Shown here: one piece after another, positions 1 to 64,000 of the stretch | Layout of the letters: every line of letters starts with the position of its first letter | Numbering within the stretch: position 1 is the stretch's first letter | IMG/VR virus record: IMGVR_UViG_3300011113_000640 | Span: 256,542 to 320,541 of that record | Strand: one strand, 5' to 3' | DNA length: 64,000 nt | Program-made: the position numbers and the translations under genes | Notes under the pieces: generated by a model | What the model saw: the letters and a program-made list of their open reading frames with translations, nothing else | Told to the model about the DNA's origin: nothing | Databases searched by the model: none

Positions 1-10
1 AATTGATCAC

Positions 11-1291
11 ATGGATGGCAATGCTGGCCAAGCGCCAGGTACGATCAAAACTGTGAGATATTTTGACAATTATCGAGATGTGTTGACTAGGATCGCCAAC
101 ACAGTAGAACATGAATATGTGTGGATCATCAGCAGTGTGTGTGATTACACCAGATTTGATTTTTCGTGGCATCCAGAGTTTTGGCAAAGCACCATGCTCC
201 ATGTATTTGCCAGCGATGGTGAAAAGTTCGGCGACACGTTCTACATGCATGTGCCCAGCTTCCGTCAACGCATAGGTCAATTTGAACTGTTGGATTGGTA
301 TGACCTAAATTTTGTTGGCACATCAGTTCCACGCCGGCCTCTGCCAGTGATCGAACATGATCATGATACGCATGTTGAAGCTGTCAAAACTATTTCTTGG
401 ACTGGTCCGCTAGCGGTGTTTGCCAAAGAACCAGTCTCACAGGTTCCTCCAGTGCCTCTGTGGCGAGAAAAAACCAAGACTGTTGTGCCACTCAGTACCG
501 GAGCCAGTCAAGTCATTGTTCCCAAGACAGCAGTGCCGTATATCAAAACACAGCTCTATGATTATTCCTATATAGATCGAACACAACGACATCTGCACAA
601 CGAACAACCTCTAGACATAGTGTTTATAGAAAATGGCGAACCCAATGCCCTAGATAACTTGCGTGTATTGTCTTTGGCAACAGCCGGCCTAGACAATCGC
701 GTGGTTCGTAGTTCGGGCGTGAATGGACGTGTGGCAGCTTATCATGCCGCGGCAGAACTTAGCACCACTCCTTGGTTCTTTGCGGTGTTTGCCAAGTTGC
801 GAGTCAATGACGACTTTGATTGGACCTGGCAACCAGATCGCATGCAGGAACCCAAGCACTACATCTTTCACGCAAGGAATCCTGTGAATGGTTTGGAGTA
901 TGGACATCAGGCCATGATTGCCTATAACAAAAAACTGGTGTTGAACAATCCAGGCCAAGGATTGGACTTTACCTTGGATTCAGCACACGAAGTAGTGCCC
1001 ATACTTTCAGGCACAGCAGAATATGCCTACACCCCATGGATGGCTTGGCGCACAGCATTTCGCGAGTGTGTAAAATTGTGTGACCAAACTGATGTGGAAA
1101 GCAAACACAGACTTGACAAATGGCTGAACCGCGGCGCATTGGAACATGGTGAGTGGAGTATCCATGGTGCCGAAGATGCTGTGGAATACTACCGTGCAGT
1201 CAACGGAGACACGGCAGAACTGCGCAAGAGCTACGACTGGGCCTGGTTGGCCTCGTATGCTTTGTTGAAAAGAAATCTTGTGGCAGATTAG
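11..1291 (+). CDS. Putative glycosyltransferase-like protein (may begin upstream of the window)
   Basis: 426-aa ORF; C-terminal half (LDIVFIENGEPNA..., FAVFAKL, AWRTAFRECVKL) resembles GT-A-like phage proteins; converges on a nucleotide-sugar operon. Confidence 0.5.
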   Translation: MDGNAGQAPGTIKTVRYFDNYRDVLTRIANTVEHEYVWIISSVCDYTRFDFSWHPEFWQSTMLHVFASDGEKFGDTFYMHVPSFRQRIGQFELLDWYDLNFVGTSVPRRPLPVIEHDHDTHVEAVKTISWTGPLAVFAKEPVSQVPPVPLWREKTKTVVPLSTGASQVIVPKTAVPYIKTQLYDYSYIDRTQRHLHNEQPLDIVFIENGEPNALDNLRVLSLATAGLDNRVVRSSGVNGRVAAYHAAAELSTTPWFFAVFAKLRVNDDFDWTWQPDRMQEPKHYIFHARNPVNGLEYGHQAMIAYNKKLVLNNPGQGLDFTLDSAHEVVPILSGTAEYAYTPWMAWRTAFRECVKLCDQTDVESKHRLDKWLNRGALEHGEWSIHGAEDAVEYYRAVNGDTAELRKSYDWAWLASYALLKRNLVAD

Positions 1292-2367
1292 ATGTTATCC
1301 AACACTTGATCCACAATATATTCAACTTCTAAATCAGTTAGTTCGGGATACAAGGGCAAGGTCAACACTCTACGGGCCATGGCCGATGCCGCACTCAGCA
1401 CGTCAGGTCCTGCCAAGTGCTGATAGGCCGGTAACTCGTGCAAGGGTTCTCGGTAGTGTATCTTTGTTTCTATGCCGTGCAGGGCCAAATTACGTTGCAA
1501 GATATCGCGATTTGACACTTCAATCACAAACTTGTGATAGGCATGATGCTTGTGATTGCTTTCGTCGATAAGACTACGAGCCGCAGTGCCTTTGAGACGT
1601 TGCATCCAATAGCCACTGATCTTGGCTCTGCGCTCTTGCCAGGCATCAATATGTTGAGTTTTAACCAACATCTGAGCACAATCTGTTTCGCTCATACGAC
1701 TGTTTGATCCGGTGTCCATGTGTGTGGGCTTGCCGTTGTTGCGAGAGCTACGGGCATACTCCAAAAGATTAACATCGTCTGTGACAATGGCACCACCGTT
1801 GCCATAGTTGTTCAAGTTCTTCATAGGATCGAAGCTGATAGCGGCACTGTTGGCCACACGCCTGCATCCATAACCCAACCAGTGCTGTGCAGCATCTTCT
1901 ATGACCACTGCGGCATTGTTGTTGAGCCACTCATGTTTGTTGAGTGCATGTCCATACAAGCCCACGGCCACTAAGGCCTGTACACTCATGTTACGATCAA
2001 TCTTGCGCAGATCCATGATGCCGTAGTAGTCGGTATCAACTATGACCACGTCCCAGCCCACACGCATGAAAGCATTGATAGTGGCCGGATAGGTCATGGC
2101 CGGGACCAACACTCGGGGAGGATTGGGCCAGAACTTCTGCGACGCATAGTATTCGGCAATGATCTCTAAAGCGTGGGTGCCCGAGTGACATGTGGCCGCA
2201 TACTTGACACCATTTTTCTTGGCCAACCAGGATTCGAACTCAGCGGTGTAGTTTCCATCCATGAGATGACCAGACCTTAGGACCACATCAGTGACGTCTA
2301 AGATTTCATTGCGGAGATTATTATACTGTTTTTTTAGACCAGTAAACGGAATTGTCAAGCCATTCAT
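1288..2367 (-). CDS. DegT/DnrJ/EryC1/StrS family PLP-dependent sugar aminotransferase
   Basis: SGTHAL, VIEDAAQ, SFDPMKNLNNYGNGGAIVT (PLP lysine) motifs; start taken at MNGLTIPF. Confidence 0.9.
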   Translation of the reverse strand: MNGLTIPFTGLKKQYNNLRNEILDVTDVVLRSGHLMDGNYTAEFESWLAKKNGVKYAATCHSGTHALEIIAEYYASQKFWPNPPRVLVPAMTYPATINAFMRVGWDVVIVDTDYYGIMDLRKIDRNMSVQALVAVGLYGHALNKHEWLNNNAAVVIEDAAQHWLGYGCRRVANSAAISFDPMKNLNNYGNGGAIVTDDVNLLEYARSSRNNGKPTHMDTGSNSRMSETDCAQMLVKTQHIDAWQERRAKISGYWMQRLKGTAARSLIDESNHKHHAYHKFVIEVSNRDILQRNLALHGIETKIHYREPLHELPAYQHLAGPDVLSAASAMARRVLTLPLYPELTDLEVEYIVDQVLDNI

Positions 2368-3301
2368 AGTATCGTTGGAAGCCTTCTTCAATGTCTACTT
2401 TGGGATCATAGCCAAAATCTCTACGAGCCGCATCTATATTTAATGCTCCGCGGCTGGGAAAATCTGCATCTTTGTCGCGCACTTCAACTGTGCCTTTTCC
2501 TACTATCTGCACAGCCAAGTTGGCAGCATCCAGCAGGCTCCATGAATGGCTCTTGGTTATGTTATAGATGTTGTTGCCAGAGCAGTCGCTTAATGTCGCT
2601 GCAACAATACCAGTGGCAGCATCGTCAACATAGGTAAAATCCAAGGTTTCGCTGGCACCATTTACTTTCAGCACACCACCGCGCATGGCTGTGAGCAAGA
2701 ACTTGCTGATAACTCGATCTTCCACATCCAGTTCACCATACACAGCACTGGGACGTATGATCACATGATCAAAGAATCCTCGTCGGCTGTAATCTTGCAC
2801 CAGCCATTCACCGGCCAGCTTCATGATGCCATACTGTCCTTGCGGCCGGCATTCTGCGTCTTCACGCACATCGTCGGTAAAATCTCCGTAGACCATGCTT
2901 GAACTGATATAAACAAATCTCTTTACGTCATAATTTTTTGAAGCTTCTAACAAGTTGAGTAGACCCTGACTCATGGTCTGGCTGCCTAGTTGTGGATTTA
3001 CATTCACAACCTTTTGTCTAGGAAAACTAGCCAGGTGGATGACTGCGTCGGGTTGATGAGTGCGCATGATCCAATCTATGCCATCTTGATCGGTGATGTC
3101 CATGCTGTAGATTCTGTCAGTAGAGATCTTGCGTCTGCGCTCAACCATCAAATAATCTAATTCTTCTTGAGGTATTAGCCCATAGGTAGTCTTGGTGTCA
3201 ACGATGATCACACGGTGACCCTGTTGTTCTAGTCTAGCTGCCACATTGTGCCCAATAAGTCCTAGGCCACCTGTTACCAGGATTGTTCTTGTTGATTCCA
3301 T
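2321..3301 (-). CDS. NAD-dependent epimerase/dehydratase
   Basis: ILVTGGLGLIG Rossmann motif, YGIMK (YxxxK), LDFTYVDD. Confidence 0.9.
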   Translation of the reverse strand: MESTRTILVTGGLGLIGHNVAARLEQQGHRVIIVDTKTTYGLIPQEELDYLMVERRRKISTDRIYSMDITDQDGIDWIMRTHQPDAVIHLASFPRQKVVNVNPQLGSQTMSQGLLNLLEASKNYDVKRFVYISSSMVYGDFTDDVREDAECRPQGQYGIMKLAGEWLVQDYSRRGFFDHVIIRPSAVYGELDVEDRVISKFLLTAMRGGVLKVNGASETLDFTYVDDAATGIVAATLSDCSGNNIYNITKSHSWSLLDAANLAVQIVGKGTVEVRDKDADFPSRGALNIDAARRDFGYDPKVDIEEGFQRYYEWLDNSVYWSKKTV

Positions 3302-3528
3302 TTTAAGTAATACTCCGTTGCTAATTTGTCCTCTACTTCACCATACACAATAACTCGTGTTCCAAATGTGTGTGGGTCAGGACGGATAATGTATTGTGGA
3401 TCTGTACAGTTCGCTCTGATCCATTGTCCTTTTTCAGTCTCCATGAATTCGCCCAAGGGCAAGGCTGCATATATTTCAGGATCATCAACATCGCCCATGC
3501 CAAAACTGTGGAAGGTTATCTTAGGCAA
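3274..3528 (-). CDS. Small hypothetical protein; distant member of the W..F.L.W small-protein family
   Basis: 84 aa ending EDKLATEYYLKW, similar to the array at 7901-10182. Confidence 0.6.
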   Translation of the reverse strand: MPKITFHSFGMGDVDDPEIYAALPLGEFMETEKGQWIRANCTDPQYIIRPDPHTFGTRVIVYGEVEDKLATEYYLKWNQQEQSW

Positions 3529-4002
3529 TTATTGTTTCAATGCCTTGATGGTTTCTGCTTCTACCACACGTCGACGTAAACTACTACTGGAGAATGAATG
3601 ATCTCTACCGTTGAATACAATTTCAATGCCACGCTGATAGCATTCTTGTCGCCCACTGTAGTCCTTGTCCTCATACTCTACACCCAAGATTCGCACGTCC
3701 ACGGGTAGAATCAACAACAAGTCTACCAGATCCTGTTCAGTCTGATATACCACTACTTCATCCACATAACGACATGCGGCCAACTGTATCTGTCGTTCCA
3801 CAATGCTTTGCACGGGTTTGTTTTTAGTGTCTGGGCGATCTATAGTGGGGTCAGTTTGCAAGCCACAGATAAGATAATCGCAGTGATTTTTGGCTTCTGA
3901 TAGCATGGCGATATGCCCGGCGTGTAGCATGTCAAATGTGCTGAATGTGATACCGATCTTTTTGCCTTCGGCATGCAGTTGTTTGATGTGATTGAATATC
4001 AT
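3529..4002 (-). CDS. Cytidylyltransferase (glycerol-3-phosphate cytidylyltransferase/TagD-like)
   Basis: TFDMLHAGH (HxGH), RYVDEVVVY and HSFSSS motifs. Confidence 0.85.
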   Translation of the reverse strand: MIFNHIKQLHAEGKKIGITFSTFDMLHAGHIAMLSEAKNHCDYLICGLQTDPTIDRPDTKNKPVQSIVERQIQLAACRYVDEVVVYQTEQDLVDLLLILPVDVRILGVEYEDKDYSGRQECYQRGIEIVFNGRDHSFSSSSLRRRVVEAETIKALKQ

Positions 4003-4046
4003 AGTTGTATAATAACATGTTTAAGTAATAAACACAACCGTTTTGA

Positions 4047-5138
4047 CTAGACCAAATGCTGATAATTGTTGCACTGGCTAGTCAAATAATTTTCTAACTC
4101 CTTGCTGCGAAATCTATCTATATTGGCTAGTCGACGAGGCAAAGTCTCTTTCCAAATTCGCTCAACGTCCATGGTCATCACTTTATCGATCAAAGAATGA
4201 ATCATGTCTATCCGGTAATTCAAATTGGTTTCTAGATCGTAACTGTGACCATCAAAAATATCATCAAACAAATCAAACCCACATGATCTAAGATGATCTA
4301 CCGTTCCAGGATTGCCTAACCAAAGGCCAAACTGACCACTCATAAAAGGTTTCCAGGTCTTTTCGCTGATAAAAATAGTATCATTGAAGATAGAAGTTTC
4401 TGTAACTAAATTTATATAACTATCATTGAACGCAGGCAAATTTATCGAGTGAGGATCATCATTCATTGAATCAACGGTTTCTGGTAGCATTGACTCAAAT
4501 TCTTCAATTATATCTTTGTTGTAAAACGGTCTAGGACATTGATGTTTGACTGTTTTTTTGTCATACCAGTACCACATATGAAACAACAACTCTGCAAAGT
4601 AAGGTTTTTGTCGCAATTTAATAAAATTTTCAATACGATGATATCTTGCTATGTTATTCATGCAAGAAATTTTATACTGTCGTGGCCGATCAGAAATTTC
4701 TCCAAGGTCATATGTGTACTTTTGCCATAAAAACAAATATGGTAAAAAACACACGTGTTTTTTTGGCTGTTGCAAATAGTTTATACCACCAGAGAGCACT
4801 ATGAAATTATCGGTGTGTTGACTCAGTTGTTCAACGATACGATCTTCCCACGTTCTAAACGGATCGCACGACATGTTGACAATTATAAAATCATCAACCA
4901 TGTGCTGTTTTAGTTTTTCTGGGACTATGTTCCAACTGCGTCCTAGATCCACTAGCAAATTAATATGCGTGGAATTTCTTAGCAATTTGCTCCAGGAACG
5001 ATCAAGGTCAACACGGTTACAAATTCTTGCGGTATGGACTCCTAACCAAGGATCGTGTTTTACTGAGATGTTGTGATTAAAGGTTTCCAAGCAGTTTATC
5101 TGTTTCGGGTTGGACCAGATTGGCCACAGCAGTGACAT
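4047..5138 (-). CDS. Putative glycosyltransferase with GT10-like C-terminal motif (start uncertain)
   Basis: INLVTETS...ISEKTWKP motif shared with ORFs at 17329 and 61133. Confidence 0.45.
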   Translation of the reverse strand: MSLLWPIWSNPKQINCLETFNHNISVKHDPWLGVHTARICNRVDLDRSWSKLLRNSTHINLLVDLGRSWNIVPEKLKQHMVDDFIIVNMSCDPFRTWEDRIVEQLSQHTDNFIVLSGGINYLQQPKKHVCFLPYLFLWQKYTYDLGEISDRPRQYKISCMNNIARYHRIENFIKLRQKPYFAELLFHMWYWYDKKTVKHQCPRPFYNKDIIEEFESMLPETVDSMNDDPHSINLPAFNDSYINLVTETSIFNDTIFISEKTWKPFMSGQFGLWLGNPGTVDHLRSCGFDLFDDIFDGHSYDLETNLNYRIDMIHSLIDKVMTMDVERIWKETLPRRLANIDRFRSKELENYLTSQCNNYQHLV

Positions 5139-5379
5139 CTACCACAAAGTCTACGTCACGAATCTGCTCGTTGTTTTCGTTGAAAAAACGGGTAAGCATG
5201 CTTTCAACTTCTTCCAATTCAAGACCTTGTTTTAATAAAGTATGAACATTTATGGTCTTTTGACGGCCACCACTCAGTTTAACAACAACTTTTTTTATGC
5301 ACTCCAAGGGAACGTCAGTTTTGTTTACTTCGTTGACTATGCGTTCCCAGTGGTCTAAAAAGTCTTCATTGTGCAGCAT
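5077..5379 (-). CDS. Hypothetical protein
   Basis: 100-aa ORF tightly packed in operon. Confidence 0.65.
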   Translation of the reverse strand: MLHNEDFLDHWERIVNEVNKTDVPLECIKKVVVKLSGGRQKTINVHTLLKQGLELEEVESMLTRFFNENNEQIRDVDFVVDVTAVANLVQPETDKLLGNL

Positions 5380-6103
5380 CGGCCATCACTGACTTGGGTT
5401 TACGACCGCGTGCTTTGGGGGCAGGTGCGGCTTCAGTGACTGGAACTGCGGCCTTGGCAGAAACTGTGGGATCTAATTTCTCAGCTTCCTTCTTCATACG
5501 ACCAGCTTCGGCGATCATGGAACGGGCGTTCTGTTCCATGGACTTGGCCTGTGACAGCATGTTGGCAGCAATGTCTCTGTCAGATAGTGCACCATCCTGT
5601 CCAGCACGCAAGGGAGGAACCATACTGGCCACTGCTTCGCCCTTGGCAACCTGTGAGGCTTTGAATTCAGCTTCGGCTTTGCGCTTAACTTCGGGAGCAA
5701 CCAGGCCACGGCTGGCATCATTCTCAGCCATTTTCTTGATAGCAGCTTCGCCGGTTTTCATTTCGTTCAACATTTTGTTGAGTTCATCAAGACGAATGGT
5801 GGCTGTGGGTGTAGGTGTTACGATCACATCAGCTGTGCGTAGTTTTTTGATCATGCGCTCTTGATGCAAGGTGGCCAAGACAGCGCGACCATCGGGCAAG
5901 AAACTGCGATGCAAGGCATCAGCCAACTCTTCGCTTTGTTGAGCCACTTCGCTTTCCAAGGCTTTTTGTATAGAATCTTGCCAGTGTGCTGGCATGACTT
6001 CGGGATAGATCACCAAACACATGTGGTCTTCGCCAGGAACCTGACGGAACAGGATGCAGACCTTGCGGTCTCCGTGTTTGCCTACGTGTTTCATAAATGC
6101 CAT
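5366..6103 (-). CDS. Hypothetical protein with coiled-coil C-terminus
   Basis: 245-aa ORF with AGGAG RBS, Ala/Lys-rich tail. Confidence 0.75.
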   Translation of the reverse strand: MAFMKHVGKHGDRKVCILFRQVPGEDHMCLVIYPEVMPAHWQDSIQKALESEVAQQSEELADALHRSFLPDGRAVLATLHQERMIKKLRTADVIVTPTPTATIRLDELNKMLNEMKTGEAAIKKMAENDASRGLVAPEVKRKAEAEFKASQVAKGEAVASMVPPLRAGQDGALSDRDIAANMLSQAKSMEQNARSMIAEAGRMKKEAEKLDPTVSAKAAVPVTEAAPAPKARGRKPKSVMADAAQ

Positions 6104-6104
6104 G

Positions 6105-6308
6105 TTATTCTCCTTGGGATTGGTCTGCTTGAGCCTCTTGTTGCTCTTTGGCCTGTGCTATGACCGCTTGTAAAAATGCTGACAGCTTGTCGTAGACCGC
6201 GCCTACCTGACTGACTTCTGCGCCGCGGAATGCACCACGTGTGCAGGCCAGGTCAATGATGTTCTTGATGGTATCAAGATCTGCTATTGTAATTTGTTTG
6301 TCGTCCAT
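6105..6308 (-). CDS. Hypothetical protein
   Basis: Start taken at MDDKQIT, just downstream of a TAAATA motif. Confidence 0.6.
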   Translation of the reverse strand: MDDKQITIADLDTIKNIIDLACTRGAFRGAEVSQVGAVYDKLSAFLQAVIAQAKEQQEAQADQSQGE

Positions 6309-6353
6309 GCAGATATTTACGATTGAGAACACACACGACTTTATTTTTGCCGC

Positions 6354-6381
6354 AAAAAAACACCCCAAACTGGGGTGTTTT
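6354..6381 (-). terminator. Rho-independent terminator
   Basis: AAAACACCCCA-GTT-TGGGGTGTTTT followed by further T residues on the minus strand. Confidence 0.85.
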
Positions 6382-6397
6382 GGCTAAACTGACGGAG

Positions 6398-6568
6398 TTA
6401 TTTGTTACGAAACCAGTAGTTGGCCCCAGCTACAAACCAGCAAAGCACAGCATTTACGTACTGCTCCTGACCAAAGTAGATCAAGCCACTCATGATCATG
6501 GCACCAATGATGAACCAGGTTATTTCTACTGCGTTGGCCAAATACCAATGTCTAAAACGTTCAAGCAT
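6398..6568 (-). CDS. Small membrane protein
   Basis: Two hydrophobic segments; start MLERFRH overlaps the VWA gene stop. Confidence 0.6.
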   Translation of the reverse strand: MLERFRHWYLANAVEITWFIIGAMIMSGLIYFGQEQYVNAVLCWFVAGANYWFRNK

Positions 6569-7853
6569 GTGCTGTTTCCTTTTCATAGTAAGCATACTGA
6601 CCCCAGGGAGGAACTACCGTCGTGTTACCATGAATAATCCATACCGTGTCGGCATAGTTTTCATCACCCCAGGATCCAAATGGGTAACCGTCTGTGAACA
6701 CGACCAGGCGCTTGGGCTCGATCTGTTCTTCTTTCAAGTAGTTGTAGATAGCGTCAAAGTCTGTGCCACCACCACCCTTGACTTCATAATCGCAGATGCT
6801 GTCCAGGTTGTCACTGTTATATTGTGCTGGATTATACACTCCAGTATCAAAGGTAAAGATATGGATCTTGTAGCTCTGGAACTGGTCCATGATACCCTGG
6901 GTTTCTGCCAAGAAGTCTCGCAACATGCGTTCATCAATCGACCCCGATGCATCAATGCCTATGGCAATATCGATCAGCTCGTCATTCTTCATACCGGGCA
7001 TGACAGCGTCCATGTGCCAGCCACGTCGGCTGGCCCGCATCCAGGTAAAGTCACTCTTGATGGTACTTTCCAACTGCATACGCAACAACTCACGCCAATT
7101 CATCTTGGGTGCAGTCATGTCTTGGATAAGACGTCGGACACCTGCTGGCAAGTTGCCAGCACCATCACTCGCCGCGGCTGCGGCTAGCACTGCTTCTTTG
7201 ATTTCATCGCGGATCTTTTGACGCTCTTCGGCGCTCAGCTTGGGCTTCTTGCCTTTGCCATCTTTTTCGTCACCGTCATCGTCCGTATCACTGTCACCTT
7301 CGCCATCCAGATGATCATCTAGGAGCTTGTCTATGAGATCACTCATGTTAATCTTTTCTGCATTTTCATACAGATCATCGTAAATCTCTTCACTACTCTT
7401 GCCTTCATATTTTGAATCATACAGGCAAGGAACTGATGTGATAAACTCGCCCACACGGTGTTTTTTCAAGTCGCCGTTGACAGCATAATCATTGGCCACA
7501 TTGAACAGCATGGGATCACGATCACCTCTACGACCAAAATGATCATACACACAATGCAAGACCTCGTGACCAAACAAGAATTCGATCTCTTTGGGCTTGA
7601 GCATGTCAATGAATCTGCTATTGTAATAGAAATGACGACCATCTGTGGCCGCGGTGCCACACCATTCGTCGGCATTGACTAGTTTGAGTCGAGTAGCCAA
7701 GTTACCAAAAAAACTGGCACGGAGCAATAATCCCACACGAGCTGTGATCAGTTTTTCACGCACTTCACGGTCCAGTTTAGGATCCATGGGTCCAATCAAG
7801 TCTTTGAACTTGTCGGCTTCTTTCTTGTTCTGACTTGTAGCGGCTGTGCTCAT
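6561..7853 (-). CDS. VWA-domain protein with putative HEXXH metallopeptidase domain (DUF2201-like)
   Basis: HEVLH zinc motif, acidic linker, DASGS MIDAS, GGGGTDF and FTDG motifs. Confidence 0.85.
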   Translation of the reverse strand: MSTAATSQNKKEADKFKDLIGPMDPKLDREVREKLITARVGLLLRASFFGNLATRLKLVNADEWCGTAATDGRHFYYNSRFIDMLKPKEIEFLFGHEVLHCVYDHFGRRGDRDPMLFNVANDYAVNGDLKKHRVGEFITSVPCLYDSKYEGKSSEEIYDDLYENAEKINMSDLIDKLLDDHLDGEGDSDTDDDGDEKDGKGKKPKLSAEERQKIRDEIKEAVLAAAAASDGAGNLPAGVRRLIQDMTAPKMNWRELLRMQLESTIKSDFTWMRASRRGWHMDAVMPGMKNDELIDIAIGIDASGSIDERMLRDFLAETQGIMDQFQSYKIHIFTFDTGVYNPAQYNSDNLDSICDYEVKGGGGTDFDAIYNYLKEEQIEPKRLVVFTDGYPFGSWGDENYADTVWIIHGNTTVVPPWGQYAYYEKETAHA

Positions 7854-7882
7854 ACTGCTCCTATTATCTGACTGTATATAAT

Positions 7883-7911
7883 ATTATAGCAAAAACGGAT
7901 TTATTGGTCAA
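7883..7911 (-). promoter_or_regulatory. Sigma70-type promoter for the VWA gene
   Basis: TTGACC-17 bp-TATAAT; near-identical to the promoter at 11384-11412. Confidence 0.85.
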
Positions 7912-8233
7912 CCGTGCAGTTATTTAGATATTTTAGCACAAACCAAGTTTGTTGGGCTTGATCATAGAAATCCAGGTGTATTTCCATCTGATGGGTATAA
8001 CGACCAGACAAATCCCGACCAATGCTGAAAAGAAACTCATTTTCGTCATCGCTGTATTTTTCACTACAGGGCACCCAGGCCTTGTGTCTGCGCACAGTGA
8101 ATCCCAACTCTCGCTTGCAAACATAACTGATCAACACACGGGTTCCGTGGTCAATTCCAAGTCGGTATTGTATGGGTTCCCAATCCTTGGGATCATGGAA
8201 TATAATAAGGCCAGGTTTGATAGTTACTTTCAT
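7901..8233 (-). CDS. Small protein, array member
   Basis: Ends FYDQAQQTWFVLKY. Confidence 0.75.
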   Translation of the reverse strand: MKVTIKPGLIIFHDPKDWEPIQYRLGIDHGTRVLISYVCKRELGFTVRRHKAWVPCSEKYSDDENEFLFSIGRDLSGRYTHQMEIHLDFYDQAQQTWFVLKYLNNCTVDQ

Positions 8234-8439
8234 GGCAATCCTCGCACGGTGTCTATGGCCCTGCGAGCATACTGTTTAATCCGAGGTTCTTGACTCATGC
8301 GTTCTATGTCTTCTAATGCTGTCATCATGATTTCGGCTTCCTCGGCCATCTTGAAGCAACGGTTTCGCAAGTTGCTGGCTTCGATCCATGATCCAATAGC
8401 ACCAACCAATCTAGCGACAATGTAGGCCCAGTTGATCAT
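8230..8439 (-). CDS. Small hypothetical protein lacking the array motif
   Basis: 69 aa, 4-nt start/stop overlaps with neighbours. Confidence 0.7.
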   Translation of the reverse strand: MINWAYIVARLVGAIGSWIEASNLRNRCFKMAEEAEIMMTALEDIERMSQEPRIKQYARRAIDTVRGLP

Positions 8440-8759
8440 GTGCCAAACTTCAACAAGAACAAGGTATGCCTCTGTTCATCCAATATTTTATAGCGTAAAT
8501 CCACACCTTCGGGCTGTATGGTCATTTCTATGCCATAAACTTCACGCAGGTATCCCGGAAAACTCATGTCATGAACACCAGACTTCCAACGCTGATCCCA
8601 TTCCTGTTTGACTTTCATTAGACGTCGGTAGATATCTTGATTTTCACCCAATATGGTATCAATCCTGGCTTCGGGTGTGGCATAGTATTCATCCTTGGCC
8701 TTGTCCACCAAGCGTTGGCCAAATTCATACACACGAGTTCGAATATCGTCTTTACTCAT
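8436..8759 (-). CDS. Small protein, array member
   Basis: Ends ILDEQRHTLFLLKFG. Confidence 0.75.
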   Translation of the reverse strand: MSKDDIRTRVYEFGQRLVDKAKDEYYATPEARIDTILGENQDIYRRLMKVKQEWDQRWKSGVHDMSFPGYLREVYGIEMTIQPEGVDLRYKILDEQRHTLFLLKFGT

Positions 8760-9033
8760 CTTCCCACCACTTTATGGTCCGGGCACGCAGTTTGATCATG
8801 GTAAACTCACGATCATCCACACGACCTCTGTATATACCCCAGTGCGGTTTGACCAGGTAAACACCATTGGCATTCTCCAACCAAACTCTACGGCTATTGG
8901 ACATGAAGTCGTCGTGCGTCTTGAAACACATGCGGCCGCCTTCGGCCGGAGAACAGTTGGGCATGCACCAAAGATGCCACTGTTCCAGGTTGGCTTTTTG
9001 AGTGCGTTCATCAAGTTCGTAGTAGTAGTTCAT
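8752..9033 (-). CDS. Small protein, array member
   Basis: WHLWCMPNC ... VDDREFTMIKLR. Confidence 0.7.
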   Translation of the reverse strand: MNYYYELDERTQKANLEQWHLWCMPNCSPAEGGRMCFKTHDDFMSNSRRVWLENANGVYLVKPHWGIYRGRVDDREFTMIKLRARTIKWWEDE

Positions 9034-9260
9034 CGATCCCAGACCAATTTAAATGTAGTAGCGTCTCGGGCATCCTCAAATCTAAAAGCAAATCCTTCAG
9101 TTTTCTTCCAACCATGCAAGTGCCAACGACCATATCCTGGATGATGATCGCACCACTTGGTTATGGCATTAGGGCTACGGTCAGCGTTGTTTAACATGGT
9201 ATCCCAGGAAATCACAACTTCAGTCCAGTCAGGTGGCGGCCATGTTTCTAACTGTGTCAT
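9030..9260 (-). CDS. Small protein, array member
   Basis: KWCDHHPG ... FRFEDARDATTFKLVW. Confidence 0.75.
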   Translation of the reverse strand: MTQLETWPPPDWTEVVISWDTMLNNADRSPNAITKWCDHHPGYGRWHLHGWKKTEGFAFRFEDARDATTFKLVWDR

Positions 9261-9469
9261 TCGAACCGCATCCTAAAAAACGTTTCCTGAGCAGGATCAC
9301 GAAATATGAATCTGACCTCAGGATGTGCATGTGATGAGTCATCATAGCCGTCATAGGGATCTGGTCTGTATTCCCAGGTAAAATCTTGATTGATTACCAA
9401 GCCAGCGATCAAGACCTGTTCCTTGAGATCCAGGGCCTGTTGTGCGTTTTGAACAAGAATTCGTATCAT
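9257..9469 (-). CDS. Small protein, array member
   Basis: Ends FIFRDPAQETFFRMRF. Confidence 0.75.
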   Translation of the reverse strand: MIRILVQNAQQALDLKEQVLIAGLVINQDFTWEYRPDPYDGYDDSSHAHPEVRFIFRDPAQETFFRMRFE

Positions 9470-9636
9470 GCCCACCTTAACATAAAAATCATATAGTCCG
9501 AATCCAAATCAAATTCAAATACACCTTCGCTAATGAACCGCCAGGTGCCTTCACAGTGATCTCTACACCACTTGATACAAGGTGTCCAACCCACATACTT
9601 GGGACTATCAGGAGGCAATATGCTAGCCACTTTCAT
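9466..9636 (-). CDS. Small protein, array member (not in the supplied ORF track)
   Basis: Read manually: MKVASILPPDSPKYVGWTPCIKWCRDHCEGTWRFISEGVFEFDLDSDYMIFMLRWA; ATGA overlaps at both ends. Confidence 0.8.
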   Translation of the reverse strand: MKVASILPPDSPKYVGWTPCIKWCRDHCEGTWRFISEGVFEFDLDSDYMIFMLRWA

Positions 9637-9872
9637 TCCCACCTCAATTTAAACAACACAGCATGTCGCTCATCTCGGAACATGTAGGTGCTCTTGTAGT
9701 CTGTATATATGCTTTGAGCTGCTATGTCTTCGCCCAGCTTGTACCACTCCTGATCAAACTCACCAATGTTTGCCCGGCACCAGTCGCACACTTCTGGCCA
9801 AGGGTGGCTGGTATAGCAGATGTATGGCCATTCAGGATCAGGCAGGCGCATGCTGTCTCCACCGGAGTTCAA
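9633..9872 (-). CDS. Small protein, array member (start may be MRLPDPEW)
   Basis: DWCRANIG ... YMFRDERHAVLFKLRW. Confidence 0.75.
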   Translation of the reverse strand: MNSGGDSMRLPDPEWPYICYTSHPWPEVCDWCRANIGEFDQEWYKLGEDIAAQSIYTDYKSTYMFRDERHAVLFKLRWE

Positions 9873-10182
9873 ACATGGTCAGGGCTGGATCGCTGACGTA
9901 GATCCTGTATTCTTGATATCTACAACTCCAGGCCCAGTCGGTGTTGAGGTAGCTGAAATCGTGGATGTCTATGTTCATACGCACCTTGCTGGCAACCATT
10001 TCTCTGCGGGTGTCTACTTCCTGGCTCCACCCGTAGGTTTCGTTGAACCATTTTCTAGCACGGTCAAAGTCTAACACTCCTGTGCCCATGCCCCAGTCAC
10101 GATTTTTATGGAATTCAATCATGTAGTTGAATTCTTCCCAGTAAGCGTATCTACGATCCAGTCGGGTAACGGTATAGTTCAT
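9838..10182 (-). CDS. Small protein, array member
   Basis: KWFNETYG ... IYVSDPALTMFELRW. Confidence 0.75.
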   Translation of the reverse strand: MNYTVTRLDRRYAYWEEFNYMIEFHKNRDWGMGTGVLDFDRARKWFNETYGWSQEVDTRREMVASKVRMNIDIHDFSYLNTDWAWSCRYQEYRIYVSDPALTMFELRWRQHAPA

Positions 10183-10251
10183 ATGCAGTTAATCAAAGGC
10201 GGAAGGCTGTGAGACACAGCCTTGTTGAACCACAGCCTTCCGGGCCTATTC

Positions 10252-11337
10252 CTAGGCCGAAGCTTGCAAAATATACTTGCCGAAGCGGTTGTGGAACTCA
10301 TCAAAGTTCTTGAGCTTGGTAGGCTGGAACGGAAGATTGTAGGTGGTAAGTGCAATACGGGCACCCATGACCACAAGCTCAGTCTCAAAGTTTTGCATCA
10401 TGTACTTGAAGAAATGGTCGGCCATTTCATGGAACTGTTTGTCTGGCACTTTCTTCTCGATAGCACCTTTGAGCTCGTAGCACATGCTGATAACCAGAGA
10501 GTACATGGCACTGACTTCTTTGACATTGAGATCTTTCTCTTTGCCGCTCAGGATGTCTTCGGGCTTGGGCATGCGTCCAGCAACCTTGCGGTGTGCCATG
10601 AATTTCACAGCCAGACCTTCGCCTACTGTACCTGCAATCAAGTTCATGATGGTGTCATCATCGCCGTCTTCATCTTCAAGAATCTGGCTTACGAATGTCC
10701 ATGACCTTGGTGTAGCAAAGGCACGGCTGGCTGATTTGGGATCAAAGTCATACAGGTCCTGCTTGGCAAAACTCAAATAACCAACCACGTCTTTGTGGAT
10801 GTTGTTGTTGACTGCCCACTCTTGATATGACGCAAAGTCCACACGCATTTCTTGGTGTATGAAACGATTTGCCAAGGGCGTGGGCATGCGATAGGTCACA
10901 CCCTTGTCGCTTTCGCGATTACCGGCAGCAACCAAGACCACGTTTTCAGGCAAGAAGTATTTGCCCACACGACGATTCAGGATCAACTGATAGGCCGCGG
11001 CTTGCACCGAAGGAGCGGCACTATTCATCTCATCCAAGAATAGCACCACGATGGGATACTGGCTGGCAAATTCCGCAGTTGGCAAATCCACTGGCTCGGC
11101 CCAGTCCATTTTGCCCGACTCTTTGTTGTAAAACGGAATACCACGGATATCCGTAGGCTCCATCTGACCAAGTCGGAGATCGATCATGTAACCACCAAGT
11201 TCGGCAGCAATATCGGCCACCAGTTCACTTTTACCGATACCAGGAGGACCCCAGAGGAATAAGGGGCGTTTTTTGCTGAATGCTTTGAGCAAGCTCTTAC
11301 GGGCCTGCACCGATGTTACGGTTCTTGTTTCTGACAT
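10252..11337 (-). CDS. MoxR/dynein-related AAA+ ATPase
   Basis: Walker A GPPGIGKS, Walker B LFLDE, AAGN sensor, ALANRF-like arginine finger (PLANRF). Confidence 0.9.
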   Translation of the reverse strand: MSETRTVTSVQARKSLLKAFSKKRPLFLWGPPGIGKSELVADIAAELGGYMIDLRLGQMEPTDIRGIPFYNKESGKMDWAEPVDLPTAEFASQYPIVVLFLDEMNSAAPSVQAAAYQLILNRRVGKYFLPENVVLVAAGNRESDKGVTYRMPTPLANRFIHQEMRVDFASYQEWAVNNNIHKDVVGYLSFAKQDLYDFDPKSASRAFATPRSWTFVSQILEDEDGDDDTIMNLIAGTVGEGLAVKFMAHRKVAGRMPKPEDILSGKEKDLNVKEVSAMYSLVISMCYELKGAIEKKVPDKQFHEMADHFFKYMMQNFETELVVMGARIALTTYNLPFQPTKLKNFDEFHNRFGKYILQASA

Positions 11338-11383
11338 GGCTGTGTCCTATAAAAAGTTGAAGAAATTTTACTACTATAGAACT

Positions 11384-11412
11384 ATTATACAACAAACGGA
11401 ATTATTGGTCAA
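11384..11412 (-). promoter_or_regulatory. Sigma70-type promoter for the AAA ATPase operon
   Basis: TTGACC-17 bp-TATAAT. Confidence 0.85.
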
Positions 11413-12550
11413 CCTGTGTGTAAGTGCCAATTTTATACAAGTGACTTAGATGCCCACGTAACCCTTCATACACGGTTCCGCTGTTGAACCATTGTTTGCC
11501 ACAGATTCTTTCTAGTTCGTGTAAACTATTTACCCATTTGGTTTTGGCTTCAAATTCGCCTTCGATGAACCAGCGGCTTAACTCGTTCCATACAGCTCGC
11601 GTGGGCTTTTTGATTTGCCAGGTATCATGTTTCCAGTCTGGATAAATGCTGAAATTCACTTCGCGATAATAGTCTTCGTCGTGAAAATTGGCAATGTTGT
11701 TGGTGTGCTTGATAAGATGTATCCGATTGGTTGACTTCAGCCAGTTTACCACCACGTGACTTTGTTTGACCGCCAACTCGGGCAGATTTGGCGACCAATA
11801 AAAGTATTCATCGTTTTCCCAATACTCGCCAAGAATATCATTGGTAGGCAAGGTTCCGGTGGTCATGATCACATCTAAAAAAGCAAAATAAATGTTTGTA
11901 TCATCTCTCAACAGTCGGGGTTTGTCTACCCCATAAACAAACCCAACCTTTTTGCCCCGGTGTAATAATTCATTGTGCTCGCGAAATATCTTGTGAAATC
12001 GCGATCGTACCATACAGGTAGGATCAAATCTAACTCCAGCGGTCCAGAACCAATCAGGATTGTTGGCTGCTTCTAGTATGTTCTTGGTCCAGTCATATAC
12101 ATTGACCTTGATGTTGTGATCGGCCACCAACCTGCGAAGTTGCGGCAAGGCCTGCTGGATTTCTCGGGTGTAGTAGCCTGGTGTAGTATCAGATCCCAAA
12201 CGTGCATATTCTTGTTCTTCAGCTTCGAATGCTCCAAACATATAAACTTCGTCCAGCTTGATGTTGTTTTTGATAAAAGTTCGAAGGATATACCAGGAAT
12301 CAACTCCTCCGGAATAAAACAGCACCAAATGATCATAGGCTTCTCGCAGTTGCAAGGCACGTTGACGATACAGCTCTTCCAGAGCTACCGGAGGATCTAG
12401 GTCCCAGCGGGCAGTACCAAAGATACTGTCATGATAATCCCATTCTATATGTTGCCCAGAAGAGTTGGCTTCCAGTATGGCTTCTAGTTTGTTGAAAAAG
12501 GGCCGACCATTGCAGGTATAAACCCCTTTGTTGTGATACAAATATGTCAT
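11402..12550 (-). CDS. PP-loop (adenine nucleotide alpha-hydrolase-like) protein
   Basis: LFYSGGVDS PP-loop; no QueC zinc-binding cysteine cluster. Confidence 0.6.
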   Translation of the reverse strand: MTYLYHNKGVYTCNGRPFFNKLEAILEANSSGQHIEWDYHDSIFGTARWDLDPPVALEELYRQRALQLREAYDHLVLFYSGGVDSWYILRTFIKNNIKLDEVYMFGAFEAEEQEYARLGSDTTPGYYTREIQQALPQLRRLVADHNIKVNVYDWTKNILEAANNPDWFWTAGVRFDPTCMVRSRFHKIFREHNELLHRGKKVGFVYGVDKPRLLRDDTNIYFAFLDVIMTTGTLPTNDILGEYWENDEYFYWSPNLPELAVKQSHVVVNWLKSTNRIHLIKHTNNIANFHDEDYYREVNFSIYPDWKHDTWQIKKPTRAVWNELSRWFIEGEFEAKTKWVNSLHELERICGKQWFNSGTVYEGLRGHLSHLYKIGTYTQVDQ

Positions 12551-13461
12551 TGGGCGATGTTGTTTCTATGTCTGTAAAGTAATTGTTCTAACAATCTCAC
12601 ATGTTTGTTATAATACATGGTCACAGGAACATTGTCAAATTGACTGGGTCGCATGTCACTGAGACTTTGTATGGTAGCAAGGCCAATTTGACTGGTGGCC
12701 TGTGTCAGGATTCGTGCAATCTCATCCTGACGCTGAGATCGCATGGTACGATTGGCAATCACAATATTGAACACTGTGGGTGCAGTTATGCCTTGTTCCG
12801 CCAGAGTTTTCACTGCCGGCAAGTCTGGATGACGCTTGGGGCAACTCATGGCCAACATTTGTAGCCGTGGATTTCTGGCTTTCATTTGTTGATAGTTGGC
12901 CACTCGTTCCAATACCATGTTCACAGAACCATCACCGGTCATCAGCAACAAGGCATCCATGTTGCTTTTGAAAGGCACATACCGCACTGTGAAACCATAG
13001 CGTGATGCTAATTGTAAAGCGGTCAAGTGTGCGGCATTGCCTATGCCCACACCGCCCACGACCAATTCACGCCGACCTTGTAGGCTGGCCACACCCTGAC
13101 GTTCATCGCCGACATTGGTTATAACCCCCCAGCAGGCATCGCCCATGCTCCATACAGGATCATAGTCCGTGAGATTCAAGCGTCCGGCCACGGTTTGTTC
13201 TACAAATTTGGGTGCCACGATGGCTACACGGTTCTGTGGTTGTTCGTCCATGTACCGCACGGCCAAGATTTGTTCGCCGCCGGGCCGGAATTCCAATATA
13301 AAATTGTATTGTGATTGGTTGCGATTGGCCTGTTCTATAATTCGAAACATAGCCGGCGATCCTGAGTGGCTGGCACTGTAAGGACTTACTATGGTTATAG
13401 TTTCTGCACTCAATACAAAATTTGACCAAAAGGTCAACATTATTAATGCTAATTTTATCAT
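12547..13461 (-). CDS. Bug/TctC family (tripartite tricarboxylate transporter-type) periplasmic solute-binding protein
   Basis: Signal peptide, EFRPGG, YVPFKS, RHPDLPAVKTLAEQG. Confidence 0.8.
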   Translation of the reverse strand: MIKLALIMLTFWSNFVLSAETITIVSPYSASHSGSPAMFRIIEQANRNQSQYNFILEFRPGGEQILAVRYMDEQPQNRVAIVAPKFVEQTVAGRLNLTDYDPVWSMGDACWGVITNVGDERQGVASLQGRRELVVGGVGIGNAAHLTALQLASRYGFTVRYVPFKSNMDALLLMTGDGSVNMVLERVANYQQMKARNPRLQMLAMSCPKRHPDLPAVKTLAEQGITAPTVFNIVIANRTMRSQRQDEIARILTQATSQIGLATIQSLSDMRPSQFDNVPVTMYYNKHVRLLEQLLYRHRNNIAQ

Positions 13462-13530
13462 TGTTTCTCCTAAATTTTTAATTTTTAAGAGCTTGCAGAA
13501 GAACTCTGCTACGGCTCGGCGTTATGTATT

Positions 13531-13559
13531 ATGATACAATAAAGACATCACTATGTCAA
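13531..13559 (-). promoter_or_regulatory. Sigma70-type promoter for the Bug/PP-loop operon
   Basis: TTGACA-17 bp-TATCAT. Confidence 0.65.
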
Positions 13560-13617
13560 GCGTCGATTTGAATGCCGACGTCGGAGTGATCCGGCGTTGC
13601 AGGATTTATTTATATGT

Positions 13618-13782
13618 TCAACGGCCTCGGCCGGCACTTCTTGTTGGAGGTTTTTTGCCTATCACAGGTGCCCGTTGTTTGACGGTTTTCCTTTCCACCT
13701 GTGGAGCATCATCATTTTCAGGATGATGGATTCCTTTTTTCTTGTCTGCGGCCTTCTTTAAGAAATCGCTCATTTTGCTCAT
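13618..13782 (-). CDS. Small basic hypothetical protein
   Basis: Start MSKMSDFL with AAGGA RBS directly after tRNA-Thr. Confidence 0.65.
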   Translation of the reverse strand: MSKMSDFLKKAADKKKGIHHPENDDAPQVERKTVKQRAPVIGKKPPTRSAGRGR

Positions 13783-13799
13783 AGTTGTTTCCTTGTTAA

Positions 13800-13883
13800 T
13801 GGTGCCCCCGGGGTGAATCGAACACCCTTTGAGTTTCCTCGACGGATTACAAATCCGTTGCAATCCCACTATGCGACAGGGGC
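13800..13883 (-). tRNA. tRNA-Thr(UGU) with a long variable arm
   Basis: GCCCCTG/CGGGGGC acceptor, ACGGA-TTTGTAA-TCCGT anticodon arm, 14-nt variable region, TTCGATT T loop, encoded CCA. Confidence 0.85.
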
Positions 13884-13896
13884 TTGGTTGTGATCA

Positions 13897-14367
13897 TTAA
13901 ATGATTTTTCCTGTCGCAGCATCAACTGTCACAGGTGTGTGTTGCGCAAATGTAAATGTGTATGCAGGATTTTTCTGACTGGCCGTCTGTTTCAATGTGC
14001 AGTCAGACCAAACTTCTGTTATGCCGCTTTTGGTCAAAATCTCCACGGCCTGACTGCAATTTATCGCAGGCGGATAAGTCCAGGGCTGACAATCCTTTAC
14101 ACGACTGTCATCTGGAAAGGGACCTGTGGCATGACCCGTGTTGCTGATCACAATGGCTGTAGGCCGATTGTCACGGGCACCCAGCCAGCAAGTGTAACAG
14201 TCACCACCATTGACACTGTTGGCCAACAGGAATTTACTTCCGTGTTGTACCAAATCAATAACACTTTTGGCGCCCCAGACCTGCTGATCAAAACTCAACG
14301 TCGACATCAGTCCAACTTGTCTGACATAACTCAAAATGCGATTCAGTATGTTGTTAAAGATTTTCAT
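13897..14367 (-). CDS. Hypothetical protein
   Basis: 156-aa ORF; C-terminal VTVDAATGKII is PepSY-like (weak). Confidence 0.6.
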   Translation of the reverse strand: MKIFNNILNRILSYVRQVGLMSTLSFDQQVWGAKSVIDLVQHGSKFLLANSVNGGDCYTCWLGARDNRPTAIVISNTGHATGPFPDDSRVKDCQPWTYPPAINCSQAVEILTKSGITEVWSDCTLKQTASQKNPAYTFTFAQHTPVTVDAATGKII

Positions 14368-14585
14368 GATTGCTCCGGGGATATTTGATCAGCCATGTCA
14401 ATTGCAGGCTCTTTGTAGCCAGCTCTGCGTTTCAACAAGTCGATCCTGCGTTGAATTTTGGCCTGTTTCTTATTGGCCTGTGTTTTTTCTTTTAATTCGG
14501 TGAGTTGCTTTACACTGAGACTGACGATCCGGACCTCACCGTTTTTGGTGTAGCCAGGTTTTTTGCGATTGAGAGTTTTTGCCAT
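14364..14585 (-). CDS. Small basic hypothetical protein
   Basis: 73 aa Lys/Arg-rich ORF. Confidence 0.65.
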   Translation of the reverse strand: MAKTLNRKKPGYTKNGEVRIVSLSVKQLTELKEKTQANKKQAKIQRRIDLLKRRAGYKEPAIDMADQISPEQS

Positions 14586-14640
14586 GATTGTGATCCTGTT
14601 TGATAATTTTACTTAGTGTTATCACGGCAAGTTTTTAAAA

Positions 14641-15492
14641 TTATTGACATTCCTGCCAGGTCCAAAATCCGTTGTAAAATTCCGGCAAACGCCGGGCTGT
14701 TGGATCCCACGAAAACAGGAATTTTTTTCCAGCCCGAGGAACTAGTAATTTTTGTGGCGGAGGCCAATCGGTGGTATAGCTTATGCCTAGACATGGCAAT
14801 CCTTGATAACTGGTATGATCTTTGACAACCACCGTGGCAGATTTGTATTCTGTGAGATCCAAAACGAACTCAATTTTTTGATCACAGGTGCCGGGTCCAA
14901 TCTTGACTATGCCGTCAAATGTTTGACTGGGTTTTATCAAGTTTGTGTTGTTCACAGCATCGTAAAAACCTCGGGGCAAGGAATCATAGTTCAGCATGAC
15001 TCTTGGTTGGCAGTCTGATAAATTGTTATCGAGCTGACCTTCGTAGACCGCAACATCTATGGCCCAGACATCAGGCACACTGACGTAAGGTGTTTTGAAT
15101 ATCTGGTTGGCATGACTCCAGATTTTTTTCATGGTTGAGTTGGTTATAAACTGACATCCTAAGGGTTCGCACAGAAAAATGTCAATATTTTGGGGAACAT
15201 CGTCGGGAGTCAGTGAGAGAAAATCAGCAGTGCTCACTGAGTGCCTGCCATGGTATCCTGCGTGATCCAGGATGTCACGGGTCAACGCAGTTCTGGCCGA
15301 TCTAACGTCAACTCCGTAGTAGTGGCTGGCACCAAATTCAAGACAGTATGCACCCAGCAAACCAACGCCGGTGCCTACTTCGAATACAGTTCGATCTTTG
15401 ACAAGATTTTTAAGGATTTCTCGATACCAATTAGATCTAGGTGTATCATTGATGTAGGTCAAGGCCACATTTACTTCAGGATGTCTTATCAT
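14641..15492 (-). CDS. Class I SAM-dependent methyltransferase, PRMT-like
   Basis: INDTPRSNWY pre-motif, VFEVGTGVGLL motif I, DIFLCEPLG. Confidence 0.75.
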   Translation of the reverse strand: MIRHPEVNVALTYINDTPRSNWYREILKNLVKDRTVFEVGTGVGLLGAYCLEFGASHYYGVDVRSARTALTRDILDHAGYHGRHSVSTADFLSLTPDDVPQNIDIFLCEPLGCQFITNSTMKKIWSHANQIFKTPYVSVPDVWAIDVAVYEGQLDNNLSDCQPRVMLNYDSLPRGFYDAVNNTNLIKPSQTFDGIVKIGPGTCDQKIEFVLDLTEYKSATVVVKDHTSYQGLPCLGISYTTDWPPPQKLLVPRAGKKFLFSWDPTARRLPEFYNGFWTWQECQ

Positions 15493-16078
15493 GATCTAGG
15501 TTGACCCATGTGGTTATTTCTCCTATGCAAGTATTGGATTTAGAATTTATACAAAGTTCTAGCTGGCTGATAATATCTTGGACATTGACGCCATGGCCAG
15601 TCCAAGTAGGTCTGGAACGACCTATGGGAGTATCCAGTCTATCTACTGTTATCAAACTGGTACGAAAATTTACCTGGCCAATTCGAAAGGCCTGAGTCCA
15701 TTGTAGACTTGCATGTTTGAGAGCCGCCTTGTTGGAATTGTAGCTTTCCCAACCCGGAAAAGGTGCAGATGTATCTTCACTGCCCACCCCACCTATGTTT
15801 ATGATATGTCCACCCTTGCCACGTTCTTGCCACAGCATAGCCACTTCGGTCAGCAGCTGAGTTTGACCATATAGTGTTTGGCTTTGACCAAACACTCCAT
15901 CATAGGCGTTGTTGACGAATACATCATAATTCAAACTGAGTTCGGCTATCTTAGCACGCTGGGTCAAAATATCATGACCGGTTGATCTACTGACACTGGT
16001 GGCATCAAACTTTTTAACCAATTCTAAACCCAGACCTTGGTTGCCACCTGTGACTAGAAAAGTTTTGAGATTGGCCAT
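15476..16078 (-). CDS. Short-chain dehydrogenase/reductase
   Basis: TGGNQGLG, VFVNNA, YNSNK (YxxxK). Confidence 0.85.
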   Translation of the reverse strand: MANLKTFLVTGGNQGLGLELVKKFDATSVSRSTGHDILTQRAKIAELSLNYDVFVNNAYDGVFGQSQTLYGQTQLLTEVAMLWQERGKGGHIINIGGVGSEDTSAPFPGWESYNSNKAALKHASLQWTQAFRIGQVNFRTSLITVDRLDTPIGRSRPTWTGHGVNVQDIISQLELCINSKSNTCIGEITTWVNLDHDKTS

Positions 16079-16084
16079 TTAATT

Positions 16085-16160
16085 TGGTACACCCAAGGGG
16101 ATTCGAACCCCTGTTGCAGCCGTGAAAGGGCCGAGTCCTGGGCCTCTAGACGATGGGTGC
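16085..16160 (-). tRNA. tRNA-Glu(UUC)
   Basis: 76-nt cloverleaf, CGGCC-CTTTCAC-GGCTG anticodon arm, GGTTCGAATCC, encoded CCA. Confidence 0.95.
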
Positions 16161-16163
16161 ATG

Positions 16164-16322
16164 TTACTTCATTCTCAACTGCTGAGCAAATTTTTTGACA
16201 ATCAGATTTGCCTTCTTGTTGGATTCTGTGATGCTTCTGCTGGCAGCCGATCGTTTTTCGGTCTTGGTCCACTGTCCAGCGATAGTTCTGCTTAGTTCAC
16301 CTGCACTTTGACGCTTTGCCAT
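16164..16322 (-). CDS. Small basic protein (52 aa; not in ORF track)
   Basis: Read manually: MAKRQSAGELSRTIAGQWTKTEKRSAASRSITESNKKANLIVKKFAQQLRMK. Confidence 0.65.
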   Translation of the reverse strand: MAKRQSAGELSRTIAGQWTKTEKRSAASRSITESNKKANLIVKKFAQQLRMK

Positions 16323-16324
16323 GT

Positions 16325-16546
16325 TTATTTTACCTTTATCAAATAATCAGTCATATTAAAAGTGCCACTCTGTACTTCTTTGAGTGCATCAATGGGCGTG
16401 ACCCAAGAGTTGGTTTCTCGAGCCCGGCGCTTCATTTCTCTCAGTCGTTGCGCAGCAGCGATCACAAGATCATATCGGCCGCCGGCATAGGCCACACAGC
16501 GTTCGGTATCAATTTCACTGCTACGACTTTCGATTCTGGTGCTCAT
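16325..16546 (-). CDS. rpoZ: RNA polymerase omega subunit homologue
   Basis: RYDLVIAAAQRLREM ... ALKEV matches the RpoZ core pattern. Confidence 0.75.
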   Translation of the reverse strand: MSTRIESRSSEIDTERCVAYAGGRYDLVIAAAQRLREMKRRARETNSWVTPIDALKEVQSGTFNMTDYLIKVK

Positions 16547-16568
16547 GACTTCTCCTTGTAAAAAGTTA

Positions 16569-16597
16569 ATTATACACTAAAATATGGCGCTGGTCAA
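16569..16597 (-). promoter_or_regulatory. Sigma70-type promoter for the rpoZ operon
   Basis: TTGACC-17 bp-TATAAT. Confidence 0.8.
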
Positions 16598-16615
16598 ACA
16601 CTTTATAAATATCCA

Positions 16616-17332
16616 ATGTGCCCGCAACACCTTAGTTCACATTTTGCCAATCAAGAACTTAATTGGATTCAGACTGACTCATATGAACAATATCAAAAAA
16701 ATCTCATTGAAAAACAAGATGAACTAGAACAGTTTGGTTGGATCGATCAAACTTTTACCTATCGATATAACAGTCAAGGATTCAGAAGTGCCGAGTTTGA
16801 AGAATCTGTTCCCAGTGCGATGTTTCTTGGATGTAGCCACACGCTGGGAGTAGGATTACCTATGGAAGCTACCTTTTCGCACATAGTCAGCACCAGTTTA
16901 AATCTTAAAAATTTCAATCTGGGTGTTCCGGGTAGTAGCAATGATACTGCATTCCGTTTGGCGCATTATTACATTCCTCGATTGAAACCAACCATTGTGG
17001 TTTTTCTATCAACTGAACGAACCAGATTTGAATTGTTTACAGAAAACAACGAAAACGATATTTTATCCTATAACAACATGACCAATTCTCTTCAATTTGT
17101 CAGAGAAGAGTTGAAGCTATTTTATCGTCATTGGATAATGAATAACAACAACGTTGATATGCATTATGCAAAAAATGTTGGAGCCATTCAACAGCTATGT
17201 TCTGCAAACAATATCAAATTTTATCACAGAGAATTTTTAAAGTTTCCGTTGATAGACAAAGCAAGAGATCTAGCGCACTATGGAATTAAATCTAACAATA
17301 TTGTCGCCAAGAAAATTCTAGCAGATCTTTAA
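16616..17332 (+). CDS. SGNH-hydrolase-like hypothetical protein
   Basis: FLGCSHTLG, NLGVPGSSND and D..H near the C-terminus; preceded by TATAAATA at 16604-16611. Confidence 0.55.
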   Translation: MCPQHLSSHFANQELNWIQTDSYEQYQKNLIEKQDELEQFGWIDQTFTYRYNSQGFRSAEFEESVPSAMFLGCSHTLGVGLPMEATFSHIVSTSLNLKNFNLGVPGSSNDTAFRLAHYYIPRLKPTIVVFLSTERTRFELFTENNENDILSYNNMTNSLQFVREELKLFYRHWIMNNNNVDMHYAKNVGAIQQLCSANNIKFYHREFLKFPLIDKARDLAHYGIKSNNIVAKKILADL

Positions 17333-18267
17333 CCTATTAGCTTGGCCAGGTGTGATCTATTGTAGCGAGCAATAGTTTGTAAATTGTCAATGATGTCAAT
17401 GGTAGACATTGTTTCTTTCATGGCTTGCCATCTAGCCGGCCCTTCGAGTCGATCGTAGCTTTCATCCCAACAACTACTATAAGTTTGGAATCCAATATCT
17501 TGTAACCTTTTTAAATAATTTCGCGGACCATAAACCAACACAGGCTTGCCAGCCATGATAGGCCTTACAGTTTTTTCAGTGGGAAAGAATGTATCACCCA
17601 GTGTATATGTTTCGGCAACAATTTCAATTTGGAATTGATTGTAGTAACCTAGTATGCCGCTGTTGGTCTTTGGCTCTCTGACAAATTGATCTCTAACCCT
17701 GTGTCCGTCAATGCTGGTAACTGGACAACAAGTAAGCCACCCAATAATGTCGGTGTTGAGCCAATCATCGGGTTTTTCTAAATTAATTGGAGCAGTTTCT
17801 TTGATCCAAGGCGGCGCCTCGTCTGTGTTCATAACACTTAACAATGTGTTTCCTTGTTGCCAAAGATCATAGAGTATTCTTGCTCGAGCAAAAGTTCTGC
17901 GACCCATAAAGTAGCCAAACAAGCAAGCACCATCGGCAACAGGTGCAACATCGGTCCAGTACTTGCGGCTCATTTCAAAAAAATGACTAAGGGAGACTTT
18001 ACCTATGTTTAAATTTGCGTACGGTGTTTGCTCGTGCATGTTAGGATTTCTAGCAATACTGATTGTTTTGGGGTCTCTGCCGGTGGCAACACAGTGTTGA
18101 TTTAACATGTCCACAATGCCCAGTGCTTGCATGCTAGGACCTTCATAACGGAAATCTATTTCGACATGGGCAGAAGGATCAATATTGCTGAGACAATTTT
18201 TAACCTCCGCTGGGTTGCTCCAAGAATCTCCACACACTCTTAAAGGAATAACAATCGGTTTATTCAA
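17329..18267 (-). CDS. Putative glycosyltransferase with GT10-like C-terminal motif
   Basis: IEIVAET...FFPTEKTVRPIMAGKP. Confidence 0.45.
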   Translation of the reverse strand: MNKPIVIPLRVCGDSWSNPAEVKNCLSNIDPSAHVEIDFRYEGPSMQALGIVDMLNQHCVATGRDPKTISIARNPNMHEQTPYANLNIGKVSLSHFFEMSRKYWTDVAPVADGACLFGYFMGRRTFARARILYDLWQQGNTLLSVMNTDEAPPWIKETAPINLEKPDDWLNTDIIGWLTCCPVTSIDGHRVRDQFVREPKTNSGILGYYNQFQIEIVAETYTLGDTFFPTEKTVRPIMAGKPVLVYGPRNYLKRLQDIGFQTYSSCWDESYDRLEGPARWQAMKETMSTIDIIDNLQTIARYNRSHLAKLIG

Positions 18268-18314
18268 ACTACTCTTTGCTTTCTTTTTTCAATATTTAAT
18301 AATTATAGTTAATC

Positions 18315-18391
18315 TGGTGCCCCGGGAAGGATTCGAACCTTCAACAGCTCCCTTCTGAGGAGAGTGCGTCTACCTGTTGCGCCACCGGGGT
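18315..18391 (-). tRNA. tRNA-Leu(CAG) with a short variable loop
   Basis: CTCTC-CTCAGAA-GGGAG anticodon arm, Leu-like D arm, 5-nt variable loop, A73, encoded CCA; A1-C72 mismatch. Confidence 0.85.
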
Positions 18392-18397
18392 TGACCT

Positions 18398-18988
18398 TTA
18401 CGTTACTTGCGTGGTACCGTTGCCGTTTTTAAAACCAATCTCGCCACCTTCTGCTTCAATCCTTTTGATCACATCTTCAAACAGGATAGGAGCAAAGTCG
18501 GTTTGTTCCACGCACACGCAATGATAACGAACATCAACTATGTCGGTGATCTTGCCATTGAATCCTGGCAACATCACCCGGTTGGCATGCAAGTGCCCGT
18601 GGATGTTGACACCAAAGCGACCAAGGCTTTCTGAGTGAATAGGAATATGGCTGAGTATCATGCCATTCATCACATGGTATCCACGCAGGCTACGGAAGTA
18701 AGGAGTGTAATCCTCATCCTTAAAGATATCGTGATTACCACGGATAAGAATCTTGTCACCATTGAGTCTATTCATAATAGGTAAACTCTTGCGGTTGATC
18801 ACTACATCACCCAAGTGATATACTTTATCGTTTGGACGCACACGCTCGTTCCAGGCCCGGACCATGAACTCGTCCATTTCGTTGGGATCTGTCCAAGGGC
18901 GAAGTTTTGTAACTCCATCGTTACGTGTGAAGCGACATACACCTGCGTGACCAAAGTGCGTATCGCTGACTAAAAATACTGCTGGCAT
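18398..18988 (-). CDS. Calcineurin-like metallophosphoesterase
   Basis: DTHFGH, HLGD, GNHD, GHLH motifs; start MPAVFLVSD. Confidence 0.9.
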   Translation of the reverse strand: MPAVFLVSDTHFGHAGVCRFTRNDGVTKLRPWTDPNEMDEFMVRAWNERVRPNDKVYHLGDVVINRKSLPIMNRLNGDKILIRGNHDIFKDEDYTPYFRSLRGYHVMNGMILSHIPIHSESLGRFGVNIHGHLHANRVMLPGFNGKITDIVDVRYHCVCVEQTDFAPILFEDVIKRIEAEGGEIGFKNGNGTTQVT

Positions 18989-19013
18989 AAGTGCCTCCTT
19001 TCTTTGTAAAACA

Positions 19014-19087
19014 TGGCGCCGGTCTAAGGAATCGAACCTCAATTAACGGTTTTGGAGACCGCTGTAATGCCATTATACCAGACCGAC
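19014..19087 (-). tRNA. tRNA-Trp(CCA)
   Basis: GCGGT-CTCCAAA-ACCGT anticodon arm, G73, encoded CCA. Confidence 0.95.
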
Positions 19088-19093
19088 CAAACT

Positions 19094-19171
19094 TGGAAGT
19101 GAGGGTGAGATTCGAACTCACGGCTTTAGGGATTTGCAGTCCCTTGCATTGGGCCACTCTGCCACCTCACT
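19094..19171 (-). tRNA. tRNA-Cys(GCA)
   Basis: AGGGA-CTGCAAA-TCCCT anticodon arm, U73, encoded CCA. Confidence 0.95.
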
Positions 19172-19254
19172 GTAATAAGCTCATAACAAAAATGTATTGG
19201 ATCCCTGGCAAAATCGCATATCGAATGCGATATATATTACTAGGAGTTATACAC

Positions 19255-19416
19255 ATGGAATACATTTTAACCTTATTTGTTTACTTCAACGGAGATCTCA
19301 TCCGTAAACTGGAACAACCAGTGGCCACTGCGGCCGTATGTCAACAACTCAGTGCAGGTCTCAACTTCCGTGATCCTGCTGTGACAGCCTTTGCCACTTG
19401 TCGTCCCAGATCATAA
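19255..19416 (+). CDS. Small protein inserted antisense within the tRNA cluster
   Basis: TAGGAG RBS then MEYILTLFVYFNG...TCRPRS (53 aa). Confidence 0.6.
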   Translation: MEYILTLFVYFNGDLIRKLEQPVATAAVCQQLSAGLNFRDPAVTAFATCRPRS

Positions 19417-19417
19417 T

Positions 19418-19491
19418 TGGTTGCGGGTGACGGAGTTGAACCGCCAACTGGAGCTTATGAGACTCCCGAGATACCATTTCTCTAACCCGCG
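19418..19491 (-). tRNA. Initiator-type tRNA-Met(CAU) with non-canonical anticodon stem
   Basis: C1-A72 mismatch, G2-C71, C3-G70, A11-U24, A73; anticodon stem GGAGT/GCTCC. Confidence 0.85.
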
Positions 19492-19497
19492 TCTGTT

Positions 19498-19671
19498 TCA
19501 CTGTTCCTGTTCCATTCTACGGAACTGTTCCTGCGCCCGAATCATAGCAGACGCACGATCGATCTTGTTCTGAAACAGTTGTTGCTTTTGTGCTTCGGTC
19601 AAGAATGCCGAACTCACATCATAAGCCTGTTTCACAATAGCGTCGTTGAGTTTTTTGTAATCAATTGACAT
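19498..19671 (-). CDS. Small hypothetical protein (57 aa), first gene after the attenuator
   Basis: Start MSIDYKKL with strong AGGAAAGGA RBS. Confidence 0.7.
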   Translation of the reverse strand: MSIDYKKLNDAIVKQAYDVSSAFLTEAQKQQLFQNKIDRASAMIRAQEQFRRMEQEQ

Positions 19672-19690
19672 CTTTTTCCTTTCCTCTATA

Positions 19691-19724
19691 AAATAAAAAA
19701 CCCCGGAGTGTTTAGTTCCAGGGC
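19691..19724 (-). terminator. Intrinsic terminator (attenuator terminator)
   Basis: GCCCTGGA-9 nt loop-TCCGGGGT followed by TTTTTATTT. Confidence 0.8.
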
Positions 19725-19750
19725 TTTTGAATATCGTATGATGTTTCGTA

Positions 19751-19852
19751 CTATTCCGTGCCCTGAATCTCATCCTCGCAAATCTGCCATAGACCAACCA
19801 CCTCATTGAAGTTGGGTTGTGGTACAAGATAGGTCACTTTGCGATTCAACAT
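19751..19852 (-). CDS. Putative leaderless leader peptide (33 aa)
   Basis: MLNRKVTYLVPQPNFNEVVGLWQICEDEIQGTE; ATG is the 7th nt after the TATAAT box. Confidence 0.6.
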   Translation of the reverse strand: MLNRKVTYLVPQPNFNEVVGLWQICEDEIQGTE

Positions 19853-19858
19853 AGTAGT

Positions 19859-19887
19859 ATTATATAGAGTTATTTATATCTTGTCAA
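19859..19887 (-). promoter_or_regulatory. Consensus sigma70 promoter with TATAAATA late motif in its spacer
   Basis: TTGACA-17 bp-TATAAT; TATAAATA at 19871-19878. Confidence 0.9.
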
Positions 19888-19902
19888 CCGGGTTTGGTCA
19901 AC

Positions 19903-19933
19903 AAAAAAGCCCCCGGGGGAGCTTTTTTTTTTT
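19903..19933 (-). terminator. Terminator after the porin gene
   Basis: GC-rich inverted repeat flanked by A and T tracts. Confidence 0.75.
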
Positions 19934-19949
19934 GGATCACTTTTAAAAA

Positions 19950-20690
19950 TTAATTAAAAGTTTTTGTCAAGCCAACTACCACGGCATTCTTGTAGAGCTT
20001 TTGACCGCTCACAGTGTTTGCAGTTTCAAAAGTTCTTGTTGTGCCAGAGTTGGTGAAATACTTTACACTGACGTCAAAGTCTTTGGGTAGACTGTAAACA
20101 AAACCAGCATTGATGTCATTGTAATCGTAGGCTGTGCTGTTGGCCACATTGGTACGACCATAGTGTGCTACAACAGCCAGATTCTTGATCACAGGAACTG
20201 GTAACTTGCCATCTGCTTGCACGTAGGTTGTGCCTTGAGCATTGGCTGTACCGAAATAGCCATCTCCCAAGGTTCTGCTATACTTGGCAGAAATGATGTC
20301 TTTGTAACCTAGGCCGACATAGCCTTCATAGGTGTCAAAGTTTGAACCAGTTTTTGCTGAAGTGGTGGCACGTGGATAGAAATAGTTGTAGCTACCGATG
20401 TCGATCGAGATGCCCTTGAAGATTTCTTTCTTGTAACCAGCGTAGAGATCACTCTCTACACCTGCACCATTGGTGTAGACTTGGCTAGAAACACTGCTGT
20501 TCCAGTTACCAATGTACAAGCCACTCTTGTGTGCATAGTCGATGCCGCCCTGAACTGCAGGAGCATTTTGGGTTTGGCTAACACCGCGGAAACGGTAGTC
20601 GCTGGTCAAACCTAAATTGCCGGTGAGTTGAGCTTGAGCCGAGGCAACAAAGCCAGCGGACAAGGCCAATGCTAATAATAATTTTTTCAT
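19950..20690 (-). CDS. TorF-family putative porin (TIGR02001-like outer-membrane protein)
   Basis: Signal peptide, SDYRFRGVSQT, PAVQGGIDY, terminal aromatic beta-strand (TKTFN). Confidence 0.85.
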   Translation of the reverse strand: MKKLLLALALSAGFVASAQAQLTGNLGLTSDYRFRGVSQTQNAPAVQGGIDYAHKSGLYIGNWNSSVSSQVYTNGAGVESDLYAGYKKEIFKGISIDIGSYNYFYPRATTSAKTGSNFDTYEGYVGLGYKDIISAKYSRTLGDGYFGTANAQGTTYVQADGKLPVPVIKNLAVVAHYGRTNVANSTAYDYNDINAGFVYSLPKDFDVSVKYFTNSGTTRTFETANTVSGQKLYKNAVVVGLTKTFN

Positions 20691-20766
20691 GCTTGAAGTT
20701 TCCTTTTAAAAGAATGCTGGGTGATCACCCAACTCTTTATTTAGTGGTTTTTACTTAGTGACCAAC

Positions 20767-20793
20767 AAAAAAGCCTGATTTCTCAGGCTTTTT
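20767..20793. terminator. Bidirectional terminator
   Basis: AAAAAAGCCTGA-TTTC-TCAGGCTTTTT. Confidence 0.85.
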
Positions 20794-20814
20794 ATTTTGA
20801 AACAACAAAAACTA

Positions 20815-21369
20815 TTAGAAATTCCGAGTATAATTAAAATTTATAATTTTTTGATCTACATCACCTTGCACACGATCATATCTTACACCAATTGTATCTT
20901 TTTTGGTAACAGCATAACCTACTCCGGCTCTCCAGGTGCGAGTAGTATCGTTCATGGCAGTGTTAAATGGAGTGCGAAAACGCCAGCCAGCACGAACAGT
21001 AAAGCCTGATGAGCCAAATGGAGCGGTAACCCCGGGTTCTACGCTATAGTATCCATAACTGCCAGTGCTGATATATCGTTCGCCAACACCTGTGCGAGTG
21101 TACAAGGTCGCAAACTTTGTCGGCAACAATCCAGTTACTCCGGCTTCAAGGCGAGTGCTGGCCAATGCATTGCTACCATTTTGGTTGATTTGTAAAACTC
21201 CTACATCACCAAGAAAGTTTTTGTTGATGTTTTCTCTGACTGCCAAGCTCCAACTGTTTTGATCTGCTGATTTGACATTGTCGACATTGCCATATTCGAC
21301 CGTGGCGGATCCTGCGTGGACCAAACCTGCGGCAAACACCAAACTTAGAATAGTTAATAGTTTTTTCAT
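20815..21369 (-). CDS. Outer-membrane beta-barrel protein
   Basis: Signal peptide, alternating amphipathic strands, C-terminal FNYTRNF BAM-type motif. Confidence 0.75.
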   Translation of the reverse strand: MKKLLTILSLVFAAGLVHAGSATVEYGNVDNVKSADQNSWSLAVRENINKNFLGDVGVLQINQNGSNALASTRLEAGVTGLLPTKFATLYTRTGVGERYISTGSYGYYSVEPGVTAPFGSSGFTVRAGWRFRTPFNTAMNDTTRTWRAGVGYAVTKKDTIGVRYDRVQGDVDQKIINFNYTRNF

Positions 21370-21436
21370 AATTGTCCTTAAAGGTAATTTAATGATATCG
21401 TATCTAGATTTAGTTATGACTCAAGATTAACGGATC

Positions 21437-21462
21437 AAAAAAAACCCGCCGAAGCGGGTTTT
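21437..21462 (-). terminator. Terminator after tmRNA
   Basis: AAAACCCGC-TTCG-GCGGGTTTTTTTT. Confidence 0.9.
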
Positions 21463-21464
21463 GA

Positions 21465-21745
21465 CATTTTTGGTAACAAGGCATGTCTGCCCCGGAGATC
21501 ATGCCGCTAAGGCAAAGACCTCGTCGTTAGCTGCGTTTGCAGTTATCATTTTGCTTCTACGACCAGGCTTTCCCAGTCCTAACGGGTTTCGCATTCCCGT
21601 GTTGCCGTCCGCATTGGCTCACCATGTCGATCCTGATTCATCCCCACCCAAGCATACTGGACAATACACTTGGGTGGAGATGCTGGGATTTGCACCCAGG
21701 TCCATAGTGCCTTCACTTGGAAGGGATTACAACAATTCGAAAAAC
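21465..21745 (-). ncRNA. ssrA: Circularly permuted two-piece tmRNA (outer ends approximate)
   Basis: Acceptor piece (T arm CTGGG-TGCAAAT-CCCAG, CATCTCCA) precedes the coding piece (5' GGGGATG at 21645); G3-U70 pair; tag ORF ANAANDEVFALAA* at 21499-21540. Confidence 0.9.
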
Positions 21746-21746
21746 G

Positions 21747-22004
21747 TTAACTCAACTTACGTGCCATTTGAGGCGCTGGCGTAAACGAATTCACTATAGC
21801 CAAATAACCGTCGGCTGACGCTTCAGTGCTGAATAATCTTATAAAATTGTCTGAGTAAGTGATTCCGTCTGAATTTGTAGTCGTCTGAGTATTAACTGAC
21901 ATGGTAACCGCTGCCACGGCTGGATCAGTGAGATATGCACTTAATTGATTCGTTTCTGCTTCAGTGCGAGCACGTCCGTAAATAACTTCTGTAAAATATA
22001 GCAT
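21747..22004 (-). CDS. Hypothetical protein
   Basis: 85 aa, AAGGA RBS, TATAAATA upstream at 22029-22036. Confidence 0.65.
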   Translation of the reverse strand: MLYFTEVIYGRARTEAETNQLSAYLTDPAVAAVTMSVNTQTTTNSDGITYSDNFIRLFSTEASADGYLAIVNSFTPAPQMARKLS

Positions 22005-22088
22005 GGCAATTCCTTATATTAATGTTGTTATTTATACGAACTCAAGATATACGAACTCAAGACTTATGTTTGGATTAACAATCAAATC

Positions 22089-22261
22089 CTACTTGCCAAA
22101 CAAATGAGCCACAATGCCCATGCCCACAAATACTGTCATGGCCGCAACGGCCGCCCAGGGGATGTTTTTTAATATGTTCATTGCTCGTCCTGATGTTCGT
22201 TGATCCACATGATACCATAACAAACTACCACAGCCAACAAGGCAAAAAATATCAACCACAT
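22089..22261 (-). CDS. Two very small hydrophobic ORFs (22178-22261, 27 aa; 22089-22181, 30 aa)
   Basis: Read manually; ATGA-coupled; each a single TM-like segment. Confidence 0.5.
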
Positions 22262-22263
22262 GA

Positions 22264-22455
22264 TTAATTATAGCCTTTTATGTGATTGTTGTCAATCGGG
22301 GGATTTCCTCGGGCCATGACATTTTCTAACTGCCGGGCACGATCACGTTCGGGCGGCAACGGACCACAACCCAGTCTTGCCCACTCGTCTTCGGAGTAGT
22401 AATAGCGTTCCACGGGCGGTTTCTTTTGCTGTTCCACGGTCATCGTATTTACCAT
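22264..22455 (-). CDS. Small hypothetical protein
   Basis: 63-aa ORF after tRNA-Ile2. Confidence 0.6.
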   Translation of the reverse strand: MVNTMTVEQQKKPPVERYYYSEDEWARLGCGPLPPERDRARQLENVMARGNPPIDNNHIKGYN

Positions 22456-22459
22456 GTTT

Positions 22460-22534
22460 TGGTAGGCCTTGAAAGAATTGAACTTTCACTCCATCGATTA
22501 TGAGTCGATTGCTTTACCATTAAGCTAAAGGCCC
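22460..22534 (-). tRNA. tRNA(CAU), most likely Ile2 (lysidine type)
   Basis: GGGCCTT acceptor, ATCGA-CTCATAA-TCGAT arm resembling bacterial Ile2, paired 1-72, encoded CCA. Confidence 0.85.
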
Positions 22535-22543
22535 AATAATTGT

Positions 22544-22572
22544 ATTGTAGCATCATGGCCCATAGTTGTCAA
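22544..22572 (-). promoter_or_regulatory. Sigma70 promoter for tRNA-Ile2, overlapping the amidohydrolase 3' end
   Basis: TTGACA-17 bp-TACAAT. Confidence 0.75.
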
Positions 22573-23530
22573 GCCTGTCACGCAAACCAAGGTAATTTTT
22601 GAAATAAAGAAGATCCTTTTGTTGAGCGGTAATGGGCAAAGATTCTACTGTGTTTACATCATGCAAGCTGTTGGCACCGCCCATGTCTCGGTCATGTGGC
22701 CAGTCTGTGGCAAACAACATGCGATTCCATCCCAATAGTTCGGCATTTTCAATAAAACCCGGCATTTCTGGTTCGGTGGTAAACCAAAAATTTCTGCGGA
22801 GATATAGCATGGGATCTGCAAATCCCAACTCCAGCATGCGGTCCTGCAGTTCATAGATCCAGTTGGTATCACGTTCGGCAATTACAATTTTGAGATCGGG
22901 GTAGCGATCCAGGGTTCCACCAATGATAAGGCTGGCTATGGTTCTTTTCCAAAAATGATGTGCTGGCCAGATTTCTTTAAGTAGTTGTAGTTCTTTGGCC
23001 CAGATGCTGGTGTCAGATTCAATAACGTCATTGATTTCGGTATGGTGCAGATACACCGGCATTTTTGTCTTGGCTATTTTCGCAAACAACACATCGTATT
23101 CTGGCATGAATCCCCAGGCTGGTGTTTCGCTCAAAAACACAGCCAAAAAATTCTGTTCAGCACGCAGTTCTAATTCTGCCAGGCTAGCCGTTAGATCCTG
23201 CAGGGCCAACCAAATAGTGGCACTGAAACCAGAGTTGTGGCTGACAATTTGATGCAGGTGTTCATTGTAGATCTGCATGACTTTGCGACCCACGTGTTTG
23301 GGTAATCTATAGTTGATGTTCAAACTGATGCCCATGAAGTTCAGCAACTGGTGATCAATTTTGAGTGCAGAGAATTCTTTCAGGCGATCATCGATATTGG
23401 TATAGCTGTGTCGTTTTTTTTCACAATACTGCTGATACCATTCCTGTATGTCAGGATGATCAAACACCGCAGGTGGAGGAGTATAGTGTGCATCAGCGTC
23501 AATGATCATATGATATTTATTGTTGTTCAA
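22553..23530 (-). CDS. Amidohydrolase family 2 metallo-hydrolase
   Basis: DADAH, YLHH, MLFATDWPH motifs. Confidence 0.85.
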   Translation of the reverse strand: MNNNKYHMIIDADAHYTPPPAVFDHPDIQEWYQQYCEKKRHSYTNIDDRLKEFSALKIDHQLLNFMGISLNINYRLPKHVGRKVMQIYNEHLHQIVSHNSGFSATIWLALQDLTASLAELELRAEQNFLAVFLSETPAWGFMPEYDVLFAKIAKTKMPVYLHHTEINDVIESDTSIWAKELQLLKEIWPAHHFWKRTIASLIIGGTLDRYPDLKIVIAERDTNWIYELQDRMLELGFADPMLYLRRNFWFTTEPEMPGFIENAELLGWNRMLFATDWPHDRDMGGANSLHDVNTVESLPITAQQKDLLYFKNYLGLRDRLDNYGP

Positions 23531-23898
23531 GGCCCGTAGTTGTCAAGAAATTGTTCCAAATTACCGTAGAGATTGACCATGACCGCTTCTCGGCTTCCAA
23601 AAAACACTATCTTTTTGGGTATGCCTTTGGTTGCCGAAATATAGTAAGGCATCTGCATTTTTCTATCCAATTTGAGCATGAGACGCTTGTTGAACGTCAA
23701 GGGATCTGTGATGGCATACTCGTAGTGCTCAAGATCCAACCGCCGAGACAATACATCATATCCAATGCCGGTCAAGCGCATGCCACCGGTACGTCTGATG
23801 TTGAACCACCAACTTGGCAAAGCTGTGTCCACAGGCACACGATCACTTTCGGGCAAGAGCTCGATGAGTTGTTGAGTCAGTAGATGTTTGTCACGCAC
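23527..23898 (-). CDS. Hypothetical protein (GTG start inferred)
   Basis: Longer ORF-track start overlaps the next gene; WWFNIRRTGGMRLT core. Confidence 0.65.
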   Translation of the reverse strand: MRDKHLLTQQLIELLPESDRVPVDTALPSWWFNIRRTGGMRLTGIGYDVLSRRLDLEHYEYAITDPLTFNKRLMLKLDRKMQMPYYISATKGIPKKIVFFGSREAVMVNLYGNLEQFLDNYGP

Positions 23899-23899
23899 A

Positions 23900-24187
23900 T
23901 CAAGGATATACCTGATCACCGGCTCGTAGCAACACCACGGTGAATCGGTCGGTCTTGAACTGTGTGTTGAGTTTCTTGGCCAAGTTGCGGGCATGTCCAG
24001 GATTGCTGAAACTAACCTTTTTGTATTTGGGCCCAGGATACTGCACCAGGAGATTTGATGTTTTGAGATTGATGGGTTGATTGTCAAAGAACACAGCCCA
24101 GATACCTTCACTGGCCAGGACCTGTTCGGTCTTGTAAGTGGTCTTGTTGGTGTGTTCGATCAACACCGTGGGTTTTGGGCGACTCAT
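23900..24187 (-). CDS. Hypothetical phage protein
   Basis: 95 aa, MSRPKPTVL...YKKVSFSNPGHA. Confidence 0.75.
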   Translation of the reverse strand: MSRPKPTVLIEHTNKTTYKTEQVLASEGIWAVFFDNQPINLKTSNLLVQYPGPKYKKVSFSNPGHARNLAKKLNTQFKTDRFTVVLLRAGDQVYP

Positions 24188-24232
24188 GTCATTATATTCC
24201 TATATTTTATTTATCTAAAAATATGGGTATAT

Positions 24233-24439
24233 TTAGAATGTGCCGCCTCCTATTTTGACCTCTACAACAGGCTCTTGACCAATTTTGTTAATTCGATCAT
24301 GTAAAACATGTAGCTCAGCCAACAGTCTGGTGATATCTGCATGCAGGGCACGGGCATCCGTCATGCTCATCACAAAGTCTCGATTGCCACGAGCATCATG
24401 CCCTTCTACTCGGTCAATGAACTTATTGAGATGAAGCAT
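24233..24439 (-). CDS. Hypothetical protein
   Basis: 68-aa ORF in operon. Confidence 0.65.
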   Translation of the reverse strand: MLHLNKFIDRVEGHDARGNRDFVMSMTDARALHADITRLLAELHVLHDRINKIGQEPVVEVKIGGGTF

Positions 24440-24881
24440 CGCCGGCTTGTTGTTCGGTGTAGAATGGCCCTTGATAGGGATATCGTTGTAGCACTATGAG
24501 TTTGGGAGCCAACACAGTGCGCCAATGACGTCCGCGGCGCACATTGTACCAACCTGCGGCAAACCACGATTTGCTCTTGGTTGTTTTGGTGTACACCGGC
24601 AACTGTTGCGGAACGTCCCACATGGGATTATGCACACGGCCTGCCACGGGATAACCATGCACATGGTCTAGCACTGCCCGAGGTCGAGTTTTTTTGATTG
24701 CAGGTTCAAACTGTATGTTCACCCGCTGTGCTGCCAGGCGTATGGTCTTGAACTGTGCTATCTGATTGTTGATCTTGACCTGATAACCGCCGGCACAGGC
24801 TTCCACATTGCCAACCTTTTGATCTCCGTCTTGCAAGATCCAAAACTTTTTGTCTATCACGGGTTTAGCTATTAGTTTCAT
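24423..24881 (-). CDS. Hypothetical protein
   Basis: Start MKLIAKP adjacent to the RNase H stop. Confidence 0.7.
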   Translation of the reverse strand: MKLIAKPVIDKKFWILQDGDQKVGNVEACAGGYQVKINNQIAQFKTIRLAAQRVNIQFEPAIKKTRPRAVLDHVHGYPVAGRVHNPMWDVPQQLPVYTKTTKSKSWFAAGWYNVRRGRHWRTVLAPKLIVLQRYPYQGPFYTEQQAGDASSQ

Positions 24882-25875
24882 TGAGCACTCCTTTGTATGT
24901 TTCATTCATCCAACGCCCAAAGCTGTCGGCGCTTTCACTGCATTTGTTTAATTCGTATTTGCCACAGAACTGCATGAATCTCACGCCCACTTGCCCCACA
25001 TCCTTGTGACTGACCTGTTCACGTATGGCTGCATCCACTGTGGCCTTGACGTCTGCAGGTTGTGCTGTCAAATCAATCAAGGTCCTGTTGCGTTCATAGT
25101 CATCCAACACACGATGTTCTACACCGTCGGGATCTGACCAGCGTTGCAACATCATGTTGTTCCAGTTGTAGCCTTTTTTGTCTTTGTCCGCAAACGCTTC
25201 CTGGAGTCCAACCTTGTTCTTAGTGCCCTTAGTTCTGACACCGGGATACGCTGAGAAGACGTTATCCGAACTATCTCCTCGCATACACTTTTCAAAGAGT
25301 AGCCATTCTGGGTTCGGCGTTGACTTAGGTTCTTTAGTTTTCTTATCGATAACCGCTTTGCCTTTGGCATCAAAGATTCCTTCCGTGGTGATTAGTTCGT
25401 CGGTGATTCCATTGTATTGTTTGACGTTGGCGGCTACCAGTTGGACAAAGTCAGTGTCACTGCTGATAACAACATGCTCATCTTGGGGATGTAGTGCGAT
25501 CCAGCGAGCTATGACGTCGTCGCCTTCGGCTGTAGCACAACGAATCACGCTACAGTTGGTTTTCTCACTCAAGTATTTAGTCAGATTATCATAGGTTTCC
25601 CAGAACATCTTGTCTTCTTCGACTTCCGCTTCTGTGAGTGCGGCACGGGCCACAGCACGGTTGTTTTTGTAGGGTTTGTACATGTCCTTGCGCCAGCTAC
25701 GGCCCTCCAGGGCAAACACCATATGATCGGCTTCAAAACGCCGGGCCATTTTGTTGGCGGCCATTAGGGTAACATGCAGGGCGAAACCTACTTTTTCCCA
25801 GGTATCGCTGGCACGGAAAGCACCGTGTCGGGCACGGAAGAAAAGATTGGCAGTATCTACGAGAACATATTTCAT
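24865..25875 (-). CDS. rnh: T4 RNase H-like 5'-3' exonuclease / flap endonuclease
   Basis: LVDTAN, AEGDDVIA, SSDTDFVQL, RGDSSDNV motifs. Confidence 0.9.
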   Translation of the reverse strand: MKYVLVDTANLFFRARHGAFRASDTWEKVGFALHVTLMAANKMARRFEADHMVFALEGRSWRKDMYKPYKNNRAVARAALTEAEVEEDKMFWETYDNLTKYLSEKTNCSVIRCATAEGDDVIARWIALHPQDEHVVISSDTDFVQLVAANVKQYNGITDELITTEGIFDAKGKAVIDKKTKEPKSTPNPEWLLFEKCMRGDSSDNVFSAYPGVRTKGTKNKVGLQEAFADKDKKGYNWNNMMLQRWSDPDGVEHRVLDDYERNRTLIDLTAQPADVKATVDAAIREQVSHKDVGQVGVRFMQFCGKYELNKCSESADSFGRWMNETYKGVLNETNS

Positions 25876-25907
25876 GTTAATATTATAACATGGATCTGGT
25901 CAAAAAG

Positions 25908-26612
25908 TCAAACGAATTTTTGTTTGATGATGTAATCTATTATAAATCGGTGGAATGCCGAATGCCCATCTCGTCCAAAATGCCAACTATTGGGCATGAC
26001 TGTTTCTATGCCTTGAGACCGTATGATAGCATCGTAGGTCTTTGTGGGATCATAAGGTGCGATATAATTTTTGCCCCAATTGTAGTGGGTTTTAATTGAA
26101 GAAAAATCATTGTTGCCATTGAAAAATATATGACGGATTTTTTGGCGTTCGAGCTCCTGATGGAATTGCCAGATTTCTTCATGCGCTTGTTGCACTTTCT
26201 GTCGCCAGTCTACATTTACAACAAACTCCTTGTATCTGGATTCCAGACCAGGCGGCACCCAATCCATGCCACTGGCTCCAATTTGATAGTATTTTCCATC
26301 ATACAACCACTCTTCGCGTTCCCAGGTGCTCCACTGTATGACAACCAGTTGATCGGGAAAATCTGCACCTGCTCCAGCCAGCCATTCCAGGGTGGTACGC
26401 ATGATGCGGCTGTTTGCGCTGGCACTTTCTGCGTCACAGCGAAATGCGGATTTAAGGGTAGTGGCCAGCAATCGACCCCAGCTGACTGCCAGGTTGTCTG
26501 GATGCGGTGCACGGCCTAAGTAAAATAGGGATGAATCATCTTCGGCGAAGGCATGTGGATTTACAGCTTCAGCTGCCGCGGTGTGACTGTCACCGTTGAC
26601 ATACAACATCAT
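25908..26612 (-). CDS. SGNH-like hypothetical protein
   Basis: VNGDSH, IQWSTWEREEW, WHFGRDGH. Confidence 0.6.
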   Translation of the reverse strand: MMLYVNGDSHTAAAEAVNPHAFAEDDSSLFYLGRAPHPDNLAVSWGRLLATTLKSAFRCDAESASANSRIMRTTLEWLAGAGADFPDQLVVIQWSTWEREEWLYDGKYYQIGASGMDWVPPGLESRYKEFVVNVDWRQKVQQAHEEIWQFHQELERQKIRHIFFNGNNDFSSIKTHYNWGKNYIAPYDPTKTYDAIIRSQGIETVMPNSWHFGRDGHSAFHRFIIDYIIKQKFV

Positions 26613-27259
26613 AACAAGTTTGTCTTGACATAGTTGGCCAGTTCAGTGCCCCAGGCCTGGTGACCAGCCACACCATAATGGAAAGGATCTCCGGCTATGG
26701 CTTGAACATTGTTGGCTTCAAACCACTTGCTCATACACCCATGGGAATCATAAGGTCGATAAAATGCACCATGCCAATCTTTGTGATCTGATAAATCTTT
26801 GAAATTGTCATAAGTGGTCCAGAACAAATGCGGAACGCCACGTTCATTCAGTTGTTCATGCACCTGATAAATTCTTTCATGCCATATCTCTAAACAGGCC
26901 TGCATGTAGTCTCTAGTCAAGGTGGTTTTCCATTGCTCGTATCGGGCTTTCATTGCTGCCGGGACACCAAAATCTGGGCCACCACACACTGAAATATTGT
27001 TGTACAACCAGGGCCATTCCTCGCGCTCCCAACTGGTCCAACCGATTAGCAGAAAGGTATCTGGACTCCAGGTTTCGTCAGATAGAAAATACTCTACATG
27101 AGTTTGTATCCAGTAATTGCTGGCACCATTTTTGCCCCAACAACGAAAAGGTTGGTTCAATGAGTCTGCAAACACAGGAACCGTGTTGGTAGAATCTATG
27201 GGTTGATCGGATTCAGTGCAGGCAGGATATACGTTGCTGTCACCAATGGCCAGGATCAT
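26609..27259 (-). CDS. SGNH-like hypothetical protein (paralogue of 25908-26612)
   Basis: AIGDSN, IGWTSWEREEW, FHYGVAGH. Confidence 0.6.
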   Translation of the reverse strand: MILAIGDSNVYPACTESDQPIDSTNTVPVFADSLNQPFRCWGKNGASNYWIQTHVEYFLSDETWSPDTFLLIGWTSWEREEWPWLYNNISVCGGPDFGVPAAMKARYEQWKTTLTRDYMQACLEIWHERIYQVHEQLNERGVPHLFWTTYDNFKDLSDHKDWHGAFYRPYDSHGCMSKWFEANNVQAIAGDPFHYGVAGHQAWGTELANYVKTNLL

Positions 27260-27645
27260 GATACTTCGCTCCTGCCGTCGCCGATGTTGCGAGTCTTGAC
27301 CACTCGATCGCGTTCGGGATTCATTGCTTCATACTGCTCAAATGTTTCCAAAACCACGTTACGGCACACTGCCGTAAACCAACGATCCACGATGTCTGAA
27401 TCGGTATCCTTGGCATCCATCTGATAACCAGCACGTATGAGATTGGCCACAAATTTGTCATTCCAGTCAAGTTCAAATGCACCAGCTTGCATGTTTTCAG
27501 GGTCGACTTCCATACTGAGTATGGTCACATAAGGCTCGCCCTTTTCTGTGGCCAATTCTTTTTCGCTTTTTTCTACTTTCTTGGGTCGTGGTTCTGCTTT
27601 GGGTTCGGGTTTTTTCTTTTTAAAGAAACGATCTAGTAGTCCCAT
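27256..27645 (-). CDS. Hypothetical phage protein
   Basis: 129 aa, GAFELDWNDKFVANL core. Confidence 0.75.
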   Translation of the reverse strand: MGLLDRFFKKKKPEPKAEPRPKKVEKSEKELATEKGEPYVTILSMEVDPENMQAGAFELDWNDKFVANLIRAGYQMDAKDTDSDIVDRWFTAVCRNVVLETFEQYEAMNPERDRVVKTRNIGDGRSEVS

Positions 27646-27652
27646 GGAATCC

Positions 27653-28888
27653 TTATAGTCTGGTATTACCGTAATGTACTACAGTTATTCCCGGTGCGTC
27701 AACCATTTTGCGCCATGGATCGACCACAACTGATCCTGGCAAAATTGGGCAGTATGGTAGTGTGTCTGGAGTATTGCCAGTGTATTCGTATGTGATCTTG
27801 CGATTGTGTGCCCATAAGAACACCGCAGGATAATCCAAAGCGTCTACCACTTCGTCTCGGTTGTCTGCAAGCGGATCGACATAGACCACAGGCAAGCCTG
27901 CTTCCTTGATATAAAATCCAACCAGGGTTGAGTATGAGCCAATGCAATATTCTACATCTGGCTTGTAGGCTTTACCGTGTATCACAACAGGCAAATTGTA
28001 TTTCTTGGCTTGTTCGACCAAAAATAATGCCAAGTTTTTTGCTTGAACTTCTCTGGCATGCATCACAGTATCAAACAGGTCGTATCCAATGTTGTATTCT
28101 TCGGCCAACCAACGCAGAGCAATGTTGTCGCGGGGATGGCATGCACCTGCATCGCCCATGCCGGCGGTCATGTACTTGGGTCCCATGATACGCATGGTGC
28201 TACGGGCCAAGGCATTGGTCACAACATCCACATTGATATTGCCAATCTTCAAGGCAAAGTCCTGGATCATGTTTACCAAGCCAACCTTGGCACTAATAAA
28301 TGTGTTGTAGAAAATCTTGATAGCTTCGCATTCGTCCCATGTGCCAATTTCATAGCGTGGATTGTTCTGCATGATGGTTTCATACAAGTCGTGAAGTTCA
28401 CCGGCAACACCGGTCAAACTACCATCTTCGGTGCCCAACATGATCATTTCTGGGTTGACCATGTCCCACTTTACACTGCCCATGGCAATCAAGTAAGGGT
28501 TATAAACAAACTCGTGTCGGGCATCTAATAAAGGAACAAACTTCTTGCGAGTAGTTCCTGGCAATACTGTGCTAATTAGCACCACTTTCTTGGGCGTGGT
28601 AGCGTACTGATTTACATTTTTAATAGCATCAACAACAGCATCGTGACCAAAGTCTCGAGGAGTCATATGGCTTGACGGAACACTGCCATCGTAGCCTTCG
28701 GCATGTGGAGTGGGCACTGCAATAAAGATCCACTCGCTTTTGTCGACTAATTCTTCAATGCTACATACTTTTACACTATCGCTGGTGCGTGGGTAAATGT
28801 CGTAACCGCGTACTTCATGCTTTTCAGCAAATACTTCGGCACAGTCTAGCCCAAGTTTACCTATACCAATAAATCCTATTTTAGCCAT
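27653..28888 (-). CDS. UDP-glucose/GDP-mannose dehydrogenase family protein
   Basis: GIGKLG, AVPTP, IKIFYNTF, AGACHPRD (catalytic Cys), AYKPDV. Confidence 0.9.
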   Translation of the reverse strand: MAKIGFIGIGKLGLDCAEVFAEKHEVRGYDIYPRTSDSVKVCSIEELVDKSEWIFIAVPTPHAEGYDGSVPSSHMTPRDFGHDAVVDAIKNVNQYATTPKKVVLISTVLPGTTRKKFVPLLDARHEFVYNPYLIAMGSVKWDMVNPEMIMLGTEDGSLTGVAGELHDLYETIMQNNPRYEIGTWDECEAIKIFYNTFISAKVGLVNMIQDFALKIGNINVDVVTNALARSTMRIMGPKYMTAGMGDAGACHPRDNIALRWLAEEYNIGYDLFDTVMHAREVQAKNLALFLVEQAKKYNLPVVIHGKAYKPDVEYCIGSYSTLVGFYIKEAGLPVVYVDPLADNRDEVVDALDYPAVFLWAHNRKITYEYTGNTPDTLPYCPILPGSVVVDPWRKMVDAPGITVVHYGNTRL

Positions 28889-28945
28889 GCGAGTCCTTTA
28901 TTCTTAGAGTGCTACAGACTAATTTATCTGGTATCTGTGTGGCCT

Positions 28946-29701
28946 TTAGGATTTTTTAAACACAGGTATGGGCAACATCTTGTGCAGGCTACGGGCCCGG
29001 ATCCTGCGATACTGTAACAACAGGTTGCGATCTGCGTCATACGCAGGGTCAACGCCCTGTTCATCCCAGGACATGGCACGCTCTAACTGTGCATAAGTGA
29101 GTCCGCCCAGCTGATCTTGATCAGTGCGACCGTCGGACCAAAGTCCATCTGTGGGTGCTGCATCAATGATATCTTGTATGATACCCAGTTCTCGTCCTAG
29201 ATCCCACACTTCGGTTTTCATTAGGTCACCAATGGGACTGATGTCCACGCCACCATCGCCGTATTTGGTATAAAAGCCCACACCAAAGTCTTCGACACGA
29301 TTGCCGGTGCCCACCACGATGCCGTGATTGTGCTGTGCTATCTGATACAGTGTGGTCATTCTCAATCTGGCTCGACTGTTGGCCATGCCCAACAAGTTGT
29401 CGTACGGTCCTAGTGTGGTTTCAAACTGATCAAACACTGGCGTGAGATCCACTGTTTCGTGTTTGACATTGCTGAAGTTTTCGGTGAGCCAAGCACCGTG
29501 TCTCAGGCTGAGATCATGCAGTTCGGGCCGTTGTCGTATGGGCATGGTCACTGCCGTGACTGGCATGCCAGTTTTAGCACACAGGGTACTAACCACACTA
29601 GAATCTATGCCCCCACTGATACCCACTACCAACCACTCGATGTTGTTGTCGGCAGCGTAGTCTCGTATCCATGTCGATATGTCGTTTGCAAGTTGTTTCA
29701 T
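28946..29701 (-). CDS. nadE: NH3-dependent NAD+ synthetase
   Basis: GISGGIDS, ANSRARLRM, GFYTKYGDGGVD, APTDGL. Confidence 0.92.
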   Translation of the reverse strand: MKQLANDISTWIRDYAADNNIEWLVVGISGGIDSSVVSTLCAKTGMPVTAVTMPIRQRPELHDLSLRHGAWLTENFSNVKHETVDLTPVFDQFETTLGPYDNLLGMANSRARLRMTTLYQIAQHNHGIVVGTGNRVEDFGVGFYTKYGDGGVDISPIGDLMKTEVWDLGRELGIIQDIIDAAPTDGLWSDGRTDQDQLGGLTYAQLERAMSWDEQGVDPAYDADRNLLLQYRRIRARSLHKMLPIPVFKKS

Positions 29702-29705
29702 AATT

Positions 29706-29939
29706 TTATTCCTTTAGTTGCCACATTAAATGCTCCTGACGAGCATGCCATTTGTATTCAATCACAGGTGTTCCTGGACCGGTCCAGGTAGCAATTCCAC
29801 GATAGGCCAAGGTTCCGGGCCATAGTCTACGTCCTGTGATCTCGCAGGTTTTGGGCCATACCACCCTGCACAGTTTCCACTCGGCCCGAATATAAAAACT
29901 GCCATTGGGGCGATTGATACGTTCTGGTATTGGACTCAT
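29706..29939 (-). CDS. Small hypothetical protein
   Basis: ATGA-coupled to the queE stop. Confidence 0.6.
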   Translation of the reverse strand: MSPIPERINRPNGSFYIRAEWKLCRVVWPKTCEITGRRLWPGTLAYRGIATWTGPGTPVIEYKWHARQEHLMWQLKE

Positions 29940-30811
29940 TTGCCCCAGCCGTTGCCCCACAGGTCCACATGCAATCTAGGACTGTAGTTCCAGCCCTGCG
30001 CACAACAGATGTCTGCTATGCGTAGTTTATTTTTATCGTAGGGTTCAACCACGCCACCCTGTGGCATCAAATAAATTGTGCCCTTAAATCCTGCACGGCG
30101 ATACGCATCCGTGGCACGTATGGCCTCCGCAATGTGCTCATCGGTTTCAACCACAAACTTCAAATAAGTGTGTCCGATGTCGGCATAGCTCATCACAACT
30201 TCGGGACGTATGGCTTCATCCCAAGACTCGCCAGAAGCCGACAACTTGGCACTGACACTAAATGTCAACGCTGACGGACCTTTCTTGCCCAATTTAGGAT
30301 TCAGGGTCCAGTCCAACAAAAAGTGTCGGAAGTCTTTGTGCAACTCTTGAGTACCATTGGTTTCAAAGGTGATGTTCTTCAAGTCCAACATTCTTGGATG
30401 GCTCAACAGTTCGCTGTAGGCACGTTGCCAGCCCAGCAAAGGCTCGCCGCCGGTAATTACCAAATGCACATCGTTGCCATTGTTCTGCATCCATGCATTG
30501 TTGGGTGTCAGTGCCAACATCTTATCCACAAGTTCTTCTGTGGTGTAGTTAGGACTGAGATGTTTGAATGCTGGATGCCACGATGCATAACTGTCACAAC
30601 CTGTTTCTACCAAGGGCAGATCATTGAATGTGGGATACATGTGAACAACTTCGGCCACATCGTCGGCACCTGTTGACTTTTCGCCTGGCTTGCATCCAAA
30701 ACCTGCACAGGTAAAGTTGCAACCATAGGTTCTCAAGAACACACTGGGCACCCCTACAAAACGACCTTCGCCTTGTAAGCTATAAAATACTTCAGATACT
30801 TTTATTTTCAT
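29936..30811 (-). CDS. queE: 7-carboxy-7-deazaguanine synthase (radical SAM)
   Basis: EVFYSLQGEG, FLRTYGCNFTC, ITGGEP, ETNGT, SPRLHVDLWG. Confidence 0.9.
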   Translation of the reverse strand: MKIKVSEVFYSLQGEGRFVGVPSVFLRTYGCNFTCAGFGCKPGEKSTGADDVAEVVHMYPTFNDLPLVETGCDSYASWHPAFKHLSPNYTTEELVDKMLALTPNNAWMQNNGNDVHLVITGGEPLLGWQRAYSELLSHPRMLDLKNITFETNGTQELHKDFRHFLLDWTLNPKLGKKGPSALTFSVSAKLSASGESWDEAIRPEVVMSYADIGHTYLKFVVETDEHIAEAIRATDAYRRAGFKGTIYLMPQGGVVEPYDKNKLRIADICCAQGWNYSPRLHVDLWGNGWGK

Positions 30812-31404
30812 TCACATCCTCTTGTGGCGTAATCTCTGGGGGCATGTTCATGCTTGCTGTGCATTTTAAATCCATTTTCTAACAACAAAGGAATGGCTGT
30901 GGCACACTTGCCACTCAATTGATTAGTGTCATAATTATAATAGGTATCATCCATAATTACAACCGATTGTTCATCTAAATAAGGCAAACAATATTCTAAT
31001 TGCAATCGATGTTCTTCTTGACAATTGGCATTGTTCATTGTTATTCCTCTTAGGGAATATTCTCTAATCTGTCGTCGAACCCAGGCAGGAATATCTACTG
31101 TATTATAAATCCAATCAAAGTTGTCCAAATATAAAACTTTGATTTTTTTATTTAGACCTGGCAAAGTGTTCTTGCACCAATCACTGCCGGAACTTGCCAC
31201 TACCCAATTGATTTCTGGATAATCCTGTTCTCTCTTACCGTGCTCAACATCAACAGAATAAAATTCTATATTGCGTTTTTTTGCCCACTCATACAACCAT
31301 ACAGAACTACCGTCACCATTCTCACTGCCAATTTCCAACACAATGTTGTTTTGATCAACAGTAAGAGTAGTGTTTTCTAATTTAGTATAAGGTTTGGTGC
31401 CCAC
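30808..31404 (-). CDS. Class I SAM methyltransferase-like protein (family member 1)
   Basis: VLEIGSENGDGS, LYLDNFDW, MDDT, GKCATAIP. Confidence 0.6.
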   Translation of the reverse strand: MGTKPYTKLENTTLTVDQNNIVLEIGSENGDGSSVWLYEWAKKRNIEFYSVDVEHGKREQDYPEINWVVASSGSDWCKNTLPGLNKKIKVLYLDNFDWIYNTVDIPAWVRRQIREYSLRGITMNNANCQEEHRLQLEYCLPYLDEQSVVIMDDTYYNYDTNQLSGKCATAIPLLLENGFKMHSKHEHAPRDYATRGCE

Positions 31405-31469
31405 TTATTTCCACCTCTCTCGCATTTTCATTTAATGGTTGTTACAACCAGATGCCAATAGTCTACCTG

Positions 31470-32018
31470 TTATCTTTGCCACCATGACTCCCAAGGAAAT
31501 ACAATCCAAACGTCTTCTTCGGCTTTGTTTATTGTGATAGCCGAATATGCGACATCTAGTTTACTTTTACTGCTTTCATTGTCATACAAGCAGGCCACAC
31601 GCACATTGTTGCCCCAGACTCCAGACCAGCGTTCGTGTTCAGGAAGACACCCACTGATCCAATCTTGTTGTATCCAGTTGAGTGTGGCACCGGTGTCGTT
31701 GATATCATCTACTATCAAGATATTTTTGGCATGCAAGGCAAAATCAAACTCGGCTAATAAACGTTCTTCTTTGGGCATATAACCAAAAGCATCTTCGGCC
31801 ATCCACAAGTTGCTTTCTTGTTCGGCACCATCACGTAGACTTACTTTCAGTGTTTCCATTCTGCACTCTAGATACTGGCTGATTAAATTTGCTGGAACCA
31901 GGCCGCCGCGGGTGAGACCAACCACATAGTCAGGCCTCCATCTGTCCAAGTTAATTTGACGCAGGATTTCCTGTGTTTGACGCTCAACGTCCTGCCAAGT
32001 ATGATAGATTTTTTTCAT
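31470..32018 (-). CDS. Type I phosphoribosyltransferase (purine PRT-like)
   Basis: VVGLTRGG, ILIVDDINDTGAT PRPP loop, WIVFPWE. Confidence 0.85.
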   Translation of the reverse strand: MKKIYHTWQDVERQTQEILRQINLDRWRPDYVVGLTRGGLVPANLISQYLECRMETLKVSLRDGAEQESNLWMAEDAFGYMPKEERLLAEFDFALHAKNILIVDDINDTGATLNWIQQDWISGCLPEHERWSGVWGNNVRVACLYDNESSKSKLDVAYSAITINKAEEDVWIVFPWESWWQR

Positions 32019-32023
32019 ACTTT

Positions 32024-32053
32024 ATTATACAATAATCCAAGGTGAGTTGTCAA
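32024..32053 (-). promoter_or_regulatory. Sigma70 promoter for the PRTase-queE-nadE operon
   Basis: TTGACA-18 bp-TATAAT. Confidence 0.7.
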
Positions 32054-32992
32054 TTAACGTGTGAGCCATTTGGGATTGTCTTGATACCATTCAACTGTTT
32101 CGGTCAGACGTTGTTCAAATGATCTGGGTGCTTGCCATCCTAAACTGTACAATTTTTCCGGATTCACACTGAAACACAAGTCGTGTCCAGGACGATCAAC
32201 TGGAACTAAACGATAAGATAATTCGCAACCCATTATCTGGGCAATGTGTTGGGCAAACTCAAGATTGTTGATAAACTTGTTGCCGGCACTGTTCCATTTT
32301 TCACAACGAGCGGACTGTGTTTCTAATATAAATCTAGTATGGCTGGCCACATCGCCGGCATAGAACCAACGACGTCCGCCAATCAATTCACTAGGCCCTA
32401 CGTGTATGTCCAAGGTTTCATTGTTGAGTACTTTGCGTATGATAATCACCGGCAAGCGATTGCTTTGACAACGTGGACCAAAGGTATTGTTGATGTGTAT
32501 GATGCTGGCAGGAACAGCAAACGAGTTGGCATAGGCCAGACACAATTCTTCACCAGCGGCTTTGCCGGCCGCATAAGGGCTATTGCTGTTGTAGGCATCT
32601 GTGAGTTGGCTGTCTTGACCAATGGTCACGGGTCCGTAAACTTCGCCCGAACTGTAATACATGAATCGTTGCGTGCCAGTGTGTCGGGCATGTTCCAGCA
32701 GATTCAGTGTGCCCAACACATTGTCCATGATGGATGCGGTCGGGTTACTAAGACTGTCAGCAGCACTGGGATTGGCACCAGCATGCAGTATGATATCAGC
32801 GGCCGGCAGACCCGTACAAGGGTTTTTGATATCGTGTTCGATGATTTCGACGCTGTCAATCAAGTGTTGTAGCCGATCCATGTTGGTGGTTCCTGGACGC
32901 ACCACGCATATCACACGATGATCTCTGACAAATTCTTCCGCCAGGTAATGACCGATGAATCCATTGGCCCCGGTGATCAATACTGTTTTCAT
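32054..32992 (-). CDS. NAD-dependent epimerase/dehydratase (4,6-dehydratase-like)
   Basis: TGANGFIG, SPYAAGK, RPGHD; start MKTVLIT. Confidence 0.88.
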   Translation of the reverse strand: MKTVLITGANGFIGHYLAEEFVRDHRVICVVRPGTTNMDRLQHLIDSVEIIEHDIKNPCTGLPAADIILHAGANPSAADSLSNPTASIMDNVLGTLNLLEHARHTGTQRFMYYSSGEVYGPVTIGQDSQLTDAYNSNSPYAAGKAAGEELCLAYANSFAVPASIIHINNTFGPRCQSNRLPVIIIRKVLNNETLDIHVGPSELIGGRRWFYAGDVASHTRFILETQSARCEKWNSAGNKFINNLEFAQHIAQIMGCELSYRLVPVDRPGHDLCFSVNPEKLYSLGWQAPRSFEQRLTETVEWYQDNPKWLTR

Positions 32993-33672
32993 TGTGTCCA
33001 CTTGTATATGATATCGGTGTCTTTGACTAGCACTTTTTCGTATTCCAACTCTGCGAAAAAGACATCCATCATGTCTTGGCTTATGCCATATCTTTTGGCC
33101 CAGGGTTCGCACCATTCAATCATGACGACGGGATGGAACTTTTCAATGGTGTTTTTGGCTCCCATCAAGGCAAAATATTCATAGCCTTCAATATCCAATT
33201 GTATAAGATCACAGGCCGGCAAGTTTATTTCATCAATGATCACAGTGGGCACATTGCCGGCCTGTGTGCCCACATGGATGGCACCTGCATCTTGACCGCG
33301 ATTTATTTCAACAAACTTGTGTTCGTTGCCCACGCAGGCCTGTGTTTTTATCACATTGGAGTCGCAATTCAAGGTCAGGCACATGAAATTCATTGGATCC
33401 GGTTCAAAAGTGTACACCGTACCAAATCTTTTGCTGAACTGGCGCACAAGTTGGCCACAGTTACCACCGGCCTGCACCATCACACCAGGAGAATCCACAT
33501 GGGTCATCAGCAGGTCAAGAAATTCTGGTTCTATGCGGTACTGGTGCATGTAATTCCAACAGGCCCGGTCGTAACGAGGCCACCACAGATCTTTTAGTTC
33601 GACATGCGGCGAATCGTGTCTGAGCTCGATTAATTCACCCAGATTACCAGGAATGGTTTTATAATCGTCCAT
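32989..33672 (-). CDS. FkbM family methyltransferase
   Basis: QAGGNCG, YTFEPD, LIQLDIEGYE. Confidence 0.88.
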   Translation of the reverse strand: MDDYKTIPGNLGELIELRHDSPHVELKDLWWPRYDRACWNYMHQYRIEPEFLDLLMTHVDSPGVMVQAGGNCGQLVRQFSKRFGTVYTFEPDPMNFMCLTLNCDSNVIKTQACVGNEHKFVEINRGQDAGAIHVGTQAGNVPTVIIDEINLPACDLIQLDIEGYEYFALMGAKNTIEKFHPVVMIEWCEPWAKRYGISQDMMDVFFAELEYEKVLVKDTDIIYKWTQ

Positions 33673-34151
33673 CAGGTCCTTCGCACATTCAAATAAGCTG
33701 GTTGATTGCTGTACAAAAATTCACTCCAAACAGATTCTAATTCTTCAACAGTGTTAGGCTGATAAATTTTGATGTTAGGGAACACTTCAACAGCACGAAC
33801 AGCATCTTCGGCCCAGTGACTGAAACCCAAATGACCATAGTCCTGATCACGGCCGACTCCTACCAGTTTGACCGGTGCAAGTTCATGATCAAGATAGTTG
33901 CGTAGCCACTCATAAGGGCGGAAGATCACAAACGGAGTAATGCTGTAACACACAGGTATCTTGCCGCAATGAGTAAGTCCTACAGCAGTTCCCAGCATGA
34001 GTTGTTCTGCAGCACCTACATTAAGAGCACGGTCTGGTGCTACTTCTCTTGATCGATTAAGCACACCAAACCCAAGATCACCTGATAACAACCATACATC
34101 GGGATCTTTGGCCAATGAGTCAGCCATGAGTTCACCAAATCTATTTCTCAT
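33672..34151 (-). CDS. Transketolase-like protein, pyrimidine-binding subunit
   Basis: LSGDLG, NVGAAEQ, FSH motif. Confidence 0.85.
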   Translation of the reverse strand: MRNRFGELMADSLAKDPDVWLLSGDLGFGVLNRSREVAPDRALNVGAAEQLMLGTAVGLTHCGKIPVCYSITPFVIFRPYEWLRNYLDHELAPVKLVGVGRDQDYGHLGFSHWAEDAVRAVEVFPNIKIYQPNTVEELESVWSEFLYSNQPAYLNVRRT

Positions 34152-34756
34152 AGTTGCTCTAGATCCTCGGGTTTGAGCACATAGTAGTGCGTGAGTATGC
34201 CCTTGGCAAACGACCAATCCGGTGGCGCAGTTTCACGTATGTTGATTCTTGGCAAAAATGCCCGCAACCTACGGATGATATATTCTTTGTCGATAAAGTC
34301 ATAGGCAATCATGCCATTGACATTGACGTATACTTCTAAATTGTCTAACTTGGCTTCGTAGATAAAACGTAATGCTTCCCATATACTTCCTTCACCACAC
34401 TCACCGTCACTGATCAAACAATGCACTCGACGAGTACGATCAGCCAGAGCATATCCACAAGCCACAGTAAGGCCCATGCCTAAACTACCAGAGCTACAAG
34501 GCAGTCCGTCTTCGATGTTTCTGTGTGGATGGACTCCGTGTTTGTGAAATAAGTGTTCAGCATCTTTGCCAAGATATTTTTCTAAAATCACGTACCAAGC
34601 CAGGGCCGCGTGACCAGAACTTAAGATAAACGGTTCGTTGGGTTGTCGATTTTTGTAAATTTCTTCAATGATATTGACAGCATTAAGATTGGAACTTAGA
34701 TGTCCAATCTTTTCTCGATAGCTGATATCAATGATTCTTTGTTCAACGTCGTTCAT
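34148..34756 (-). CDS. Transketolase-like protein, N-terminal TPP-binding subunit
   Basis: GHLSS, LSSGHA, GSLGMG, SDGECGEGSIWE...N TPP motif. Confidence 0.88.
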   Translation of the reverse strand: MNDVEQRIIDISYREKIGHLSSNLNAVNIIEEIYKNRQPNEPFILSSGHAALAWYVILEKYLGKDAEHLFHKHGVHPHRNIEDGLPCSSGSLGMGLTVACGYALADRTRRVHCLISDGECGEGSIWEALRFIYEAKLDNLEVYVNVNGMIAYDFIDKEYIIRRLRAFLPRINIRETAPPDWSFAKGILTHYYVLKPEDLEQL

Positions 34757-36072
34757 AGATATAAACTCATAAATCCATCAACCTTTTCTCCAATGTACTC
34801 AATCTGTTCAGGAGTAATAACTGGACTGCATCCATGGAAGTAGGTATTCTTCATTGTGAATGTGGCCACAGGATAATTGTCACGTGCTGCCACAGGATCC
34901 ATCAAATGACTATACGCAGGTTGCAACATGATGTTGCCAGCAAAGTATGGGCGTGTCTGTATCAAGTTTTCTTCAAGATAATCAACAATGTCCATGCGTG
35001 AGAACGGAGCATCCGCACGTATGGTCAATGGGAAAGCAAACCAACTGACATCGGCTTTGTCTCTGGCACGTGGCAAGTGGAAAAACTGTTCATACTTTTC
35101 ATAGATGGCAAACAATAGATTGTAGTTGCGTTGACGTAAAGCATGTATCTCTGGCAATTTTTTAAGTTGCTCAAGTCCCATGGCTGCTTGTAGTTCAATG
35201 GGTTTTAAGTTATAACCAATTTCATCATACACATACTTGTGATCAAAAATCTGATCTGGCATTTCTGGTATCCACTCATTGAATCGCTTGCCACAGGTGC
35301 CACATTTTAATTTGTTGGCCTCGGGTCCTACGCAATAGCAACCGCGTCCCCACTCACGCAGGCTACGCACAATGATTTCTTGTTGTGGATCATTCATGGC
35401 CACAAAGCCACCTTCGCCCATGGTCATGTGATGTGCCGGATAAAAACTGCATGACGCCATTTCACCAAAGCTACCTAACGGCTTGCCGTCATAGGTTGTG
35501 CCTAGTCCATCACAGCAGTCTTCAAGCAGAACAAGATTGTACTTGTTAACTAGTTCCATAACCCGGTCCATATTAGGTGGATTGCCTAAAACATGAGCAA
35601 AGGTAATAATCTTAATATCTGTATCTGCCGCAAGCAAACGCTCTGCATGGTCCAAATCAATGTTTAGTGTATCAATTTCAATATCACAGAACACTGGCGT
35701 AAATCCATTTTGCAAGGTTGGATTCAGTGTGGTTGGAAATCCTGCGATTGGCATCAGTACTTTGGTGCCGGGTGGAAAATTATGTCCACGCTTGCTTTTC
35801 ATGGCGGTCATCATCAAGAGATTTGCGCTACTACCACTGTTGGTAAGCACGCCGCGTGTCTTGCCAAACTCCCTAGGAAATTTTTGTTCAAAGCGCAGGC
35901 TTTTGTTGCCCATGACCAGCCACCCATTAAGCAAGGCTTCTGCGGCCGCCACATACTCGTCGGATGAAAAATGCGGGCCAGCATAATTAACAAAGTCTTT
36001 GCCGGCCACCCAGGTTTTGTCTGCCTGTTTGGCGTCAATGTACTGTTTAATCAAGTTTAAAATTTCATTCAT
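34753..36072 (-). CDS. rfbH: CDP-4-keto-6-deoxy-D-glucose 3-dehydratase (RfbH/DdhC-like)
   Basis: NSGSSANLL, SFYPAHHMTMGEGG, EWGRGCYC, HKYVYDEIGYNLK, TRPYFAGN. Confidence 0.88.
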   Translation of the reverse strand: MNEILNLIKQYIDAKQADKTWVAGKDFVNYAGPHFSSDEYVAAAEALLNGWLVMGNKSLRFEQKFPREFGKTRGVLTNSGSSANLLMMTAMKSKRGHNFPPGTKVLMPIAGFPTTLNPTLQNGFTPVFCDIEIDTLNIDLDHAERLLAADTDIKIITFAHVLGNPPNMDRVMELVNKYNLVLLEDCCDGLGTTYDGKPLGSFGEMASCSFYPAHHMTMGEGGFVAMNDPQQEIIVRSLREWGRGCYCVGPEANKLKCGTCGKRFNEWIPEMPDQIFDHKYVYDEIGYNLKPIELQAAMGLEQLKKLPEIHALRQRNYNLLFAIYEKYEQFFHLPRARDKADVSWFAFPLTIRADAPFSRMDIVDYLEENLIQTRPYFAGNIMLQPAYSHLMDPVAARDNYPVATFTMKNTYFHGCSPVITPEQIEYIGEKVDGFMSLYL

Positions 36073-36799
36073 AGTCGACTCCGAGTTCTTGGCAAAGCAC
36101 TTTCATGATTTCAATGACTTTCAAGCTACCTCGACTGGCAGCAAAATGCAAAATGTTTGCATCGGCAATCGGCACTCCGGAATTCCAGAGTCTGGTAGCT
36201 TCTAGTTCAGCAGGATGGTCGCTTCTTAAGTTATGACACATGTAATTCATTTCTGGGTGTAGTCGATCTGTTTCTGGAATATCTTGTGCCCAAAACATTG
36301 CGTTGTGTCTTAGTTGGTCAAATCCCCAGTGCCGATCCGGATGTGTTTCCCTTGCTTGAAAATACTTTTCACCCAGGTCCCAAATTTCTTTTGACATGGT
36401 ATGCGGATAATATTGCACGTCATCATTGAAATGATGTCGAAATTCTCTATGATTCCGCGGTTCTGTGTAGTTGAACAATCTGTATTCTTTGTAGCGGTCT
36501 CCAAACAAACTGGTGGGTCGTATCATAAAAGTATCAGCACCGGACCAAAAAACGTTGCAGGGTTCGCTGTCCCATAATGCTTTGATCTCGTTCCAGTTGG
36601 CCTCAGTACAGGTGTCGCTGTCGTCGGCAGGATCGGTCCATAACACAGCTTCGAAAGGCTCCAGACAAAATTTGCGAAATGAAGACAGCCTTATCTTGTA
36701 CATTTCACCATAGGCCTTGTACAGGTCTTGATTCTTTTCTATGTGCCAGCCATTACGGATAGGCCTTACTGAAGAAACCAAATAATTTTTAACTGTCAT
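36065..36799 (-). CDS. Hypothetical, possible nucleotide-diphospho-sugar transferase
   Basis: GADT and ILHF motifs, glycan-operon context. Confidence 0.45.
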   Translation of the reverse strand: MTVKNYLVSSVRPIRNGWHIEKNQDLYKAYGEMYKIRLSSFRKFCLEPFEAVLWTDPADDSDTCTEANWNEIKALWDSEPCNVFWSGADTFMIRPTSLFGDRYKEYRLFNYTEPRNHREFRHHFNDDVQYYPHTMSKEIWDLGEKYFQARETHPDRHWGFDQLRHNAMFWAQDIPETDRLHPEMNYMCHNLRSDHPAELEATRLWNSGVPIADANILHFAASRGSLKVIEIMKVLCQELGVDYE

Positions 36800-37419
36800 T
36801 TCGATCTGCCTAATATAGCACCGCTGTTGTGACGATGCCCTTCACTGTGTAATAGCCGATAACCTTCGGATAACAAATAAGGAATAGCCGCTGAACACTT
36901 GCCAATAAACACACCTTCATCTGGCTCGTACCAGGTGTCGTCGCATACAATAATACTATTATCGCACATCAATGGCATTAACCGAATAGCTTGTTTTAAG
37001 TGGGCTTGTTGACTATTTAGATTGGTCATTTCGATTCCCATTTTTTGTAAATAACGTTCTTTTTGTGCCGGCACAAAAGGTTTGGCTTTTCTATTGACCC
37101 AATAGTCCCAATCAAAATTATCTAAGTAAACTAAACTTACTCGAGACTCGGGTTCTAGATTTCTAAAATTGTCCAGAAAGTCTTCACCTTTGGCCTGTAT
37201 GACTCGAACATGATTGGGCATGTTCACAAATCTTTCTTTGAGGCCGTCGATTTGATCTTGGTCATAGTCTACAGCATAAAATCTTGTGGCACGGTCTTTG
37301 GCCAGGTCTGCAAAAAACTTGGTGCTGCCTTCGCCACGATCAACACCAATCTCAATCCAAACACCTGGATCAATTTGATGTATAAAATTTTCTACATTTC
37401 GATAGTATGTGCCCATCAA
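36796..37419 (-). CDS. Class I SAM methyltransferase-like protein (family member 2)
   Basis: WIEIGVDRGEGST, VYLDNFDW, VCDDTW. Confidence 0.65.
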   Translation of the reverse strand: MMGTYYRNVENFIHQIDPGVWIEIGVDRGEGSTKFFADLAKDRATRFYAVDYDQDQIDGLKERFVNMPNHVRVIQAKGEDFLDNFRNLEPESRVSLVYLDNFDWDYWVNRKAKPFVPAQKERYLQKMGIEMTNLNSQQAHLKQAIRLMPLMCDNSIIVCDDTWYEPDEGVFIGKCSAAIPYLLSEGYRLLHSEGHRHNSGAILGRSK

Positions 37420-38106
37420 TTAACTCGCTTTAGTAAATCTGCCTAATATAGCACCACTGTTTTGTCTATAGCCTTGATTGTTCAACACTTCATAACCGTG
37501 CAACAATAGGTAAGGTATCACAGCCGAACACTTGCCAACGAATACTCCTTCATTGGGATGGTACCAGGTATCGTCACACACTATGATACTTTTTTCAGTC
37601 ATCAACGGCATCAGTCTCATGGCCTGAAGCAAGTGGGCTTTTTGGCTGTTGATATTGGTCATCTCAGTGCCCATGTAGTCTCTATAGTGTTGCTTTTGTG
37701 CAGGTACAAAAGATTCTTCTTGACCGCCAACCCAATAGTCCCAGTCAAAGTTGTCAAGATACACCAACGAAAATTTCTCGCCAGGATTGTTGCGTGCGAA
37801 TTGTTCCAGAAAGTTTTCACCAAAAGCATGTACTAGTTCTACGTGATCTGGCAAAGGCCCTTCGGCTAATCGAAATTGTCCGTCGGCACCTAATACCGCT
37901 TGTCCTTGCGATGACAACACCGCACGAGCCCTTGCGATTTGATTTTCATCTGCGTCAACACCGTAAAACTTAACGCCTTTTGTTTTTGCTATGTCAGCAA
38001 AGAATTTAGTACTACCTTCTCCGCGGTCAACGCCAATCTCAACCCACGCACCAGAGGGATCGACTGCATCCATAAATCGTTCTACTTCTTTGTAATATGT
38101 TCCCAT
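37420..38106 (-). CDS. Class I SAM methyltransferase-like protein (family member 3, tandem paralogue)
   Basis: Same motifs as 36796-37419 with high local identity. Confidence 0.65.
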   Translation of the reverse strand: MGTYYKEVERFMDAVDPSGAWVEIGVDRGEGSTKFFADIAKTKGVKFYGVDADENQIARARAVLSSQGQAVLGADGQFRLAEGPLPDHVELVHAFGENFLEQFARNNPGEKFSLVYLDNFDWDYWVGGQEESFVPAQKQHYRDYMGTEMTNINSQKAHLLQAMRLMPLMTEKSIIVCDDTWYHPNEGVFVGKCSAVIPYLLLHGYEVLNNQGYRQNSGAILGRFTKAS

Positions 38107-38109
38107 AGA

Positions 38110-39060
38110 TCACCAAATAAAATTTAACATGTAATACTCTATAACTCTTTGTAATTCTTGATCAAAGTTGGCCAGGGGTTGCCACCCCAAGGCCTTGAGT
38201 TTAGAGTCATTGATTGCATAACGCACATCTTGGCCTTGTCGGTGGCTGCCAGTGATGTAATCTTCCCAACGATCTTCAGCTCCACCACCGGGATAGTAAT
38301 GCAACAGCTTTTTGATAACTTCCTTGTTGGGCATTTCTGCATTGCCTGAAATGTTATAAATTTCGTTGATGCTACCGTGATCGATCACAGTCATTACTGC
38401 ACGAGCAGTGTCTTCGACATGCAACCAAGTCCTCTGCGGCTCACCACGATCATGCAGGTCAATTTTCCTGCCTATTTTGAGATACTTGATTGACTTGGGG
38501 ATTAATTTTTCAACATATTGACCAATACCATAGTTGTTGGTAGGACGCACAATTACATATCGGATGCCATAGGTTCTTGCCCAGGCCAGGATCAACATGT
38601 CGGCCGCTGCCTTTGAAGCTGAATAAGGATTGCTGGGTTTCAGCAGATCAGTTTCGGCGTGGGCACCCGAATCGATATCACCATACACTTCGTCGGTTGA
38701 AAAATGCAACAATGTTGGTTGCTTTTGAACAGGCTGTTGTCGGATCAGTTCCAACAGACGGTGTACTCCGTTGATGTTACTGTGCAGGAATACCTCAGAA
38801 CTCATGATCGAATTGTCCACATGAGTTTCAGCTGCTGTGTTTATGATATAATCGCAGTCATACAGTCGGTCAAGATCATTGATGTCTTTGTGTATGAACT
38901 TAAATGTATCGTATTTTTGAAACTCACTTAGAAAATCAAAATTGCTGGCATAGGTACCTTTGTCCACACCAATCACATGCCATCCACGTGCCAGACATTG
39001 TCGTGTGACATGTACTCCTATGAATCCCAAACAACCTGTGACATATACAATTTTTTTCAT
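38110..39060 (-). CDS. rfbB: dTDP-glucose 4,6-dehydratase
   Basis: TGCLGFIG, AAETHVDNSI, STDEVYG, PSNPYSASK, LIPK. Confidence 0.9.
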   Translation of the reverse strand: MKKIVYVTGCLGFIGVHVTRQCLARGWHVIGVDKGTYASNFDFLSEFQKYDTFKFIHKDINDLDRLYDCDYIINTAAETHVDNSIMSSEVFLHSNINGVHRLLELIRQQPVQKQPTLLHFSTDEVYGDIDSGAHAETDLLKPSNPYSASKAAADMLILAWARTYGIRYVIVRPTNNYGIGQYVEKLIPKSIKYLKIGRKIDLHDRGEPQRTWLHVEDTARAVMTVIDHGSINEIYNISGNAEMPNKEVIKKLLHYYPGGGAEDRWEDYITGSHRQGQDVRYAINDSKLKALGWQPLANFDQELQRVIEYYMLNFIW

Positions 39061-39878
39061 TTCATCTTTATTTGGAATTGTCGCATCTGATTGTTTATAT
39101 CATTTTCTCTGAGTCGTTGCCAGGGATCTTGTTGTTGAGCTTTGACGGCATCCCAGAAAGTGGGATTCAGCCCCTGAGATTTAAGATAATCGTTGAGCTT
39201 GTCGCATTCTTTAAAGCGTTTGGTTGAGGTAGGAGGATAATGGAAGTCTTTGGGATTGCTGGGATTACCCTCTAATAGTTCTCGCTGTTTGTAGGTGGCA
39301 TCAAGATTATTGCCGGTAAGATCGGCTCGGTCATGCGTGACATGCACATCGATCCTTTGGTATATGTCCACACAATAAGCATTTTGACTCAACCAAGCAT
39401 CATTCATGCTATGCAGGCTGAGATGTCCTATAACATCCAGCCAGGCTCGAGGAACTATGGGAAATATGCTGTAGGGGTGATCATTGTGGGTATGCACCGC
39501 CAACAGTTTGAATTGTCCAGTGTACCGGCAAATTTCCGTATCCCAGGCTTCGCTGTCCATTACAGCATCGTCATTCCAGAAAAACACCCAATCTGCCGAA
39601 CTGGCCCGGGCCAAGGTGTTTACATAATCATGCAGTTGGCTGTAGCCCATGGGCTCAAATGTCATGGCAGTATAGTTCACTCCCATGTCATCCAGTCTGG
39701 GTTGCAACACAGTTTGGAAATGTTCAATGCCCACAGTGTCATCTGTGTCCAGGCCCAATAACACTTGTATGCTATCAAGATCCGCGGCCTTTTCTAACAG
39801 GCCAATTAGACTGCGTGTCAAGGCATTGGTGCGGCCTCGTGTGGGAAGTAATATTGCTATTTTATAGTCGTTTGCCAT
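39057..39878 (-). CDS. Glycosyltransferase, GT2-like
   Basis: LLPTRGR, FFWNDD. Confidence 0.75.
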   Translation of the reverse strand: MANDYKIAILLPTRGRTNALTRSLIGLLEKAADLDSIQVLLGLDTDDTVGIEHFQTVLQPRLDDMGVNYTAMTFEPMGYSQLHDYVNTLARASSADWVFFWNDDAVMDSEAWDTEICRYTGQFKLLAVHTHNDHPYSIFPIVPRAWLDVIGHLSLHSMNDAWLSQNAYCVDIYQRIDVHVTHDRADLTGNNLDATYKQRELLEGNPSNPKDFHYPPTSTKRFKECDKLNDYLKSQGLNPTFWDAVKAQQQDPWQRLRENDINNQMRQFQIKMK

Positions 39879-39920
39879 AGTGCGAATATTTATATACGCC
39901 GTTTACGGTGCAAACAAATA

Positions 39921-40370
39921 CTAACCTTCGTAGATGGCACTGTTGGCACCGTGTTCGGCACATTCTACACGCACACAGTAACAACGGTCATTGGTCTTTT
40001 TGCGGATTAGTTGATCAGCAAAGTTAAAAGCATGTTCGGCAAACTTCTCTGCACCCACTCCATTGAATATTCTAATCTCTACTAGGTCCAATGCTTGTAA
40101 TTCTTCAAACTTAGCCAAGTGTGGATCTCGTTTATCCAGGGCCAACTTGTGATCAAAATGATCTTCCAACCAGGCTTTTAGTTCTTTGAGTCCGCCAAAG
40201 TCCACTGCCCAGTTTTTATCGTCCAGACTGTCACAACCAAAAGTGAATGTGAACGCCAGACTGTAACCATGTAGCAAGTGACAGTGACTGTGATCAGCAT
40301 TGGGCTGTCTAAATACAGCACTCAAGCCAATGTTGTGCCCGTAGTGTTTTGTTGAATAATACTTTGCCAT
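39921..40370 (-). CDS. queD: 6-carboxytetrahydropterin synthase
   Basis: HCHLLHGY, VDFG, FDH, AEKFAE, VECAE. Confidence 0.88.
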   Translation of the reverse strand: MAKYYSTKHYGHNIGLSAVFRQPNADHSHCHLLHGYSLAFTFTFGCDSLDDKNWAVDFGGLKELKAWLEDHFDHKLALDKRDPHLAKFEELQALDLVEIRIFNGVGAEKFAEHAFNFADQLIRKKTNDRCYCVRVECAEHGANSAIYEG

Positions 40371-40388
40371 TATAATTCTCCTATGTTA

Positions 40389-40417
40389 ATTATAGCATAG
40401 GCGGCAGAGTTTGTAAA
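40389..40417 (-). promoter_or_regulatory. Sigma70-like promoter for queD and the glycan operon
   Basis: TTTACA-17 bp-TATAAT. Confidence 0.65.
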
Positions 40418-40445
40418 GCGGGAGTGACGCCAAGACCGCTGGATA

Positions 40446-40670
40446 TTATTTTTTGTTTTTGGGTGCTACAGATTTTTCCGGTGCTGTTTTTCTTGCAGAT
40501 TTGGTCTGGGTGGTATCTGTCATGTCAATGAGTTGTTGCACCGTATCAAGAGCTTGTGTAGTAGCAAACATCTGCCAAAGTTGATTGTTGGCTACCTCAA
40601 TGCTGGTGAATTCTAGTTCAATGATCTGATCATTTTTTAACTGGAGTTGGAATTTTCTTTGTTGGCTCAT
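40446..40670 (-). CDS. Small hypothetical protein
   Basis: 74 aa with AGGA RBS. Confidence 0.6.
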   Translation of the reverse strand: MSQQRKFQLQLKNDQIIELEFTSIEVANNQLWQMFATTQALDTVQQLIDMTDTTQTKSARKTAPEKSVAPKNKK

Positions 40671-40678
40671 GTGTGTCC

Positions 40679-40858
40679 TTAATCGTAGTAAACGTATCCT
40701 GATTGTTTATTAGTTATGTTTGCACCAGGTCGATCTATTTCTTTTGAGGGCTTGTCCCAAAGTCTAGCGCGACCTTCTCTCTGCTGTTGTTCGGTGTCGG
40801 GGTGCTGTTGTTTATACCGTGTTAACCATTGATCAAATTCGCTGATGTATTTTACCAT
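40679..40858 (-). CDS. DUF3460-like protein (not in ORF track)
   Basis: Read manually: MVKYISEFDQWLTRYKQQHPDTEQQQREGRARLWDK... Confidence 0.7.
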   Translation of the reverse strand: MVKYISEFDQWLTRYKQQHPDTEQQQREGRARLWDKPSKEIDRPGANITNKQSGYVYYD

Positions 40859-41223
40859 TTTTTGTAATTGCCTTTGCCGGGTATTGTATTACGGACACCG
40901 CCCACTGGATCTTCTACATCGCCCTTTTGACGTGGAATAAGATGTATGTGTGGATACATCACAGTTTGACCCGCTGCTTCTCCTGAATTATAACCAATGT
41001 TGAATGCATCGCATTCTCCTTCTGCAACCATGTGGATGCCGTCGGCTAGGGCATCTTCAAAGGCCCTGACTATCCAATTAGGATTGTCGTTGTCTTTGGG
41101 CACATACAATCTATGACCGGGTGTGCATGGATAGCGATCAAGATACACCATGGTCGTGGTTTTTTCATCTACCTGTTGGTCCCAGGGTGCTATGCCTGCC
41201 TTTTGTGCTTCGATCAATTTCAT
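40852..41223 (-). CDS. HIT family nucleotide hydrolase
   Basis: PCTPGH, AAGQTVMYPHIHLIPR. Confidence 0.9.
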   Translation of the reverse strand: MKLIEAQKAGIAPWDQQVDEKTTTMVYLDRYPCTPGHRLYVPKDNDNPNWIVRAFEDALADGIHMVAEGECDAFNIGYNSGEAAGQTVMYPHIHLIPRQKGDVEDPVGGVRNTIPGKGNYKKW

Positions 41224-41224
41224 T

Positions 41225-43711
41225 TTAGTCAAACCAGTATCTAATTTCGTGCATGACACGATAATGATTCAGCCCACTGGTAGCAGTGGTCATCGCGCTG
41301 AATCGATATTGTGTGTTTTTGTTTATCATGCTTGTGTATAAACCTCTGACATAAGGTGTGACCTGATTCTGTACCGACATCTTTTTATGAGTATACTGTA
41401 TGTTACCTTGATTGTCAATACTGGTCGGCAGTTTTGCTTCTACTGAACCACTTAACACTACAGGTTTGACACCACCATACAACCCAAAATGTCCTCCTCT
41501 CTTGACATCACCAAATCTATAACCAGTTTCTGCCCAGGCACCGGTCATGTTATTTACACGGGTGATCAATCCTGGATTGATGTTGGTAGACACGTGCATC
41601 AAGCTGGCCTGCGCACTAAATCCTCTGTGTCGGAAAGTTACCACATTATCCAAGATGCCAGAACTGTTTATGCTTCCCCAACTGCCACCAAACGCTATCC
41701 AAGGGTTGGCGTTGAGATTGGTGTACTGCACCCCATAGGTAAATTTGCCTTTGCTGTAGACCTTGGGCAGGCCCACGGTGTATTGCGTGGGTCGGTTCAA
41801 TCCCATCCCTGTGTTGTCTCTGCCGGCAAAATCGGTGCCAACTCGCATGCCGTTGACCGTGGTCAAAGCACCGTTGACAAGATATTCTGCATGGCTGGTC
41901 AGTTCATATTGATCATTGTGTTCGGTATTGAAACCAAATGCATTCATGCGGTTGACATTCATTACCGAAATGTTGCTGTTGTAGCCTCGGCCCAGTTGAT
42001 CCATGACCACAACTGATCCATCACCAAGATTGACTCCTGTCAAATATCCTGTTATGGGCTTGAGGCCGCTGAGGGTGGCCAAACTCAGTTGCCCTACTGG
42101 TTTGAATATGTCTTCTTCGCTGATCACAGCCACACCGTTGAAATAGGTTGCCGCGGTTCTGGCCAAAACTTCATTGGCCTGAGGCAAGGTCATGTATGGC
42201 CATTTTTGCAAAATAAGATTTACTGCACTCTGGGCAGTGGTCACTGTGGATGCGCCAAGTTCACTCATATACACAGCCAACTGGCGATCAGATCCATTCA
42301 TAAAGCTCACAGCTGTCAACAAATAAAGTTTGCCGCCTGGACCACGCATCACGTTGACAGTATTGCCCATGTTGTCGCCGTTTTGCATTTCTGCGGCCTG
42401 TTTGACAAAATCAGTCAATAATTTTTGGTGTGCTGCCACGTACTTGCCGTCGGAGCTCTTTAACAAAAATTGATGGCTGGTGTTATTGCCACTGAAATCG
42501 GCTCCGCTGACCAAGATATCTTCTTTGCCGTCGCCGTTGATATCAACAAATTTGGGCTTGTATGTTGAGTAGGTGTTGGTGTTATAGCCAACTAGCACGT
42601 CGTCAGTGACATCAGTGAAATTGCCGCTGCCGTTGTTTTTCAAAAACTGTATTTCACTGAATTTCGATGCACTGTGATTGGGTCTACTGAAAATCAACAC
42701 GTCGAGTTTGCTGTCGTCGTTGAAATCATAACTGACAGCTCGCACATTATGACTGCCACCAAAATTATTACTGGCCCATTTGGGCAGCTCAAACCTGGGT
42801 GTAGGCAAGGTGTGTAATACAGTGAACACCGCTTCGTTGGAAGCATTCAAAGACCAGGAGAACAGTTTGGTAGCGGCACTGCCCGCGGTCCACTGGTCAG
42901 TGGCTATGATTTGTCCTTGTCCATTGCCCAGAAAATCACCAATGGCCACAGCACTGGCTCCGCGTATAACAGGATTGGTCTGACTTTGAGTATGCACCGA
43001 GAAACTGCTGATGCGGTTGTTCAAGGCTATGGTTGTGTTGGTTCCATAGTCAGCAATAACAATGTCCTTGTAACCGTCGCCGTTGAGGTCTCCAACCGCA
43101 CTATCATGGCTCCAGATAGGAACAGTGGTCAGCGTCTGTCGTTCAAAACTTGTACCGTTATTACGGAAGAAGTATGCAGGACCATAGTGTTGCATGTCAG
43201 TACCAGGAGACACAAACAGATCATGGCGTCCAGTTTTAAAGAAGTCGTCGAGTTTGATGCTGGGTTCTGTGCCCAGGATCACATTGGTGTCATTGGGGAA
43301 CCATTGTGCGGTTTTGTCTACCAGTTGACCGTTGTTCCAACTAAACATGCTGAGCCTAAAACTGCCCCACTCTGGCACTGTGGCCGGCTGTGTCATTCTA
43401 CCTGCGATGAGCACATCATCTTTACCGGTACCGGTAAGATCTGCTGTAAATGTGTCAGCCACAGCCCAGGCATGTCCATTGTTGACTCCGGGTGCATTGA
43501 TCAAGGGATCAATTGTGGCTACCTTGACAGGTGTGGCATAGGGCACTTCAGTTCTGAGATAAGGATTTGATGATACCGGAGGAACCATAACTGGCGGAGC
43601 CATGTATGCAGTTCCTGGATTGCCAGCGCCTCCACCACCACCACCACCACCGCAACCGGTAATGACGATAACTGTGCCAAAAAGACAAGTCCAAAGCAGT
43701 TTGCGCCGCAT
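41225..43711 (-). CDS. Large lipoprotein with FG-GAP/VCBS repeats and beta-rich C-terminal domain
   Basis: Lipobox ITG-C plus Gly8 linker; repeats DLTGTGKDD, DLNGDGYKD, DFNDDSKLD, DINGDGKED. Confidence 0.8.
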   Translation of the reverse strand: MRRKLLWTCLFGTVIVITGCGGGGGGGGAGNPGTAYMAPPVMVPPVSSNPYLRTEVPYATPVKVATIDPLINAPGVNNGHAWAVADTFTADLTGTGKDDVLIAGRMTQPATVPEWGSFRLSMFSWNNGQLVDKTAQWFPNDTNVILGTEPSIKLDDFFKTGRHDLFVSPGTDMQHYGPAYFFRNNGTSFERQTLTTVPIWSHDSAVGDLNGDGYKDIVIADYGTNTTIALNNRISSFSVHTQSQTNPVIRGASAVAIGDFLGNGQGQIIATDQWTAGSAATKLFSWSLNASNEAVFTVLHTLPTPRFELPKWASNNFGGSHNVRAVSYDFNDDSKLDVLIFSRPNHSASKFSEIQFLKNNGSGNFTDVTDDVLVGYNTNTYSTYKPKFVDINGDGKEDILVSGADFSGNNTSHQFLLKSSDGKYVAAHQKLLTDFVKQAAEMQNGDNMGNTVNVMRGPGGKLYLLTAVSFMNGSDRQLAVYMSELGASTVTTAQSAVNLILQKWPYMTLPQANEVLARTAATYFNGVAVISEEDIFKPVGQLSLATLSGLKPITGYLTGVNLGDGSVVVMDQLGRGYNSNISVMNVNRMNAFGFNTEHNDQYELTSHAEYLVNGALTTVNGMRVGTDFAGRDNTGMGLNRPTQYTVGLPKVYSKGKFTYGVQYTNLNANPWIAFGGSWGSINSSGILDNVVTFRHRGFSAQASLMHVSTNINPGLITRVNNMTGAWAETGYRFGDVKRGGHFGLYGGVKPVVLSGSVEAKLPTSIDNQGNIQYTHKKMSVQNQVTPYVRGLYTSMINKNTQYRFSAMTTATSGLNHYRVMHEIRYWFD
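41390..41418 (-). promoter_or_regulatory. Internal sigma70 promoter inside the lipoprotein CDS
   Basis: TTGACA-17 bp-TATACT. Confidence 0.7.
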
Positions 43712-43742
43712 GCTAACACCTACAAGAGTTTACAATAAAACT

Positions 43743-43771
43743 ATTATAGCACCACGGGTATTTTGTGTCAA
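43743..43771 (-). promoter_or_regulatory. Sigma70 promoter for the lipoprotein gene
   Basis: TTGACA-17 bp-TATAAT. Confidence 0.9.
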
Positions 43772-43777
43772 ACTAGG

Positions 43778-44206
43778 TTAGTACACGCTAACTTCTTGTT
43801 CTAAATAGCGAATCAGCTCTTTGTCTGTGGGTTCTACGGTGTAGTTCTGCTTGAAAAAGATTTCGTAGCTGTCCGAACCGTATTTGCCTATGCCGTAGAG
43901 CTTGGTGGCATCCACACCATCCCAAGTGGCAAAGTCCAAGGTCATTCGTCGGAGACGTTCGTAACGCACATTGACCATGCCCAGACTCCAGATCACGTCT
44001 TTGACTTCCCGTTCAGTGGCGCCATAAAAAGCTCGGGGCCCGCGCCATTTCGACCAGAACACAGGCGCCACGTGTTTAACTGGTTTACGACCAGTTTGGT
44101 TCAGCATGATCACGGCCACCATGTGTTGCCAGGCACCATGGGTATACTGAAAACCATCTGGCAACTGTTGTTGCACCATGAGGTCATCACGGAGAGGCTG
44201 GATCAT
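43778..44206 (-). CDS. HhH-GPD DNA glycosylase, MBD4-like
   Basis: MLNQT, LYGIGKYGSDSYEIF, DKELIRY. Confidence 0.8.
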   Translation of the reverse strand: MIQPLRDDLMVQQQLPDGFQYTHGAWQHMVAVIMLNQTGRKPVKHVAPVFWSKWRGPRAFYGATEREVKDVIWSLGMVNVRYERLRRMTLDFATWDGVDATKLYGIGKYGSDSYEIFFKQNYTVEPTDKELIRYLEQEVSVY

Positions 44207-44409
44207 TTGGCTTCGGGTTTAGTTTGCGACTGGATAGGTGTGCATCGCATCTCAGGTGGCTCGCACAATTCCCATCGGCCATTCCTGGTATCCATCCTGT
44301 ACATTTGGCCGTTGAGCACTATGGGAGTAAAGGCACCATTGTCCACGCTGGGGTGGACGAATGTGTATCCTGTGAGAACTACTAGCACGCTTGTGAGTAT
44401 GATTTCCAT
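44203..44409 (-). CDS. Small membrane-anchored protein
   Basis: N-terminal hydrophobic helix. Confidence 0.55.
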   Translation of the reverse strand: MEIILTSVLVVLTGYTFVHPSVDNGAFTPIVLNGQMYRMDTRNGRWELCEPPEMRCTPIQSQTKPEAK

Positions 44410-45248
44410 TATCTAGGTGCGAACTCTTGTTGCAGTTTGATATTGTCCATGAACTCTTTCTTGGTGCCAGGATCAGTCTTAAACGCACCTCGGAGCACCG
44501 TGGTCTGTGTCAGGCTCGAATGTGCCATGATGCCGCGATTTTCACAGCAACCATGAGTGGCTTGGATATAAACACCAATATGTTCAGAATCTGTAGCACG
44601 AGCAATCTCTCGGGCAATGTCGTTGGCTAGTTCCTCTTGAAGAGTACCCCGGCGAGCACACCATTGAGCAATCCTAGTATACTTACTAAGACCAATGAGC
44701 TTGTTAGCCGCAATGATTCCGATGTAAGCAACTCCAGACACAGGCTGATGATGATGACTACACATACTGCGCAATTCACTGCGTACAACCAACATACCTT
44801 CATATCTATCCTCACTATCGTTAGGGAAAGCAGTGGCATCAGGGCGGGGTTCATACCTACCTGCCATGATTTCGTTGAAATACATCTTGGCCAATCTACG
44901 TGCTGTGCCAGCACTGTTGGGATCTGTTTCTCTATCAATCAACAAGGTATCCAGCACTCGTTCAAATGCTTCTGTGGCTTCATCAATCAACTGTTTGCGT
45001 TCTTGCTCTGATTCGATAAACTCACTGACGTTGTCTCCGGCCCAGAATCGTTTACCGCTGGCCCGCATGCTGTCTCGGATAACCTGGCTCAGTGGGCGAC
45101 CTTCGTCGGGATCTACTACAGCATCCTCATAACCAGGATGATATGGCGCCTCTGCCACAATACGGCTTTGTTGTAAGGCATCGAATGTTTTTTGGCTGGC
45201 ATTATTTTTCACTGCGTTCTCTCTATCTTCACTGGTAAATGTTGTCAT
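44409..45248 (-). CDS. folE: GTP cyclohydrolase I
   Basis: SMCSHHHQP, GLSK, LQE, HGCCENRG. Confidence 0.93.
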   Translation of the reverse strand: MTTFTSEDRENAVKNNASQKTFDALQQSRIVAEAPYHPGYEDAVVDPDEGRPLSQVIRDSMRASGKRFWAGDNVSEFIESEQERKQLIDEATEAFERVLDTLLIDRETDPNSAGTARRLAKMYFNEIMAGRYEPRPDATAFPNDSEDRYEGMLVVRSELRSMCSHHHQPVSGVAYIGIIAANKLIGLSKYTRIAQWCARRGTLQEELANDIAREIARATDSEHIGVYIQATHGCCENRGIMAHSSLTQTTVLRGAFKTDPGTKKEFMDNIKLQQEFAPR

Positions 45249-45273
45249 AGTTTTCTTTCATTATACAGGTTAT

Positions 45274-45861
45274 TTAGATTTTTGCAAGATCAAATGGAAT
45301 TTTTCTCAAGTCTGGATAAATTCCTGGTTGCGATTTGGGGTCAATAGTTGGTAATAGTTCCAAGCCCTTGGCACACAATTCCAAAGTAGGGCAATAATGC
45401 CACCCTAAAATTAATTCTGTTTCTTCTTGCCAAGGTATGTGTAAGTCTCGCCCATCTGCTCTTTGTCGACTAAACACTTTGTATGCTTCTGCATCGTCCA
45501 GCAATATTGCTCCCGCCTTGCCCAACTGCAAAGGTTTGGTCCAACCAAAGCTCAAACATTGAAATTGACCTGCACGATACATGTTGCGTTCCAAGCGTCT
45601 GGCACTGTCCCATATACGAGAATTGGCAAATTGATATTCGCCTCGCCAGGTTTGATCAGTAAGTTTGTAATCAACACCCAGATGAGTCAGCATCATAGGA
45701 ACACTGAGATAAGTGTATGCTGTAAAACTGGTTTGTTTTACCCGATCATATCTGAAACATAGTTCAAGAGCATGTGTACAACCATCTGTGAGTACCACAT
45801 AAGGTGCGCCAGTGTACTCGGCCAAGGCTGATTCAAAGTCAAACAAGGCTTGAAAACTCAT
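45274..45861 (-). CDS. Short DegT-like PLP-dependent protein
   Basis: TDGCTHAL, DSAR, SFGWTKPL; lacks the C-terminal domain. Confidence 0.7.
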   Translation of the reverse strand: MSFQALFDFESALAEYTGAPYVVLTDGCTHALELCFRYDRVKQTSFTAYTYLSVPMMLTHLGVDYKLTDQTWRGEYQFANSRIWDSARRLERNMYRAGQFQCLSFGWTKPLQLGKAGAILLDDAEAYKVFSRQRADGRDLHIPWQEETELILGWHYCPTLELCAKGLELLPTIDPKSQPGIYPDLRKIPFDLAKI

Positions 45862-46220
45862 TCGCTTAGATGATCCTTTTTGATTTCTCGCACCGAACAT
45901 CCTAGTTGTTCAGCTATGGAATTTTTTAGCTGTATTCTCTGATTATTTAAATTTCTTATCATGATAGCTCTACGGCCTAATTCTTCCAACGACAATTCAG
46001 ATTCTCTGCCTGATTTTAATTCTGCTTCTAAATTCCAAATTTCACTGTGTATGCCATGCAGTTGAGCTAATTCTTGTTCGACCATGCCAAGATCGTATCC
46101 GCTGTCGTTGAGCTGACGATCATAGAAATCAAATTCTTCCTGATTCGCTCCATTGGTCTTGGCTAATTTTAACTTGGCAATGGCAAATCTGTCTACCAGT
46201 TCGATCACAGGAAATATCAT
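45858..46220 (-). CDS. Hypothetical protein
   Basis: 120 aa helical protein, ATGA-coupled. Confidence 0.7.
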   Translation of the reverse strand: MIFPVIELVDRFAIAKLKLAKTNGANQEEFDFYDRQLNDSGYDLGMVEQELAQLHGIHSEIWNLEAELKSGRESELSLEELGRRAIMIRNLNNQRIQLKNSIAEQLGCSVREIKKDHLSE

Positions 46221-47245
46221 AGATACATGGTCTCAAGTCGTTTAGGATCATCTAAAATCTTTTGTATTTCAATATTGTTGACATTGGGCCTGCATGGTCG
46301 GCATAGGCCAACATTGGTTCGATTGTAAATCTCTTGGTGTCGTTTGCCCAACCACAGGTCTCGGAAATCGCCGGAATCCCAAGAACCTAGTTCAAACTGT
46401 GGATCACCTTTGCCTTCACAACACACATAAATCTTGCCATTGGCACAAAACACTGGAAAATGAAACATTTGGTGGCATTTTTTATAAGTTCTTGGCAGGG
46501 TCTTGTTGGTGTTAACCCAATATTTTACATTGTGCTTTTGTCCAAGATGTTCTAACATGGTCAAGGTAGCATCCGTCAACGTATGTGCCTGATTGTTTAC
46601 TATCACTGGTCTAAAATACAACATTCTGCCGCCCAGGCGTTTGACCAGGGCAAACAAGTCATCCATGGCTTGATAATTGTCATTGAGCGGATTGATCAAG
46701 CATTTGAAATCTACATTGGCTCCGGCTTCGATCAAGGCCCGGGCATTGTCACACACCTTGTTGAACAAACTCCTGGCTGTAAGACTGCGTCGGATCTGTT
46801 CATACAGATCCTCAGTGCCAGCATCTATATCTATGCCAATCCAGGCTATCTTGCGTAGTTTTTCCACGGACACACTGCTCAACAATTTGTCTAGATTGCT
46901 TCCATTGGTAGTGATACTACAAAAAAATCCCAAGTCAATGGTGTGTTCTATCACATGTTCATAACCAATCAATACCGTGGGTTCGCCGCCGCCTGGATAG
47001 GTAATGGTGTGCGTGGTACCATAACTTCGAGGACTGTGCGCTCGCCACCCGGCCAATTTATCCAAGAGGTCAATGTATTCAGTGTATTTTTTTTGCACCG
47101 GTTCTTGAGCTCTAAATTCTGCCGAGTTGCAATAGTAACAATCTTGATTGCACACATTGGTCAGATCGATGTCTACCTGCGCAGGCAAGATACCCATGCT
47201 GTCTTGATTTTTCATCCAGTGGACGAGTTCGGCAAATTGATACAT
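46217..47245 (-). CDS. Radical SAM protein with SPASM/twitch domain
   Basis: CNQDCYYC, GGGEP, C-terminal C..G..YVCC and CRPC. Confidence 0.9.
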   Translation of the reverse strand: MYQFAELVHWMKNQDSMGILPAQVDIDLTNVCNQDCYYCNSAEFRAQEPVQKKYTEYIDLLDKLAGWRAHSPRSYGTTHTITYPGGGEPTVLIGYEHVIEHTIDLGFFCSITTNGSNLDKLLSSVSVEKLRKIAWIGIDIDAGTEDLYEQIRRSLTARSLFNKVCDNARALIEAGANVDFKCLINPLNDNYQAMDDLFALVKRLGGRMLYFRPVIVNNQAHTLTDATLTMLEHLGQKHNVKYWVNTNKTLPRTYKKCHQMFHFPVFCANGKIYVCCEGKGDPQFELGSWDSGDFRDLWLGKRHQEIYNRTNVGLCRPCRPNVNNIEIQKILDDPKRLETMYL

Positions 47246-47248
47246 GTT

Positions 47249-48199
47249 TTACTTAGTGCTATACCAAGCCCAGGCATGACGAACCATGTCCTCAAGCCCA
47301 TATTGTGGTTGCCAAGAACTGACCTTTGCAAATTTGGTACTGTCGGCTGTAAGTATGGCCGGATCTCCTGGCCTTAAAGGTCCTACTCCTAAGTTTACAC
47401 GTTGACCCGTGATCTGTTCGGCCATGTTGATGATCTCTCGATTGCTGTGGCCGGTGTTGGTACCAAGATTGTATAGGCCAGTGGGTATTTTCGTGTCGCA
47501 GACCAGGATATGTGCATCGGCCAAGTCTTCCACGTGTATGTAATCTCTGATACAGGTACCATCCACAGTAGGGTAGTCCGTGCCATTGAGGGTAAAGTGT
47601 GTGTTGTCTCTAATGCTTTCTAAGACTCTAGCGACGATGTGTGTGGCTCCAGGTCTTTGTCCATGTCGTGCCTGGCTGTCTGCTCCGCAGGCGTTGAAAT
47701 AACGAAAGCTCACATAGTCCAAGTCATAGGCACGATGATAACTCTGCAACATCCAATCCACCATGAGCTTGCTTTGACCATAGGGGCTAATGGGCTCTGC
47801 AGGATCTATTTCCTGGCAGGGTGTTATTACAGGATTACCATATGTGGCCGCACTTGAACTAAAGATCAATCTGGTTTTAATTTGTTTTTGTACCAACCAA
47901 TCGCAAAGTATCTTGGTCCGAACAAAGTTGTTCTCGTAGTATTCCTCAGGATCCAACATGCTAGGACCCACAAGACTGGTGCCGGCACAGTGTATGATGG
48001 CATCGGGCTGGAATGTTTCTATGGCACGCAGAGACACTTCACCGGCAAAATCTGCCACCAGCCACTTGGCACCGCAGTCGATCAAGGGATTGGGATCAAG
48101 ACTACGATCAATAGCAAACACACTGTGCCCACGATCCAATAAACCAAGAACTGTTTGGCCACCTATGTAGCCAGCACCACCGGTGACTACTACTCTCAT
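47249..48199 (-). CDS. galE: UDP-glucose 4-epimerase
   Basis: TGGAGYIG, SPYGQSK, FRYFNACG, IRDYIHVEDLA, RPGDP. Confidence 0.9.
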   Translation of the reverse strand: MRVVVTGGAGYIGGQTVLGLLDRGHSVFAIDRSLDPNPLIDCGAKWLVADFAGEVSLRAIETFQPDAIIHCAGTSLVGPSMLDPEEYYENNFVRTKILCDWLVQKQIKTRLIFSSSAATYGNPVITPCQEIDPAEPISPYGQSKLMVDWMLQSYHRAYDLDYVSFRYFNACGADSQARHGQRPGATHIVARVLESIRDNTHFTLNGTDYPTVDGTCIRDYIHVEDLADAHILVCDTKIPTGLYNLGTNTGHSNREIINMAEQITGQRVNLGVGPLRPGDPAILTADSTKFAKVSSWQPQYGLEDMVRHAWAWYSTK

Positions 48200-49395
48200 A
48201 CTTTTCTCACGTGATATTTGGCCTGGCTCACATGGTCTCTGTAGCGATTGCCTGCACGGTTCCAAGACTCACCCTTGCCCTCCAGGATATCTACGATACG
48301 ATCCACAGTACCGTCGGTCCAGTCTGAGATAAGACCCTGGTTGTGATGCGGTGCTCCCAGCAAGTTTTCTAACTTGTGGAAGGCATCATCAATGCTCCAA
48401 GGCACATACAGGCGATTAGGATCGTCAGCAAAGGTTTCAGGGAAACTGCGATAAGCAGGATACAGCACGTTGCAACCAAGAGTATCGGCTTCTGATACTG
48501 TGTTAGATACCCAGTCTTGTAAAGCACAATTAAACAACACACGAGTATCGTTGAGAAGATTGTAATAATCATTTTTCTTCAAGTCCTCATAGATTTTGAG
48601 TCGGCCTTGTGATTCTAACTCTCTGGCCCGCAGGATATAACGCACATTGTTGCTTCGTAGTGGTCCGCCTTGAAACACAGCGAACTCGATATCCTTGTGT
48701 CGTCCTTGAGCCAGATACATTTCAATCAAGTCCATGTAAAAGTCTGGTTGTTTCTCTTGATCAAATCTCGCGGCAAAGCCCACACGCATTTTTCTTTGGT
48801 CAAATGGTTTCATATTTTCTGCGCCACCAATGCGTTCCAGCACTTCTTGTTTGCCAAATGCTAATCCACTGATGTTGTAGATTGGAGCAGTCCATCCTGC
48901 AATACGCATGTGGGCAACCATTTCTTCGTTGGTGGCCAATACCCCTGTCACGAATTGGTTAACCATCTTTTCATACGTCGACATCCACTCCGCCATGCCC
49001 CATACATGAACAAAGTCATCCGGATCAATGGCTTGAGCAAGACAACGTACATAAATGCGAGGACGCTGAGACTCAGGCACTTGATCCAGAATATAAGGTA
49101 AGCTCTCGATACCGGGCTGAAACATGTCTTCAAAGTAGATAATATCTTCACGGGTGACTTCTCCATTCCTCATCATTTGCACCAGATTCATCATCTGGCT
49201 CATGCTAAAGTAACTGCGGCCATGTGCATCCAATACCTGGCCCACGCTGATGCTTTGCGTGTTGTCAATGGTGGATCCCGGAACATACACAACATCTAGA
49301 CCGCGGCGTTCAAATACCCTGCGATTCCATTCTGTGAGTTGTAGGGTGTAACGAGCTTCGTAGCTCTCTAGACCCATGTAGAACAATTTTCTCAT
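48196..49395 (-). CDS. GT-B fold glycosyltransferase
   Basis: ARFDQEKQP, QDWVSNTVSEA (E-x7-E-like), VLYP. Confidence 0.75.
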   Translation of the reverse strand: MRKLFYMGLESYEARYTLQLTEWNRRVFERRGLDVVYVPGSTIDNTQSISVGQVLDAHGRSYFSMSQMMNLVQMMRNGEVTREDIIYFEDMFQPGIESLPYILDQVPESQRPRIYVRCLAQAIDPDDFVHVWGMAEWMSTYEKMVNQFVTGVLATNEEMVAHMRIAGWTAPIYNISGLAFGKQEVLERIGGAENMKPFDQRKMRVGFAARFDQEKQPDFYMDLIEMYLAQGRHKDIEFAVFQGGPLRSNNVRYILRARELESQGRLKIYEDLKKNDYYNLLNDTRVLFNCALQDWVSNTVSEADTLGCNVLYPAYRSFPETFADDPNRLYVPWSIDDAFHKLENLLGAPHHNQGLISDWTDGTVDRIVDILEGKGESWNRAGNRYRDHVSQAKYHVRKV

Positions 49396-49613
49396 ATGTT
49401 GCGACCCAGCCTGCGAGCATCTTCCACCCACATGTTCTTGGCATTTTTGCCCTGGCTGAACTTGTTGTACTGTTGCCAGGCATAGGCCTTGAAGTTGTAG
49501 AGATCTTCCTCGCGGAATCTGTAGCCATAGTCGCGACAGAACTCCAGGAAGTTGCTCAACTCTTCTAGTGTTTGTAATGCACGTGGATTGGGACGGTATT
49601 CACGCTTGCCCAT
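49392..49613 (-). CDS. Small hypothetical protein
   Basis: 73 aa, AAGGA RBS. Confidence 0.7.
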   Translation of the reverse strand: MGKREYRPNPRALQTLEELSNFLEFCRDYGYRFREEDLYNFKAYAWQQYNKFSQGKNAKNMWVEDARRLGRNI

Positions 49614-49624
49614 GATGTTTCCTT

Positions 49625-50074
49625 TTAAATTTTGATTGATTGATAAGGGCGAGAAGTTTCATACTTGATAAGGCAACCGTTCTCGCCATCTTCGGCCACC
49701 TCAATCCATACAGCACGCTCGGGATAACGTGCAGCTATCTGTGTATATAGGTCATCTGCGATCATCTCGCAACTTTTCCAGTCTAGAGCTAGAACGGTAT
49801 TTTGACCATGATACAACGACTCGAGCCATCGTTTGAACTGGATAAACTCGATGTCCCGGTCATTGTGCCACACATCGATCCACACCCGGAAATGAAAAAT
49901 GTGCCTATGAGGACTAGCAAGAAACGATACATCATACTCTCCTGCTGTATTTAACTTGGGATCAGTGGCAGCTGCCGGATAACAATGGATTCCTTCTCGA
50001 CGGAACGTGACCCAGATCTTACGCTCTGCATGTTCCTTGATGCGTTCTATATTTTCTCTTTCGCTTTGAATCAT
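49625..50074 (-). CDS. QueD-like (tunnel-fold, 6-pyruvoyltetrahydropterin synthase-like) protein
   Basis: HCY, HRHIFHF, DRDIEF, SCEMIA, VAEDGE. Confidence 0.75.
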   Translation of the reverse strand: MIQSERENIERIKEHAERKIWVTFRREGIHCYPAAATDPKLNTAGEYDVSFLASPHRHIFHFRVWIDVWHNDRDIEFIQFKRWLESLYHGQNTVLALDWKSCEMIADDLYTQIAARYPERAVWIEVAEDGENGCLIKYETSRPYQSIKI

Positions 50075-50298
50075 AGTGCGTTCCTCATTTCAGTGATCCA
50101 CTCATCCACACGTGCCTCGGCTTCCTTCTGCGTCATGGCCGGCACAGTAATACGGTATGGTGTGCCTGGTCTATGACTGATATCATAGCGTATGGTTCCA
50201 TTGAGTATCATATCGTTTTCATCACGCAACACTGTAAACTCTTGCAAGTTCATAGCACGATAAATCAGTTCTTCTGCTTGCTGTTTTACATCATTCAT
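50071..50298 (-). CDS. Small hypothetical protein
   Basis: 75-aa coupled ORF. Confidence 0.6.
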   Translation of the reverse strand: MNDVKQQAEELIYRAMNLQEFTVLRDENDMILNGTIRYDISHRPGTPYRITVPAMTQKEAEARVDEWITEMRNAL

Positions 50299-50813
50299 TT
50301 AAGCACCTCATCTTGGGTATATTTAGACCAGTCAGTGAATACTGACCTCCGTTGTAACGCATGTAGACTGTGGCACCATACTCCAGGATTGGTTGCCGCA
50401 AAATCTCGATCATCCAGTTTGAGTGTGGCATTGTAGCCAAACTGACGTATGTAAGGTAGTTTGACCGAAATCATGGGAATAAAGTTATGGAACTCTACCA
50501 AACTGCTTTCCAGTAAGCCTTCGGCCTGTGCTACATCCAGGTCCAAGGTACAATAGTTGGGAATCTGTTCTAGACAAACACGGATCATCCATTCCCAATC
50601 ACGCCAACCATCGCCGTCGTTTTTATCTAACGCTGGAAAACTTTGATTGGCACCAAAGTAAATGTGTTCACAATCATTGTTGTTGAATTGTTGTAGAACA
50701 ATCTGTGGATCTTGTATGCCCACCACAAACAAGGTCTTGAGACCATATGCTGGCGAGTGTTCTACTTCGGTTCCAATAAAGAAACTTACCGCTTCATGTC
50801 CTTGTCGGTTCAT
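50295..50813 (-). CDS. Hypothetical protein in the deazaguanine cluster
   Basis: GTEVEHSPAYG, HIYFGAN, GVWCH. Confidence 0.75.
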   Translation of the reverse strand: MNRQGHEAVSFFIGTEVEHSPAYGLKTLFVVGIQDPQIVLQQFNNNDCEHIYFGANQSFPALDKNDGDGWRDWEWMIRVCLEQIPNYCTLDLDVAQAEGLLESSLVEFHNFIPMISVKLPYIRQFGYNATLKLDDRDFAATNPGVWCHSLHALQRRSVFTDWSKYTQDEVLK

Positions 50814-52381
50814 CGTATCTGATCATGTTCGAGTTGATCTAATCGGGCCTGTTGGTCCGGGCTAAATTGTTCTTCTAATTGTACACTGTCTGACTCGTTG
50901 TCGTCAACTGTTTCGAACAGTTGGTTGAACATGGGTCTGCCGCTCTTGGCTTTTTTGCCTTTGAATCCACGTGTGCCAATAATTTCCATCCAATAGCGAT
51001 CATACTTTTCAATGATCTTTTCGGCTTCTGCACGATCTGGTGTGGCAAATATCGCATCTACAATATCTCGGAAATATTCATGATCACCATCTTCTTTACG
51101 CATCATGTAGGGATACCGGCCAGAATCGTATTCTCTATTGGCACGCTGTACCGCTTCGATGTGCATCCAAACATTGTGACCCATCAACAATGCGTAACTA
51201 AAGCTATCCCACGATGTCTTGCCTTCTTTGCCAATCTTGTTTAAGTCTCCTGGCTTGTAGATACAGATGTCTTTCATCTGTAGTTGTTTGCTGATAGGAC
51301 TTTCGTCAAAGTGATCAATGAGTCCATCGGCCAACACAGCCGGTCCAAACTGGCGTGTGTCTGTGGCATACTTCTTGTCGTCCACAATGGGACTCATTCT
51401 GTAACACCATTTGCCTTCGTGTGGAAGATCAATGTGATGATACACTTGACCGTTGGCAGTTGCCAAGAATGGACTGGCACAATCAAATGATATAGTAAAT
51501 GCTGGATTAACATATCGGCGAACCGCACGTTGGATGTCGGTAAGCAACACTGCCCATTCAAGTTTACTTGTGCCCAAGAAGTGCATCCAATCATGTACGC
51601 CTTCTTGCAATAGGCCATCATGCCGCAAGGCCACAAGTCTACGCAAAATCAGGTGTACGTCACACATGTTCTGACCGCCCATGGCCCAGCCATCAAAGTG
51701 TGTGTCTGGATACTTTGCAGGATCACAATACTCTTTCATGATTTCATACCAGTCGTCGGCATTCTTGTGATTGTCGCCTTGTAATACGTTCAGGATCTTG
51801 GTACCGCCATTGGCTTTGCCTTTGCGATTGGCCATGAAGTATTCGTTGTTGTACTTGGTGGCATCAATTGCCTGCTGCAGAGTTTTAATCTGGCAGGCAT
51901 CGCTTGCCTTTTGATCATGGATTACCCAGGTTGGAATATCCAATGTCATACAATAGTCACTGACACTGTCCAACCAAGTTAGCACTGCCTTGCGTTTGGT
52001 TTCAGCTTTTTTACAGCCCGAATTGGCCTTCCAGTCACCTTCCCACAGGCCCTTGGCAATCTGGAATCCACCTGAATCGCCCAGCATCAAGGTATTAGGA
52101 TCACGGTTACGCACCATGTCTTCTGACCAGTCCTGTTTGTTCAAATCAAGATTGGCATGGCCACCCGAATATAGAGACCACCGGTAAGGAAACAGACCTT
52201 TTTGGCTGTTGAGCCAGTTCATCTGCTCCATGTCCTGGATACCAGCGGGCATCCTTGCTGGATCCACATAAGGTCCAGCAGGATCACGTTGCTTGCCTAC
52301 GAATGTAGCATAGAAACCACTGATAGCCGGCAAGAACACAGCATAATCATTTTGCTTGGCGGTAAGGTTATCTTGACTCAT
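50810..52381 (-). CDS. tRNA-guanine transglycosylase-like protein, candidate DpdA DNA transglycosylase
   Basis: GDSGGFQ, TLDIP, VLQG, GWAMGG, HFLG, SFD TGT-fold motifs; start MSQDNLT. Confidence 0.8.
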   Translation of the reverse strand: MSQDNLTAKQNDYAVFLPAISGFYATFVGKQRDPAGPYVDPARMPAGIQDMEQMNWLNSQKGLFPYRWSLYSGGHANLDLNKQDWSEDMVRNRDPNTLMLGDSGGFQIAKGLWEGDWKANSGCKKAETKRKAVLTWLDSVSDYCMTLDIPTWVIHDQKASDACQIKTLQQAIDATKYNNEYFMANRKGKANGGTKILNVLQGDNHKNADDWYEIMKEYCDPAKYPDTHFDGWAMGGQNMCDVHLILRRLVALRHDGLLQEGVHDWMHFLGTSKLEWAVLLTDIQRAVRRYVNPAFTISFDCASPFLATANGQVYHHIDLPHEGKWCYRMSPIVDDKKYATDTRQFGPAVLADGLIDHFDESPISKQLQMKDICIYKPGDLNKIGKEGKTSWDSFSYALLMGHNVWMHIEAVQRANREYDSGRYPYMMRKEDGDHEYFRDIVDAIFATPDRAEAEKIIEKYDRYWMEIIGTRGFKGKKAKSGRPMFNQLFETVDDNESDSVQLEEQFSPDQQARLDQLEHDQIR

Positions 52382-52484
52382 TGCGTCCTGAAAGCCATCC
52401 AGCAAGTTTTCCAATACCCACGCTTAAAAAAATAAGACCGAATATCAACACTACACTGAGTCCTAAACCAATCAACAGGTCCAT
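52368..52484 (-). CDS. Small membrane peptide (38 aa; not in ORF track)
   Basis: MDLLIGLGLSVVLIFGLIFLSVGIGKLAGWLSGRNESR; start overlaps the clamp stop. Confidence 0.55.
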   Translation of the reverse strand: MDLLIGLGLSVVLIFGLIFLSVGIGKLAGWLSGRNESR

Positions 52485-53206
52485 TATTTGCTCTGTGCTG
52501 GCAGGATATAGTTGTAAACAGCAAGACCTGAATCCACAGTGATCATGGCCGCACCATCATCACTGATTTTAAATGTCTTGTCGCCGGTCAAATCAAGTAT
52601 GCTGATTACCAGGCCAATGGGCCATGACCAAGAACGCTTGAGTGTGCCCGTTACACCAGGATGGAACACAAAGTTACCCGAATGAGTTGAGTGATCGCCA
52701 AAGCTAAACTTTAGGTCACCGTTTTCGGTTTTGGCCTGGAAGTTTACTTCTTCAGCATTGGCTTGTGCCTGCATTTTCAGTCGCTGGATAGCGGCCACAG
52801 TCGGAACAAACTCAATGTGCCAATTTACACCTTTAAATTTCACAGTCTTGAGTTTTTCGTTGATGATTTCACTTGCCATGAATCTGTAGTTGTTTTTGAA
52901 GTCGCCAGTGGCGTTTTCAAAGTTGATGCCGTCGGGTGCTCCGGTATCTTTTCTCGTGATTGACAGTCTGGCGTTGTCTTTATATTCCGACAGGCCCAGT
53001 AAGATGCGCAGTTTGCTCAAGTTGGGCATGCCAAAGTTGCCAATGAATTCGGCCACGGGTGCGGCAAATGCGCCTTCTACTACCACGCTACGATCCTCGG
53101 CTACTGCGCCAATCACTGTGGATTTGTCATCACCGGTGATCTTGATTAGGTCAATGCAACCTAATTTCTGTGTGTGTTCTACTAAATCTAATAAATGATC
53201 TTTCAT
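52484..53206 (-). CDS. Sliding clamp / DNA polymerase processivity factor (gp45-like)
   Basis: 240 aa, two-domain size, near PolB, C-terminal YNYILPA; AGGAG RBS. Confidence 0.7.
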   Translation of the reverse strand: MKDHLLDLVEHTQKLGCIDLIKITGDDKSTVIGAVAEDRSVVVEGAFAAPVAEFIGNFGMPNLSKLRILLGLSEYKDNARLSITRKDTGAPDGINFENATGDFKNNYRFMASEIINEKLKTVKFKGVNWHIEFVPTVAAIQRLKMQAQANAEEVNFQAKTENGDLKFSFGDHSTHSGNFVFHPGVTGTLKRSWSWPIGLVISILDLTGDKTFKISDDGAAMITVDSGLAVYNYILPAQSK

Positions 53207-53226
53207 GTGTTATTCTCCTTGTGTTG

Positions 53227-53255
53227 ATTATACAGTGTTTATTTAGATTTTGCAA
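53227..53255 (-). promoter_or_regulatory. Composite promoter for the clamp gene
   Basis: TTGCAA-17 bp-TATAAT with TAAATA in the spacer. Confidence 0.65.
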
Positions 53256-54216
53256 CAGGTTTGGGTAGGATTTTTGCCAAGGTCTGGCCTCCTTTGAGAG
53301 ATTTTAATTTTCCTGGTTTTTTTAGCTCCAACCAAACTGATGGGCCCTCGTCTTGGTGTCTGAATACTTCTTCAAAGCCCAGATAGTCAATCCAACCCAT
53401 GACCAAACTGGCAGGGGTATAACAGGTTATTTCTTGTTCTACCATTTGAATTGCCTGGTATCTATCACAATCGTTGTAGGTTATTATGGCCACACCACCT
53501 GGTGTGAGTTTTTCATAAATCTCTGTCAGATATTTTTGTATCATTTCGAAAGGTTTATAATTCAAATAATTGTAAACCAAACAGAAAGCTAGTTGGTTGT
53601 CTGGCACCGCAGAAAACAGAGACTCGTCAAAACTTTCCTCAATGATGCTGACTCGCAATCTGCTCCGGTAGGTTGGATTAAATTTTTCTAAAACTGGATC
53701 CAGCAAATACATGTTTTCATCCAGCACATAAAGTATGTCGCTGCCACTCATGTGATCAATGAACCCTTCCTGAGTAGGGTGTACGATCATGGCATTGTAG
53801 TGCCAATCACAATAGGCAGCCACACGACGGTGTAGCACAGTGCGGCTGTCGTTGTCTAAAATTAATAACTTGTTTTTGTGTAGGTCAACCGATTCAGGTT
53901 GTTGAAACAATTTTGTTTCTAGTTGCTTTTCGTAGTTGCTCAAACTTTTCTGTAGCCAGAATTTTCCTTCCTGTTCGACTTTTATTTTTACTTCATTTTT
54001 AAATTCATTTATGGCTTTTTCAAAGTCTTGGAAGGCATGCTGTAAGGTTTTATTCTTGTCTGCTAGATTTAGATGACAATTTTTTTCTATTCCAGAGTCA
54101 CCCAAGTTGGTTTGATGTATGATGTGCTGAAATCTTTGCTGGCTAAGTTCACTGATATCCTGCATAGACAAAATATCTAGTTGATTTTTAAGACGGACAA
54201 GTTCTACGAAATTCAT
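53239..54216 (-). CDS. Coiled-coil protein with C-terminal methyltransferase-like domain
   Basis: FCLVYNYLNY, LTPGGVAIITYND; start MNFVELV. Confidence 0.55.
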   Translation of the reverse strand: MNFVELVRLKNQLDILSMQDISELSQQRFQHIIHQTNLGDSGIEKNCHLNLADKNKTLQHAFQDFEKAINEFKNEVKIKVEQEGKFWLQKSLSNYEKQLETKLFQQPESVDLHKNKLLILDNDSRTVLHRRVAAYCDWHYNAMIVHPTQEGFIDHMSGSDILYVLDENMYLLDPVLEKFNPTYRSRLRVSIIEESFDESLFSAVPDNQLAFCLVYNYLNYKPFEMIQKYLTEIYEKLTPGGVAIITYNDCDRYQAIQMVEQEITCYTPASLVMGWIDYLGFEEVFRHQDEGPSVWLELKKPGKLKSLKGGQTLAKILPKPVAKSK

Positions 54217-54217
54217 G

Positions 54218-56875
54218 TTACCACTCAAATAAAGTTTGGAACGTGTTTTCTGTGTTGGTGGCACTGGCTAAATCCCATCCCAACACACCCAGCAAGTTGT
54301 CAATCTTTTGATCCACCACGGTGGCTTCCATTTCTGTGTCATCAAAGGGAAGTTCCTTGAACCATGCAGGCAAATGTATTTCGTCTGTGGGATAGCCTAT
54401 GCTGGTCCAACCCAGGGGATTTGACTTGAGTTTGCACACGATGGTCTTCATGCCATCAACAATCTGCATGCTGTACTTGTCTGAGTTCATCCTGCGTAAG
54501 TTGTTCCAGTTGATGGCCGCACGCACATGGCCGGGCATGTTAGCCTTGCCCAAGCGTTCTTCTTCCTTGGCATACTTGGTTAGATTGTTCACACGCTTGG
54601 GACTTCCTTTCTCCCAACCTGGACGCTCTTTGAACGCATACTTGAACTCACGTATCTTTTCAATAATCTCGTCGCGTGTCCGGCCTGTGAGCACATCGTT
54701 GAGAATCTCACTGAGGAAGTCCTGGATGACCTTGGGCGTATCTGATCTCTTGAGATCCAAGCCCATGGCCTTGACTCGACCTGGTTCGCCATGCGTGTCC
54801 ACACGCTTGTTCTCTTTGTCATAGTACATGACAGCATAACGTTTCTTGGTAATGAACAAGCCCTTGCTAGCCACAATCTCACGACCGCCACGTATGACTT
54901 CGCCCATGGCTCTGGGCACATGAAATGCCTGTTCCATGAATCCAGGAAAACTTTCATTGACCTGATCTGCGATTGAATTGTATAGTTGTACCGCAATCTC
55001 ACGCGACCAGGTCATATTGCCGGCTTCGATCTCAGGTTTTAACACAGGATATGCCGAAAAGTAGCAGGAGTCTGTGTCACCATAGATGATGGCTTCGCCT
55101 ACATGGTCGTACACACCTGTGATACACTCGTTGACATAAGCATCCATGTGTCGAGCAATGGCACGACCTGTGAGTGTAGTTGATTGACCGATGCGTTTAT
55201 CAAAGAATCTACAACCAGGATTGAGAATAGCACCATACAATGAATTCAAGTTAATCTTTTTGACCAACTGACGCTTGTCCCAGTATTCTTCATCCTCGGG
55301 ATTCTTGCACTCCTTGAGCCGGGCCTGCATTTCTTTGCGTTCAGCATACCAGCGTTTGAGCAGGCCAGGGATCACTGCCTCTCGCTCATAGGTAAAGATA
55401 GTGCCATTGGCTGTGATCATCCAGGGCTGGTTGCTGTCAAAGATCATGCGCCAGACTTCATAGGCACTGTGTACTGATTCTTCGCCATCTTGCCAGTCTA
55501 TGGTGATTTCTGTGCCACGTTGTTGTTCTATCACAGCCGTGTATTCAAGTGACCCAAACAGGCCTTCCCATGCAGCCGCAAAACTGGAGCCTGATCGCAT
55601 CTTGTCGCTGATATAACGTTCGGTCATGATGGGTCGCAGTTGAGCCACAATGGTCTCGGGTCCCATGTTCAAAGCACGAATGGCCGATGGATATAGACTG
55701 TTGATGTCTATGCTTCCTACATACTCGTGTATGCCCTTGCGTGGATAGGCCACATATGCACCTGCGGCCTGTGTGTCTTCGTCACTGTAGCGTTCTTTGC
55801 GATTGGGCACAACAAGCCCACGCTCGTGTGCTTCGTTGATGATGGCCTGTTCAGTCACGGCCACAGCGCCCATGGTGGTCTGTAGCAACACCGTGTTCTC
55901 ATGTGCTAGTGTATTGGCCAAATCCAAGAACTTTAGTTTCTTGTCTAGCTGTGCCAGGCCGTTGACGTCTTGTCGGTTGTACTCGATAAACTTTTTAAAG
56001 TTCTGATTGTATAAAGCATCTAGTGTGCCTTCAAACTTGGTTTTGCCTTCCAAGCCTTCGTATTCAAGAATAGCATCAAGACTGTAACTATGACGCTCTT
56101 CATAGGTGTATTTCCTATACAGTTGCATATAGTCCATGTGTACACGACCAATCAAGTCATAGGTCTGACTCTCATTGCCAAAGCGTTCAAAGGTACGCCC
56201 CTTGGGGTGCTGATTCCACAAACAGAATCTGCGAGTATCATCCTTGCTCAGCACACGGGTCACACGATTTACTGTGTAAGGAATATCATAGCCCTCACTG
56301 TTCCAACCACTCAAGGCGTCGGCATCTTCTATGATGTCCAAGAATGTGTTCAGCATGTCTTCCTCACGCTCAAACAACAAGGTATCTGAAAACTCTGCAC
56401 AGATTTCTTGTGCAGTTTCCCAGGTCATGTGTTTGGGCGGAACTACCAAGGTGATTAGTCTATCAACCCAGCCTAGATATACTGATATGGCTGTGATGGG
56501 ATTGAACGGATCCTCAGGCGGACTGAATCCACGATCCGAGTCAAAGTCTACCTCAATGTCAAAGAACGCTACATTTAGCTTGGGACCGTCTTGGCCTTTG
56601 TAGTTTTCTTCCAGGCAACGGAATATGGGATTGATATCCGACTCGTACAACTGCTTGCCGCTTTGTATGCGGATCTCTTTGCGGAACTCTTTGTTGTTTC
56701 TTGTGCTGAATCTTGACACAGGTGTGCCATAGATGCTGACAAACTTGCCGCGGGGATCATCGTAATAGAATATGTAGTTGGCTGCGTACTCTTGATAGCG
56801 ACGTTCACCGTCTCGGCGTTCAACCACATGTATGCGATCGTGCTCACGATCAAATAGTGCGTCTATGTAACTCAT
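54218..56875 (-). CDS. Family B DNA polymerase (T4 gp43-like)
   Basis: Exo FDIEVD, GWNSEGYD, YNRQD; Pol DINSLYPS, KINLNSLYG, YGDTDS; KKRY. Confidence 0.97.
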   Translation of the reverse strand: MSYIDALFDREHDRIHVVERRDGERRYQEYAANYIFYYDDPRGKFVSIYGTPVSRFSTRNNKEFRKEIRIQSGKQLYESDINPIFRCLEENYKGQDGPKLNVAFFDIEVDFDSDRGFSPPEDPFNPITAISVYLGWVDRLITLVVPPKHMTWETAQEICAEFSDTLLFEREEDMLNTFLDIIEDADALSGWNSEGYDIPYTVNRVTRVLSKDDTRRFCLWNQHPKGRTFERFGNESQTYDLIGRVHMDYMQLYRKYTYEERHSYSLDAILEYEGLEGKTKFEGTLDALYNQNFKKFIEYNRQDVNGLAQLDKKLKFLDLANTLAHENTVLLQTTMGAVAVTEQAIINEAHERGLVVPNRKERYSDEDTQAAGAYVAYPRKGIHEYVGSIDINSLYPSAIRALNMGPETIVAQLRPIMTERYISDKMRSGSSFAAAWEGLFGSLEYTAVIEQQRGTEITIDWQDGEESVHSAYEVWRMIFDSNQPWMITANGTIFTYEREAVIPGLLKRWYAERKEMQARLKECKNPEDEEYWDKRQLVKKINLNSLYGAILNPGCRFFDKRIGQSTTLTGRAIARHMDAYVNECITGVYDHVGEAIIYGDTDSCYFSAYPVLKPEIEAGNMTWSREIAVQLYNSIADQVNESFPGFMEQAFHVPRAMGEVIRGGREIVASKGLFITKKRYAVMYYDKENKRVDTHGEPGRVKAMGLDLKRSDTPKVIQDFLSEILNDVLTGRTRDEIIEKIREFKYAFKERPGWEKGSPKRVNNLTKYAKEEERLGKANMPGHVRAAINWNNLRRMNSDKYSMQIVDGMKTIVCKLKSNPLGWTSIGYPTDEIHLPAWFKELPFDDTEMEATVVDQKIDNLLGVLGWDLASATNTENTFQTLFEW

Positions 56876-56943
56876 TTTTCTCCTGGCGACTTACGGCTCG
56901 CTCATACCATTCTACATGCCCGTAATGTGGGCGACCCATATCT

Positions 56944-57891
56944 TTATTTAGACTCTTGAATCTGATATCTATCAAAAAGTTTTTTAACTCTAGAAAAATC
57001 TTGATTATAAATCTGTTGAAACTCTTGCGTGGAAATCAACCAAGGCCTGCCATGAACTTGTGCTATTGTAGCACGAACTTGGCTGTCTTGCAATGATAAT
57101 CTGATATCATTCGATATTTTTTGAACAAGTTGAGGATTGGTGTTTGAGTGTACGTAGGTCGCTAACCATGCTCGTTGAGTATCTATTCCAAATCCTAAAA
57201 CTTCTCTGATTGTTGGAACATCAGGGAACGCTGGGTCTCTGCTGTTAGTGGCTACAGCAATAAAGCTGATGCGCTGACCTTTTTCATATGATTCGCTTGA
57301 TCCGAATGAAGTACATGAAAAAGATAACTCATGATTTGAAATATCTGTAAACCAAGGTCCAAACTCTCTATAAGGAACGTGTGCCGCATTAATACCTAGA
57401 TTACTAGCTATTTCAGCACCGCATAGATGTCCCCATGAACCTACTCCCCATGAACCAAACTGAGATTTAGACTTCAGTGCATCAACCAAAGCAGTTTTTG
57501 TGTTTTTATTTCTTGGCCCTACTATGACTACTGATGTAGTATAAACACCAGTGACTGGGCTTATTTTATCTAATAGATCAAGTCTGCGATGAAACATGGG
57601 ACCATGTATGAACTGAGACCAATCTGCAAAATATATTGTATGGCCATCGGCCGGTTCCTTGACAAAGTAGTCTAGACCAACTATTCCGCTGGCACCTGGA
57701 CGATTTTCTACCACCACTGGCACGTTCCACTGTTTATTCAGTTGGATAGCTATTCTGCGTATCACGGTATCCGGAGCAGATCCCACTGGAAGGCCAATGA
57801 CTATTTTTACAGGTTTGGTTGGATACTCTGTTGCCCAACTGGGTGCTATTAAAGAAACAAGCAGTATAAACGCAACAAAGAAGATTCTCAT
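56944..57891 (-). CDS. Second Bug/TctC family solute-binding protein
   Basis: Signal peptide, YPTKPVKIVIG, VVVENRPGASG, HVPYR, FPDVPT. Confidence 0.88.
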   Translation of the reverse strand: MRIFFVAFILLVSLIAPSWATEYPTKPVKIVIGLPVGSAPDTVIRRIAIQLNKQWNVPVVVENRPGASGIVGLDYFVKEPADGHTIYFADWSQFIHGPMFHRRLDLLDKISPVTGVYTTSVVIVGPRNKNTKTALVDALKSKSQFGSWGVGSWGHLCGAEIASNLGINAAHVPYREFGPWFTDISNHELSFSCTSFGSSESYEKGQRISFIAVATNSRDPAFPDVPTIREVLGFGIDTQRAWLATYVHSNTNPQLVQKISNDIRLSLQDSQVRATIAQVHGRPWLISTQEFQQIYNQDFSRVKKLFDRYQIQESK

Positions 57892-59330
57892 GCCAACATG
57901 CTCCGTGACACCTTGCCACTGTCTGTTCTTGGCAAGCTCTCTACTATGTTGACTACTTGTGCGCATTCAACTTTTTCTAACTTTGTACGCATAAACTTTC
58001 TAATGCTTTCTTCTAGTGTCATTTTGTCAATATCTGCAGGAACAGGAACAACAAATGCTTTCAGTTGGTCAATGCCCTGTTTGTTGGGGCCAATTCCAAC
58101 TGCGGCCTGTTCTACACCTGGATGGGACAGTAAAACTGTTTCGATGTTACTGAGATTTACATATTGTCCTGATATTTTTACAATGTCGCTGTTGCCTCGC
58201 CCTTGGAAATAATATTTTCCATCTCTGTAAACAATAAGATCTCCAGTTTGTGTCCACCCATCAATAATTCGTTTGTCAAAGTAATCATTGTTCCAATATC
58301 CCAAACATCTGGTGGAACTTTTGAGTTGTAGATACCCAACCGTACCCGGATCAACTACAATATTATTTTCATCAACTATTCGAATTTCACACTCATCCAT
58401 GACCGTGCCAAGATCTTCGCCGACGCCTTCATAGTTTACAAAACATTGTAATCCGTGTTCTCCAAGTCCGTAAACACAATGAAGTTTTTGTCCACTGGCC
58501 ATACGCCAATCATTGATGACTTTTTGATACAACCGGTCGCCGCCGACAATACAATGCATGTCGTCTATATCAAAGGTGTAGCGACTGGCCAGCTGTGCGT
58601 AGATGGCCGATACCGCAAGAAAAATATTTGGTTTGAATGTGTCAATATTTTTCTTAATCTTGAACGGCAGTGCAAGATCGTTGTCCAACAACATGTGACT
58701 TCCACACCATAATGAATACAACAAACTACTGATACCAAATGGACTGGTTAGTTTTGCTACACTATAGATTTTTGATCCAACTTGGTAGCCATGACAATGG
58801 CCTGTGATACGAGCAATGTTTCTTGCGCTGCGATGACAATGAGTGATACCTTTAGATTTTCCAGTGGTTCCCGAAGACCATACAATGTAGCAAGGATCTT
58901 CAGAGTGCATGTCAATGTGAGTGGAATGTGTGGCAAAGTTTGATGTCAACTGCTCGACTGTATAAACCAAACTATTTGTCAACGACGAAAAAGACTCAAC
59001 ATATTGTTCTTCTGTGATTACCAGACGAGCTGTTATTTCATTCAACATGTATTGAACATTGTGTATTTTTGCTCTTGGGTTGGTCATAACTGCTATACCA
59101 CCTGCTAAAATCACAGACAAGAATGTTACCACTGTATTGATTGAATCTAGCATGGCAATCTGTACACAATCTCCTTTTTTGAGACCATGCTTTTGCAATG
59201 CTTGGCTGAGAGAATAGACCTGCTGTTCAAGTTGATCGTAAGAAATCTCAGATCCTTGGGCTTCTGTGATAGCGATCAGATCTTTGTTTTTGTGATTTCT
59301 TTGGAATATTTCAACAGTTAAGTTATACAT
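57888..59330 (-). CDS. ANL-family AMP-forming acyl-CoA ligase (benzoate-CoA-ligase-like)
   Basis: SSGTTGKSKG, YGLGE, WTQTGD, VKISG, LPRTDSGK. Confidence 0.9.
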   Translation of the reverse strand: MYNLTVEIFQRNHKNKDLIAITEAQGSEISYDQLEQQVYSLSQALQKHGLKKGDCVQIAMLDSINTVVTFLSVILAGGIAVMTNPRAKIHNVQYMLNEITARLVITEEQYVESFSSLTNSLVYTVEQLTSNFATHSTHIDMHSEDPCYIVWSSGTTGKSKGITHCHRSARNIARITGHCHGYQVGSKIYSVAKLTSPFGISSLLYSLWCGSHMLLDNDLALPFKIKKNIDTFKPNIFLAVSAIYAQLASRYTFDIDDMHCIVGGDRLYQKVINDWRMASGQKLHCVYGLGEHGLQCFVNYEGVGEDLGTVMDECEIRIVDENNIVVDPGTVGYLQLKSSTRCLGYWNNDYFDKRIIDGWTQTGDLIVYRDGKYYFQGRGNSDIVKISGQYVNLSNIETVLLSHPGVEQAAVGIGPNKQGIDQLKAFVVPVPADIDKMTLEESIRKFMRTKLEKVECAQVVNIVESLPRTDSGKVSRSMLA

Positions 59331-59337
59331 ATCACTG

Positions 59338-59976
59338 TCACAATGTCCTATGTTCTAAACTACCGGCCGATAAAGATTTTCTGTCATGGTAGTATGTGCC
59401 GGAATTATTTATAGACTTGGTCACTGTTGATCCTATTAAAATATTACAATAATCTGCAATTTGCAAAGTCTGGTTCACTTTTCCTACTATCCTACTTGAT
59501 ACTCCAACCACAGTCCCTTGCCCTAGTTCACAGTTGCTTAAAAAGCAATAAGCACTGACATGACAAAAGTCATTGATTTTGACATGATGACCCAACATGA
59601 TAAAACTAGAAATCAAGCAATGATCTCCTATTTTCACATCATCGTTGGGTAGACTCTGATTGTAACAGTCGACATAGCAACCTCTACCAATTTCTGTTGT
59701 TGGGGAGATACGATTCTGTTCATGAACCAAACTGAAAAAGACACCGCCCTGAGCGTTGATCTTGTCAACGATTTTTTGTTTTAATGCTACGTCTGAAGTT
59801 ATAGCAATGAACTGTTGGTTTTCAAACCATTGTTGAGATTGTTGATCTAGATCCTCTAAGGATATCAGCATTGAACCTAAGAACTCCTTTTGGATCAATC
59901 GAGACATGTTGCCAAGTCCAACAAAACATAGTTGCCGACCTTGGTCGTGTAATATCCTGAATCCAGATTGGTGCAT
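59338..59976 (-). CDS. Hexapeptide-repeat acyltransferase (NeuD/PglD-like)
   Basis: Left-handed beta-helix repeats IGRGC, IGDHC, LGQGT, ILIGS. Confidence 0.8.
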   Translation of the reverse strand: MHQSGFRILHDQGRQLCFVGLGNMSRLIQKEFLGSMLISLEDLDQQSQQWFENQQFIAITSDVALKQKIVDKINAQGGVFFSLVHEQNRISPTTEIGRGCYVDCYNQSLPNDDVKIGDHCLISSFIMLGHHVKINDFCHVSAYCFLSNCELGQGTVVGVSSRIVGKVNQTLQIADYCNILIGSTVTKSINNSGTYYHDRKSLSAGSLEHRTL

Positions 59977-59979
59977 AGA

Positions 59980-60240
59980 TTATAGAGTTTTCCCCACAGT
60001 GGTCAAGATTTGTTCCAGCAATTCGTGATCCTGTTGCTCTCTACCAAATTCACTCTTGTGTGCTAAACGAATGGCCTTCTTGAGAACATTGGGTTTGATT
60101 TCAAGTTCTTCGGCAATGGCCTTGACTGTGTCATTGAGGCCACCTGTGAGTGTTTCAATCTCATGCATGACCTGCATGCCTTCGTTGATGACTTGGTTTA
60201 GTTTCCGGGTTTGTTCTGTGTTGAAGTTTTTGTTTGCCAT
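59980..60240 (-). CDS. T4 DsbA/GapR-like double-stranded DNA-binding protein
   Basis: 86 aa, LNDTVKAIAEELEIKPNVLKKAIRLAHK pattern; AAGGAG RBS. Confidence 0.7.
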   Translation of the reverse strand: MANKNFNTEQTRKLNQVINEGMQVMHEIETLTGGLNDTVKAIAEELEIKPNVLKKAIRLAHKSEFGREQQDHELLEQILTTVGKTL

Positions 60241-60264
60241 TTAAATCTCCTTTGGTAAAATACT

Positions 60265-60293
60265 ATTGTAACAAAAAAAATATGGGTTGTCAA
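60265..60293 (-). promoter_or_regulatory. Sigma70 promoter for the dsbA-like operon
   Basis: TTGACA-17 bp-TACAAT. Confidence 0.85.
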
Positions 60294-60305
60294 TATTAGT
60301 TGATT

Positions 60306-61136
60306 TTATTTGAAAACCACAGTTTTGGTATGATCCACAAAACTATCTAAATCTTTGGCGCTGGGACACTGCCTGCAAACAGCGTGTGGCACTCCAAAAT
60401 TTTTAACAAATTTTTCCAGATCACGGTCGTCACAATCGGGATCAAGTCCGTCGACTAGATAAGGTTGCCATTGATCCCAGTTGGGTCGACGGAATTGATC
60501 CAGCAGTTCTGGTGTCAATCCCAATGTGCCACACTTGTATAATTTGCCATTGTACAACAACGGGCAACGTTGTTGAATACAAACTTCAAACGCTTCGTGA
60601 GGAAGATTGTTGTGCGGCGCCATGTTGGCGTAATCATTGCGAAAGGTTTTTAAGAATGTTTTGGGTTGTGCAATTTGAAATCGAAACTGATTTGTGGTCG
60701 CCCAGCGGTCGATGCCGAATTCATGCACCGGTTGCCAATCATAGCTGTTGCGCACACGCTGCATGACATTGGCCAGTTCCGGAGTCGGTGTGTGCTGGCT
60801 TATTTTAAGCACTGAATTGCCCAGTTGATGCAAAAGTTCTACAACATCCCAGTGTCGATGTAACAACGTGCCATTGGTCACAAATCTAATTTGGGTTTCT
60901 GGGAGCAAGGATCGCAATCCTGTCAGCCATTCACGTATTTCAGGATTGATCAAAGGTTCTCCGCCCATGACACCTATGCCTTCCAGGGTAATTCTCGTGA
61001 TCCAGGGTTCCAACCAGTTGCGTCCTTGTGACCAAGTAATGTATCCATTGTGCTTTAGATCGCTGAAGGTGGTACATCCCTCGCAACTTAGATTGCAGGC
61101 TCTGATGGTCATGACTTCTAAAAATTCCAGATTCAT
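60306..61136 (-). CDS. Radical SAM protein
   Basis: CNLSCEGC, MGGEPL, VTNG, C-terminal cysteines. Confidence 0.88.
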   Translation of the reverse strand: MNLEFLEVMTIRACNLSCEGCTTFSDLKHNGYITWSQGRNWLEPWITRITLEGIGVMGGEPLINPEIREWLTGLRSLLPETQIRFVTNGTLLHRHWDVVELLHQLGNSVLKISQHTPTPELANVMQRVRNSYDWQPVHEFGIDRWATTNQFRFQIAQPKTFLKTFRNDYANMAPHNNLPHEAFEVCIQQRCPLLYNGKLYKCGTLGLTPELLDQFRRPNWDQWQPYLVDGLDPDCDDRDLEKFVKNFGVPHAVCRQCPSAKDLDSFVDHTKTVVFK

Positions 61137-62209
61137 AGTTTGCTCAAGATAGTATCAATTGCTTTTAAATTTACATCTTCAGCTTGATGCCAAAATGAGC
61201 CAGACATGATATGTTCTTTGTTGTGCAAACAACTGTCGCGAGTTTGTTCGTATAATTCTTGTGCGGTATGATCTTTCAAATTTTTTATGACAGTCAGCAT
61301 GCCGGACATGCGATGCAAATCACCCGGTGCTTGATCATAGGTCAAATCAATACCATAATCAAATTTGAATCCCAATGAAGTCAGTGTGCTATAAGTATTA
61401 AATTGTCCGTTGTTTATAAAAGCAGTTTCACTCAACAAGCATTTCAAAGTTTTTTCTGTGACAAAAGGTCCTGGGTAGAACTTTTTTTGGTTATTGACAG
61501 TGGTAAGACTGTAATGAAAACTTTCATTGTTGATGTTTATGGCAGAATTTACATAGGCCGGATGATGAAAATCGTACACTTGCATGACATCTAGATTAGA
61601 AAATTTATCGAAGATAATATTTTTTTTGTGTAAATTTTCCAAAAAATATTGTGTGTGTTGATCTATAACCAAGTTACCAGTGGATTGCCAGCTGTGTATA
61701 TTTTTTTCTTCAATGTTGTCATGCAATGATATCAAACAATTTTCAAGGTCGTGGTGTTGGGCCAAGGCACTCAATGCAATTATTTTGCTTTGGGTGCCGC
61801 GATGACACAATGCACTGATTTTGTATCTTATGTTTTTGTTGACCTGAGCACCAAATTGCTGATTCATGACATCTAGTTGATAGTGCCATTCAATGGCAGG
61901 CACAAAATACACGTTTGGCAAATTATCAAACCTGCCATAATCTTTGTACAAGCAACAAAAAAATATAGGGGCCTGGACCAATTGGGCCTGTCGTTCAATC
62001 CACTCTACGTTTGGGCCTTCGGTTTTGATCACATAACCAGAATAACCAGGTGGTAAGTTTTTGTCTTGATTGTACCAATCCACGCTGGCCCAAAAAATCC
62101 CGCGACCAATCAAAGGTCTGAGAAAATCCCAGCCATAGAAATTGGTGGTGTCAGAGATTTCTTCCCAGATTCTGGGTAGGAAAAAATTTGGTTGAGAAGT
62201 TTTGCTCAC
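61133..62209 (-). CDS. Putative glycosyltransferase with GT10-like C-terminal motif (GTG start)
   Basis: ININNES...FVTEKTLKCL. Confidence 0.45.
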   Translation of the reverse strand: MSKTSQPNFFLPRIWEEISDTTNFYGWDFLRPLIGRGIFWASVDWYNQDKNLPPGYSGYVIKTEGPNVEWIERQAQLVQAPIFFCCLYKDYGRFDNLPNVYFVPAIEWHYQLDVMNQQFGAQVNKNIRYKISALCHRGTQSKIIALSALAQHHDLENCLISLHDNIEEKNIHSWQSTGNLVIDQHTQYFLENLHKKNIIFDKFSNLDVMQVYDFHHPAYVNSAININNESFHYSLTTVNNQKKFYPGPFVTEKTLKCLLSETAFINNGQFNTYSTLTSLGFKFDYGIDLTYDQAPGDLHRMSGMLTVIKNLKDHTAQELYEQTRDSCLHNKEHIMSGSFWHQAEDVNLKAIDTILSKL

Positions 62210-62290
62210 TTTGGCCTTGATAGGTAGCGAATCTATTTATAGCCCGGCAGCAGCCGCCGACACATAACCCTAAGGGTCCTAAGGTGTGTT

Positions 62291-62881
62291 CTATTTGCGT
62301 CCGATTACCATGTAACGAGTGTATTCAGTTTCAGGATCACGCAGTTGCATGCGTCCGTGATACAAGACTTCGCTCAAGGGAAAACGGTCTACGATATCTT
62401 GTGTGCTCGAAAAACTGCGATTGGGATCATGATCACGACCTTGCATGACCACAAGTGTACCCGCAGGTATGTTCAAAAACCAACTACGTCCCTGCATGTC
62501 GGTCAGGCTGGTATTGATCACAACTCCTGATTCGCCCAGTTGACGATAGTCTAATTTGTTAGAATCTGCCAGCATGTATTCCACATTGTCGGCACTGGCT
62601 AAGTCCAATAACTTACGGCTGGTCGTCAAAAACTCCTTGTTCTTTTCTACCAAGATGATTTTGTCTGCTGTGATTCCGGGTTGTAACTTCATGTACAAGG
62701 CCAAGTTGCCATACCAGGAACCCAGGATGTAGACTGCGCTGAAATCTCTTTGTATGCGTTCTAGTTCGCTCAACAACCAGACCTTGCTGGCTGTGAGGTC
62801 GCGGGTGAAACTGCCAGCTAGGCTGTAGCCACTGCTCTCGTCCAAGTTAGACTGGTGCGTATGGAAGTCTTGGAGTATCAC
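62291..62881 (-). CDS. Class I SAM-dependent methyltransferase-like protein
   Basis: YILGSWYG, VINTS, VVMQG. Confidence 0.65.
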   Translation of the reverse strand: MILQDFHTHQSNLDESSGYSLAGSFTRDLTASKVWLLSELERIQRDFSAVYILGSWYGNLALYMKLQPGITADKIILVEKNKEFLTTSRKLLDLASADNVEYMLADSNKLDYRQLGESGVVINTSLTDMQGRSWFLNIPAGTLVVMQGRDHDPNRSFSSTQDIVDRFPLSEVLYHGRMQLRDPETEYTRYMVIGRK

Positions 62882-62918
62882 TGTTGTGGTCCTCGGGATA
62901 TACTGGATAAGGGTTCAT
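62847..62918 (-). CDS. Putative 23-aa Pro-rich peptide overlapping the methyltransferase start
   Basis: MNPYPVYPEDHNSDTPRLPYAPV; ATGA-coupled to the deaminase stop. Confidence 0.4.
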   Translation of the reverse strand: MNPYPVYPEDHNSDTPRLPYAPV

Positions 62919-63553
62919 TTGCCATCCACGTGCAGTTGGCTGCCTTTGTTGAAACTGGGACTAAATGGACTGTTGGCAACCTGTCCACCCTTGCTTTGAC
63001 TCCAGGCATAGCCTGCTCTGTGACCGCTACAGTCTTTGGTACACGGACTGCCCAAGAAGTTGAGTTCATCCAGTTTGGCCTTGAGCCAGGTGTCAGCAAA
63101 GACCTTGCATAACTCTTGGATCTTTTTGTTTCGAGTAATCTGCAAGTGATATGTCTTGCCCTGTGCATCAGTCTGTTGGCTGGGATCTCTGTAGCCGGCA
63201 TAGACCTTGTGGACATCGCTGTTGGTAATCAAATCTTCACAACTTGATCCAACACGATCAGGCATGGGTTGGGTGCATGGACTACAGGTTGTGACGATGA
63301 TGCTGCCGGTGGGTATGCGACCATACTTGTTTTCGTAACGGTCCATGGCAACTCGTTCGGCATGCACACTCTTGCCGTCTTGTTTGTAGTTCAACGCACC
63401 AACCAATCGGTTGTCAGGATCCAACACAGCCGCGGCAACCATGCCATAGTGATCAGGTCGCTGTTGTTGTCCTTGTATGACCATGTCACACAGCTTGACT
63501 AGGATGCGGTCTAACTTGTCATGATTGGTGATACGAAAATCACTGATCTTCAT
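62915..63553 (-). CDS. Cytidine/deoxycytidylate deaminase-fold protein with extra C-terminal Cys/His domain
   Basis: VHAE and SPC...C zinc motifs; tail PCTKDCSGH; start MKISDF. Confidence 0.75.
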   Translation of the reverse strand: MKISDFRITNHDKLDRILVKLCDMVIQGQQQRPDHYGMVAAAVLDPDNRLVGALNYKQDGKSVHAERVAMDRYENKYGRIPTGSIIVTTCSPCTQPMPDRVGSSCEDLITNSDVHKVYAGYRDPSQQTDAQGKTYHLQITRNKKIQELCKVFADTWLKAKLDELNFLGSPCTKDCSGHRAGYAWSQSKGGQVANSPFSPSFNKGSQLHVDGK

Positions 63554-63956
63554 CTGTGATCGGGCCTCCTTCAACCCAGGCATCACAGGTACGCTTGGCT
63601 GCGCACTTAAATTTGAGAAACTTGCAGTAACCCAAGGTGCCTGCATCTATAGTGCTCATGGGATCGCTGCCAGGTTCTGTGCCAATGCCTCGGGCAATGC
63701 AGTCTTGCATTTTTGATGTTTCATCAAAGGCCGCACAGTTGCCACACCTAGCAGATTTGGCATCTTCGGGATTGCTCATGTTCCACTCGTCTGCCTTGGC
63801 CTGCCAAAATTCTTCGTTGGGTGCATTGGGATCCAAGGGGCCGTAGCCGTATTCATCTATGGCCTTTTGGCGGTTCTTTAAATTTAGGTCAATGCTCTGC
63901 GTGGCTGGCGGGCAACCTGACTCTATGGCTTCTACTAGGTTGATTAGATTTCTCAT
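63540..63956 (-). CDS. Cys-rich hypothetical protein
   Basis: CGNCAAF, GYC, KRTC. Confidence 0.75.
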   Translation of the reverse strand: MRNLINLVEAIESGCPPATQSIDLNLKNRQKAIDEYGYGPLDPNAPNEEFWQAKADEWNMSNPEDAKSARCGNCAAFDETSKMQDCIARGIGTEPGSDPMSTIDAGTLGYCKFLKFKCAAKRTCDAWVEGGPITDEDQ

Positions 63957-64000
63957 TTTTTCTTGTTGCCCCAGTTGGCGGCACCTTTCTTACGGCATTG
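63953..64000 (-). CDS. 3' end of a gene running off the window
   Basis: ...QCRKKGAANWGNKKK*; TGA overlaps the next ATG. Confidence 0.55.
   Translation of the reverse strand, partial: QCRKKGAANWGNKKK

Follow-up and report, generated by a model that had tools for sequence, protein, structure and literature searches.

In the trp operon attenuator (trpL) and the other amino-acid-operon leader-peptide attenuators of Proteobacteria (his, leu, thr, pheA, ilv), a promoter-proximal short ORF carries regulatory codons, an antiterminator shares an arm with an intrinsic terminator, and the position of the ribosome decides which hairpin forms, with the stop codon lying about 60 nt before the end of the terminator. 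The pheM leader of the pheST operon, which probably carries several Phe codons, appears to place an aminoacyl-tRNA synthetase of the cell under comparable control, reporting on the supply of a charged tRNA. In mycobacteria, leaderless polycysteine short ORFs form the first cistron of operons for cysteine metabolism, and a ribosome stalled at their runs of Cys codons remodels downstream RNA structure and unmasks a ribosome-binding site, which is translational control (Canestrari et al., bioRxiv 10.1101/834739). T-box riboswitches also couple transcription antitermination to tRNA status, though by binding the uncharged tRNA directly and with no ORF, whereas the TnaC arrest peptide of the tna operon has an essential Trp residue at a fixed spacing from the stop codon, senses free tryptophan and blocks Rho.

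Phage tRNA genes have been known for over 50 years and their role is still debated, with codon compensation, replacement of degraded host tRNAs, and escape from tRNA-cleaving defences all proposed (PMC10264068), yet in our literature searches we found nothing published on how their expression is controlled. Here we evaluated a candidate ribosome-sensing attenuator that lies in front of tRNA genes of a giant freshwater phage, within a 64,000-nt stretch (hereafter the window) of a 320-kb IMG/VR jumbo-phage contig (IMGVR_UViG_3300011113_000640, positions 256,542 to 320,541). Compared with trpL and the other amino-acid-operon attenuators, the locus has the same overall arrangement and stop-codon position, but the genes that would be regulated are tRNA genes of a phage rather than biosynthetic genes, the leader has one Trp codon and one Cys codon rather than runs of a single codon, the mRNA is inferred to be leaderless, and no 1:2 anti-antiterminator or pause hairpin was found, so an untranslated leader should read through. 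The 1:2 hairpin is a feature of the trp type and does not define the whole class of ribosome-mediated attenuators. Relative to pheM, the tRNA genes themselves are the target, and in a virus; relative to the mycobacterial short ORFs, an intrinsic terminator would be controlled, Trp is combined with Cys, and the targets are phage tRNAs; and relative to T-boxes, no specifier loop or T-box match was found and the element presumably depends on a translated ORF. Searching positions 13000-24000 with Rfam covariance models (cmscan, E-value mode), including Trp_leader, His_leader, Leu_leader, Thr_leader and T-box, gave no hit within 19690-19890, with only tRNAs, the tmRNA and sub-threshold chance hits returned, and we found no paper describing the element.

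Sequence features of the locus

To assess whether the locus is as it had been described from sequence alone, we first re-examined each feature on the minus strand, which revealed that all features of the preliminary description, from the promoter through to tRNA-Leu, were correctly placed (Table 1). The promoter is the only 12/12 match in 17000-21500, and it carries a conserved ATAAATA motif inside the spacer, a motif that is unique in the 64-kb window. Folding gave -16.7 kcal/mol for the antiterminator (z = -3.7 against dinucleotide shuffles) and -15.8 kcal/mol for the terminator including its A-U extension (z = -4.5), so that both hairpins fold better than shuffled sequence. From promoter to U-tract (19887-19690) the element is about 190 nt long and appears self-contained.

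Table 1. Coordinates of the candidate attenuator and neighbouring features in the window.
Feature	Coordinates	Strand	Description
Hairpin after the upstream Gcw_chp gene	19903-19931		A-run / GC palindrome / T-run
Sigma-70 promoter	19859-19887	-	TTGACA (19887-19882), 17-nt spacer, TATAAT (19864-19859)
Leader ORF	19751-19852	-	33 codons, inferred leaderless; ATG at 19852, 7 nt after the -10 hexamer; stop codon TAG (19753-19751)
Trp codon	19787-19789	-	TGG, codon 22; proposed sentinel codon; 22 nt upstream of antiterminator arm 1
Cys codon	19778-19780	-	TGC, codon 25; proposed sentinel codon; 13 nt upstream of arm 1, about one ribosome leading edge
Antiterminator hairpin (predicted)	19717-19767	-	Arm 1 TTCAGGGC (19767-19760) pairs over 8 bp with arm 2 GCCCTGGA (19724-19717); inner GAATA/TATTC stem; inner stem-loop contains the leader's stop codon
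Intrinsic terminator (predicted)	19690-19724	-	Arm 2 GCCCTGGA (19724-19717) pairs with TCCGGGGT (19707-19700); 9-nt loop; U-tract 19699-19690
57-aa ORF	19498-19671	-	Starts right after the terminator; AGGAAA-type RBS
tRNA-Met(CAT)	19418-19491	-	Initiator-like C1-A72 mismatch; lacks the three G-C pairs in the anticodon stem
Insertion	19172-19417		246 nt, with a 53-aa ORF on the opposite strand
tRNA-Cys(GCA)	19094-19171	-	
tRNA-Trp(CCA)	19014-19087	-	
Metallophosphoesterase	18398-18988	-	Calcineurin-like, phrog_547
tRNA-Leu(CAG)	18315-18391	-	
Promoter-like site	19665-19694	+	11/12 match

Evaluating possible alternative sources of the tRNA transcripts, we found no sigma-70-like site of at least 9/12 on the minus strand between the attenuator and tRNA-Leu. 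The insertion between tRNA-Met and tRNA-Cys, which the preliminary description did not mention, could however disturb co-transcription in the window. The promoter-like site on the plus strand is not conserved in homologues whose small ORF begins differently, and we therefore treat it as chance.

Homologous leaders in uncultured freshwater phages

We next sought relatives of the element. Near and distant DNA searches of GenBank phages with 18200-20100 matched only tRNA genes, so there is no cultured relative of the element, but about 50 distinct homologous leaders were recovered from uncultured freshwater phage contigs in IMG/VR. These keep a consensus sigma-70 promoter with the spacer motif, an ATG 6-11 nt after the -10 hexamer, an open ORF of 25-48 codons, and a terminator with a U-tract. 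The exception in initiation is the most divergent lineage (loci L115 and L166; numbers with L denote our homologous loci), which replaces leaderless initiation with a 27-nt 5' UTR carrying a GAGA-type RBS and still keeps the ORF, Trp, Cys and the switch. A homology-free scan for a promoter, a near-leaderless short ORF and a terminator over all retrieved loci found only this family and no leader type with other sentinel codons. As the homologues are phylogenetically related, these counts overstate independence.

Conservation of the two mutually exclusive hairpins

In independent single-sequence folds, 30 of 31 leaders paired the terminator's 5' arm with a stretch ending 2-15 nt before the stop codon, with hairpin z-scores mostly between -2 and -6, and the antiterminator was always more stable than the terminator stem. 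Both hairpins showed compensatory changes. For the terminator, 93% of alignment cells were paired and 4 pairs changed on both sides, whereas for the antiterminator 10 of 16 pairs changed on both sides, and in the covariance-model alignment there were 41 double-change cells against 13 +/- 4 in shuffles (0 of 500 reaching the observed value), with the structure beating all slid registers. The window and L001 differ by matched changes in all three arms. Not every approach recovered these signals: RNAalifold on plain MAFFT alignments found only part of the terminator and nothing for the antiterminator, because the pairing register shifts between subgroups, which is why explicit structures and a covariance-model alignment were used instead. 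Similarly, a duplex test restricted to the terminator's 5' arm against the last 30 nt of the ORF was only marginal (median z about -1; 14 of 31 at or below 5% of genomic windows), as in many leaders the antiterminator also uses bases 5' of that arm, and whole-hairpin z-scores are clearer.

These observations bear on whether the locus is simply an ordinary small gene with its own leaky terminator, the alternative pairing being coincidental and the tRNAs being made by read-through or from unrecognised promoters. Terminators between phage early genes are probably common, and the same terminator hairpin, loop included, ends ordinary genes in Burkholderiales-type MAG contigs. We nevertheless consider this very unlikely, since the stop codon is embedded in a hairpin that overlaps the terminator arm in essentially all of about 50 variants, with compensatory changes, since the fast-evolving peptide (see below) argues against a functional protein, and since no promoter is predicted downstream.

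We also looked for an anti-antiterminator, including pairing of the 5' end with arm 1 in the window's subgroup, but this pairing does not outcompete the antiterminator. When the RNA was folded from the AUG to arm 2 the antiterminator was kept in 30 of 31 leaders, and no conserved upstream partner of arm 1 was seen. At full-length equilibrium, by contrast, the terminator plus a small hairpin is the minimum-energy fold, so the proposed switch depends on co-transcriptional kinetics.

Conserved Trp and Cys codons in a fast-evolving leader peptide

The leader peptides diverge almost completely, with a synonymous to non-synonymous ratio of about 1:2, and yet a Trp codon is present in every leader found and a Cys codon in all but one (the fragment L245); in the homology-free scan, 49 of 49 peptides had Trp and 48 had Cys. 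Cys varies only synonymously (TGC 25, TGT 25). For comparison, a random 33-codon phage window holds both residues with probability 0.18. The Cys codon is mostly 13-17 nt and the Trp codon 22-29 nt upstream of arm 1. The order of Trp and Cys is swapped in divergent lineages and the Trp-to-stop distance ranges from 7 to 25 codons, both of which argue for codon sensing rather than a structural or arrest motif.

It is possible that the conserved Trp and Cys instead act through the peptide or the short RNA, either through a nascent chain that arrests the ribosome in response to a small molecule, as TnaC does, or through the released peptide of about 33 aa or the terminated RNA of about 160 nt acting in trans, as peTrpL and rnTrpL do. 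Trp is likely the key residue of TnaC, parts of the peptide are conserved within subgroups (N-terminal motifs, CED, G-x-E ends), and the very strong promoter would produce large amounts of the short transcript. We regard this as doubtful, because the variable spacing and flipped codon order do not fit a fixed exit-tunnel arrest motif, the peptide evolves nearly neutrally outside a few codons, an arrest at the stop codon would favour termination rather than induction, and a trans role would not explain the conserved overlap between stop codon, antiterminator and terminator.

Linkage to tRNA genes

To connect the leaders to the genes that follow them, we compared downstream tRNA content, which revealed tRNA-Trp on the same strand in 36/36 loci with at least 1.3 kb of sequence and tRNA-Cys in 33/36. 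As both are part of larger tRNA arrays, their presence downstream is not specific on its own, and two loci with about 4 kb of downstream sequence (L126, L090) have a Cys codon in the leader but no tRNA-Cys gene. Two natural rearrangements show that the attenuator travels with the tRNA genes and not with the small protein gene next to it: in L214 the small ORF has its own promoter without an attenuator while the attenuator sits directly before a tRNA array, and in L115 tRNA-Trp starts about 70-90 nt after the terminator with no ORF in between. Cultured phages that have the phosphoesterase but no nearby tRNAs lack the element.

Two parts of the preliminary description are not supported. It had proposed that failed initiation (fMet loss) would be sensed, but a tRNA-Met gene directly after the small ORF is seen only in the window's subgroup; and it had proposed that the phage would make "exactly those tRNAs" on demand, which overstates the case as the operons carry many other tRNAs (Glu, Gly, Asp, Tyr and more).

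We also asked whether the leader may be more than a Trp/Cys sensor, acting as a multi-codon sampler of the tRNA pool whose amino-acid content co-evolves with the tRNA array it gates, such that the phage would top up whichever of its tRNAs becomes limiting, for example after host tRNA decay or cleavage by anticodon nucleases. We found that 89% of downstream tRNA genes have a cognate codon in their own leader, against 62-65% in random phage coding windows of equal length (z = 5-6 excluding Trp, Cys and Met), and this excess survived a null matched for the number of distinct codons. A Mantel-Haenszel test stratified by anticodon gave an odds ratio of 2.9 (p = 0.003), cross-pairing stratified by leader length gave p = 0.04, and longer leaders went with larger arrays (Spearman 0.47). 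On the other hand, leader codons were not tuned to the downstream isoacceptors, with no enrichment at the level of synonymous codons (z = 0.4-0.6), Arg(TCG) was never matched (0 of 5), and the loci are phylogenetically related, so that this closed-loop tRNA homeostat remains a tentative and less likely reading.

A proposed model of ribosome-mediated attenuation

Taken in the absence of expression data, with transcription start, translation of the ORF, termination, the direction of the response and the signal sensed all inferred, the best reading of these patterns is classical ribosome-mediated transcription attenuation gating a phage tRNA operon, to which we assign a probability of roughly 0.7. 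In this model, host RNA polymerase starts at or within a few bases of the AUG, and as the RNA emerges a G-rich stretch at the end of the ORF pairs with the 5' arm of the downstream terminator. Because this antiterminator is made first and is at least as stable as the terminator, an untranslated leader, or one with a stalled ribosome, would let the polymerase read on into the small ORF, the tRNA genes and the phosphoesterase. A ribosome that translates smoothly to the stop codon would instead sit on the antiterminator's 5' arm and on the stop codon inside it, freeing the shared arm so that the terminator forms and transcription ends near 19692. The Trp and Cys codons lie just far enough upstream that a ribosome waiting there for Trp-tRNA or Cys-tRNA would leave the antiterminator intact, and the operon would therefore be switched on when these scarce tRNAs, or translation in general, become limiting, giving homeostatic expression of the phage's own tRNA-Trp, tRNA-Cys and neighbouring tRNAs. 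If so, this would be the first evidence that a virus measures tRNA supply and answers by making its own tRNAs, directly supporting the replacement or rescue view of phage tRNAs, and it would extend leader-peptide attenuation to genes for tRNAs themselves, to viruses, and to leaderless mRNAs in Proteobacteria-infecting phages.

Because each leader usually has a single Trp codon and a single Cys codon, sensitivity to one tRNA may be low, and it is possible that the switch works as described but reports whether ribosomes load on and traverse the leaderless ORF at all (70S or initiation-factor availability, global elongation rate, host shut-off or abortive-infection responses), with the Trp and Cys codons incidental or playing only a minor part. 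The lack of an anti-antiterminator, so that any failure to translate gives read-through, the conservation of leaderless initiation in all lineages but one, and the many tRNA species in the operons fit such a general sensor of translation capacity. We consider it unlikely, as it does not explain why Trp is invariant and Cys nearly so in peptides that otherwise diverge almost completely, nor the synonymous-only variation at Cys and the placement just upstream of arm 1, and as the lineage with a Shine-Dalgarno-type leader keeps Trp and Cys.

Neighbouring genes

The 57-aa ORF, the first gene of the presumed controlled unit, belongs to a conserved small helical protein family of unknown function, with Pfam, PHROG, NCBIfam and PDB searches giving no function for it and only a generic metallophosphoesterase call for the enzyme downstream. 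On the other side of the promoter, the hairpin that follows the Gcw_chp gene (-13.1 kcal/mol, z = -1.8) is probably a bidirectional intrinsic terminator that insulates the attenuator's promoter.

Anatomy of the leader region

To assess whether the features listed in the preliminary description are present, we first examined the minus strand of the window, which revealed that everything it had listed, from the promoter and the short ORF to the two competing hairpins and the downstream genes, is where that description had placed it. The promoter is a perfect TTGACA-17-TATAAT site and the only 12/12 site in 17000-21500, and an ATG follows 7 nt after its -10 hexamer to open a 33-codon ORF in which TGG is codon 22 and TGC is codon 25. 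Arm 1 can pair with arm 2, whereas arm 2 can alternatively pair with arm 3, which is followed by a U-tract. Folding of the RNA up to arm 2 gave the antiterminator at -16.7 kcal/mol (z = -3.7), while folding from just after a ribosome parked on the stop codon gave the terminator at -15.8 kcal/mol (z = -4.5), or about -12.6 kcal/mol for the terminator stem without the A-U extension that would still be inside the transcription bubble.

Downstream lie a 57-aa ORF, tRNA-Met(CAT), tRNA-Cys(GCA), tRNA-Trp(CCA), a metallophosphoesterase and tRNA-Leu(CAG), with no further sigma-70-like site of at least 9/12 on that strand before tRNA-Leu. On the opposite strand, an 11/12 promoter-like site (TTGACA-18-TAAAAT) points into the attenuator, but its TTGACA is the reverse complement of the first codons of the 57-aa ORF and is not conserved in homologues, so it is probably chance. 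The tRNA-Met has the C1-A72 mismatch typical of bacterial initiators, but it lacks the three G-C pairs in the anticodon stem. Between tRNA-Met and tRNA-Cys lies a 246-nt insertion with a 53-aa ORF on the opposite strand, which has an AGGAG RBS and is preceded by a 7-bp inverted repeat (ATCGCAT...ATGCGAT). This insertion is present only in two close relatives (loci L207 and L211; 88-92% nucleotide identity), whereas other relatives have the two tRNAs 17 nt apart, and it could interfere with co-transcription of the operon.

Coordinates of features in the window and in related loci (loci numbered with the prefix L)
Feature	Location	Strand	Sequence
Hairpin with flanking A- and T-runs, preceding the promoter	window 19931-19903		
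Promoter	window 19887-19859	-	
33-codon leader ORF	window 19852-19751	-	
Arm 1 (5' arm of the antiterminator)	window 19767-19760	-	TTCAGGGC
Arm 2 (shared arm)	window 19724-19717	-	GCCCTGGA
Arm 3 (3' arm of the terminator)	window 19707-19700	-	TCCGGGGT
Terminator hairpin, including its 9-nt loop	window 19700-19724		
Opposite-strand promoter-like site	window 19665-19694	+	
57-aa ORF	window 19498-19671	-	
Insertion between tRNA-Met and tRNA-Cys	window 19172-19417		
53-aa ORF in the insertion	window 19255-19416	+	
Two signal-peptide-bearing genes	window 19950-20690 and 20815-21369	-	
Permuted, two-piece tmRNA	window 21408-21764	-	tag ANAANDEVFALAA
Recurrences of the terminator hairpin on MAG contigs	L244:3578-3604, L246:7508-7534		
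Two copies of the promoter in L214	L214:3440-3500 and L214:4060-4295		
Most divergent leader (also L166)	L115:1159-1306		
Leader without a Cys codon	L245:1800-1970		
tRNAs with a CTA anticodon	L040:5729-5803, L082:2097-2172		
Examples of tRNAs with A at the wobble position	L001:4597-4674, L003:5544-5633		

Genomic context and predicted host

The window belongs to the 320,541-bp IMG/VR contig IMGVR_UViG_3300011113_000640. It carries a phage-type DNA polymerase (phrog_262) and eight tRNA/tmRNA genes, among them a permuted, two-piece tmRNA of the betaproteobacterial type (RF01850, 129 bits) about 1.5 kb upstream of the attenuator, with homologous tmRNA genes at the same relative position in many related loci (L010, L027, L037, L039, L042, L048, L050, L070, L082). 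GenBank phages have nothing similar apart from tRNAs, and no Rfam family matches the leader region. Just upstream of the attenuator lie two signal-peptide-bearing genes that look like outer-membrane beta-barrel proteins, one of them a clear Gcw_chp/TorF-family member (PF09694, E = 7e-47), which is unusual cargo for a phage.

The phage is uncultured, and its host is only inferred to be a betaproteobacterium from the tmRNA type and from identical terminator hairpins in Burkholderiales-type MAGs. The terminator hairpin, including its 9-nt loop (ACTAAACAC or ACTAAACAT), recurs almost identically as the terminator after phasin-like genes on Burkholderiales and Usitatibacteraceae MAG contigs (L244 and L246), and in the phage family the loop is more conserved than the leader peptide. 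It is possible that this is a host-type terminator that the phage has copied, or a loop with a function of its own, and it also hints at the host lineage.

A conserved family of leaders

We next sought homologues in IMG/VR by three independent routes, namely relatives of the phosphoesterase, the promoter motif, and relatives of the small ORF. A DNA profile and a homology-free scan for promoter, near-leaderless short ORF and terminator together gave about 50 distinct leaders, and the architecture scan found no other kind of leader in about 1.3 Mb of phage DNA. The members share the consensus promoter with an ATAAATA motif in the spacer (a motif that is unique in the 64-kb window), an ATG 6-11 nt after the -10 hexamer, an ORF of 25-48 codons, and the two alternative hairpins. 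The exception to leaderless initiation is the most divergent lineage (L115/L166), which instead has a 27-nt 5' UTR with a GAGA-type RBS and still keeps the ORF and the switch. This is good evidence that translation of the ORF is what matters.

Alternative hairpins and covariation

Folding each leader on its own revealed that in 30 of 31 the terminator's 5' arm pairs with a G-rich stretch ending 2-15 nt before the stop codon, such that the stop codon lies inside the resulting hairpin. Hairpin energies lie mostly 2-6 standard deviations below dinucleotide shuffles, and the antiterminator (-17 to -31 kcal/mol) is always more stable than the terminator stem (-10 to -18 kcal/mol). Stem sequences differ between lineages and change in step: in the window against locus L001, arm 1, arm 2 and arm 3 all carry matched substitutions, and L090, L126, L082, L102, L035, L115 and L169 each have their own arm 2 with matching arms 1 and 3.

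On a plain MAFFT alignment with a fixed structure, the terminator is 93% paired with four pairs changed on both sides, while the antiterminator is 73% paired with ten such pairs and is better than every slid register. A covariance-model alignment of 45 sequences, which leans towards the model, gave 41 double-change cells against 13 +/- 4 in shuffles (0 of 500), although counts over homologues are not phylogenetically independent. A coincidental terminator is hard to reconcile with this covariation. No conserved anti-antiterminator was found, and an untranslated leader should therefore read through. At full-length equilibrium the terminator plus a small hairpin is the minimum-energy structure, so the decision must be kinetic, as it is in classical attenuators.

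Conserved Trp and Cys codons

Evaluating the leader peptides further, we found that they diverge almost completely between lineages, and that within subgroups the ratio of synonymous to non-synonymous codon differences is about 1:2, which is close to neutral. Every leader nevertheless has a Trp codon, and all but one have a Cys codon, with TGC and TGT used 25 times each, whereas a random 33-codon window of these phages holds both residues with probability 0.18. The one leader without Cys (L245) has Trp and lies on a 2-kb fragment binned into a Flavobacteriales MAG, in which the contig ends 84 nt after the terminator. The nucleotide context around the two codons is not conserved, their order is reversed in several divergent lineages (L022, L102, L035, L213, L217), and the Trp-to-stop distance ranges from 7 to 25 codons. 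These observations speak against an RNA motif or a TnaC-like arrest peptide and for selection on the codons or amino acids themselves, and peptide-arrest or trans-acting roles fit the variable spacing and near-neutral peptide evolution poorly. In most leaders the Cys codon is 13-17 nt and the Trp codon 22-29 nt upstream of arm 1, which is probably about the distance from the A site to the leading edge of a ribosome, such that a ribosome waiting at these codons would just spare the antiterminator.

Association with downstream tRNA genes

To connect the leaders to the genes they might control, we examined the downstream sequence of each locus, which revealed tRNA-Trp(CCA) on the same strand in all 36 loci with at least 1.3 kb of sequence (89-3331 nt, median 1.0 kb) and tRNA-Cys(GCA) in 33 of them. 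Because the tRNAs sit in arrays, however, the presence of any one species downstream is weak evidence by itself. Gene order varies widely, with the small ORF and the phosphoesterase, then Trp, Cys, Gly, Glu, Asp, Tyr, Met and others. The small ORF after the terminator belongs to a conserved 51-62-aa helical family of unknown function with two sequence types and no hit in Pfam, PHROGs or NCBIfam.

Two natural rearrangements are informative. Locus L214 has two copies of the same special promoter (TTGACA, ATAAATA spacer motif, TACAAT), one driving the small ORF with no leader and the other driving the complete attenuator, which sits about 560 nt further on, directly before an array of twelve tRNA genes, so that the two are naturally uncoupled. 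In L115/L166 there is no small ORF, and tRNA-Trp begins about 70-90 nt after the terminator. Cultured phages with the closest phosphoesterases but no neighbouring tRNAs lack the element. The attenuator therefore goes with tRNA genes.

Proposed mechanism and comparison with known attenuators

On the basis of sequence, folding and comparison, and without transcript or translation data, the best-supported model is classical ribosome-mediated transcription attenuation in a two-hairpin form. In this model, full translation displaces the antiterminator and terminates transcription, whereas a ribosome stalled at the Trp or Cys codon, or absent altogether, leaves the antiterminator in place and lets the polymerase transcribe the tRNA operon, a logic of negative feedback on tRNA supply. 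The main rival is that the device reports translation capacity in general, but this does not explain the Trp/Cys conservation.

The proposed switch works like the trp-type leader-peptide attenuators and has their defining structural features, except for the 1:2 hairpin of the trp type and tandem regulatory codons. It shares leaderless sensory ORFs and Cys codons with the mycobacterial polycysteine ORFs, which act on translation (10.1101/834739). It is not a T-box and not a member of any Rfam leader family. Full-text searches for phage tRNA attenuators, leader peptides or regulation of phage tRNA clusters found nothing, and the closest context is the proposal that phage tRNAs replace host tRNAs targeted by defences (PMC10264068). 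We regard this as a familiar mechanism applied to a new class of target (tRNA genes) in a new setting (a virus).

Leader codons and the tRNA repertoire

Finally, we evaluated whether leader codons reflect the wider set of downstream tRNAs. Across all loci, 274 of 306 downstream tRNA genes have a cognate codon in their own leader, against about 191 expected from random coding windows of equal length (z = 11.5), and with 20 divergent representatives the count is 161 of 177 against 116 expected (z = 8.3), while leaving out Trp, Cys and Met gives z = 5-6. The excess persists against a null matched for the number of distinct codons, and when the last six codons are dropped. Cross-pairing leaders with other loci's tRNA sets gave fewer matches (148 +/- 4 against 161 observed; with length strata, p = 0.04), and a Mantel-Haenszel test stratified by anticodon gave an odds ratio of 2.9 (p = 0.003). 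At the level of synonymous codons, however, there is no tuning to the downstream isoacceptors (z = 0.4-0.6), and the loci are also related by descent. The pattern is therefore only suggestive, and we treat a leader that samples the whole array as an open possibility rather than a finding. In the most divergent member, L115, the 25-codon leader has two Cys codons and one Trp codon, and all nine downstream tRNA species except Arg(TCG) have cognate codons in that leader.

ARAGORN calls tRNAs with a CTA anticodon (amber-suppressor type) in two related phage loci (L040 and L082), and the L082/L218 leaders end in TAA, whereas most leaders end in TAG (32 TAG, 8 TAA, 7 TGA), which may hint at TAG reassignment in part of the clade. 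Several phage tRNAs in related loci (e.g. L001, L003, L112, L142 and L052) have A at the wobble position of the anticodon, namely Leu(AAG), Ser(ACT), Phe(AAA) and Thr(AGT), which is unusual for bacteria outside Arg(ACG).

What the first reader, a model, noticed from the sequence alone, without database searches (positions are those of the whole stretch)
18315..19491. tRNA set matches known VapC-type anticodon nuclease targets; fMet anticodon stem is remodelled
Seen: the attenuated cluster holds fMet, Cys(GCA), Trp(CCA) and Leu(CAG). The Met tRNA keeps initiator marks (C1-A72, G2-C71, C3-G70, A11-U24) but replaces the three consecutive G-C pairs of the anticodon stem with A29-U41, G30-C40 and U31-G39. 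Established: enteric VapC cleaves tRNA-fMet, and mycobacterial VapCs cleave tRNA-Cys, tRNA-Trp and tRNA-Leu(CAG). Inference: these are nuclease-resistant replacement tRNAs against tRNA-targeting defence.
Basis: partly seen in the sequence, partly recalled or inferred. Interest (0 to 1): 0.7.

Follow-up and report, generated by a model that had tools for sequence, protein, structure and literature searches.

The report
Phage tRNAs with T5-type initiator
A freshwater jumbo phage carries a small working set of its own tRNAs; its initiator tRNA has the same altered anticodon stem as phage T5's known tRNA-fMet, so it is a new example of a known phage feature that may, but is not shown to, protect against tRNA-cutting host defences.

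Summary
Window 18315-19491 (minus strand) holds tRNA-Leu(CAG), Trp(CCA), Cys(GCA) and an initiator-type Met tRNA. The Met tRNA has C1·A72, G2-C71, C3-G70 and A11-U24, with A29-U41 / G30-C40 / U31·G39 in place of three G-C pairs.

The stem is not peculiar to this phage:
- It is fixed across the phage's large freshwater family, with compensatory changes in neighbouring pairs.
- It recurs in tRNA arrays of unrelated viruses and bacteria.
- Its core is identical in phage T5's annotated initiator tRNA-fMet and about 395 T5-like phages.
- It keeps G30-C40, the one pair shown essential in E. coli, and changes the base 3' of the mapped enteric VapC cut (A38|C39).

That fits nuclease evasion, but nothing here tests it. 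The argument that the set matches VapC targets is weak:
- The targets come from unrelated hosts, and the host here is unknown.
- The Trp and Cys anticodon loops are canonical and unchanged across the family.
- The island also holds Thr(UGU), Glu(UUC), a probable Ile2 tRNA and a tmRNA. These three tRNAs fit codon compensation.
- The set is a remnant of larger arrays in relatives.

Verdict: a new member of a known kind, of moderate interest.

The parts
19418..19491 (-). Initiator-type tRNA-Met(CAU), 74 nt. C1·A72, G2-C71, C3-G70, G4-C69, A73, A11-U24. Anticodon stem A29-U41 / G30-C40 / U31·G39. CCA encoded.
   Evidence: ARAGORN; Rfam 55.1 bits; sequence; alignment with E. coli metY and T5 tRNA-fMet; family covariation.
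19094..19171 (-). tRNA-Cys(GCA), 78 nt. U73, loop CUGCAAA, 3-bp D stem, 6-nt variable loop.
   Evidence: (61.7 bits). In the family, 34 distinct Cys tRNAs all have U73 and loops C/UUGCAAA.
19014..19087 (-). tRNA-Trp(CCA), 74 nt. G73, canonical loop CUCCAAA.
   Evidence: (54.5 bits). The loop is invariant in 35 distinct family Trp tRNAs and the same as in a Burkholderiaceae MAG tRNA-Trp.
18398..18991 (-). Metallophosphoesterase gene lying between the Trp and Leu tRNAs, conserved at this position in relatives.
   Evidence: Pfam Metallophos 2.2e-05; phrog_547 phosphoesterase 2.6e-47; weak, sub-threshold PdeM match; more than 573 relatives in IMG/VR.
18315..18391 (-). tRNA-Leu(CAG) of type I, 77 nt. 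No long variable arm (5-nt loop CUGUU), A1·C72 mismatch, C2-G71, A73, Leu-type D arm, loop CUCAGAA (A37).
   Evidence: (50.4 bits). There are 25 distinct short Leu tRNAs (24 from relatives plus the window's). They carry only Leu anticodons, A73 is invariant in all 25, and C2-G71 is invariant in the 21 aligned, where 17 of 20 pairs are compensatory.
19859..19887 (-). Perfect sigma-70-type promoter (TTGACA, 17-nt spacer, TATAAT) upstream of the Met-i/Cys/Trp/Leu block.
   Evidence: 12 of 12 matches; 37 promoter-like sites found against 18.0 ± 4.1 in shuffles of the region; sequence.
19690..19852 (-). Leader: a 33-codon ORF (19852-19751) followed by an intrinsic-terminator-like hairpin with a U run (about 19727-19690).
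   Evidence: The hairpin and the roughly 80 nt before it are conserved in L082, L083 and L085. No Rfam family matches.
19498..19671 (-). 57-codon ORF with a ribosome-binding site, directly upstream of the initiator tRNA. Function unknown.
   Evidence: no Pfam, PHROG or NCBIfam match.
22460..22534 (-). Second CAU tRNA, probably tRNA-Ile2 (the AUA decoder). G1·U72, C4-G69, C5-G68. It has its own promoter at 22572-22544.
   Evidence: (73.3 bits). The best E. coli BLAST matches are annotated tRNA-Ile. ATA is 31% of Ile codons. Promoter.
21408..21764 (-). Permuted (two-piece) tmRNA with tag ANAANDEVFALAA.
   Evidence: ARAGORN 'tmRNA*'; Rfam beta_tmRNA 129.3 bits and tmRNA_permuted 117.6 bits; tags of the form ANDExFA[IL]AA in 3 Burkholderiales genomes.
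16085..16160 (-). tRNA-Glu(UUC), part of the same dispersed island.
   Evidence: (53.6 bits); GAA is 79% of Glu codons.
13800..13883 (-). tRNA-Thr(UGU), 84 nt, with an unusual 14-nt variable arm.
   Evidence: (53 bits); ACA is 31% of Thr codons; 82-84-nt versions occur in four relatives.

Best explanation
The segment is part of a tRNA island that probably runs from a strong host-type promoter. The island is a reduced remnant of the large tRNA arrays found in this family of freshwater jumbo phages. All four tRNAs are functional genes that the host's own enzymes would charge.

The Met tRNA is a phage-type initiator of the same class as phage T5's tRNA-fMet. It keeps everything the host methionyl-tRNA synthetase and formyltransferase need, plus the one anticodon-stem pair (G30-C40) needed to license the ribosomal P site. 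It carries the phage-array hallmark A29-U41 / U31·G39.

The island gives the phage its own supply of initiator, Trp, Cys, Leu, Thr, Glu and Ile2 tRNAs and a tmRNA. Translation can then continue when the host tRNA pool is limiting, decaying or attacked.

The altered stem makes the phage initiator chemically different from the almost universal host tRNA-fMet at the junction of anticodon loop and stem. The most likely benefit is that a nuclease aimed at the host's initiator anticodon arm would not cut it.

Shown: the genes, their structure, their conservation, their covariation and their kinship with the T5 tRNA. Inferred: early expression, charging, formylation, use in initiation, and any resistance to nucleases.
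For: - Gene calls and structures.
- Initiator determinants are identical to E. coli metY over pairs 1-6 of the acceptor stem, with A11-U24.
- Across 19 family homologues, G30-C40 is kept in 19 of 19, A29-U41 in 18 of 19 and U31·G39 in 15 of 19. Pairs 27:43 and 28:42 covary freely, and 14 of 20 pairs are compensatory.
- The same AGU-CUCAUAA-GCU core is in T5's annotated initiator tRNA-fMet and in about 395 T5-like phage records. A 1975 paper title reports formylmethionine-specific tRNA coded by T5.
- In an IMG/VR sample of 99 distinct tRNAs with the C1·A72 acceptor, only 15 have three G-C pairs and 24 have au/GC/ug. U31·G39 types lie in tRNA arrays in 28 of 30 cases against 18 of 53 for the other main types (Fisher p = 6e-8).
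- E. coli survives on initiators that keep only the middle G-C pair (PMC5389676).
- Enteric VapC cuts between A38 and C39. VapCs specific for tRNA-fMet occur in several bacterial lineages.
- A perfect sigma-70 promoter lies upstream. This parallels the strong promoter of T5 tRNA-Tyr used against retron Eco7.
- The phage has no formyltransferase, PIN nuclease, RNA ligase, RtcB, peptidyl-tRNA hydrolase or CCA-adding enzyme. It therefore depends on host enzymes and on replacing tRNAs, not repairing them.
Against: - There are no expression data. No RNA run holds the window.
- A terminator-like hairpin lies between the promoter and the tRNAs.
- The host is unknown, so no host nuclease or host tRNA can be compared.
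- The determinants that VapC recognises are unknown.
- U31·G39 is strictly conserved as a wobble pair and is not diversifying. That looks more like a positive structural requirement than an arms race.
- The Trp and Cys loops show no change at all.
- In E. coli the related natural variant au/GC/gu (G31·U39) gives growth defects in minimal medium, and several variants with altered flanking pairs grow poorly at 22 °C. The phage's exact U31·G39 form was not tested. The change probably has a cost whose compensating benefit is not identified.
Confidence: 0.45

Rival explanations
1. One reading: fMet, Cys, Trp and Leu(CAG) were retained together because they are the targets of VapC-type anticodon nucleases in the host, and all four are cleavage-resistant replacements.
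For: All four isoacceptors are documented VapC targets in some bacterium. The naive hypergeometric test gives p = 0.015 with 8 target species among 43. The initiator stem and the Leu loop (CUCAGAA, A37, and no variable arm) are non-canonical. None of the four is easily explained by synonymous-codon bias.
Against: The targets come from Mycobacterium and enteric bacteria, not from this phage's unknown host. The p value rises to 0.058 with the fuller target list and is post hoc. The Trp loop is invariant and canonical in 35 relatives and the Cys loops are canonical. The four are inherited as one block by descent, so they are not independent retentions. Relatives also keep Gly(UCC), Glu, Thr and others alongside them. 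Known tRNA nucleases taken together cover most isoacceptors, so a match is easy to obtain (my own knowledge).
Confidence: 0.12
2. This is plain supply and demand with no nuclease involved. The island tops up tRNAs for a large phage whose codon and amino-acid use differ from the host's, or whose infection shuts off host tRNA synthesis. The au/GC/ug stem is only an inherited signature of an old phage tRNA lineage that works well enough.
For: Thr(UGU), Glu(UUC) and Ile2 match heavily used A-ending codons (ACA 31%, GAA 79%, ATA 31%). Trp makes up 1.9% of residues. Relatives hold near-complete arrays. The stem type is shared by descent or transfer among many phage arrays.
Against: The same three pairs are strictly conserved in tRNAs only 64-85% identical overall, while neighbouring pairs covary. 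That argues for selection on these exact bases and not for drift. Related variants carry a fitness cost in E. coli. Met-i and Trp have no synonymous codons.
Confidence: 0.28
3. The weakened stem changes how the initiator is checked on the 30S subunit by IF3 and 16S G1338/A1339. This would bias initiation towards phage messages or non-standard start sites.
For: The three G-C pairs license the transition from the 30S to the 70S complex and the release of IF3. Variants behave differently on E. coli and rhizobial ribosomes (PMC5389676). U31·G39 is conserved as a specific wobble pair.
Against: No phage IF3 or ribosomal protein was looked for or found. No start-codon anomaly could be established, because the crude ORF calls inflate non-ATG starts. 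The known variants are simply less efficient and do not gain any selectivity.
Confidence: 0.08
4. Self-sparing: the phage itself causes host tRNAs to be destroyed during takeover, and its own tRNAs differ so that they survive.
For: The phage initiator and Leu tRNAs differ from cellular types in the anticodon arm. The phage carries a tmRNA and its own promoters.
Against: No PIN nuclease or other recognisable tRNA nuclease was found in the genome, although most genes have no annotation. The Trp and Cys tRNAs look like host types.
Confidence: 0.05
5. The tRNAs are decaying pseudogenes in a shrinking array.
For: The array is reduced compared with relatives; Gly(UCC), for example, is lost. The Leu tRNA has an A1·C72 mismatch.
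Against: All score 50-73 bits against the Rfam tRNA model. All keep their identity elements and an encoded CCA. Compensatory changes occur across relatives.
Confidence: 0.02

Closest known systems
Bacteriophage T5 tRNA-fMet (AY543070.1 32428-32505, annotated 'initiator tRNA fMet') and its copies in about 395 T5-like phages of Salmonella, Escherichia and related hosts
   Same: The anticodon-arm core is identical: A29-U41 / G30-C40 / U31·G39 with loop CUCAUAA. Both have a 1:72 mismatch, G2-C71 / C3-G70 / G4-C69, A11-U24, and lie in a tRNA region interspersed with small ORFs.
   Different: T5 has U1·U72 and U73 where the window has C1·A72 and A73. T5 has a larger D loop and variable loop. The host and phage family differ, and T5 carries a near-complete tRNA set.
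Natural cellular initiator variants lacking a full set of three G-C pairs (alpha-proteobacteria au/GC/GC; some mycoplasmas GC/GC/gu or au/GC/gu), PMC5389676
   Same: The first pair is A-U, the third pair is a wobble pair, and the middle G30-C40 is kept. Such tRNAs can sustain E. coli.
   Different: The cellular variants have G31·U39, keeping purine on the 5' side. The phage type has the flipped U31·G39, which breaks the run of three purine:pyrimidine pairs. Cellular ribosomes appear to have co-evolved with their variant; the phage must use the host's ribosome.
Phage tRNAs as counter-defence to tRNA-cutting immunity (eLife 2023 hypothesis PMC10264068; T5 tRNA-Tyr against retron Eco7, PMC11555353; virus-encoded tRNAs against PARIS AriB, PMC12409363)
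   Same: A phage-encoded tRNA replaces a host tRNA that a defence nuclease removes. A strong promoter lies in front of the tRNA. The phage tRNA differs from the host tRNA near the cut site.
   Different: Here no host nuclease is known. The change lies in the stem pair that closes the loop, not in the loop itself. The eLife paper states that phages generally avoid encoding tRNA-fMet. Two of the four tRNAs show no change.
Dense tRNA gene arrays on bacterial chromosomes and mobile elements (cyanobacteria, Acidobacteriota, Deinococcales and others)
   Same: They contain initiator-like Met tRNAs with a 1:72 mismatch and the same AGU-CUCAUAA-GCU arm.
   Different: These arrays hold 18-29 tRNAs per 8 kb in cellular genomes. 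The window has a sparse island in a virus.

Membership tests
Bacterial initiator tRNA (tRNA-fMet) | No Watson-Crick pair at 1:72 (normally C1·A72) | tested here: met
   C1·A72 in the window and in all 19 family homologues.
Bacterial initiator tRNA (tRNA-fMet) | Formylation determinants G2-C71, C3-G70, G4-C69 and A73, plus the CAU anticodon for MetRS | tested here: met
   Identical to E. coli metY at these positions.
Bacterial initiator tRNA (tRNA-fMet) | A11-U24 in the D stem | tested here: met
   D stem GAGA/UCUC; A11-U24 in 17 of 19 homologues.
Bacterial initiator tRNA (tRNA-fMet) | Three consecutive G-C pairs at 29:41, 30:40 and 31:39 | tested here: not met
   Only G30-C40 is present; 29:41 is A-U and 31:39 is U·G. 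The middle pair alone is sufficient in E. coli (PMC5389676), so the tRNA probably still works as an initiator even though it fails the classical definition.
Bacterial initiator tRNA (tRNA-fMet) | Is formylated and used at start codons | not testable with these tools
   Indirect only: the title of Chen et al. 1975 on T5. The phage has no formyltransferase of its own.
T5-type phage initiator tRNA | Anticodon arm core A29 G30 U31 - CUCAUAA - G39 C40 U41 | tested here: met
   Alignment of the window, T5 and Pantoea phage AAS21 tRNAs; 24 of 99 distinct tRNAs in the IMG/VR sample have this core.
T5-type phage initiator tRNA | Lies within a phage tRNA array or island | tested here: met
   Window island. 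U31·G39 types have at least 2 neighbouring tRNAs in 28 of 30 cases.
Nuclease-insensitive phage replacement tRNA | The host encodes a nuclease that targets this isoacceptor | not testable with these tools
   Host not identified.
Nuclease-insensitive phage replacement tRNA | The phage tRNA differs from the host tRNA at or beside the cut site | tested here: inconclusive
   Met-i: yes, compared with the near-universal arm (C39 becomes G39 beside the A38|C39 cut). Leu: the loop CUCAGAA and the missing arm are non-canonical. Trp: no, the loop equals the cellular one. Cys: the loop is ordinary. No true host sequence is available.
Nuclease-insensitive phage replacement tRNA | Resists cleavage and rescues infection | not testable with these tools
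   Needs cleavage and plating assays.
Bacterial tRNA-Leu (type II) | Long variable arm | tested here: not met
   77 nt with a 5-nt variable loop. [quoted passage not shown]
Bacterial tRNA-Leu (type II) | LeuRS identity elements: A73, A14, A15-U48, G18G19, and C2-G71 as a guard against SerRS | tested here: met
   A73 is invariant in all 25 distinct short Leu tRNAs and C2-G71 in all 21 aligned. The D loop is AA..GG.A and the variable loop ends in U. E. coli LeuRS does not need the arm.

The most novel reading that the evidence does not exclude
The A29-U41 / G30-C40 / U31·G39 anticodon stem is a widespread viral adaptation. It keeps the single pair the ribosome needs and alters the junction that tRNA-fMet-specific PIN/VapC-type nucleases cut. 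Phage tRNA arrays from T5 to freshwater jumbo phages would then carry an initiator that host defences cannot remove. Phages would not 'avoid' tRNA-fMet, as has been published; they would carry a disguised one that isotype predictors label plain tRNA-Met.
Probability: 0.25. Interest if true: 0.7.

Novelty: new member of a known kind. Interest (0 to 1): 0.4.

Why it matters
If the altered stem protects against nucleases, it would add the initiator tRNA to the short list of phage tRNAs with a demonstrated counter-defence role. The initiator is the one tRNA every translation event needs, and the published view is that phages leave it out.

Because T5 carries the same arm, the idea can be tested directly in E. 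coli with known vapBC modules, without culturing the freshwater host.

Apart from the defence question, the survey shows that initiator-type tRNAs in phage arrays usually lack the textbook three G-C pairs. This matters for tRNA annotation, since they are called elongator Met, and for understanding how much of the initiator signature the bacterial ribosome really requires.

Tried and rejected
- Cultured relatives: megablast of 6 kb and tblastn of an 828-aa protein against cultured phages gave no match. No cultured close relative exists in that collection.
- Host identification failed. The phage tmRNA shares only short T-arm stretches with two Burkholderiales MAGs. Only 3 of 151 sampled Burkholderiales genomes have a beta-type permuted tmRNA. 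Their tags (ANDExFA[IL]AA) resemble the phage's, but identity is only about 55%. BLAST of the initiator against five candidate genomes found nothing useful.
- RNA-repair route: the PF09414 hit is an ATP-dependent DNA ligase. There is no Rnl1, RtcB, PNK-type kinase above cut-off, peptidyl-tRNA hydrolase or CCA-adding enzyme. The metallophosphoesterase beside the tRNAs has only a sub-threshold PdeM match and nothing links it to tRNA repair.
- There is no PIN nuclease or formyltransferase in the phage.
- Neighbouring ORFs have no Pfam, PHROG or NCBIfam family. The 312-aa neighbour matches only viral hypothetical clusters in the protein atlas.
- The leader region matches no Rfam family, and its overall fold is no better than shuffles (z = -0.82).
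- Two older papers (PMC3088637, PMC432352) are not held. Their content is cited only through other papers.
- The A1·C72 mismatch of the Leu tRNA was considered as a second 'initiator-like' mark and rejected. Orthologues have A1-U72, G1-C72 or G1·U72, so it is a step on a covariation path.
Full report
**What is there**

The window is the last 64 kb of a 320,541-bp IMG/VR virus record with CheckV completeness 93% and about 46% G+C. Public runs that hold it are freshwater, lake, river and drinking-water metagenomes.

All tRNA genes of the record lie in the window on the minus strand:
- Thr(UGU) 13800-13883
- Glu(UUC) 16085-16160
- Leu(CAG) 18315-18391
- Trp(CCA) 19014-19087
- Cys(GCA) 19094-19171
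- Met(CAU) 19418-19491
- a permuted tmRNA 21408-21764
- a second CAU tRNA 22460-22534

Each tRNA scores 50-73 bits against the Rfam tRNA model and ends in an encoded CCA. The finding's coordinates therefore cover four tRNAs, a metallophosphoesterase gene (18398-18991) and a small plus-strand ORF (19255-19416).

Read from the sequence, the 74-nt Met tRNA has:
- C1·A72, G2-C71, C3-G70, G4-C69 and A73
- a D stem giving A11-U24
- anticodon stem G27-C43, G28-C42, A29-U41, G30-C40, U31·G39
- loop CUCAUAA

E. coli metY, fetched for comparison, has the same first six acceptor positions and G29-C41 / G30-C40 / G31-C39. M. tuberculosis VapC4 cuts Cys-GCA. VapC11 cuts Leu-CAG (and Leu-GAG and Gln-CUG). 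VapC29/37 cut Trp-CCA. All cut in the 3' half of the anticodon loop (PMC5175351). Enteric VapC cuts tRNA-fMet between A38 and C39 (PMC4105405).

**The remodelled stem is a family trait under selection**

The phosphoesterase gene has more than 573 relatives in IMG/VR. In 85 fetched loci the tRNA content ranges from one or two to 28 per 12-kb locus, so the window's set is a reduced version of larger arrays.

Twenty-five of these loci carry an initiator-type Met tRNA (C1·A72, A73). None has three G-C pairs. In an alignment of 19 distinct sequences:
- G30-C40 is invariant
- 29:41 is A-U in 18
- 31:39 is U·G in 15 and G-C in 4
- 27:43 and 28:42 change freely with compensation
- 14 of 20 pairs show compensatory changes

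This is a functional tRNA in which these particular bases are held constant.

**It is the T5 type**

BLAST against cultured phages found similar tRNAs in several phages:
- Pantoea phage AAS21 and Erwinia phage KEY. The AAS21 copy was inspected and is au/GC/ug.
- Stenotrophomonas phage Moby: GC/GC/ug.
- Aeromonas phage P19: au/GC/GC.

The AAS21 tRNA in turn matches about 395 records of T5-like phages of Salmonella and Escherichia, including T5 itself. In the T5 record the gene is annotated 'initiator tRNA fMet'. Its arm is CUAGU-CUCAUAA-GCUAG, with the same A29-U41 / G30-C40 / U31·G39 core, and it has U1·U72. [quoted passage not shown] I could not read it.

**It is a hallmark of tRNA arrays**

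A scan of IMG/VR used the acceptor CGCGGG...CCCGCA-ACCA with a CUCAUAA loop and put no constraint on the stem.

| Stem type | Count |
|---|---|
| au/GC/ug | 24 |
| au/GC/GC | 21 |
| GC/GC/au | 16 |
| GC/GC/GC (canonical) | 15 |
| GC/GC/ug | 5 |

G30-C40 is kept in 96 of the 99. The au/GC/ug set is only 64-85% identical to the window tRNA overall.

Types with U31·G39 have at least two other tRNAs within 2.5 kb in 28 of 30 cases. The three other common types do so in 18 of 53 cases (Fisher p = 6e-8).

A scan of prokaryote genomes for the arm plus T loop hit at least 120 places. Many are archaeal elongator Met tRNAs. The hits with a 1:72 mismatch mostly sit in arrays of 18-29 tRNAs per 8 kb, in cyanobacteria, Acidobacteriota, Deinococcales and others.

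**Would it work as an initiator?**

Shetty et al. (PMC5389676) showed that the middle pair, G30 above all, is what E. coli needs. The variants au/GC/gu and cg/GC/cg sustain growth, with growth defects in minimal medium and, for several variants, at 22 °C. Natural cellular variants exist (au/GC/GC, GC/GC/gu, au/GC/gu). The phage type differs from those by having U31·G39 where they have G31·U39.

The phage encodes no formyltransferase. That fits the strict retention of the host enzyme's determinants. I judge it very probably a working initiator, but this is inference.

**Does the evidence support nuclease evasion?**

For the initiator, the change sits at the right place. C39, the base 3' of the mapped cut, becomes G39, and the loop-closing pair changes from G-C to U·G. 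VapCs specific for tRNA-fMet are known from Shigella, Salmonella, Haemophilus, Leptospira and Bosea. T5-like phages infect hosts that carry such VapCs.

The general idea is published (PMC10264068). There are experimental cases for other tRNAs (abstracts). The eLife paper says phages generally avoid encoding tRNA-fMet, and the T5 annotation shows that this is not generally so.

Against the idea:
- VapC recognition rules are unknown.
- The wobble pair is conserved and not diversifying.
- The host here is unknown.

**The 'set' argument is weak**

- The Trp loop CUCCAAA is identical in 35 distinct family Trp tRNAs and in a bacterial chromosomal tRNA-Trp. It keeps the A36-A39 run where VapC37 cuts.
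- The Cys loops are C/UUGCAAA, with U73 in 34 of 34.
- A naive hypergeometric test for 4 of 7 tRNAs falling in the VapC target list gives 0.015 to 0.058 depending on the list. The test is post hoc, and the four tRNAs are inherited as one block.
- Thr(UGU), Glu(UUC) and the second CAU tRNA fit codon compensation. The CAU tRNA has C4-G69 and C5-G68, and its best E. coli matches are annotated tRNA-Ile. ACA is 31% of Thr codons, GAA 79% of Glu and ATA 31% of Ile.
- CTG is 21% of Leu codons, Trp is 1.9% of residues and Cys 1.2%.

**Context**

A perfect sigma-70-type promoter lies at 19887-19859. It is followed by a 33-codon ORF (19852-19751), a terminator-like hairpin (about 19727-19690), a 57-codon ORF (19671-19498) and then the initiator tRNA. 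The hairpin and the sequence before it are conserved in the three closest relatives aligned (L082, L083, L085). No Rfam family matches. The Ile2-type tRNA has its own near-perfect promoter.

No RNA repair enzymes, PIN nuclease, peptidyl-tRNA hydrolase or CCA-adding enzyme were found in the genome.

It is 77 nt with a 5-nt variable loop. Its D arm is of the Leu type. It has A73, C2-G71, A37 and an A1·C72 mismatch.

There are 25 distinct short Leu tRNAs, 24 from relatives and the window's own. They carry all six Leu anticodons and no others. A73 is invariant in all 25. In the 21 aligned, C2-G71 is invariant and 17 of 20 pairs are compensatory. Canonical long-arm versions (UAA and UAG only) occur beside them.

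[quoted passage not shown] Annotated tRNA-Leu genes matching nearly the full length of the short tRNA also exist in Xanthomonas phage X1 and Stenotrophomonas phage DLP_6.

**Verdict**

The Met tRNA is a new member of the T5-type phage initiator class. Nuclease evasion is a reasonable but untested reading for the initiator. It is not supported for Trp and Cys, and the set-level argument should be dropped. The idea is cheaply testable in T5 and E. coli.

Noticed in passing
window 18315-18391 (-); L001-L083 relatives (e.g. L004:7678-7754, L010:6684-6846, L052:2753-4076): A family of type I tRNA-Leu genes (76-81 nt, no long variable arm). They carry all six Leu anticodons and only those, with invariant A73 and C2-G71 and strong covariation. 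A review says tRNA-Leu keeps the long arm everywhere except animal mitochondria. Near-full-length matches annotated tRNA-Leu occur in Xanthomonas phage X1 and Stenotrophomonas phage DLP_6.
   Followed up: partly
window 13800-13883 (-): tRNA-Thr(UGU) of 84 nt with a 14-nt variable arm containing a 3-bp stem, which is unusual for Thr. Versions of 82-84 nt occur in four relatives (L001, L024, L029, L048); most relatives have 74-76 nt.
   Followed up: no
window 21408-21764 (-): Phage-encoded permuted (two-piece) tmRNA of the betaproteobacterial type, with tag ANAANDEVFALAA. Some relatives carry tmRNAs with long odd tags such as AKASTGEVTVSGKNIKF... Only 3 of 151 sampled Burkholderiales genomes have this tmRNA type.
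   Followed up: partly
window 19690-19887 (-): A perfect consensus sigma-70 promoter, a 33-codon leader ORF and a terminator-like hairpin lie ahead of the tRNA block. The arrangement is conserved in the closest relatives. It may be an attenuator or may simply mark the end of a short early transcript.
   Followed up: partly
window 22460-22534 (-) with promoter 22572-22544: The second 'Met' tRNA is probably tRNA-Ile2, which decodes AUA after lysidine modification. It has its own strong promoter, and ATA is 31% of the phage's Ile codons.
   Followed up: partly
Genome-contig loci L087, L096, L100, L119, L123, L126, L127, L133, L144, L171 and others: Initiator-like Met tRNAs with a 1:72 mismatch and the same AGU-CUCAUAA-GCU arm lie in dense tRNA arrays (18-29 tRNAs per 8 kb). 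The arrays are in cyanobacteria, Acidobacteriota, Bryobacterales, Deinococcales and Erysipelotrichaceae.
   Followed up: partly
L003, L008, L009, L019, L024, L025, L035, L041, L058 (relatives): Relatives carry a 90-93-nt type II tRNA called Ser with anticodon ACU. An A at the wobble position is unusual in bacteria outside tRNA-Arg(ACG).
   Followed up: no
window 19950-20690 (-): A Gcw_chp family protein (Pfam E 7e-47), a bacterial protein family of unknown function, is encoded just upstream of the tRNA block and ends in a strong terminator.
   Followed up: no
window 19255-19416 (+): A 53-codon ORF with a ribosome-binding site lies antisense between the Cys and initiator tRNAs. Its N-terminus is hydrophobic and nothing is known about it.
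   Followed up: no
literature (PMC10264068) versus AY543070.1: The published statement that phages generally avoid encoding tRNA-fMet conflicts with T5's annotated initiator tRNA and its roughly 395 homologues. These tRNAs are mostly labelled plain tRNA-Met, probably because they lack the three G-C pairs.
   Followed up: partly

What the first reader, a model, noticed from the sequence alone, without database searches (positions are those of the whole stretch)
21465..21745. Phage-encoded circularly permuted two-piece tmRNA
Seen: the acceptor piece precedes the coding piece, separated by a 29-nt hairpin-forming intervening segment (21646-21674). The G3-U70 alanine determinant is present, CCA is not encoded (ACCC), the tag is ANAANDEVFALAA, and a strong terminator follows. 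Established: permuted tmRNAs occur in alphaproteobacteria, some betaproteobacteria and some cyanobacteria. Inference: the phage supplies its own ribosome rescue, complementing the tRNA operon, and the tag points to a proteobacterial host. No smpB is present in this window.
Basis: partly seen in the sequence, partly recalled or inferred. Interest (0 to 1): 0.6.

Follow-up and report, generated by a model that had tools for sequence, protein, structure and literature searches.

The report
Jumbo-phage two-piece tmRNA gene
A 320-kb uncultivated phage carries a real, evolutionarily conserved gene for a split ("two-piece") tmRNA, the RNA that frees stalled ribosomes and tags unfinished proteins for destruction. 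Phage genes of this kind are already described, so this is a solid but fairly ordinary example.

Summary
On the minus strand, about 21437-21764, lies a circularly permuted tmRNA gene. ARAGORN calls it. Rfam beta_tmRNA scores 129 bits (cut-off 84) and tmRNA_permuted 118 bits (cut-off 47).

The acceptor half precedes the coding half. G3:U70 is present, ACC is followed by C, the tag is ANAANDEVFALAA, and a 9-bp terminator follows. The intervening segment is 27 nt, not 29.

The window is the end of a 320.5-kb IMG/VR jumbo-phage record. That record has no SmpB, CCA-adding enzyme, ArfB, Pth or integrase.

Related phages (DNA polymerase 76-96 % identical) carry the same gene, including both complete genomes tested. 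Across viral homologues the stems covary: 92.6 % of cells are paired, against 45-52 % in slid controls. The tag differs from a relative's by six synonymous and no non-synonymous codons.

The gene is therefore under selection as both an RNA and a coding frame. It most likely works with host SmpB, AlaRS, RNase P and CCA-adding enzyme.

In trees it belongs to a large, diverse virus-borne branch of the betaproteobacterial type. It is not a recent capture from any sampled bacterium.

Phage two-piece tmRNAs and huge-phage tmRNAs are published, so this is a new member of a known kind. Processing, expression and host remain untested.

The parts
21437..21764 (-). Whole permuted tmRNA (ssrA) gene with its terminator. 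This is the precursor as modelled by Rfam beta_tmRNA plus the T-run.
   Evidence: ARAGORN; RF01850 129.3 bits; RF04321 117.6 bits.
21673..21734 (-). Acceptor piece. Helix-1 5' strand UGUUG at 21734-21730. Local hairpin CCUUC/GAAGG at 21724-21710. P2a 5' strand at 21709-21703. T stem-loop at 21699-21683, with T loop UGCAAAU at 21694-21688. Acceptor 3' strand CAUCUCC at 21682-21676. ACC at 21675-21673. The true 5' end is not determined.
   Evidence: Covariation of helix 1, P2a, T stem and acceptor stem.
21646..21672 (-). 27-nt intervening segment that must be removed for the RNA to be charged. Together with the discriminator and CC it extends the acceptor stem into one continuous helix of about 19-20 bp in the precursor.
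   Evidence: The extension helix is 93.5 % paired across 18 viral homologues, and the base after ACC covaries with its partner.
21463..21645 (-). Coding piece. Acceptor 5' strand GGGGAUG at 21645-21639 (G3 pairs with U). D-loop analogue at 21638-21627. P2a 3' strand at 21626-21620. Helix-1 3' strand CAACA at 21604-21600. Hairpin at 21599-21583. Extra hairpin at 21578-21561. Tag frame. 3' hairpin at 21487-21463 with the conserved loop GCCUUGUUACCAAAA.
21499..21540 (-). Tag reading frame: GCA resume codon to TGA, encoding ANAANDEVFALAA. A UAA lies at -5 to -3 before the first GCA, the position of the UAG before the E. coli resume codon. Use of the third codon (also GCA, same frame) as the resume codon cannot be excluded.
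   Evidence: Versus L200: 6 synonymous and 0 non-synonymous codon differences, with a different stop codon.
21437..21462 (-). Intrinsic terminator: 9-bp stem with 5 GC pairs, a 4-nt loop and a run of eight T.
   Evidence: It is also modelled as the last helix of RF01850.
21747..22004 (-). 85-aa ORF with an AAGGA ribosome-binding site. Its stop codon is 13 nt before tmRNA helix 1, so the tmRNA is probably cut out of a longer transcript. The promoter that abuts bacterial beta-type genes is missing here.
   Evidence: 21 model positions in the promoter part of RF01850 are gapped. No family match.
22264..22455 (-). 63-aa ORF of unknown function, conserved just upstream of the tmRNA in many related viral contigs. 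A perfect TTGACA-17-TATAAT promoter (22295-22267) lies in its 3' end and is the nearest strong promoter upstream of the tmRNA.
22460..22534 (-). tRNA-Met(CAU), with CCA encoded and its own near-consensus promoter at 22572-22544. It is the syntenic upstream neighbour of the tmRNA in several relatives.

Best explanation
This is a functional phage-encoded ssrA gene for a two-piece (circularly permuted) tmRNA of the betaproteobacterial structural type.

Shown:
- The gene has every sequence and structure feature of such an RNA.
- It is kept in related jumbo phages.
- Its helices covary and its tag is conserved at the peptide level.

Inferred mechanism:
1. It is transcribed on the minus strand from an upstream phage promoter recognised by host RNA polymerase, probably together with small ORFs. 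Transcription ends at the terminator at 21462-21437.
2. Host RNase P cuts 5' of G1 (21645). Host 3'-processing nucleases trim to ACC (21673), and the host CCA-adding enzyme adds the missing A. This removes the 27-nt spacer.
3. The acceptor piece and the coding piece stay together through the acceptor stem and the P2 helices.
4. Host AlaRS charges the RNA through G3:U70 and A73.
5. With host SmpB and EF-Tu it enters ribosomes stalled on broken mRNAs.
6. Translation resumes on the tag frame, adding (A)NAANDEVFALAA and ending at UGA. The ALAA end directs the product to host ClpXP-type proteases.

Likely benefit to the phage: it keeps ribosomes free and recycles amino acids while host mRNAs are being destroyed and host ssrA expression may fail. 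This complements the phage's seven tRNAs.
For: - Identification: ARAGORN and two Rfam models well above threshold.
- Phage context: 320.5-kb virus record estimated 93 % complete, T4-type polymerase nearest to jumbo phages, no integrase.
- Conservation: 9 of 16 related records have a permuted tmRNA, including both records at least 90 % complete. The 7 without it are fragments estimated 8-58 % complete. Synteny with tRNA-Met, orf63, orf184 and Gcw_chp is kept.
- RNA-level selection: 41 pairs over 18 viral sequences are 92.6 % paired, against 45-52 % when slid. 21 pairs show changes on both sides. 0 of 500 shuffles reach the observed values. G3:U70 is kept in 18 of 18.
- Peptide-level selection: window versus L200 has 6 synonymous and 0 non-synonymous codon differences. 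ALAA is encoded by 23 different 12-mers among 30 viral tags.
- Precursor fold: -120 kcal/mol, z = -4.5.
- Dependence on the host: no SmpB, CCA-adding enzyme, RF-1/ArfB domain or Pth in the record.
- Early-type expression is plausible: sigma-70-like promoters are enriched in 13-24.5 kb (43 found, against 21.3 +/- 5.8 expected), with perfect ones at 22295-22267 and 19887-19859.
- Precedent: two-piece tmRNAs in phages (PMC9004378) and tmRNAs in huge phages (PMC7162821).
Against: - No expression, end-mapping or tagging data exist.
- The T loop is UGCAAAU, with G where nearly all tRNAs and all 24 sequences on the bacterial side of the first tree have U55. This could alter folding or SmpB binding.
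- The window scores far below bacterial members on the beta model: 129 bits against 169-313.
- No promoter abuts the gene, so the 5' end of the acceptor piece is undefined.
- A pseudoknot upstream of the resume codon was not established.
- The host is unknown, so compatibility with its SmpB and AlaRS is assumed.
- The record is 'linear' and estimated 93 % complete, so a missing SmpB gene cannot be fully excluded.
Confidence: 0.8

Rival explanations
1. The RNA is a working tmRNA, but its main role is regulatory or targeted tagging rather than bulk ribosome rescue. Examples would be timing the infection by sensing stalled ribosomes, or marking particular host or phage products with a phage-specific tag, here extended to 13 residues and up to 30 residues in relatives.
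For: - The extended tag ANAxNDExFALAA occurs in no GTDB species representative.
- Viral tags range from 10 to 30 residues with many non-canonical bodies.
- A small conserved ORF always sits upstream.
- The literature raises sensing and selective degradation as possibilities.
Against: - The part of the tag that matters for proteolysis (ALAA) is canonical.
- Nothing in the sequence shows target specificity.
- tmRNA recruitment is mRNA-end driven in all studied systems (established knowledge).
- The neighbour ORF has only synteny in its favour.
Confidence: 0.1
2. The RNA acts as a decoy that titrates host SmpB or blocks host trans-translation, like the tRNA-like-domain-only molecule of mycobacteriophage DS6A, and the tag frame is not used.
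For: - The phage encodes no SmpB.
- The T loop and D loop are unusual.
- There is precedent for an inhibitory tRNA-like-domain-only RNA (PMC4131195; PMC11915505).
Against: - A complete tag frame with resume codon and stop is kept.
- It evolves by synonymous change: 6 synonymous and 0 non-synonymous codons.
- G3:U70 is invariant.
- Neither would be maintained in a pure decoy.
Confidence: 0.05
3. The gene is a passenger with no function in the phage: host DNA captured or mis-assembled into the contig, an attachment-site remnant of an integrative element, or a decaying pseudogene.
For: - tmRNA genes are common integration sites, and fragments occur in prophages.
- Three of the viral contigs with the pattern (L086, L155, L171) carry sequences nearly identical to bacterial ones; in all, seven viral contigs sat on the bacterial side of the first tree.
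Against: - The gene is complete, not a 3' fragment.
- No tyrosine integrase is in the record.
- Phage genes and tRNAs flank it on both sides.
- Two complete genomes with terminal repeats have it.
- Covariation and synonymous change show purifying selection.
- The nearest bacterial sequences are only about 70 % and 64 % identical over the two modules.
- The plus-strand ORFs over it match no family.
Confidence: 0.03

Closest known systems
Betaproteobacterial two-piece tmRNA (Rfam RF01850; the 'third lineage' of permuted ssrA: Rhodocyclales-type bacteria such as Azonexus, Dechloromonas, Thauera)
   Same: - Gene order: acceptor half, short spacer, coding half.
- P2 helices, T arm, G3:U70, and ACC followed by a non-A base.
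- ANDExFAxAA-like tag.
- Conserved 3' loop CCUUGUuACcAAA, and a terminator.
- With alpha-type sequences as outgroup, the window groups with the beta type.
   Different: - Scores 129 bits against 169-313 for bacteria.
- About 70 % and 64 % identity over the two modules.
- Lacks the abutting promoter.
- Three extra residues at the start of the tag, seen in no bacterial species representative.
- T loop with G55.
- An extra hairpin at 21578-21561.
- Carried by a phage without smpB.
Two-piece tmRNAs of marine phages (Methylophilales phage Melnitz, pelagimyophages; Buchholz et al. 2022, PMC9004378)
   Same: - Phage-borne permuted ssrA with no phage SmpB reported.
- Proposed to keep the hijacked translation machinery running.
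- 53 two-piece calls among 18,146 phage genomes.
   Different: - Melnitz's is of the alphaproteobacterial type and carries a glutamine riboswitch.
- Here the type is beta.
- No riboswitch or other Rfam family is found in the window.
- The carrier is a 320-kb jumbo phage with no nucleotide match among 50,697 GenBank phage records.
tmRNAs (and SmpB) of huge phages (Al-Shayeb et al. 2020, PMC7162821)
   Same: Large phage genome with tRNAs and a tmRNA as part of a translation-support repertoire.
   Different: Some huge phages also encode SmpB and release or recycling factors. None of SmpB, an RF-1 domain or Pth was found here.
Caulobacter two-piece tmRNA (Keiler, Shapiro and Williams 2000; cited)
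   Same: The mechanistic model is the same: one precursor, cut by tRNA-processing enzymes into two base-paired RNAs that tag proteins.
   Different: It is a different structural type (alpha) and is chromosomal with a cognate SmpB. It has been shown experimentally; nothing has been shown here.
One-piece tmRNAs of mycobacteriophages (Bxz1 group) and Bacillus phage G; tRNA-like-domain-only RNA of phage DS6A (PMC4131195)
   Same: Phage-encoded ssrA-type genes.
   Different: Those have the standard gene order or lack a tag frame. The window's gene is permuted and has a full tag frame.

Membership tests
tmRNA (ssrA), permuted / two-piece form | tRNA-like domain: a 7-bp acceptor stem built from two distant strands, plus a T arm | tested here: met
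   ARAGORN structure and Rfam alignments. Acceptor and T stems are 100 % paired with compensatory changes in 18 viral homologues.
tmRNA (ssrA), permuted / two-piece form | Alanine identity: G3:U70 wobble pair and discriminator A | tested here: met
   GGGGAUG pairs with CAUCUCC, followed by A. G:U at this pair in 18 of 18 sequences.
tmRNA (ssrA), permuted / two-piece form | Circular permutation: the 3' acceptor half lies upstream of the 5' half, separated by a spacer that must be excised | tested here: met
   3' half at 21710-21673, spacer at 21672-21646, 5' half at 21645-21619. Spacer lengths in homologues range from 24 to 215 nt.
tmRNA (ssrA), permuted / two-piece form | Tag reading frame: alanine resume codon, short ORF, stop, hydrophobic ...LAA end | tested here: met
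   GCA to TGA encoding ANAANDEVFALAA. 6 synonymous and 0 non-synonymous codon differences versus L200.
tmRNA (ssrA), permuted / two-piece form | Score above the curated thresholds of the family models | tested here: met
   RF01850 at 129.3 bits against 84; RF04321 at 117.6 bits against 47.
tmRNA (ssrA), permuted / two-piece form | Mature RNA consists of two pieces with a free 3' CCA | not testable with these tools
   ACC is encoded and the next base is C. 17 of 18 bacterial beta-type genes also lack the A, whereas 29 of 43 viral ones encode it. No RNA data.
tmRNA (ssrA), permuted / two-piece form | Canonical T loop (U54-U55-C56) and D-loop GG | tested here: inconclusive
   The T loop is UGCAAAU, with G at position 55; the D loop keeps GG. 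G55 is shared by 16 of 43 viral sequences and 0 of 24 bacterial-side sequences. Its effect on function is unknown.
tmRNA (ssrA), permuted / two-piece form | Pseudoknot upstream of the resume codon | not tested
   Two hairpins lie there (21599-21583 and 21578-21561). No pseudoknot pairing was established.
Self-sufficient phage trans-translation module (tmRNA + SmpB, as in some huge phages) | An smpB gene on the same replicon | tested here: not met
   PF01668 finds nothing at E <= 1 in the 320,541-bp record, while the same search rings in 12 control genomes (10 over the cut-off). The record is estimated 93 % complete.
ssrA fragment at an integrative-element attachment site | Partial 3' tmRNA fragment next to an integrase | tested here: not met
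   The gene is complete. There is no PF00589 match in the record.
tRNA-like-domain-only tmRNA mimic (phage DS6A type) | No tag reading frame | tested here: not met
   A tag frame is present and conserved.

The most novel reading that the evidence does not exclude
The gene is one twig of a large, old, virus-borne lineage of beta-type permuted tmRNAs that has diversified inside phages rather than being repeatedly borrowed from hosts.

Its marks would be:
- phage-specific tags of 10 to 30 residues;
- a recurrent T-loop G55 variant, paired with loss of the D-loop GG;
- encoded CCA in most members;
- spacers up to 215 nt;
- a conserved 63-residue partner ORF.

Under this reading, phage tmRNAs are a re-engineered tool with their own rules. 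Phages may also have carried the permuted gene form between the two separate betaproteobacterial groups that have it.
Probability: 0.2. Interest if true: 0.6.

Novelty: new member of a known kind. Interest (0 to 1): 0.35.

Why it matters
The gene adds a well-supported case of a jumbo phage investing in translation quality control while leaning on host SmpB, AlaRS, RNase P and CCA-adding enzyme.

The wider point comes from the comparison set. At least 82 IMG/VR contigs from several phage groups carry permuted tmRNAs that cluster together and apart from bacterial ones. They show unusual tags and T loops.

If this virus-borne lineage is real, it offers:
- natural sequence variation for studying what a tmRNA tRNA-like domain and tag can tolerate;
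- a marker for a widespread uncultivated phage group;
- a possible route for spread of the permuted gene form.

For this single window the result is mostly confirmatory.

Tried and rejected
- **Structure of the 63-aa neighbour.** Structure prediction was not accepting jobs. The atlas look-up gave only hypothetical-protein clusters below 0.9.
- **GenBank phages.** Nucleotide searches with the gene and with 20 kb around it found no match.
- **Bacterial source of the extended tag.** A degenerate 42-nt pattern for ANAxNDExFALAA found nothing in 185,579 species genomes.
- **Host identification.**
  - The phage's Gcw_chp protein has 35-37 % identical homologues in two Rhodocyclales-type genomes and none in three small low-GC genomes with permuted tmRNA. 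This is not decisive.
  - I guessed that the small-genome bacteria nearest the viral sequences might be Polynucleobacter. That does not hold for G086, whose genus has a single species in the collection. I could not name these genomes, so the guess is dropped.
- **Direction of transfer.**
  - In free trees the two bacterial clades sit inside a viral bush.
  - Holding all bacteria together is not rejected (AU p = 0.22).
  - Holding all 59 viral sequences together is as good as the free tree (AU p = 0.51).
  - Phage-to-bacterium transfer is therefore not supported.
- **T-loop G55 and D-loop GG.** The raw association is strong (Fisher p = 1e-7). Only two independent contrasts lie on supported branches, so co-evolution is not shown.
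- **ClpP-family ORF elsewhere in the genome.** Its best PHROG match is a head maturation protease, so it cannot be tied to the tag.
- **BLAST of the RNA against bacterial genomes.** It mostly hit terminators, so covariance models and ARAGORN were used instead.

Full report
**Observation**

ARAGORN finds eight RNA genes in the window, all on the minus strand. They are seven tRNAs between 13800 and 22534 and one permuted tmRNA at 21408-21764 with tag ANAANDEVFALAA.

Rfam confirms the tmRNA independently. beta_tmRNA (RF01850) scores 129.3 bits against a gathering score of 84 (E 4e-39) over 21439-21764. The general tmRNA_permuted model (RF04321) scores 117.6 bits against 47.

The detailed ARAGORN output and the sequence give the anatomy. 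I use a gene coordinate g, with window position = 21765 - g.
- The 3' tRNA half is g55-92 (21710-21673). It ends with acceptor strand CAUCUCC, discriminator A, CC, and then C.
- A 27-nt spacer is g93-119 (21672-21646).
- The 5' tRNA half is g120-146 (21645-21619). It starts GGGGAUG, so the third pair is G:U.
- The tag frame is g225-266 (21540-21499).
- A terminator with a 9-bp stem and eight T lies at 21462-21437.

The strand was not stated, the spacer is 27 nt rather than 29, and the 'tRNA operon' is really a scatter of tRNA genes among ORFs.

**What carries it**

The window is the last 64 kb of a 320,541-bp IMG/VR virus record. That record is classed linear, is estimated 93 % complete, and has 45.9 % G+C. 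All eight RNA genes of the record lie in this window.

The DNA polymerase (54218-56875, minus strand) belongs to the T4-type family. Its nearest cultured relatives are jumbo phages:
- Sinorhizobium phage Phosso, 49 % identity;
- Agrobacterium phage Atu_ph07, 45.5 %;
- Rak2-like phages, about 42 %.

Neither the tmRNA region nor 20 kb around it has a nucleotide match among 50,697 GenBank phage records.

The following were not found anywhere in the record, while the same searches ring in the bacterial controls:
- SmpB;
- a CCA-adding enzyme;
- an RF-1/ArfB domain;
- peptidyl-tRNA hydrolase;
- a tyrosine integrase.

One ClpP-family ORF exists outside the window. Its best viral family is a head maturation protease, so I do not connect it with the tag.

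**Is it a working gene?**

Relatives of the polymerase at 78-96 % identity are abundant in IMG/VR.
- Of 16 related records searched with RF04321, nine have a permuted tmRNA above threshold. These include both records that are at least 90 % complete and have terminal repeats (337 kb and 364 kb).
- The seven without it are fragments estimated 8-58 % complete.
- Their tags are ANAANDEVFALAA, ANASNDEVFALAA, ANASNDETFALAA, ANDEQFALAA and ANDEKFLMAA. A tRNA-Met often lies just upstream, as in the window.

An alignment of nine of these genes already shows compensatory changes in the acceptor and T stems. I then aligned the tRNA-like domain and P2 region of 18 viral homologues with short spacers and counted pairs for a structure taken from the Rfam alignment of the window.
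- 92.6 % of 727 cells form standard pairs, against 45-52 % when the 3' partners are slid by one to three columns.
- 21 of 41 pairs show changes on both sides.
- No shuffle out of 500 reaches the observed values.
- The G:U at acceptor position 3 is kept in all 18.
- The helix formed by the spacer is 93.5 % paired. The base following ACC (A, C or U) covaries with its partner. The precursor therefore keeps a continuous helix through the future 3' end, which looks like a processing determinant.

The precursor as a whole folds at -120 kcal/mol, z = -4.5.

At the coding level, the window and L200 encode the identical 13-residue tag. They differ in six codons, all synonymous, and use different stop codons. 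Among 30 distinct viral tags ending ALAA, those four residues are written by 23 different 12-mers.

The gene is thus under purifying selection both as a structured RNA and as a translated frame. That argues against a pseudogene, a decoy or a passenger.

The two plus-strand ORFs that overlap it match no protein family.

**How it most likely works**

These steps are inferred from the well-studied bacterial system.
1. The nearest strong promoters upstream are a perfect TTGACA-17-TATAAT at 22295-22267 and a near-perfect one before tRNA-Met at 22572-22544.
2. The whole 13-24.5 kb block is enriched in such sites: 43 found, against 21.3 +/- 5.8 expected. This suggests early transcription by host polymerase.
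3. An 85-aa ORF with a ribosome-binding site stops 13 nt before the first tmRNA helix. The promoter that abuts bacterial beta-type genes is missing, shown by a 21-position gap in the model alignment. The tmRNA is therefore probably released from a longer transcript that ends at the strong terminator.
4. RNase P would cut before G 21645. Nucleases would trim to ACC at 21673, and the host CCA-adding enzyme would add the A.
5. All seven phage tRNAs encode their CCA, but the tmRNA does not.
6. The two pieces remain paired, are charged with alanine, and act with host SmpB and EF-Tu.
7. A UAA at -5 to -3 before the first GCA mirrors the E. coli arrangement, which favours that codon as the resume point. 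The third codon (also GCA, same frame) cannot be excluded. In either case the proteolysis signal ALAA is the same.

None of these steps could be tested.

**Where it comes from**

ARAGORN calls a permuted tmRNA in 82 of them. The same pattern found at least 120 bacterial contigs.

The bacterial permuted genes belong to Rhodocyclales-type betaproteobacteria: Azonexus, Dechloromonas, Thauera, Propionivibrio, Accumulibacter, Methyloversatilis and others. Their tags are ANDE[QRH]FA[ILV]AA.

The permuted form is patchy in bacteria.
- Only 4 of 151 sampled genomes of that GTDB order exceed the beta model's cut-off.
- A second bacterial group with the permuted form consists of small (1.7-2.7 Mb), low-GC genomes in another family.
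- In that family, 3 of 31 sampled genomes have it, including all nine species of one genus.

No bacterial species representative encodes the extended tag.

The window's nearest relatives are all viral. The best is the 337-kb phage G001, at 94 % and 76 % identity over the acceptor and coding modules. Bacterial sequences reach about 70 % and 64 %.

In maximum-likelihood trees:
- the window pairs with G001 with full support;
- alphaproteobacterial sequences sit on a long branch of 0.67 substitutions per site, with support 99/100 for the split;
- all viral and beta-type bacterial sequences group together, so the 'beta type' label holds;
- both bacterial groups are tight clades, while the viral sequences form a much more diverse bush with an unresolved backbone.

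Constrained trees were then compared with the free trees.
- A tree that holds all 59 viral sequences together is as likely as the free tree (AU p = 0.51).
- Holding all bacterial sequences together is also not rejected (AU p = 0.22).

The data therefore fit a single, old virus-borne lineage and do not show the direction of any transfer.

The lineage is not confined to one phage group. It occurs in phages whose polymerase is 76 % identical to the window's, in phages where it is 31-36 % identical, and in phages without a detectable homologue, including a complete 93-kb genome.

The nearest cultured relative, Sinorhizobium phage Phosso, has an alpha-type permuted tmRNA in an unannotated gap of its GenBank record. 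Atu_ph07 and a Vibrio jumbo phage have none.

**Host**

The host is unresolved. The beta-type RNA and the ANDE..FALAA core fit a betaproteobacterial host, as does a phage copy of a proteobacterial outer-membrane family (Gcw_chp). However, the comparison of that protein with candidate genomes was not decisive. Phage Melnitz shows that the tmRNA type can mismatch the host.

**Comparison with what is known**

- Phage tmRNAs have been catalogued since the mycobacteriophage Bxz1 group and Bacillus phage G (PMC4131195).
- Huge phages are reported to carry tmRNAs, and some carry SmpB (PMC7162821).
- Buchholz et al. counted 53 two-piece tmRNAs among 18,146 phage genomes, mostly aquatic (PMC9004378).
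- The current tmRNA database lists 79 phage sequences (PMC11915505).

The finding is therefore a new member of a known kind. Four things are less familiar:
- the size and diversity of the viral beta-type lineage;
- the three-residue extension of the tag;
- the T loop with G at position 55;
- the conserved 63-residue ORF upstream.

**Side observations on the lineage**

G at T-loop position 55 occurs in 16 of 43 distinct viral sequences and in none of 24 on the bacterial side of the first tree. It goes with loss of the D-loop GG in 12 of the 16, whereas all 27 viral U55 sequences keep GG. Only two independent contrasts lie on well-supported branches, so this is a lead and not a demonstrated co-variation.

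The 63-aa ORF (22264-22455) has 126 homologue clusters, all unnamed and many on contigs of 280-360 kb. They share a nearly invariant core, YYYSEDEWxRLGCGPLPPERDR. Its link to the tmRNA is synteny only.

**Verdict**

- The mechanism is inferred with good confidence from conservation.
- Novelty is low to moderate.

Noticed in passing
window 22264-22455 (-): A 63-aa ORF between tRNA-Met and the tmRNA is conserved (57-82 % identity) just upstream of the permuted tmRNA in many viral contigs with different tags. It has 126 unnamed homologue clusters, many on 280-360-kb contigs, with a nearly invariant core YYYSEDEWxRLGCGPLPPERDR. It matches no Pfam or PHROG family. A perfect sigma-70-type promoter is written into its last codons.
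   Followed up: partly
window 21688-21694 (-) (T loop) and 21627-21638 (-) (D-loop analogue); L-loci: The T loop reads UGCAAAU, with G at position 55. G55 occurs in 16 of 43 distinct viral permuted tmRNAs and in none of 24 on the bacterial side of the first tree. It mostly goes with loss of the D-loop GG (raw Fisher p = 1e-7). Only two independent contrasts lie on supported branches, so co-evolution is unproven.
   Followed up: partly
L383 / L387 = PV764938.1:349596-350198 (-): Sinorhizobium phage Phosso is the nearest cultured relative by DNA polymerase. It has an alpha-type permuted tmRNA (RF01849 at 108 bits, RF04321 at 113 bits) with a very long spacer. It lies in a gap between CDS 479 and 480 and is not annotated in the record. 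ARAGORN does not call it.
   Followed up: partly
L085, L104, L106, L166, L173, L099, L191, L144, L148, L164, L208: Related viral tmRNAs encode very long tags of 26-30 residues, for example one ending ...FSARTAQRQTLAV. Some are in phages whose polymerase is 76-80 % identical to the window's. Tag lengths in the viral set run from 10 to 30 residues.
   Followed up: no
L203 / L204 (G006, G003), tmRNA at L204:1410-1928 (-): In the 364-kb complete relative, the spacer between the two tmRNA halves is 215 nt instead of 27. Rfam scores this gene slightly better as alpha type (57 bits) than beta, although it sits in the viral/beta group in trees.
   Followed up: no
window 13800-13883 (-): tRNA-Thr(UGU) is 84 nt long, with an extra stem-loop in the variable region and a weak D arm. 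This is unusual for a threonine tRNA.
   Followed up: partly
window 19950-20690 (-) and 20815-21369 (-): A Gcw_chp family protein (PF09694, 161 bits; a bacterial protein of unknown function, thought to be outer-membrane) and a 184-aa ORF of unknown function lie just downstream of the tmRNA. They are syntenic with it in several viral contigs. Gcw_chp is 90 % identical in L205, and L173 has two copies.
   Followed up: partly
window 13000-24500, e.g. 22295-22267 (-), 19887-19859 (-), 22572-22544 (-): The tRNA/tmRNA block is enriched in sigma-70-type promoter matches: 43 found, against 21.3 +/- 5.8 in shuffles. Two are perfect consensus promoters. This suggests an early region read by host RNA polymerase.
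   Followed up: partly
L368:1486-2064 (-) = G000:C1:73349-73870, outside the window: A 192-aa ClpP-family ORF (PF00574, 90.6 bits) stands alone among unknown genes. The best PHROG match is a head maturation protease, but ATP-dependent protease families also match.
   Followed up: partly
G086, G196-G197, G216-G223 (loci L369-L379): A second bacterial group has beta-type permuted tmRNA. Its genomes are small (1.7-2.7 Mb) and low in GC, and it belongs to a family where 28 of 31 sampled genomes lack the permuted form. Tags are ANDENFALAA and ANDESYALAA, and CCA is encoded. The distribution of the permuted form in this order is patchy.
   Followed up: partly
window 22553-23530 (-), 27653-28888 (-), 34753-36072 (-), 6561-7853 (-): Auxiliary genes near the RNA block: an amidohydrolase (PF04909), a UDP-glucose dehydrogenase-like protein, an aminotransferase, and a 430-aa HNH endonuclease.
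   Followed up: no
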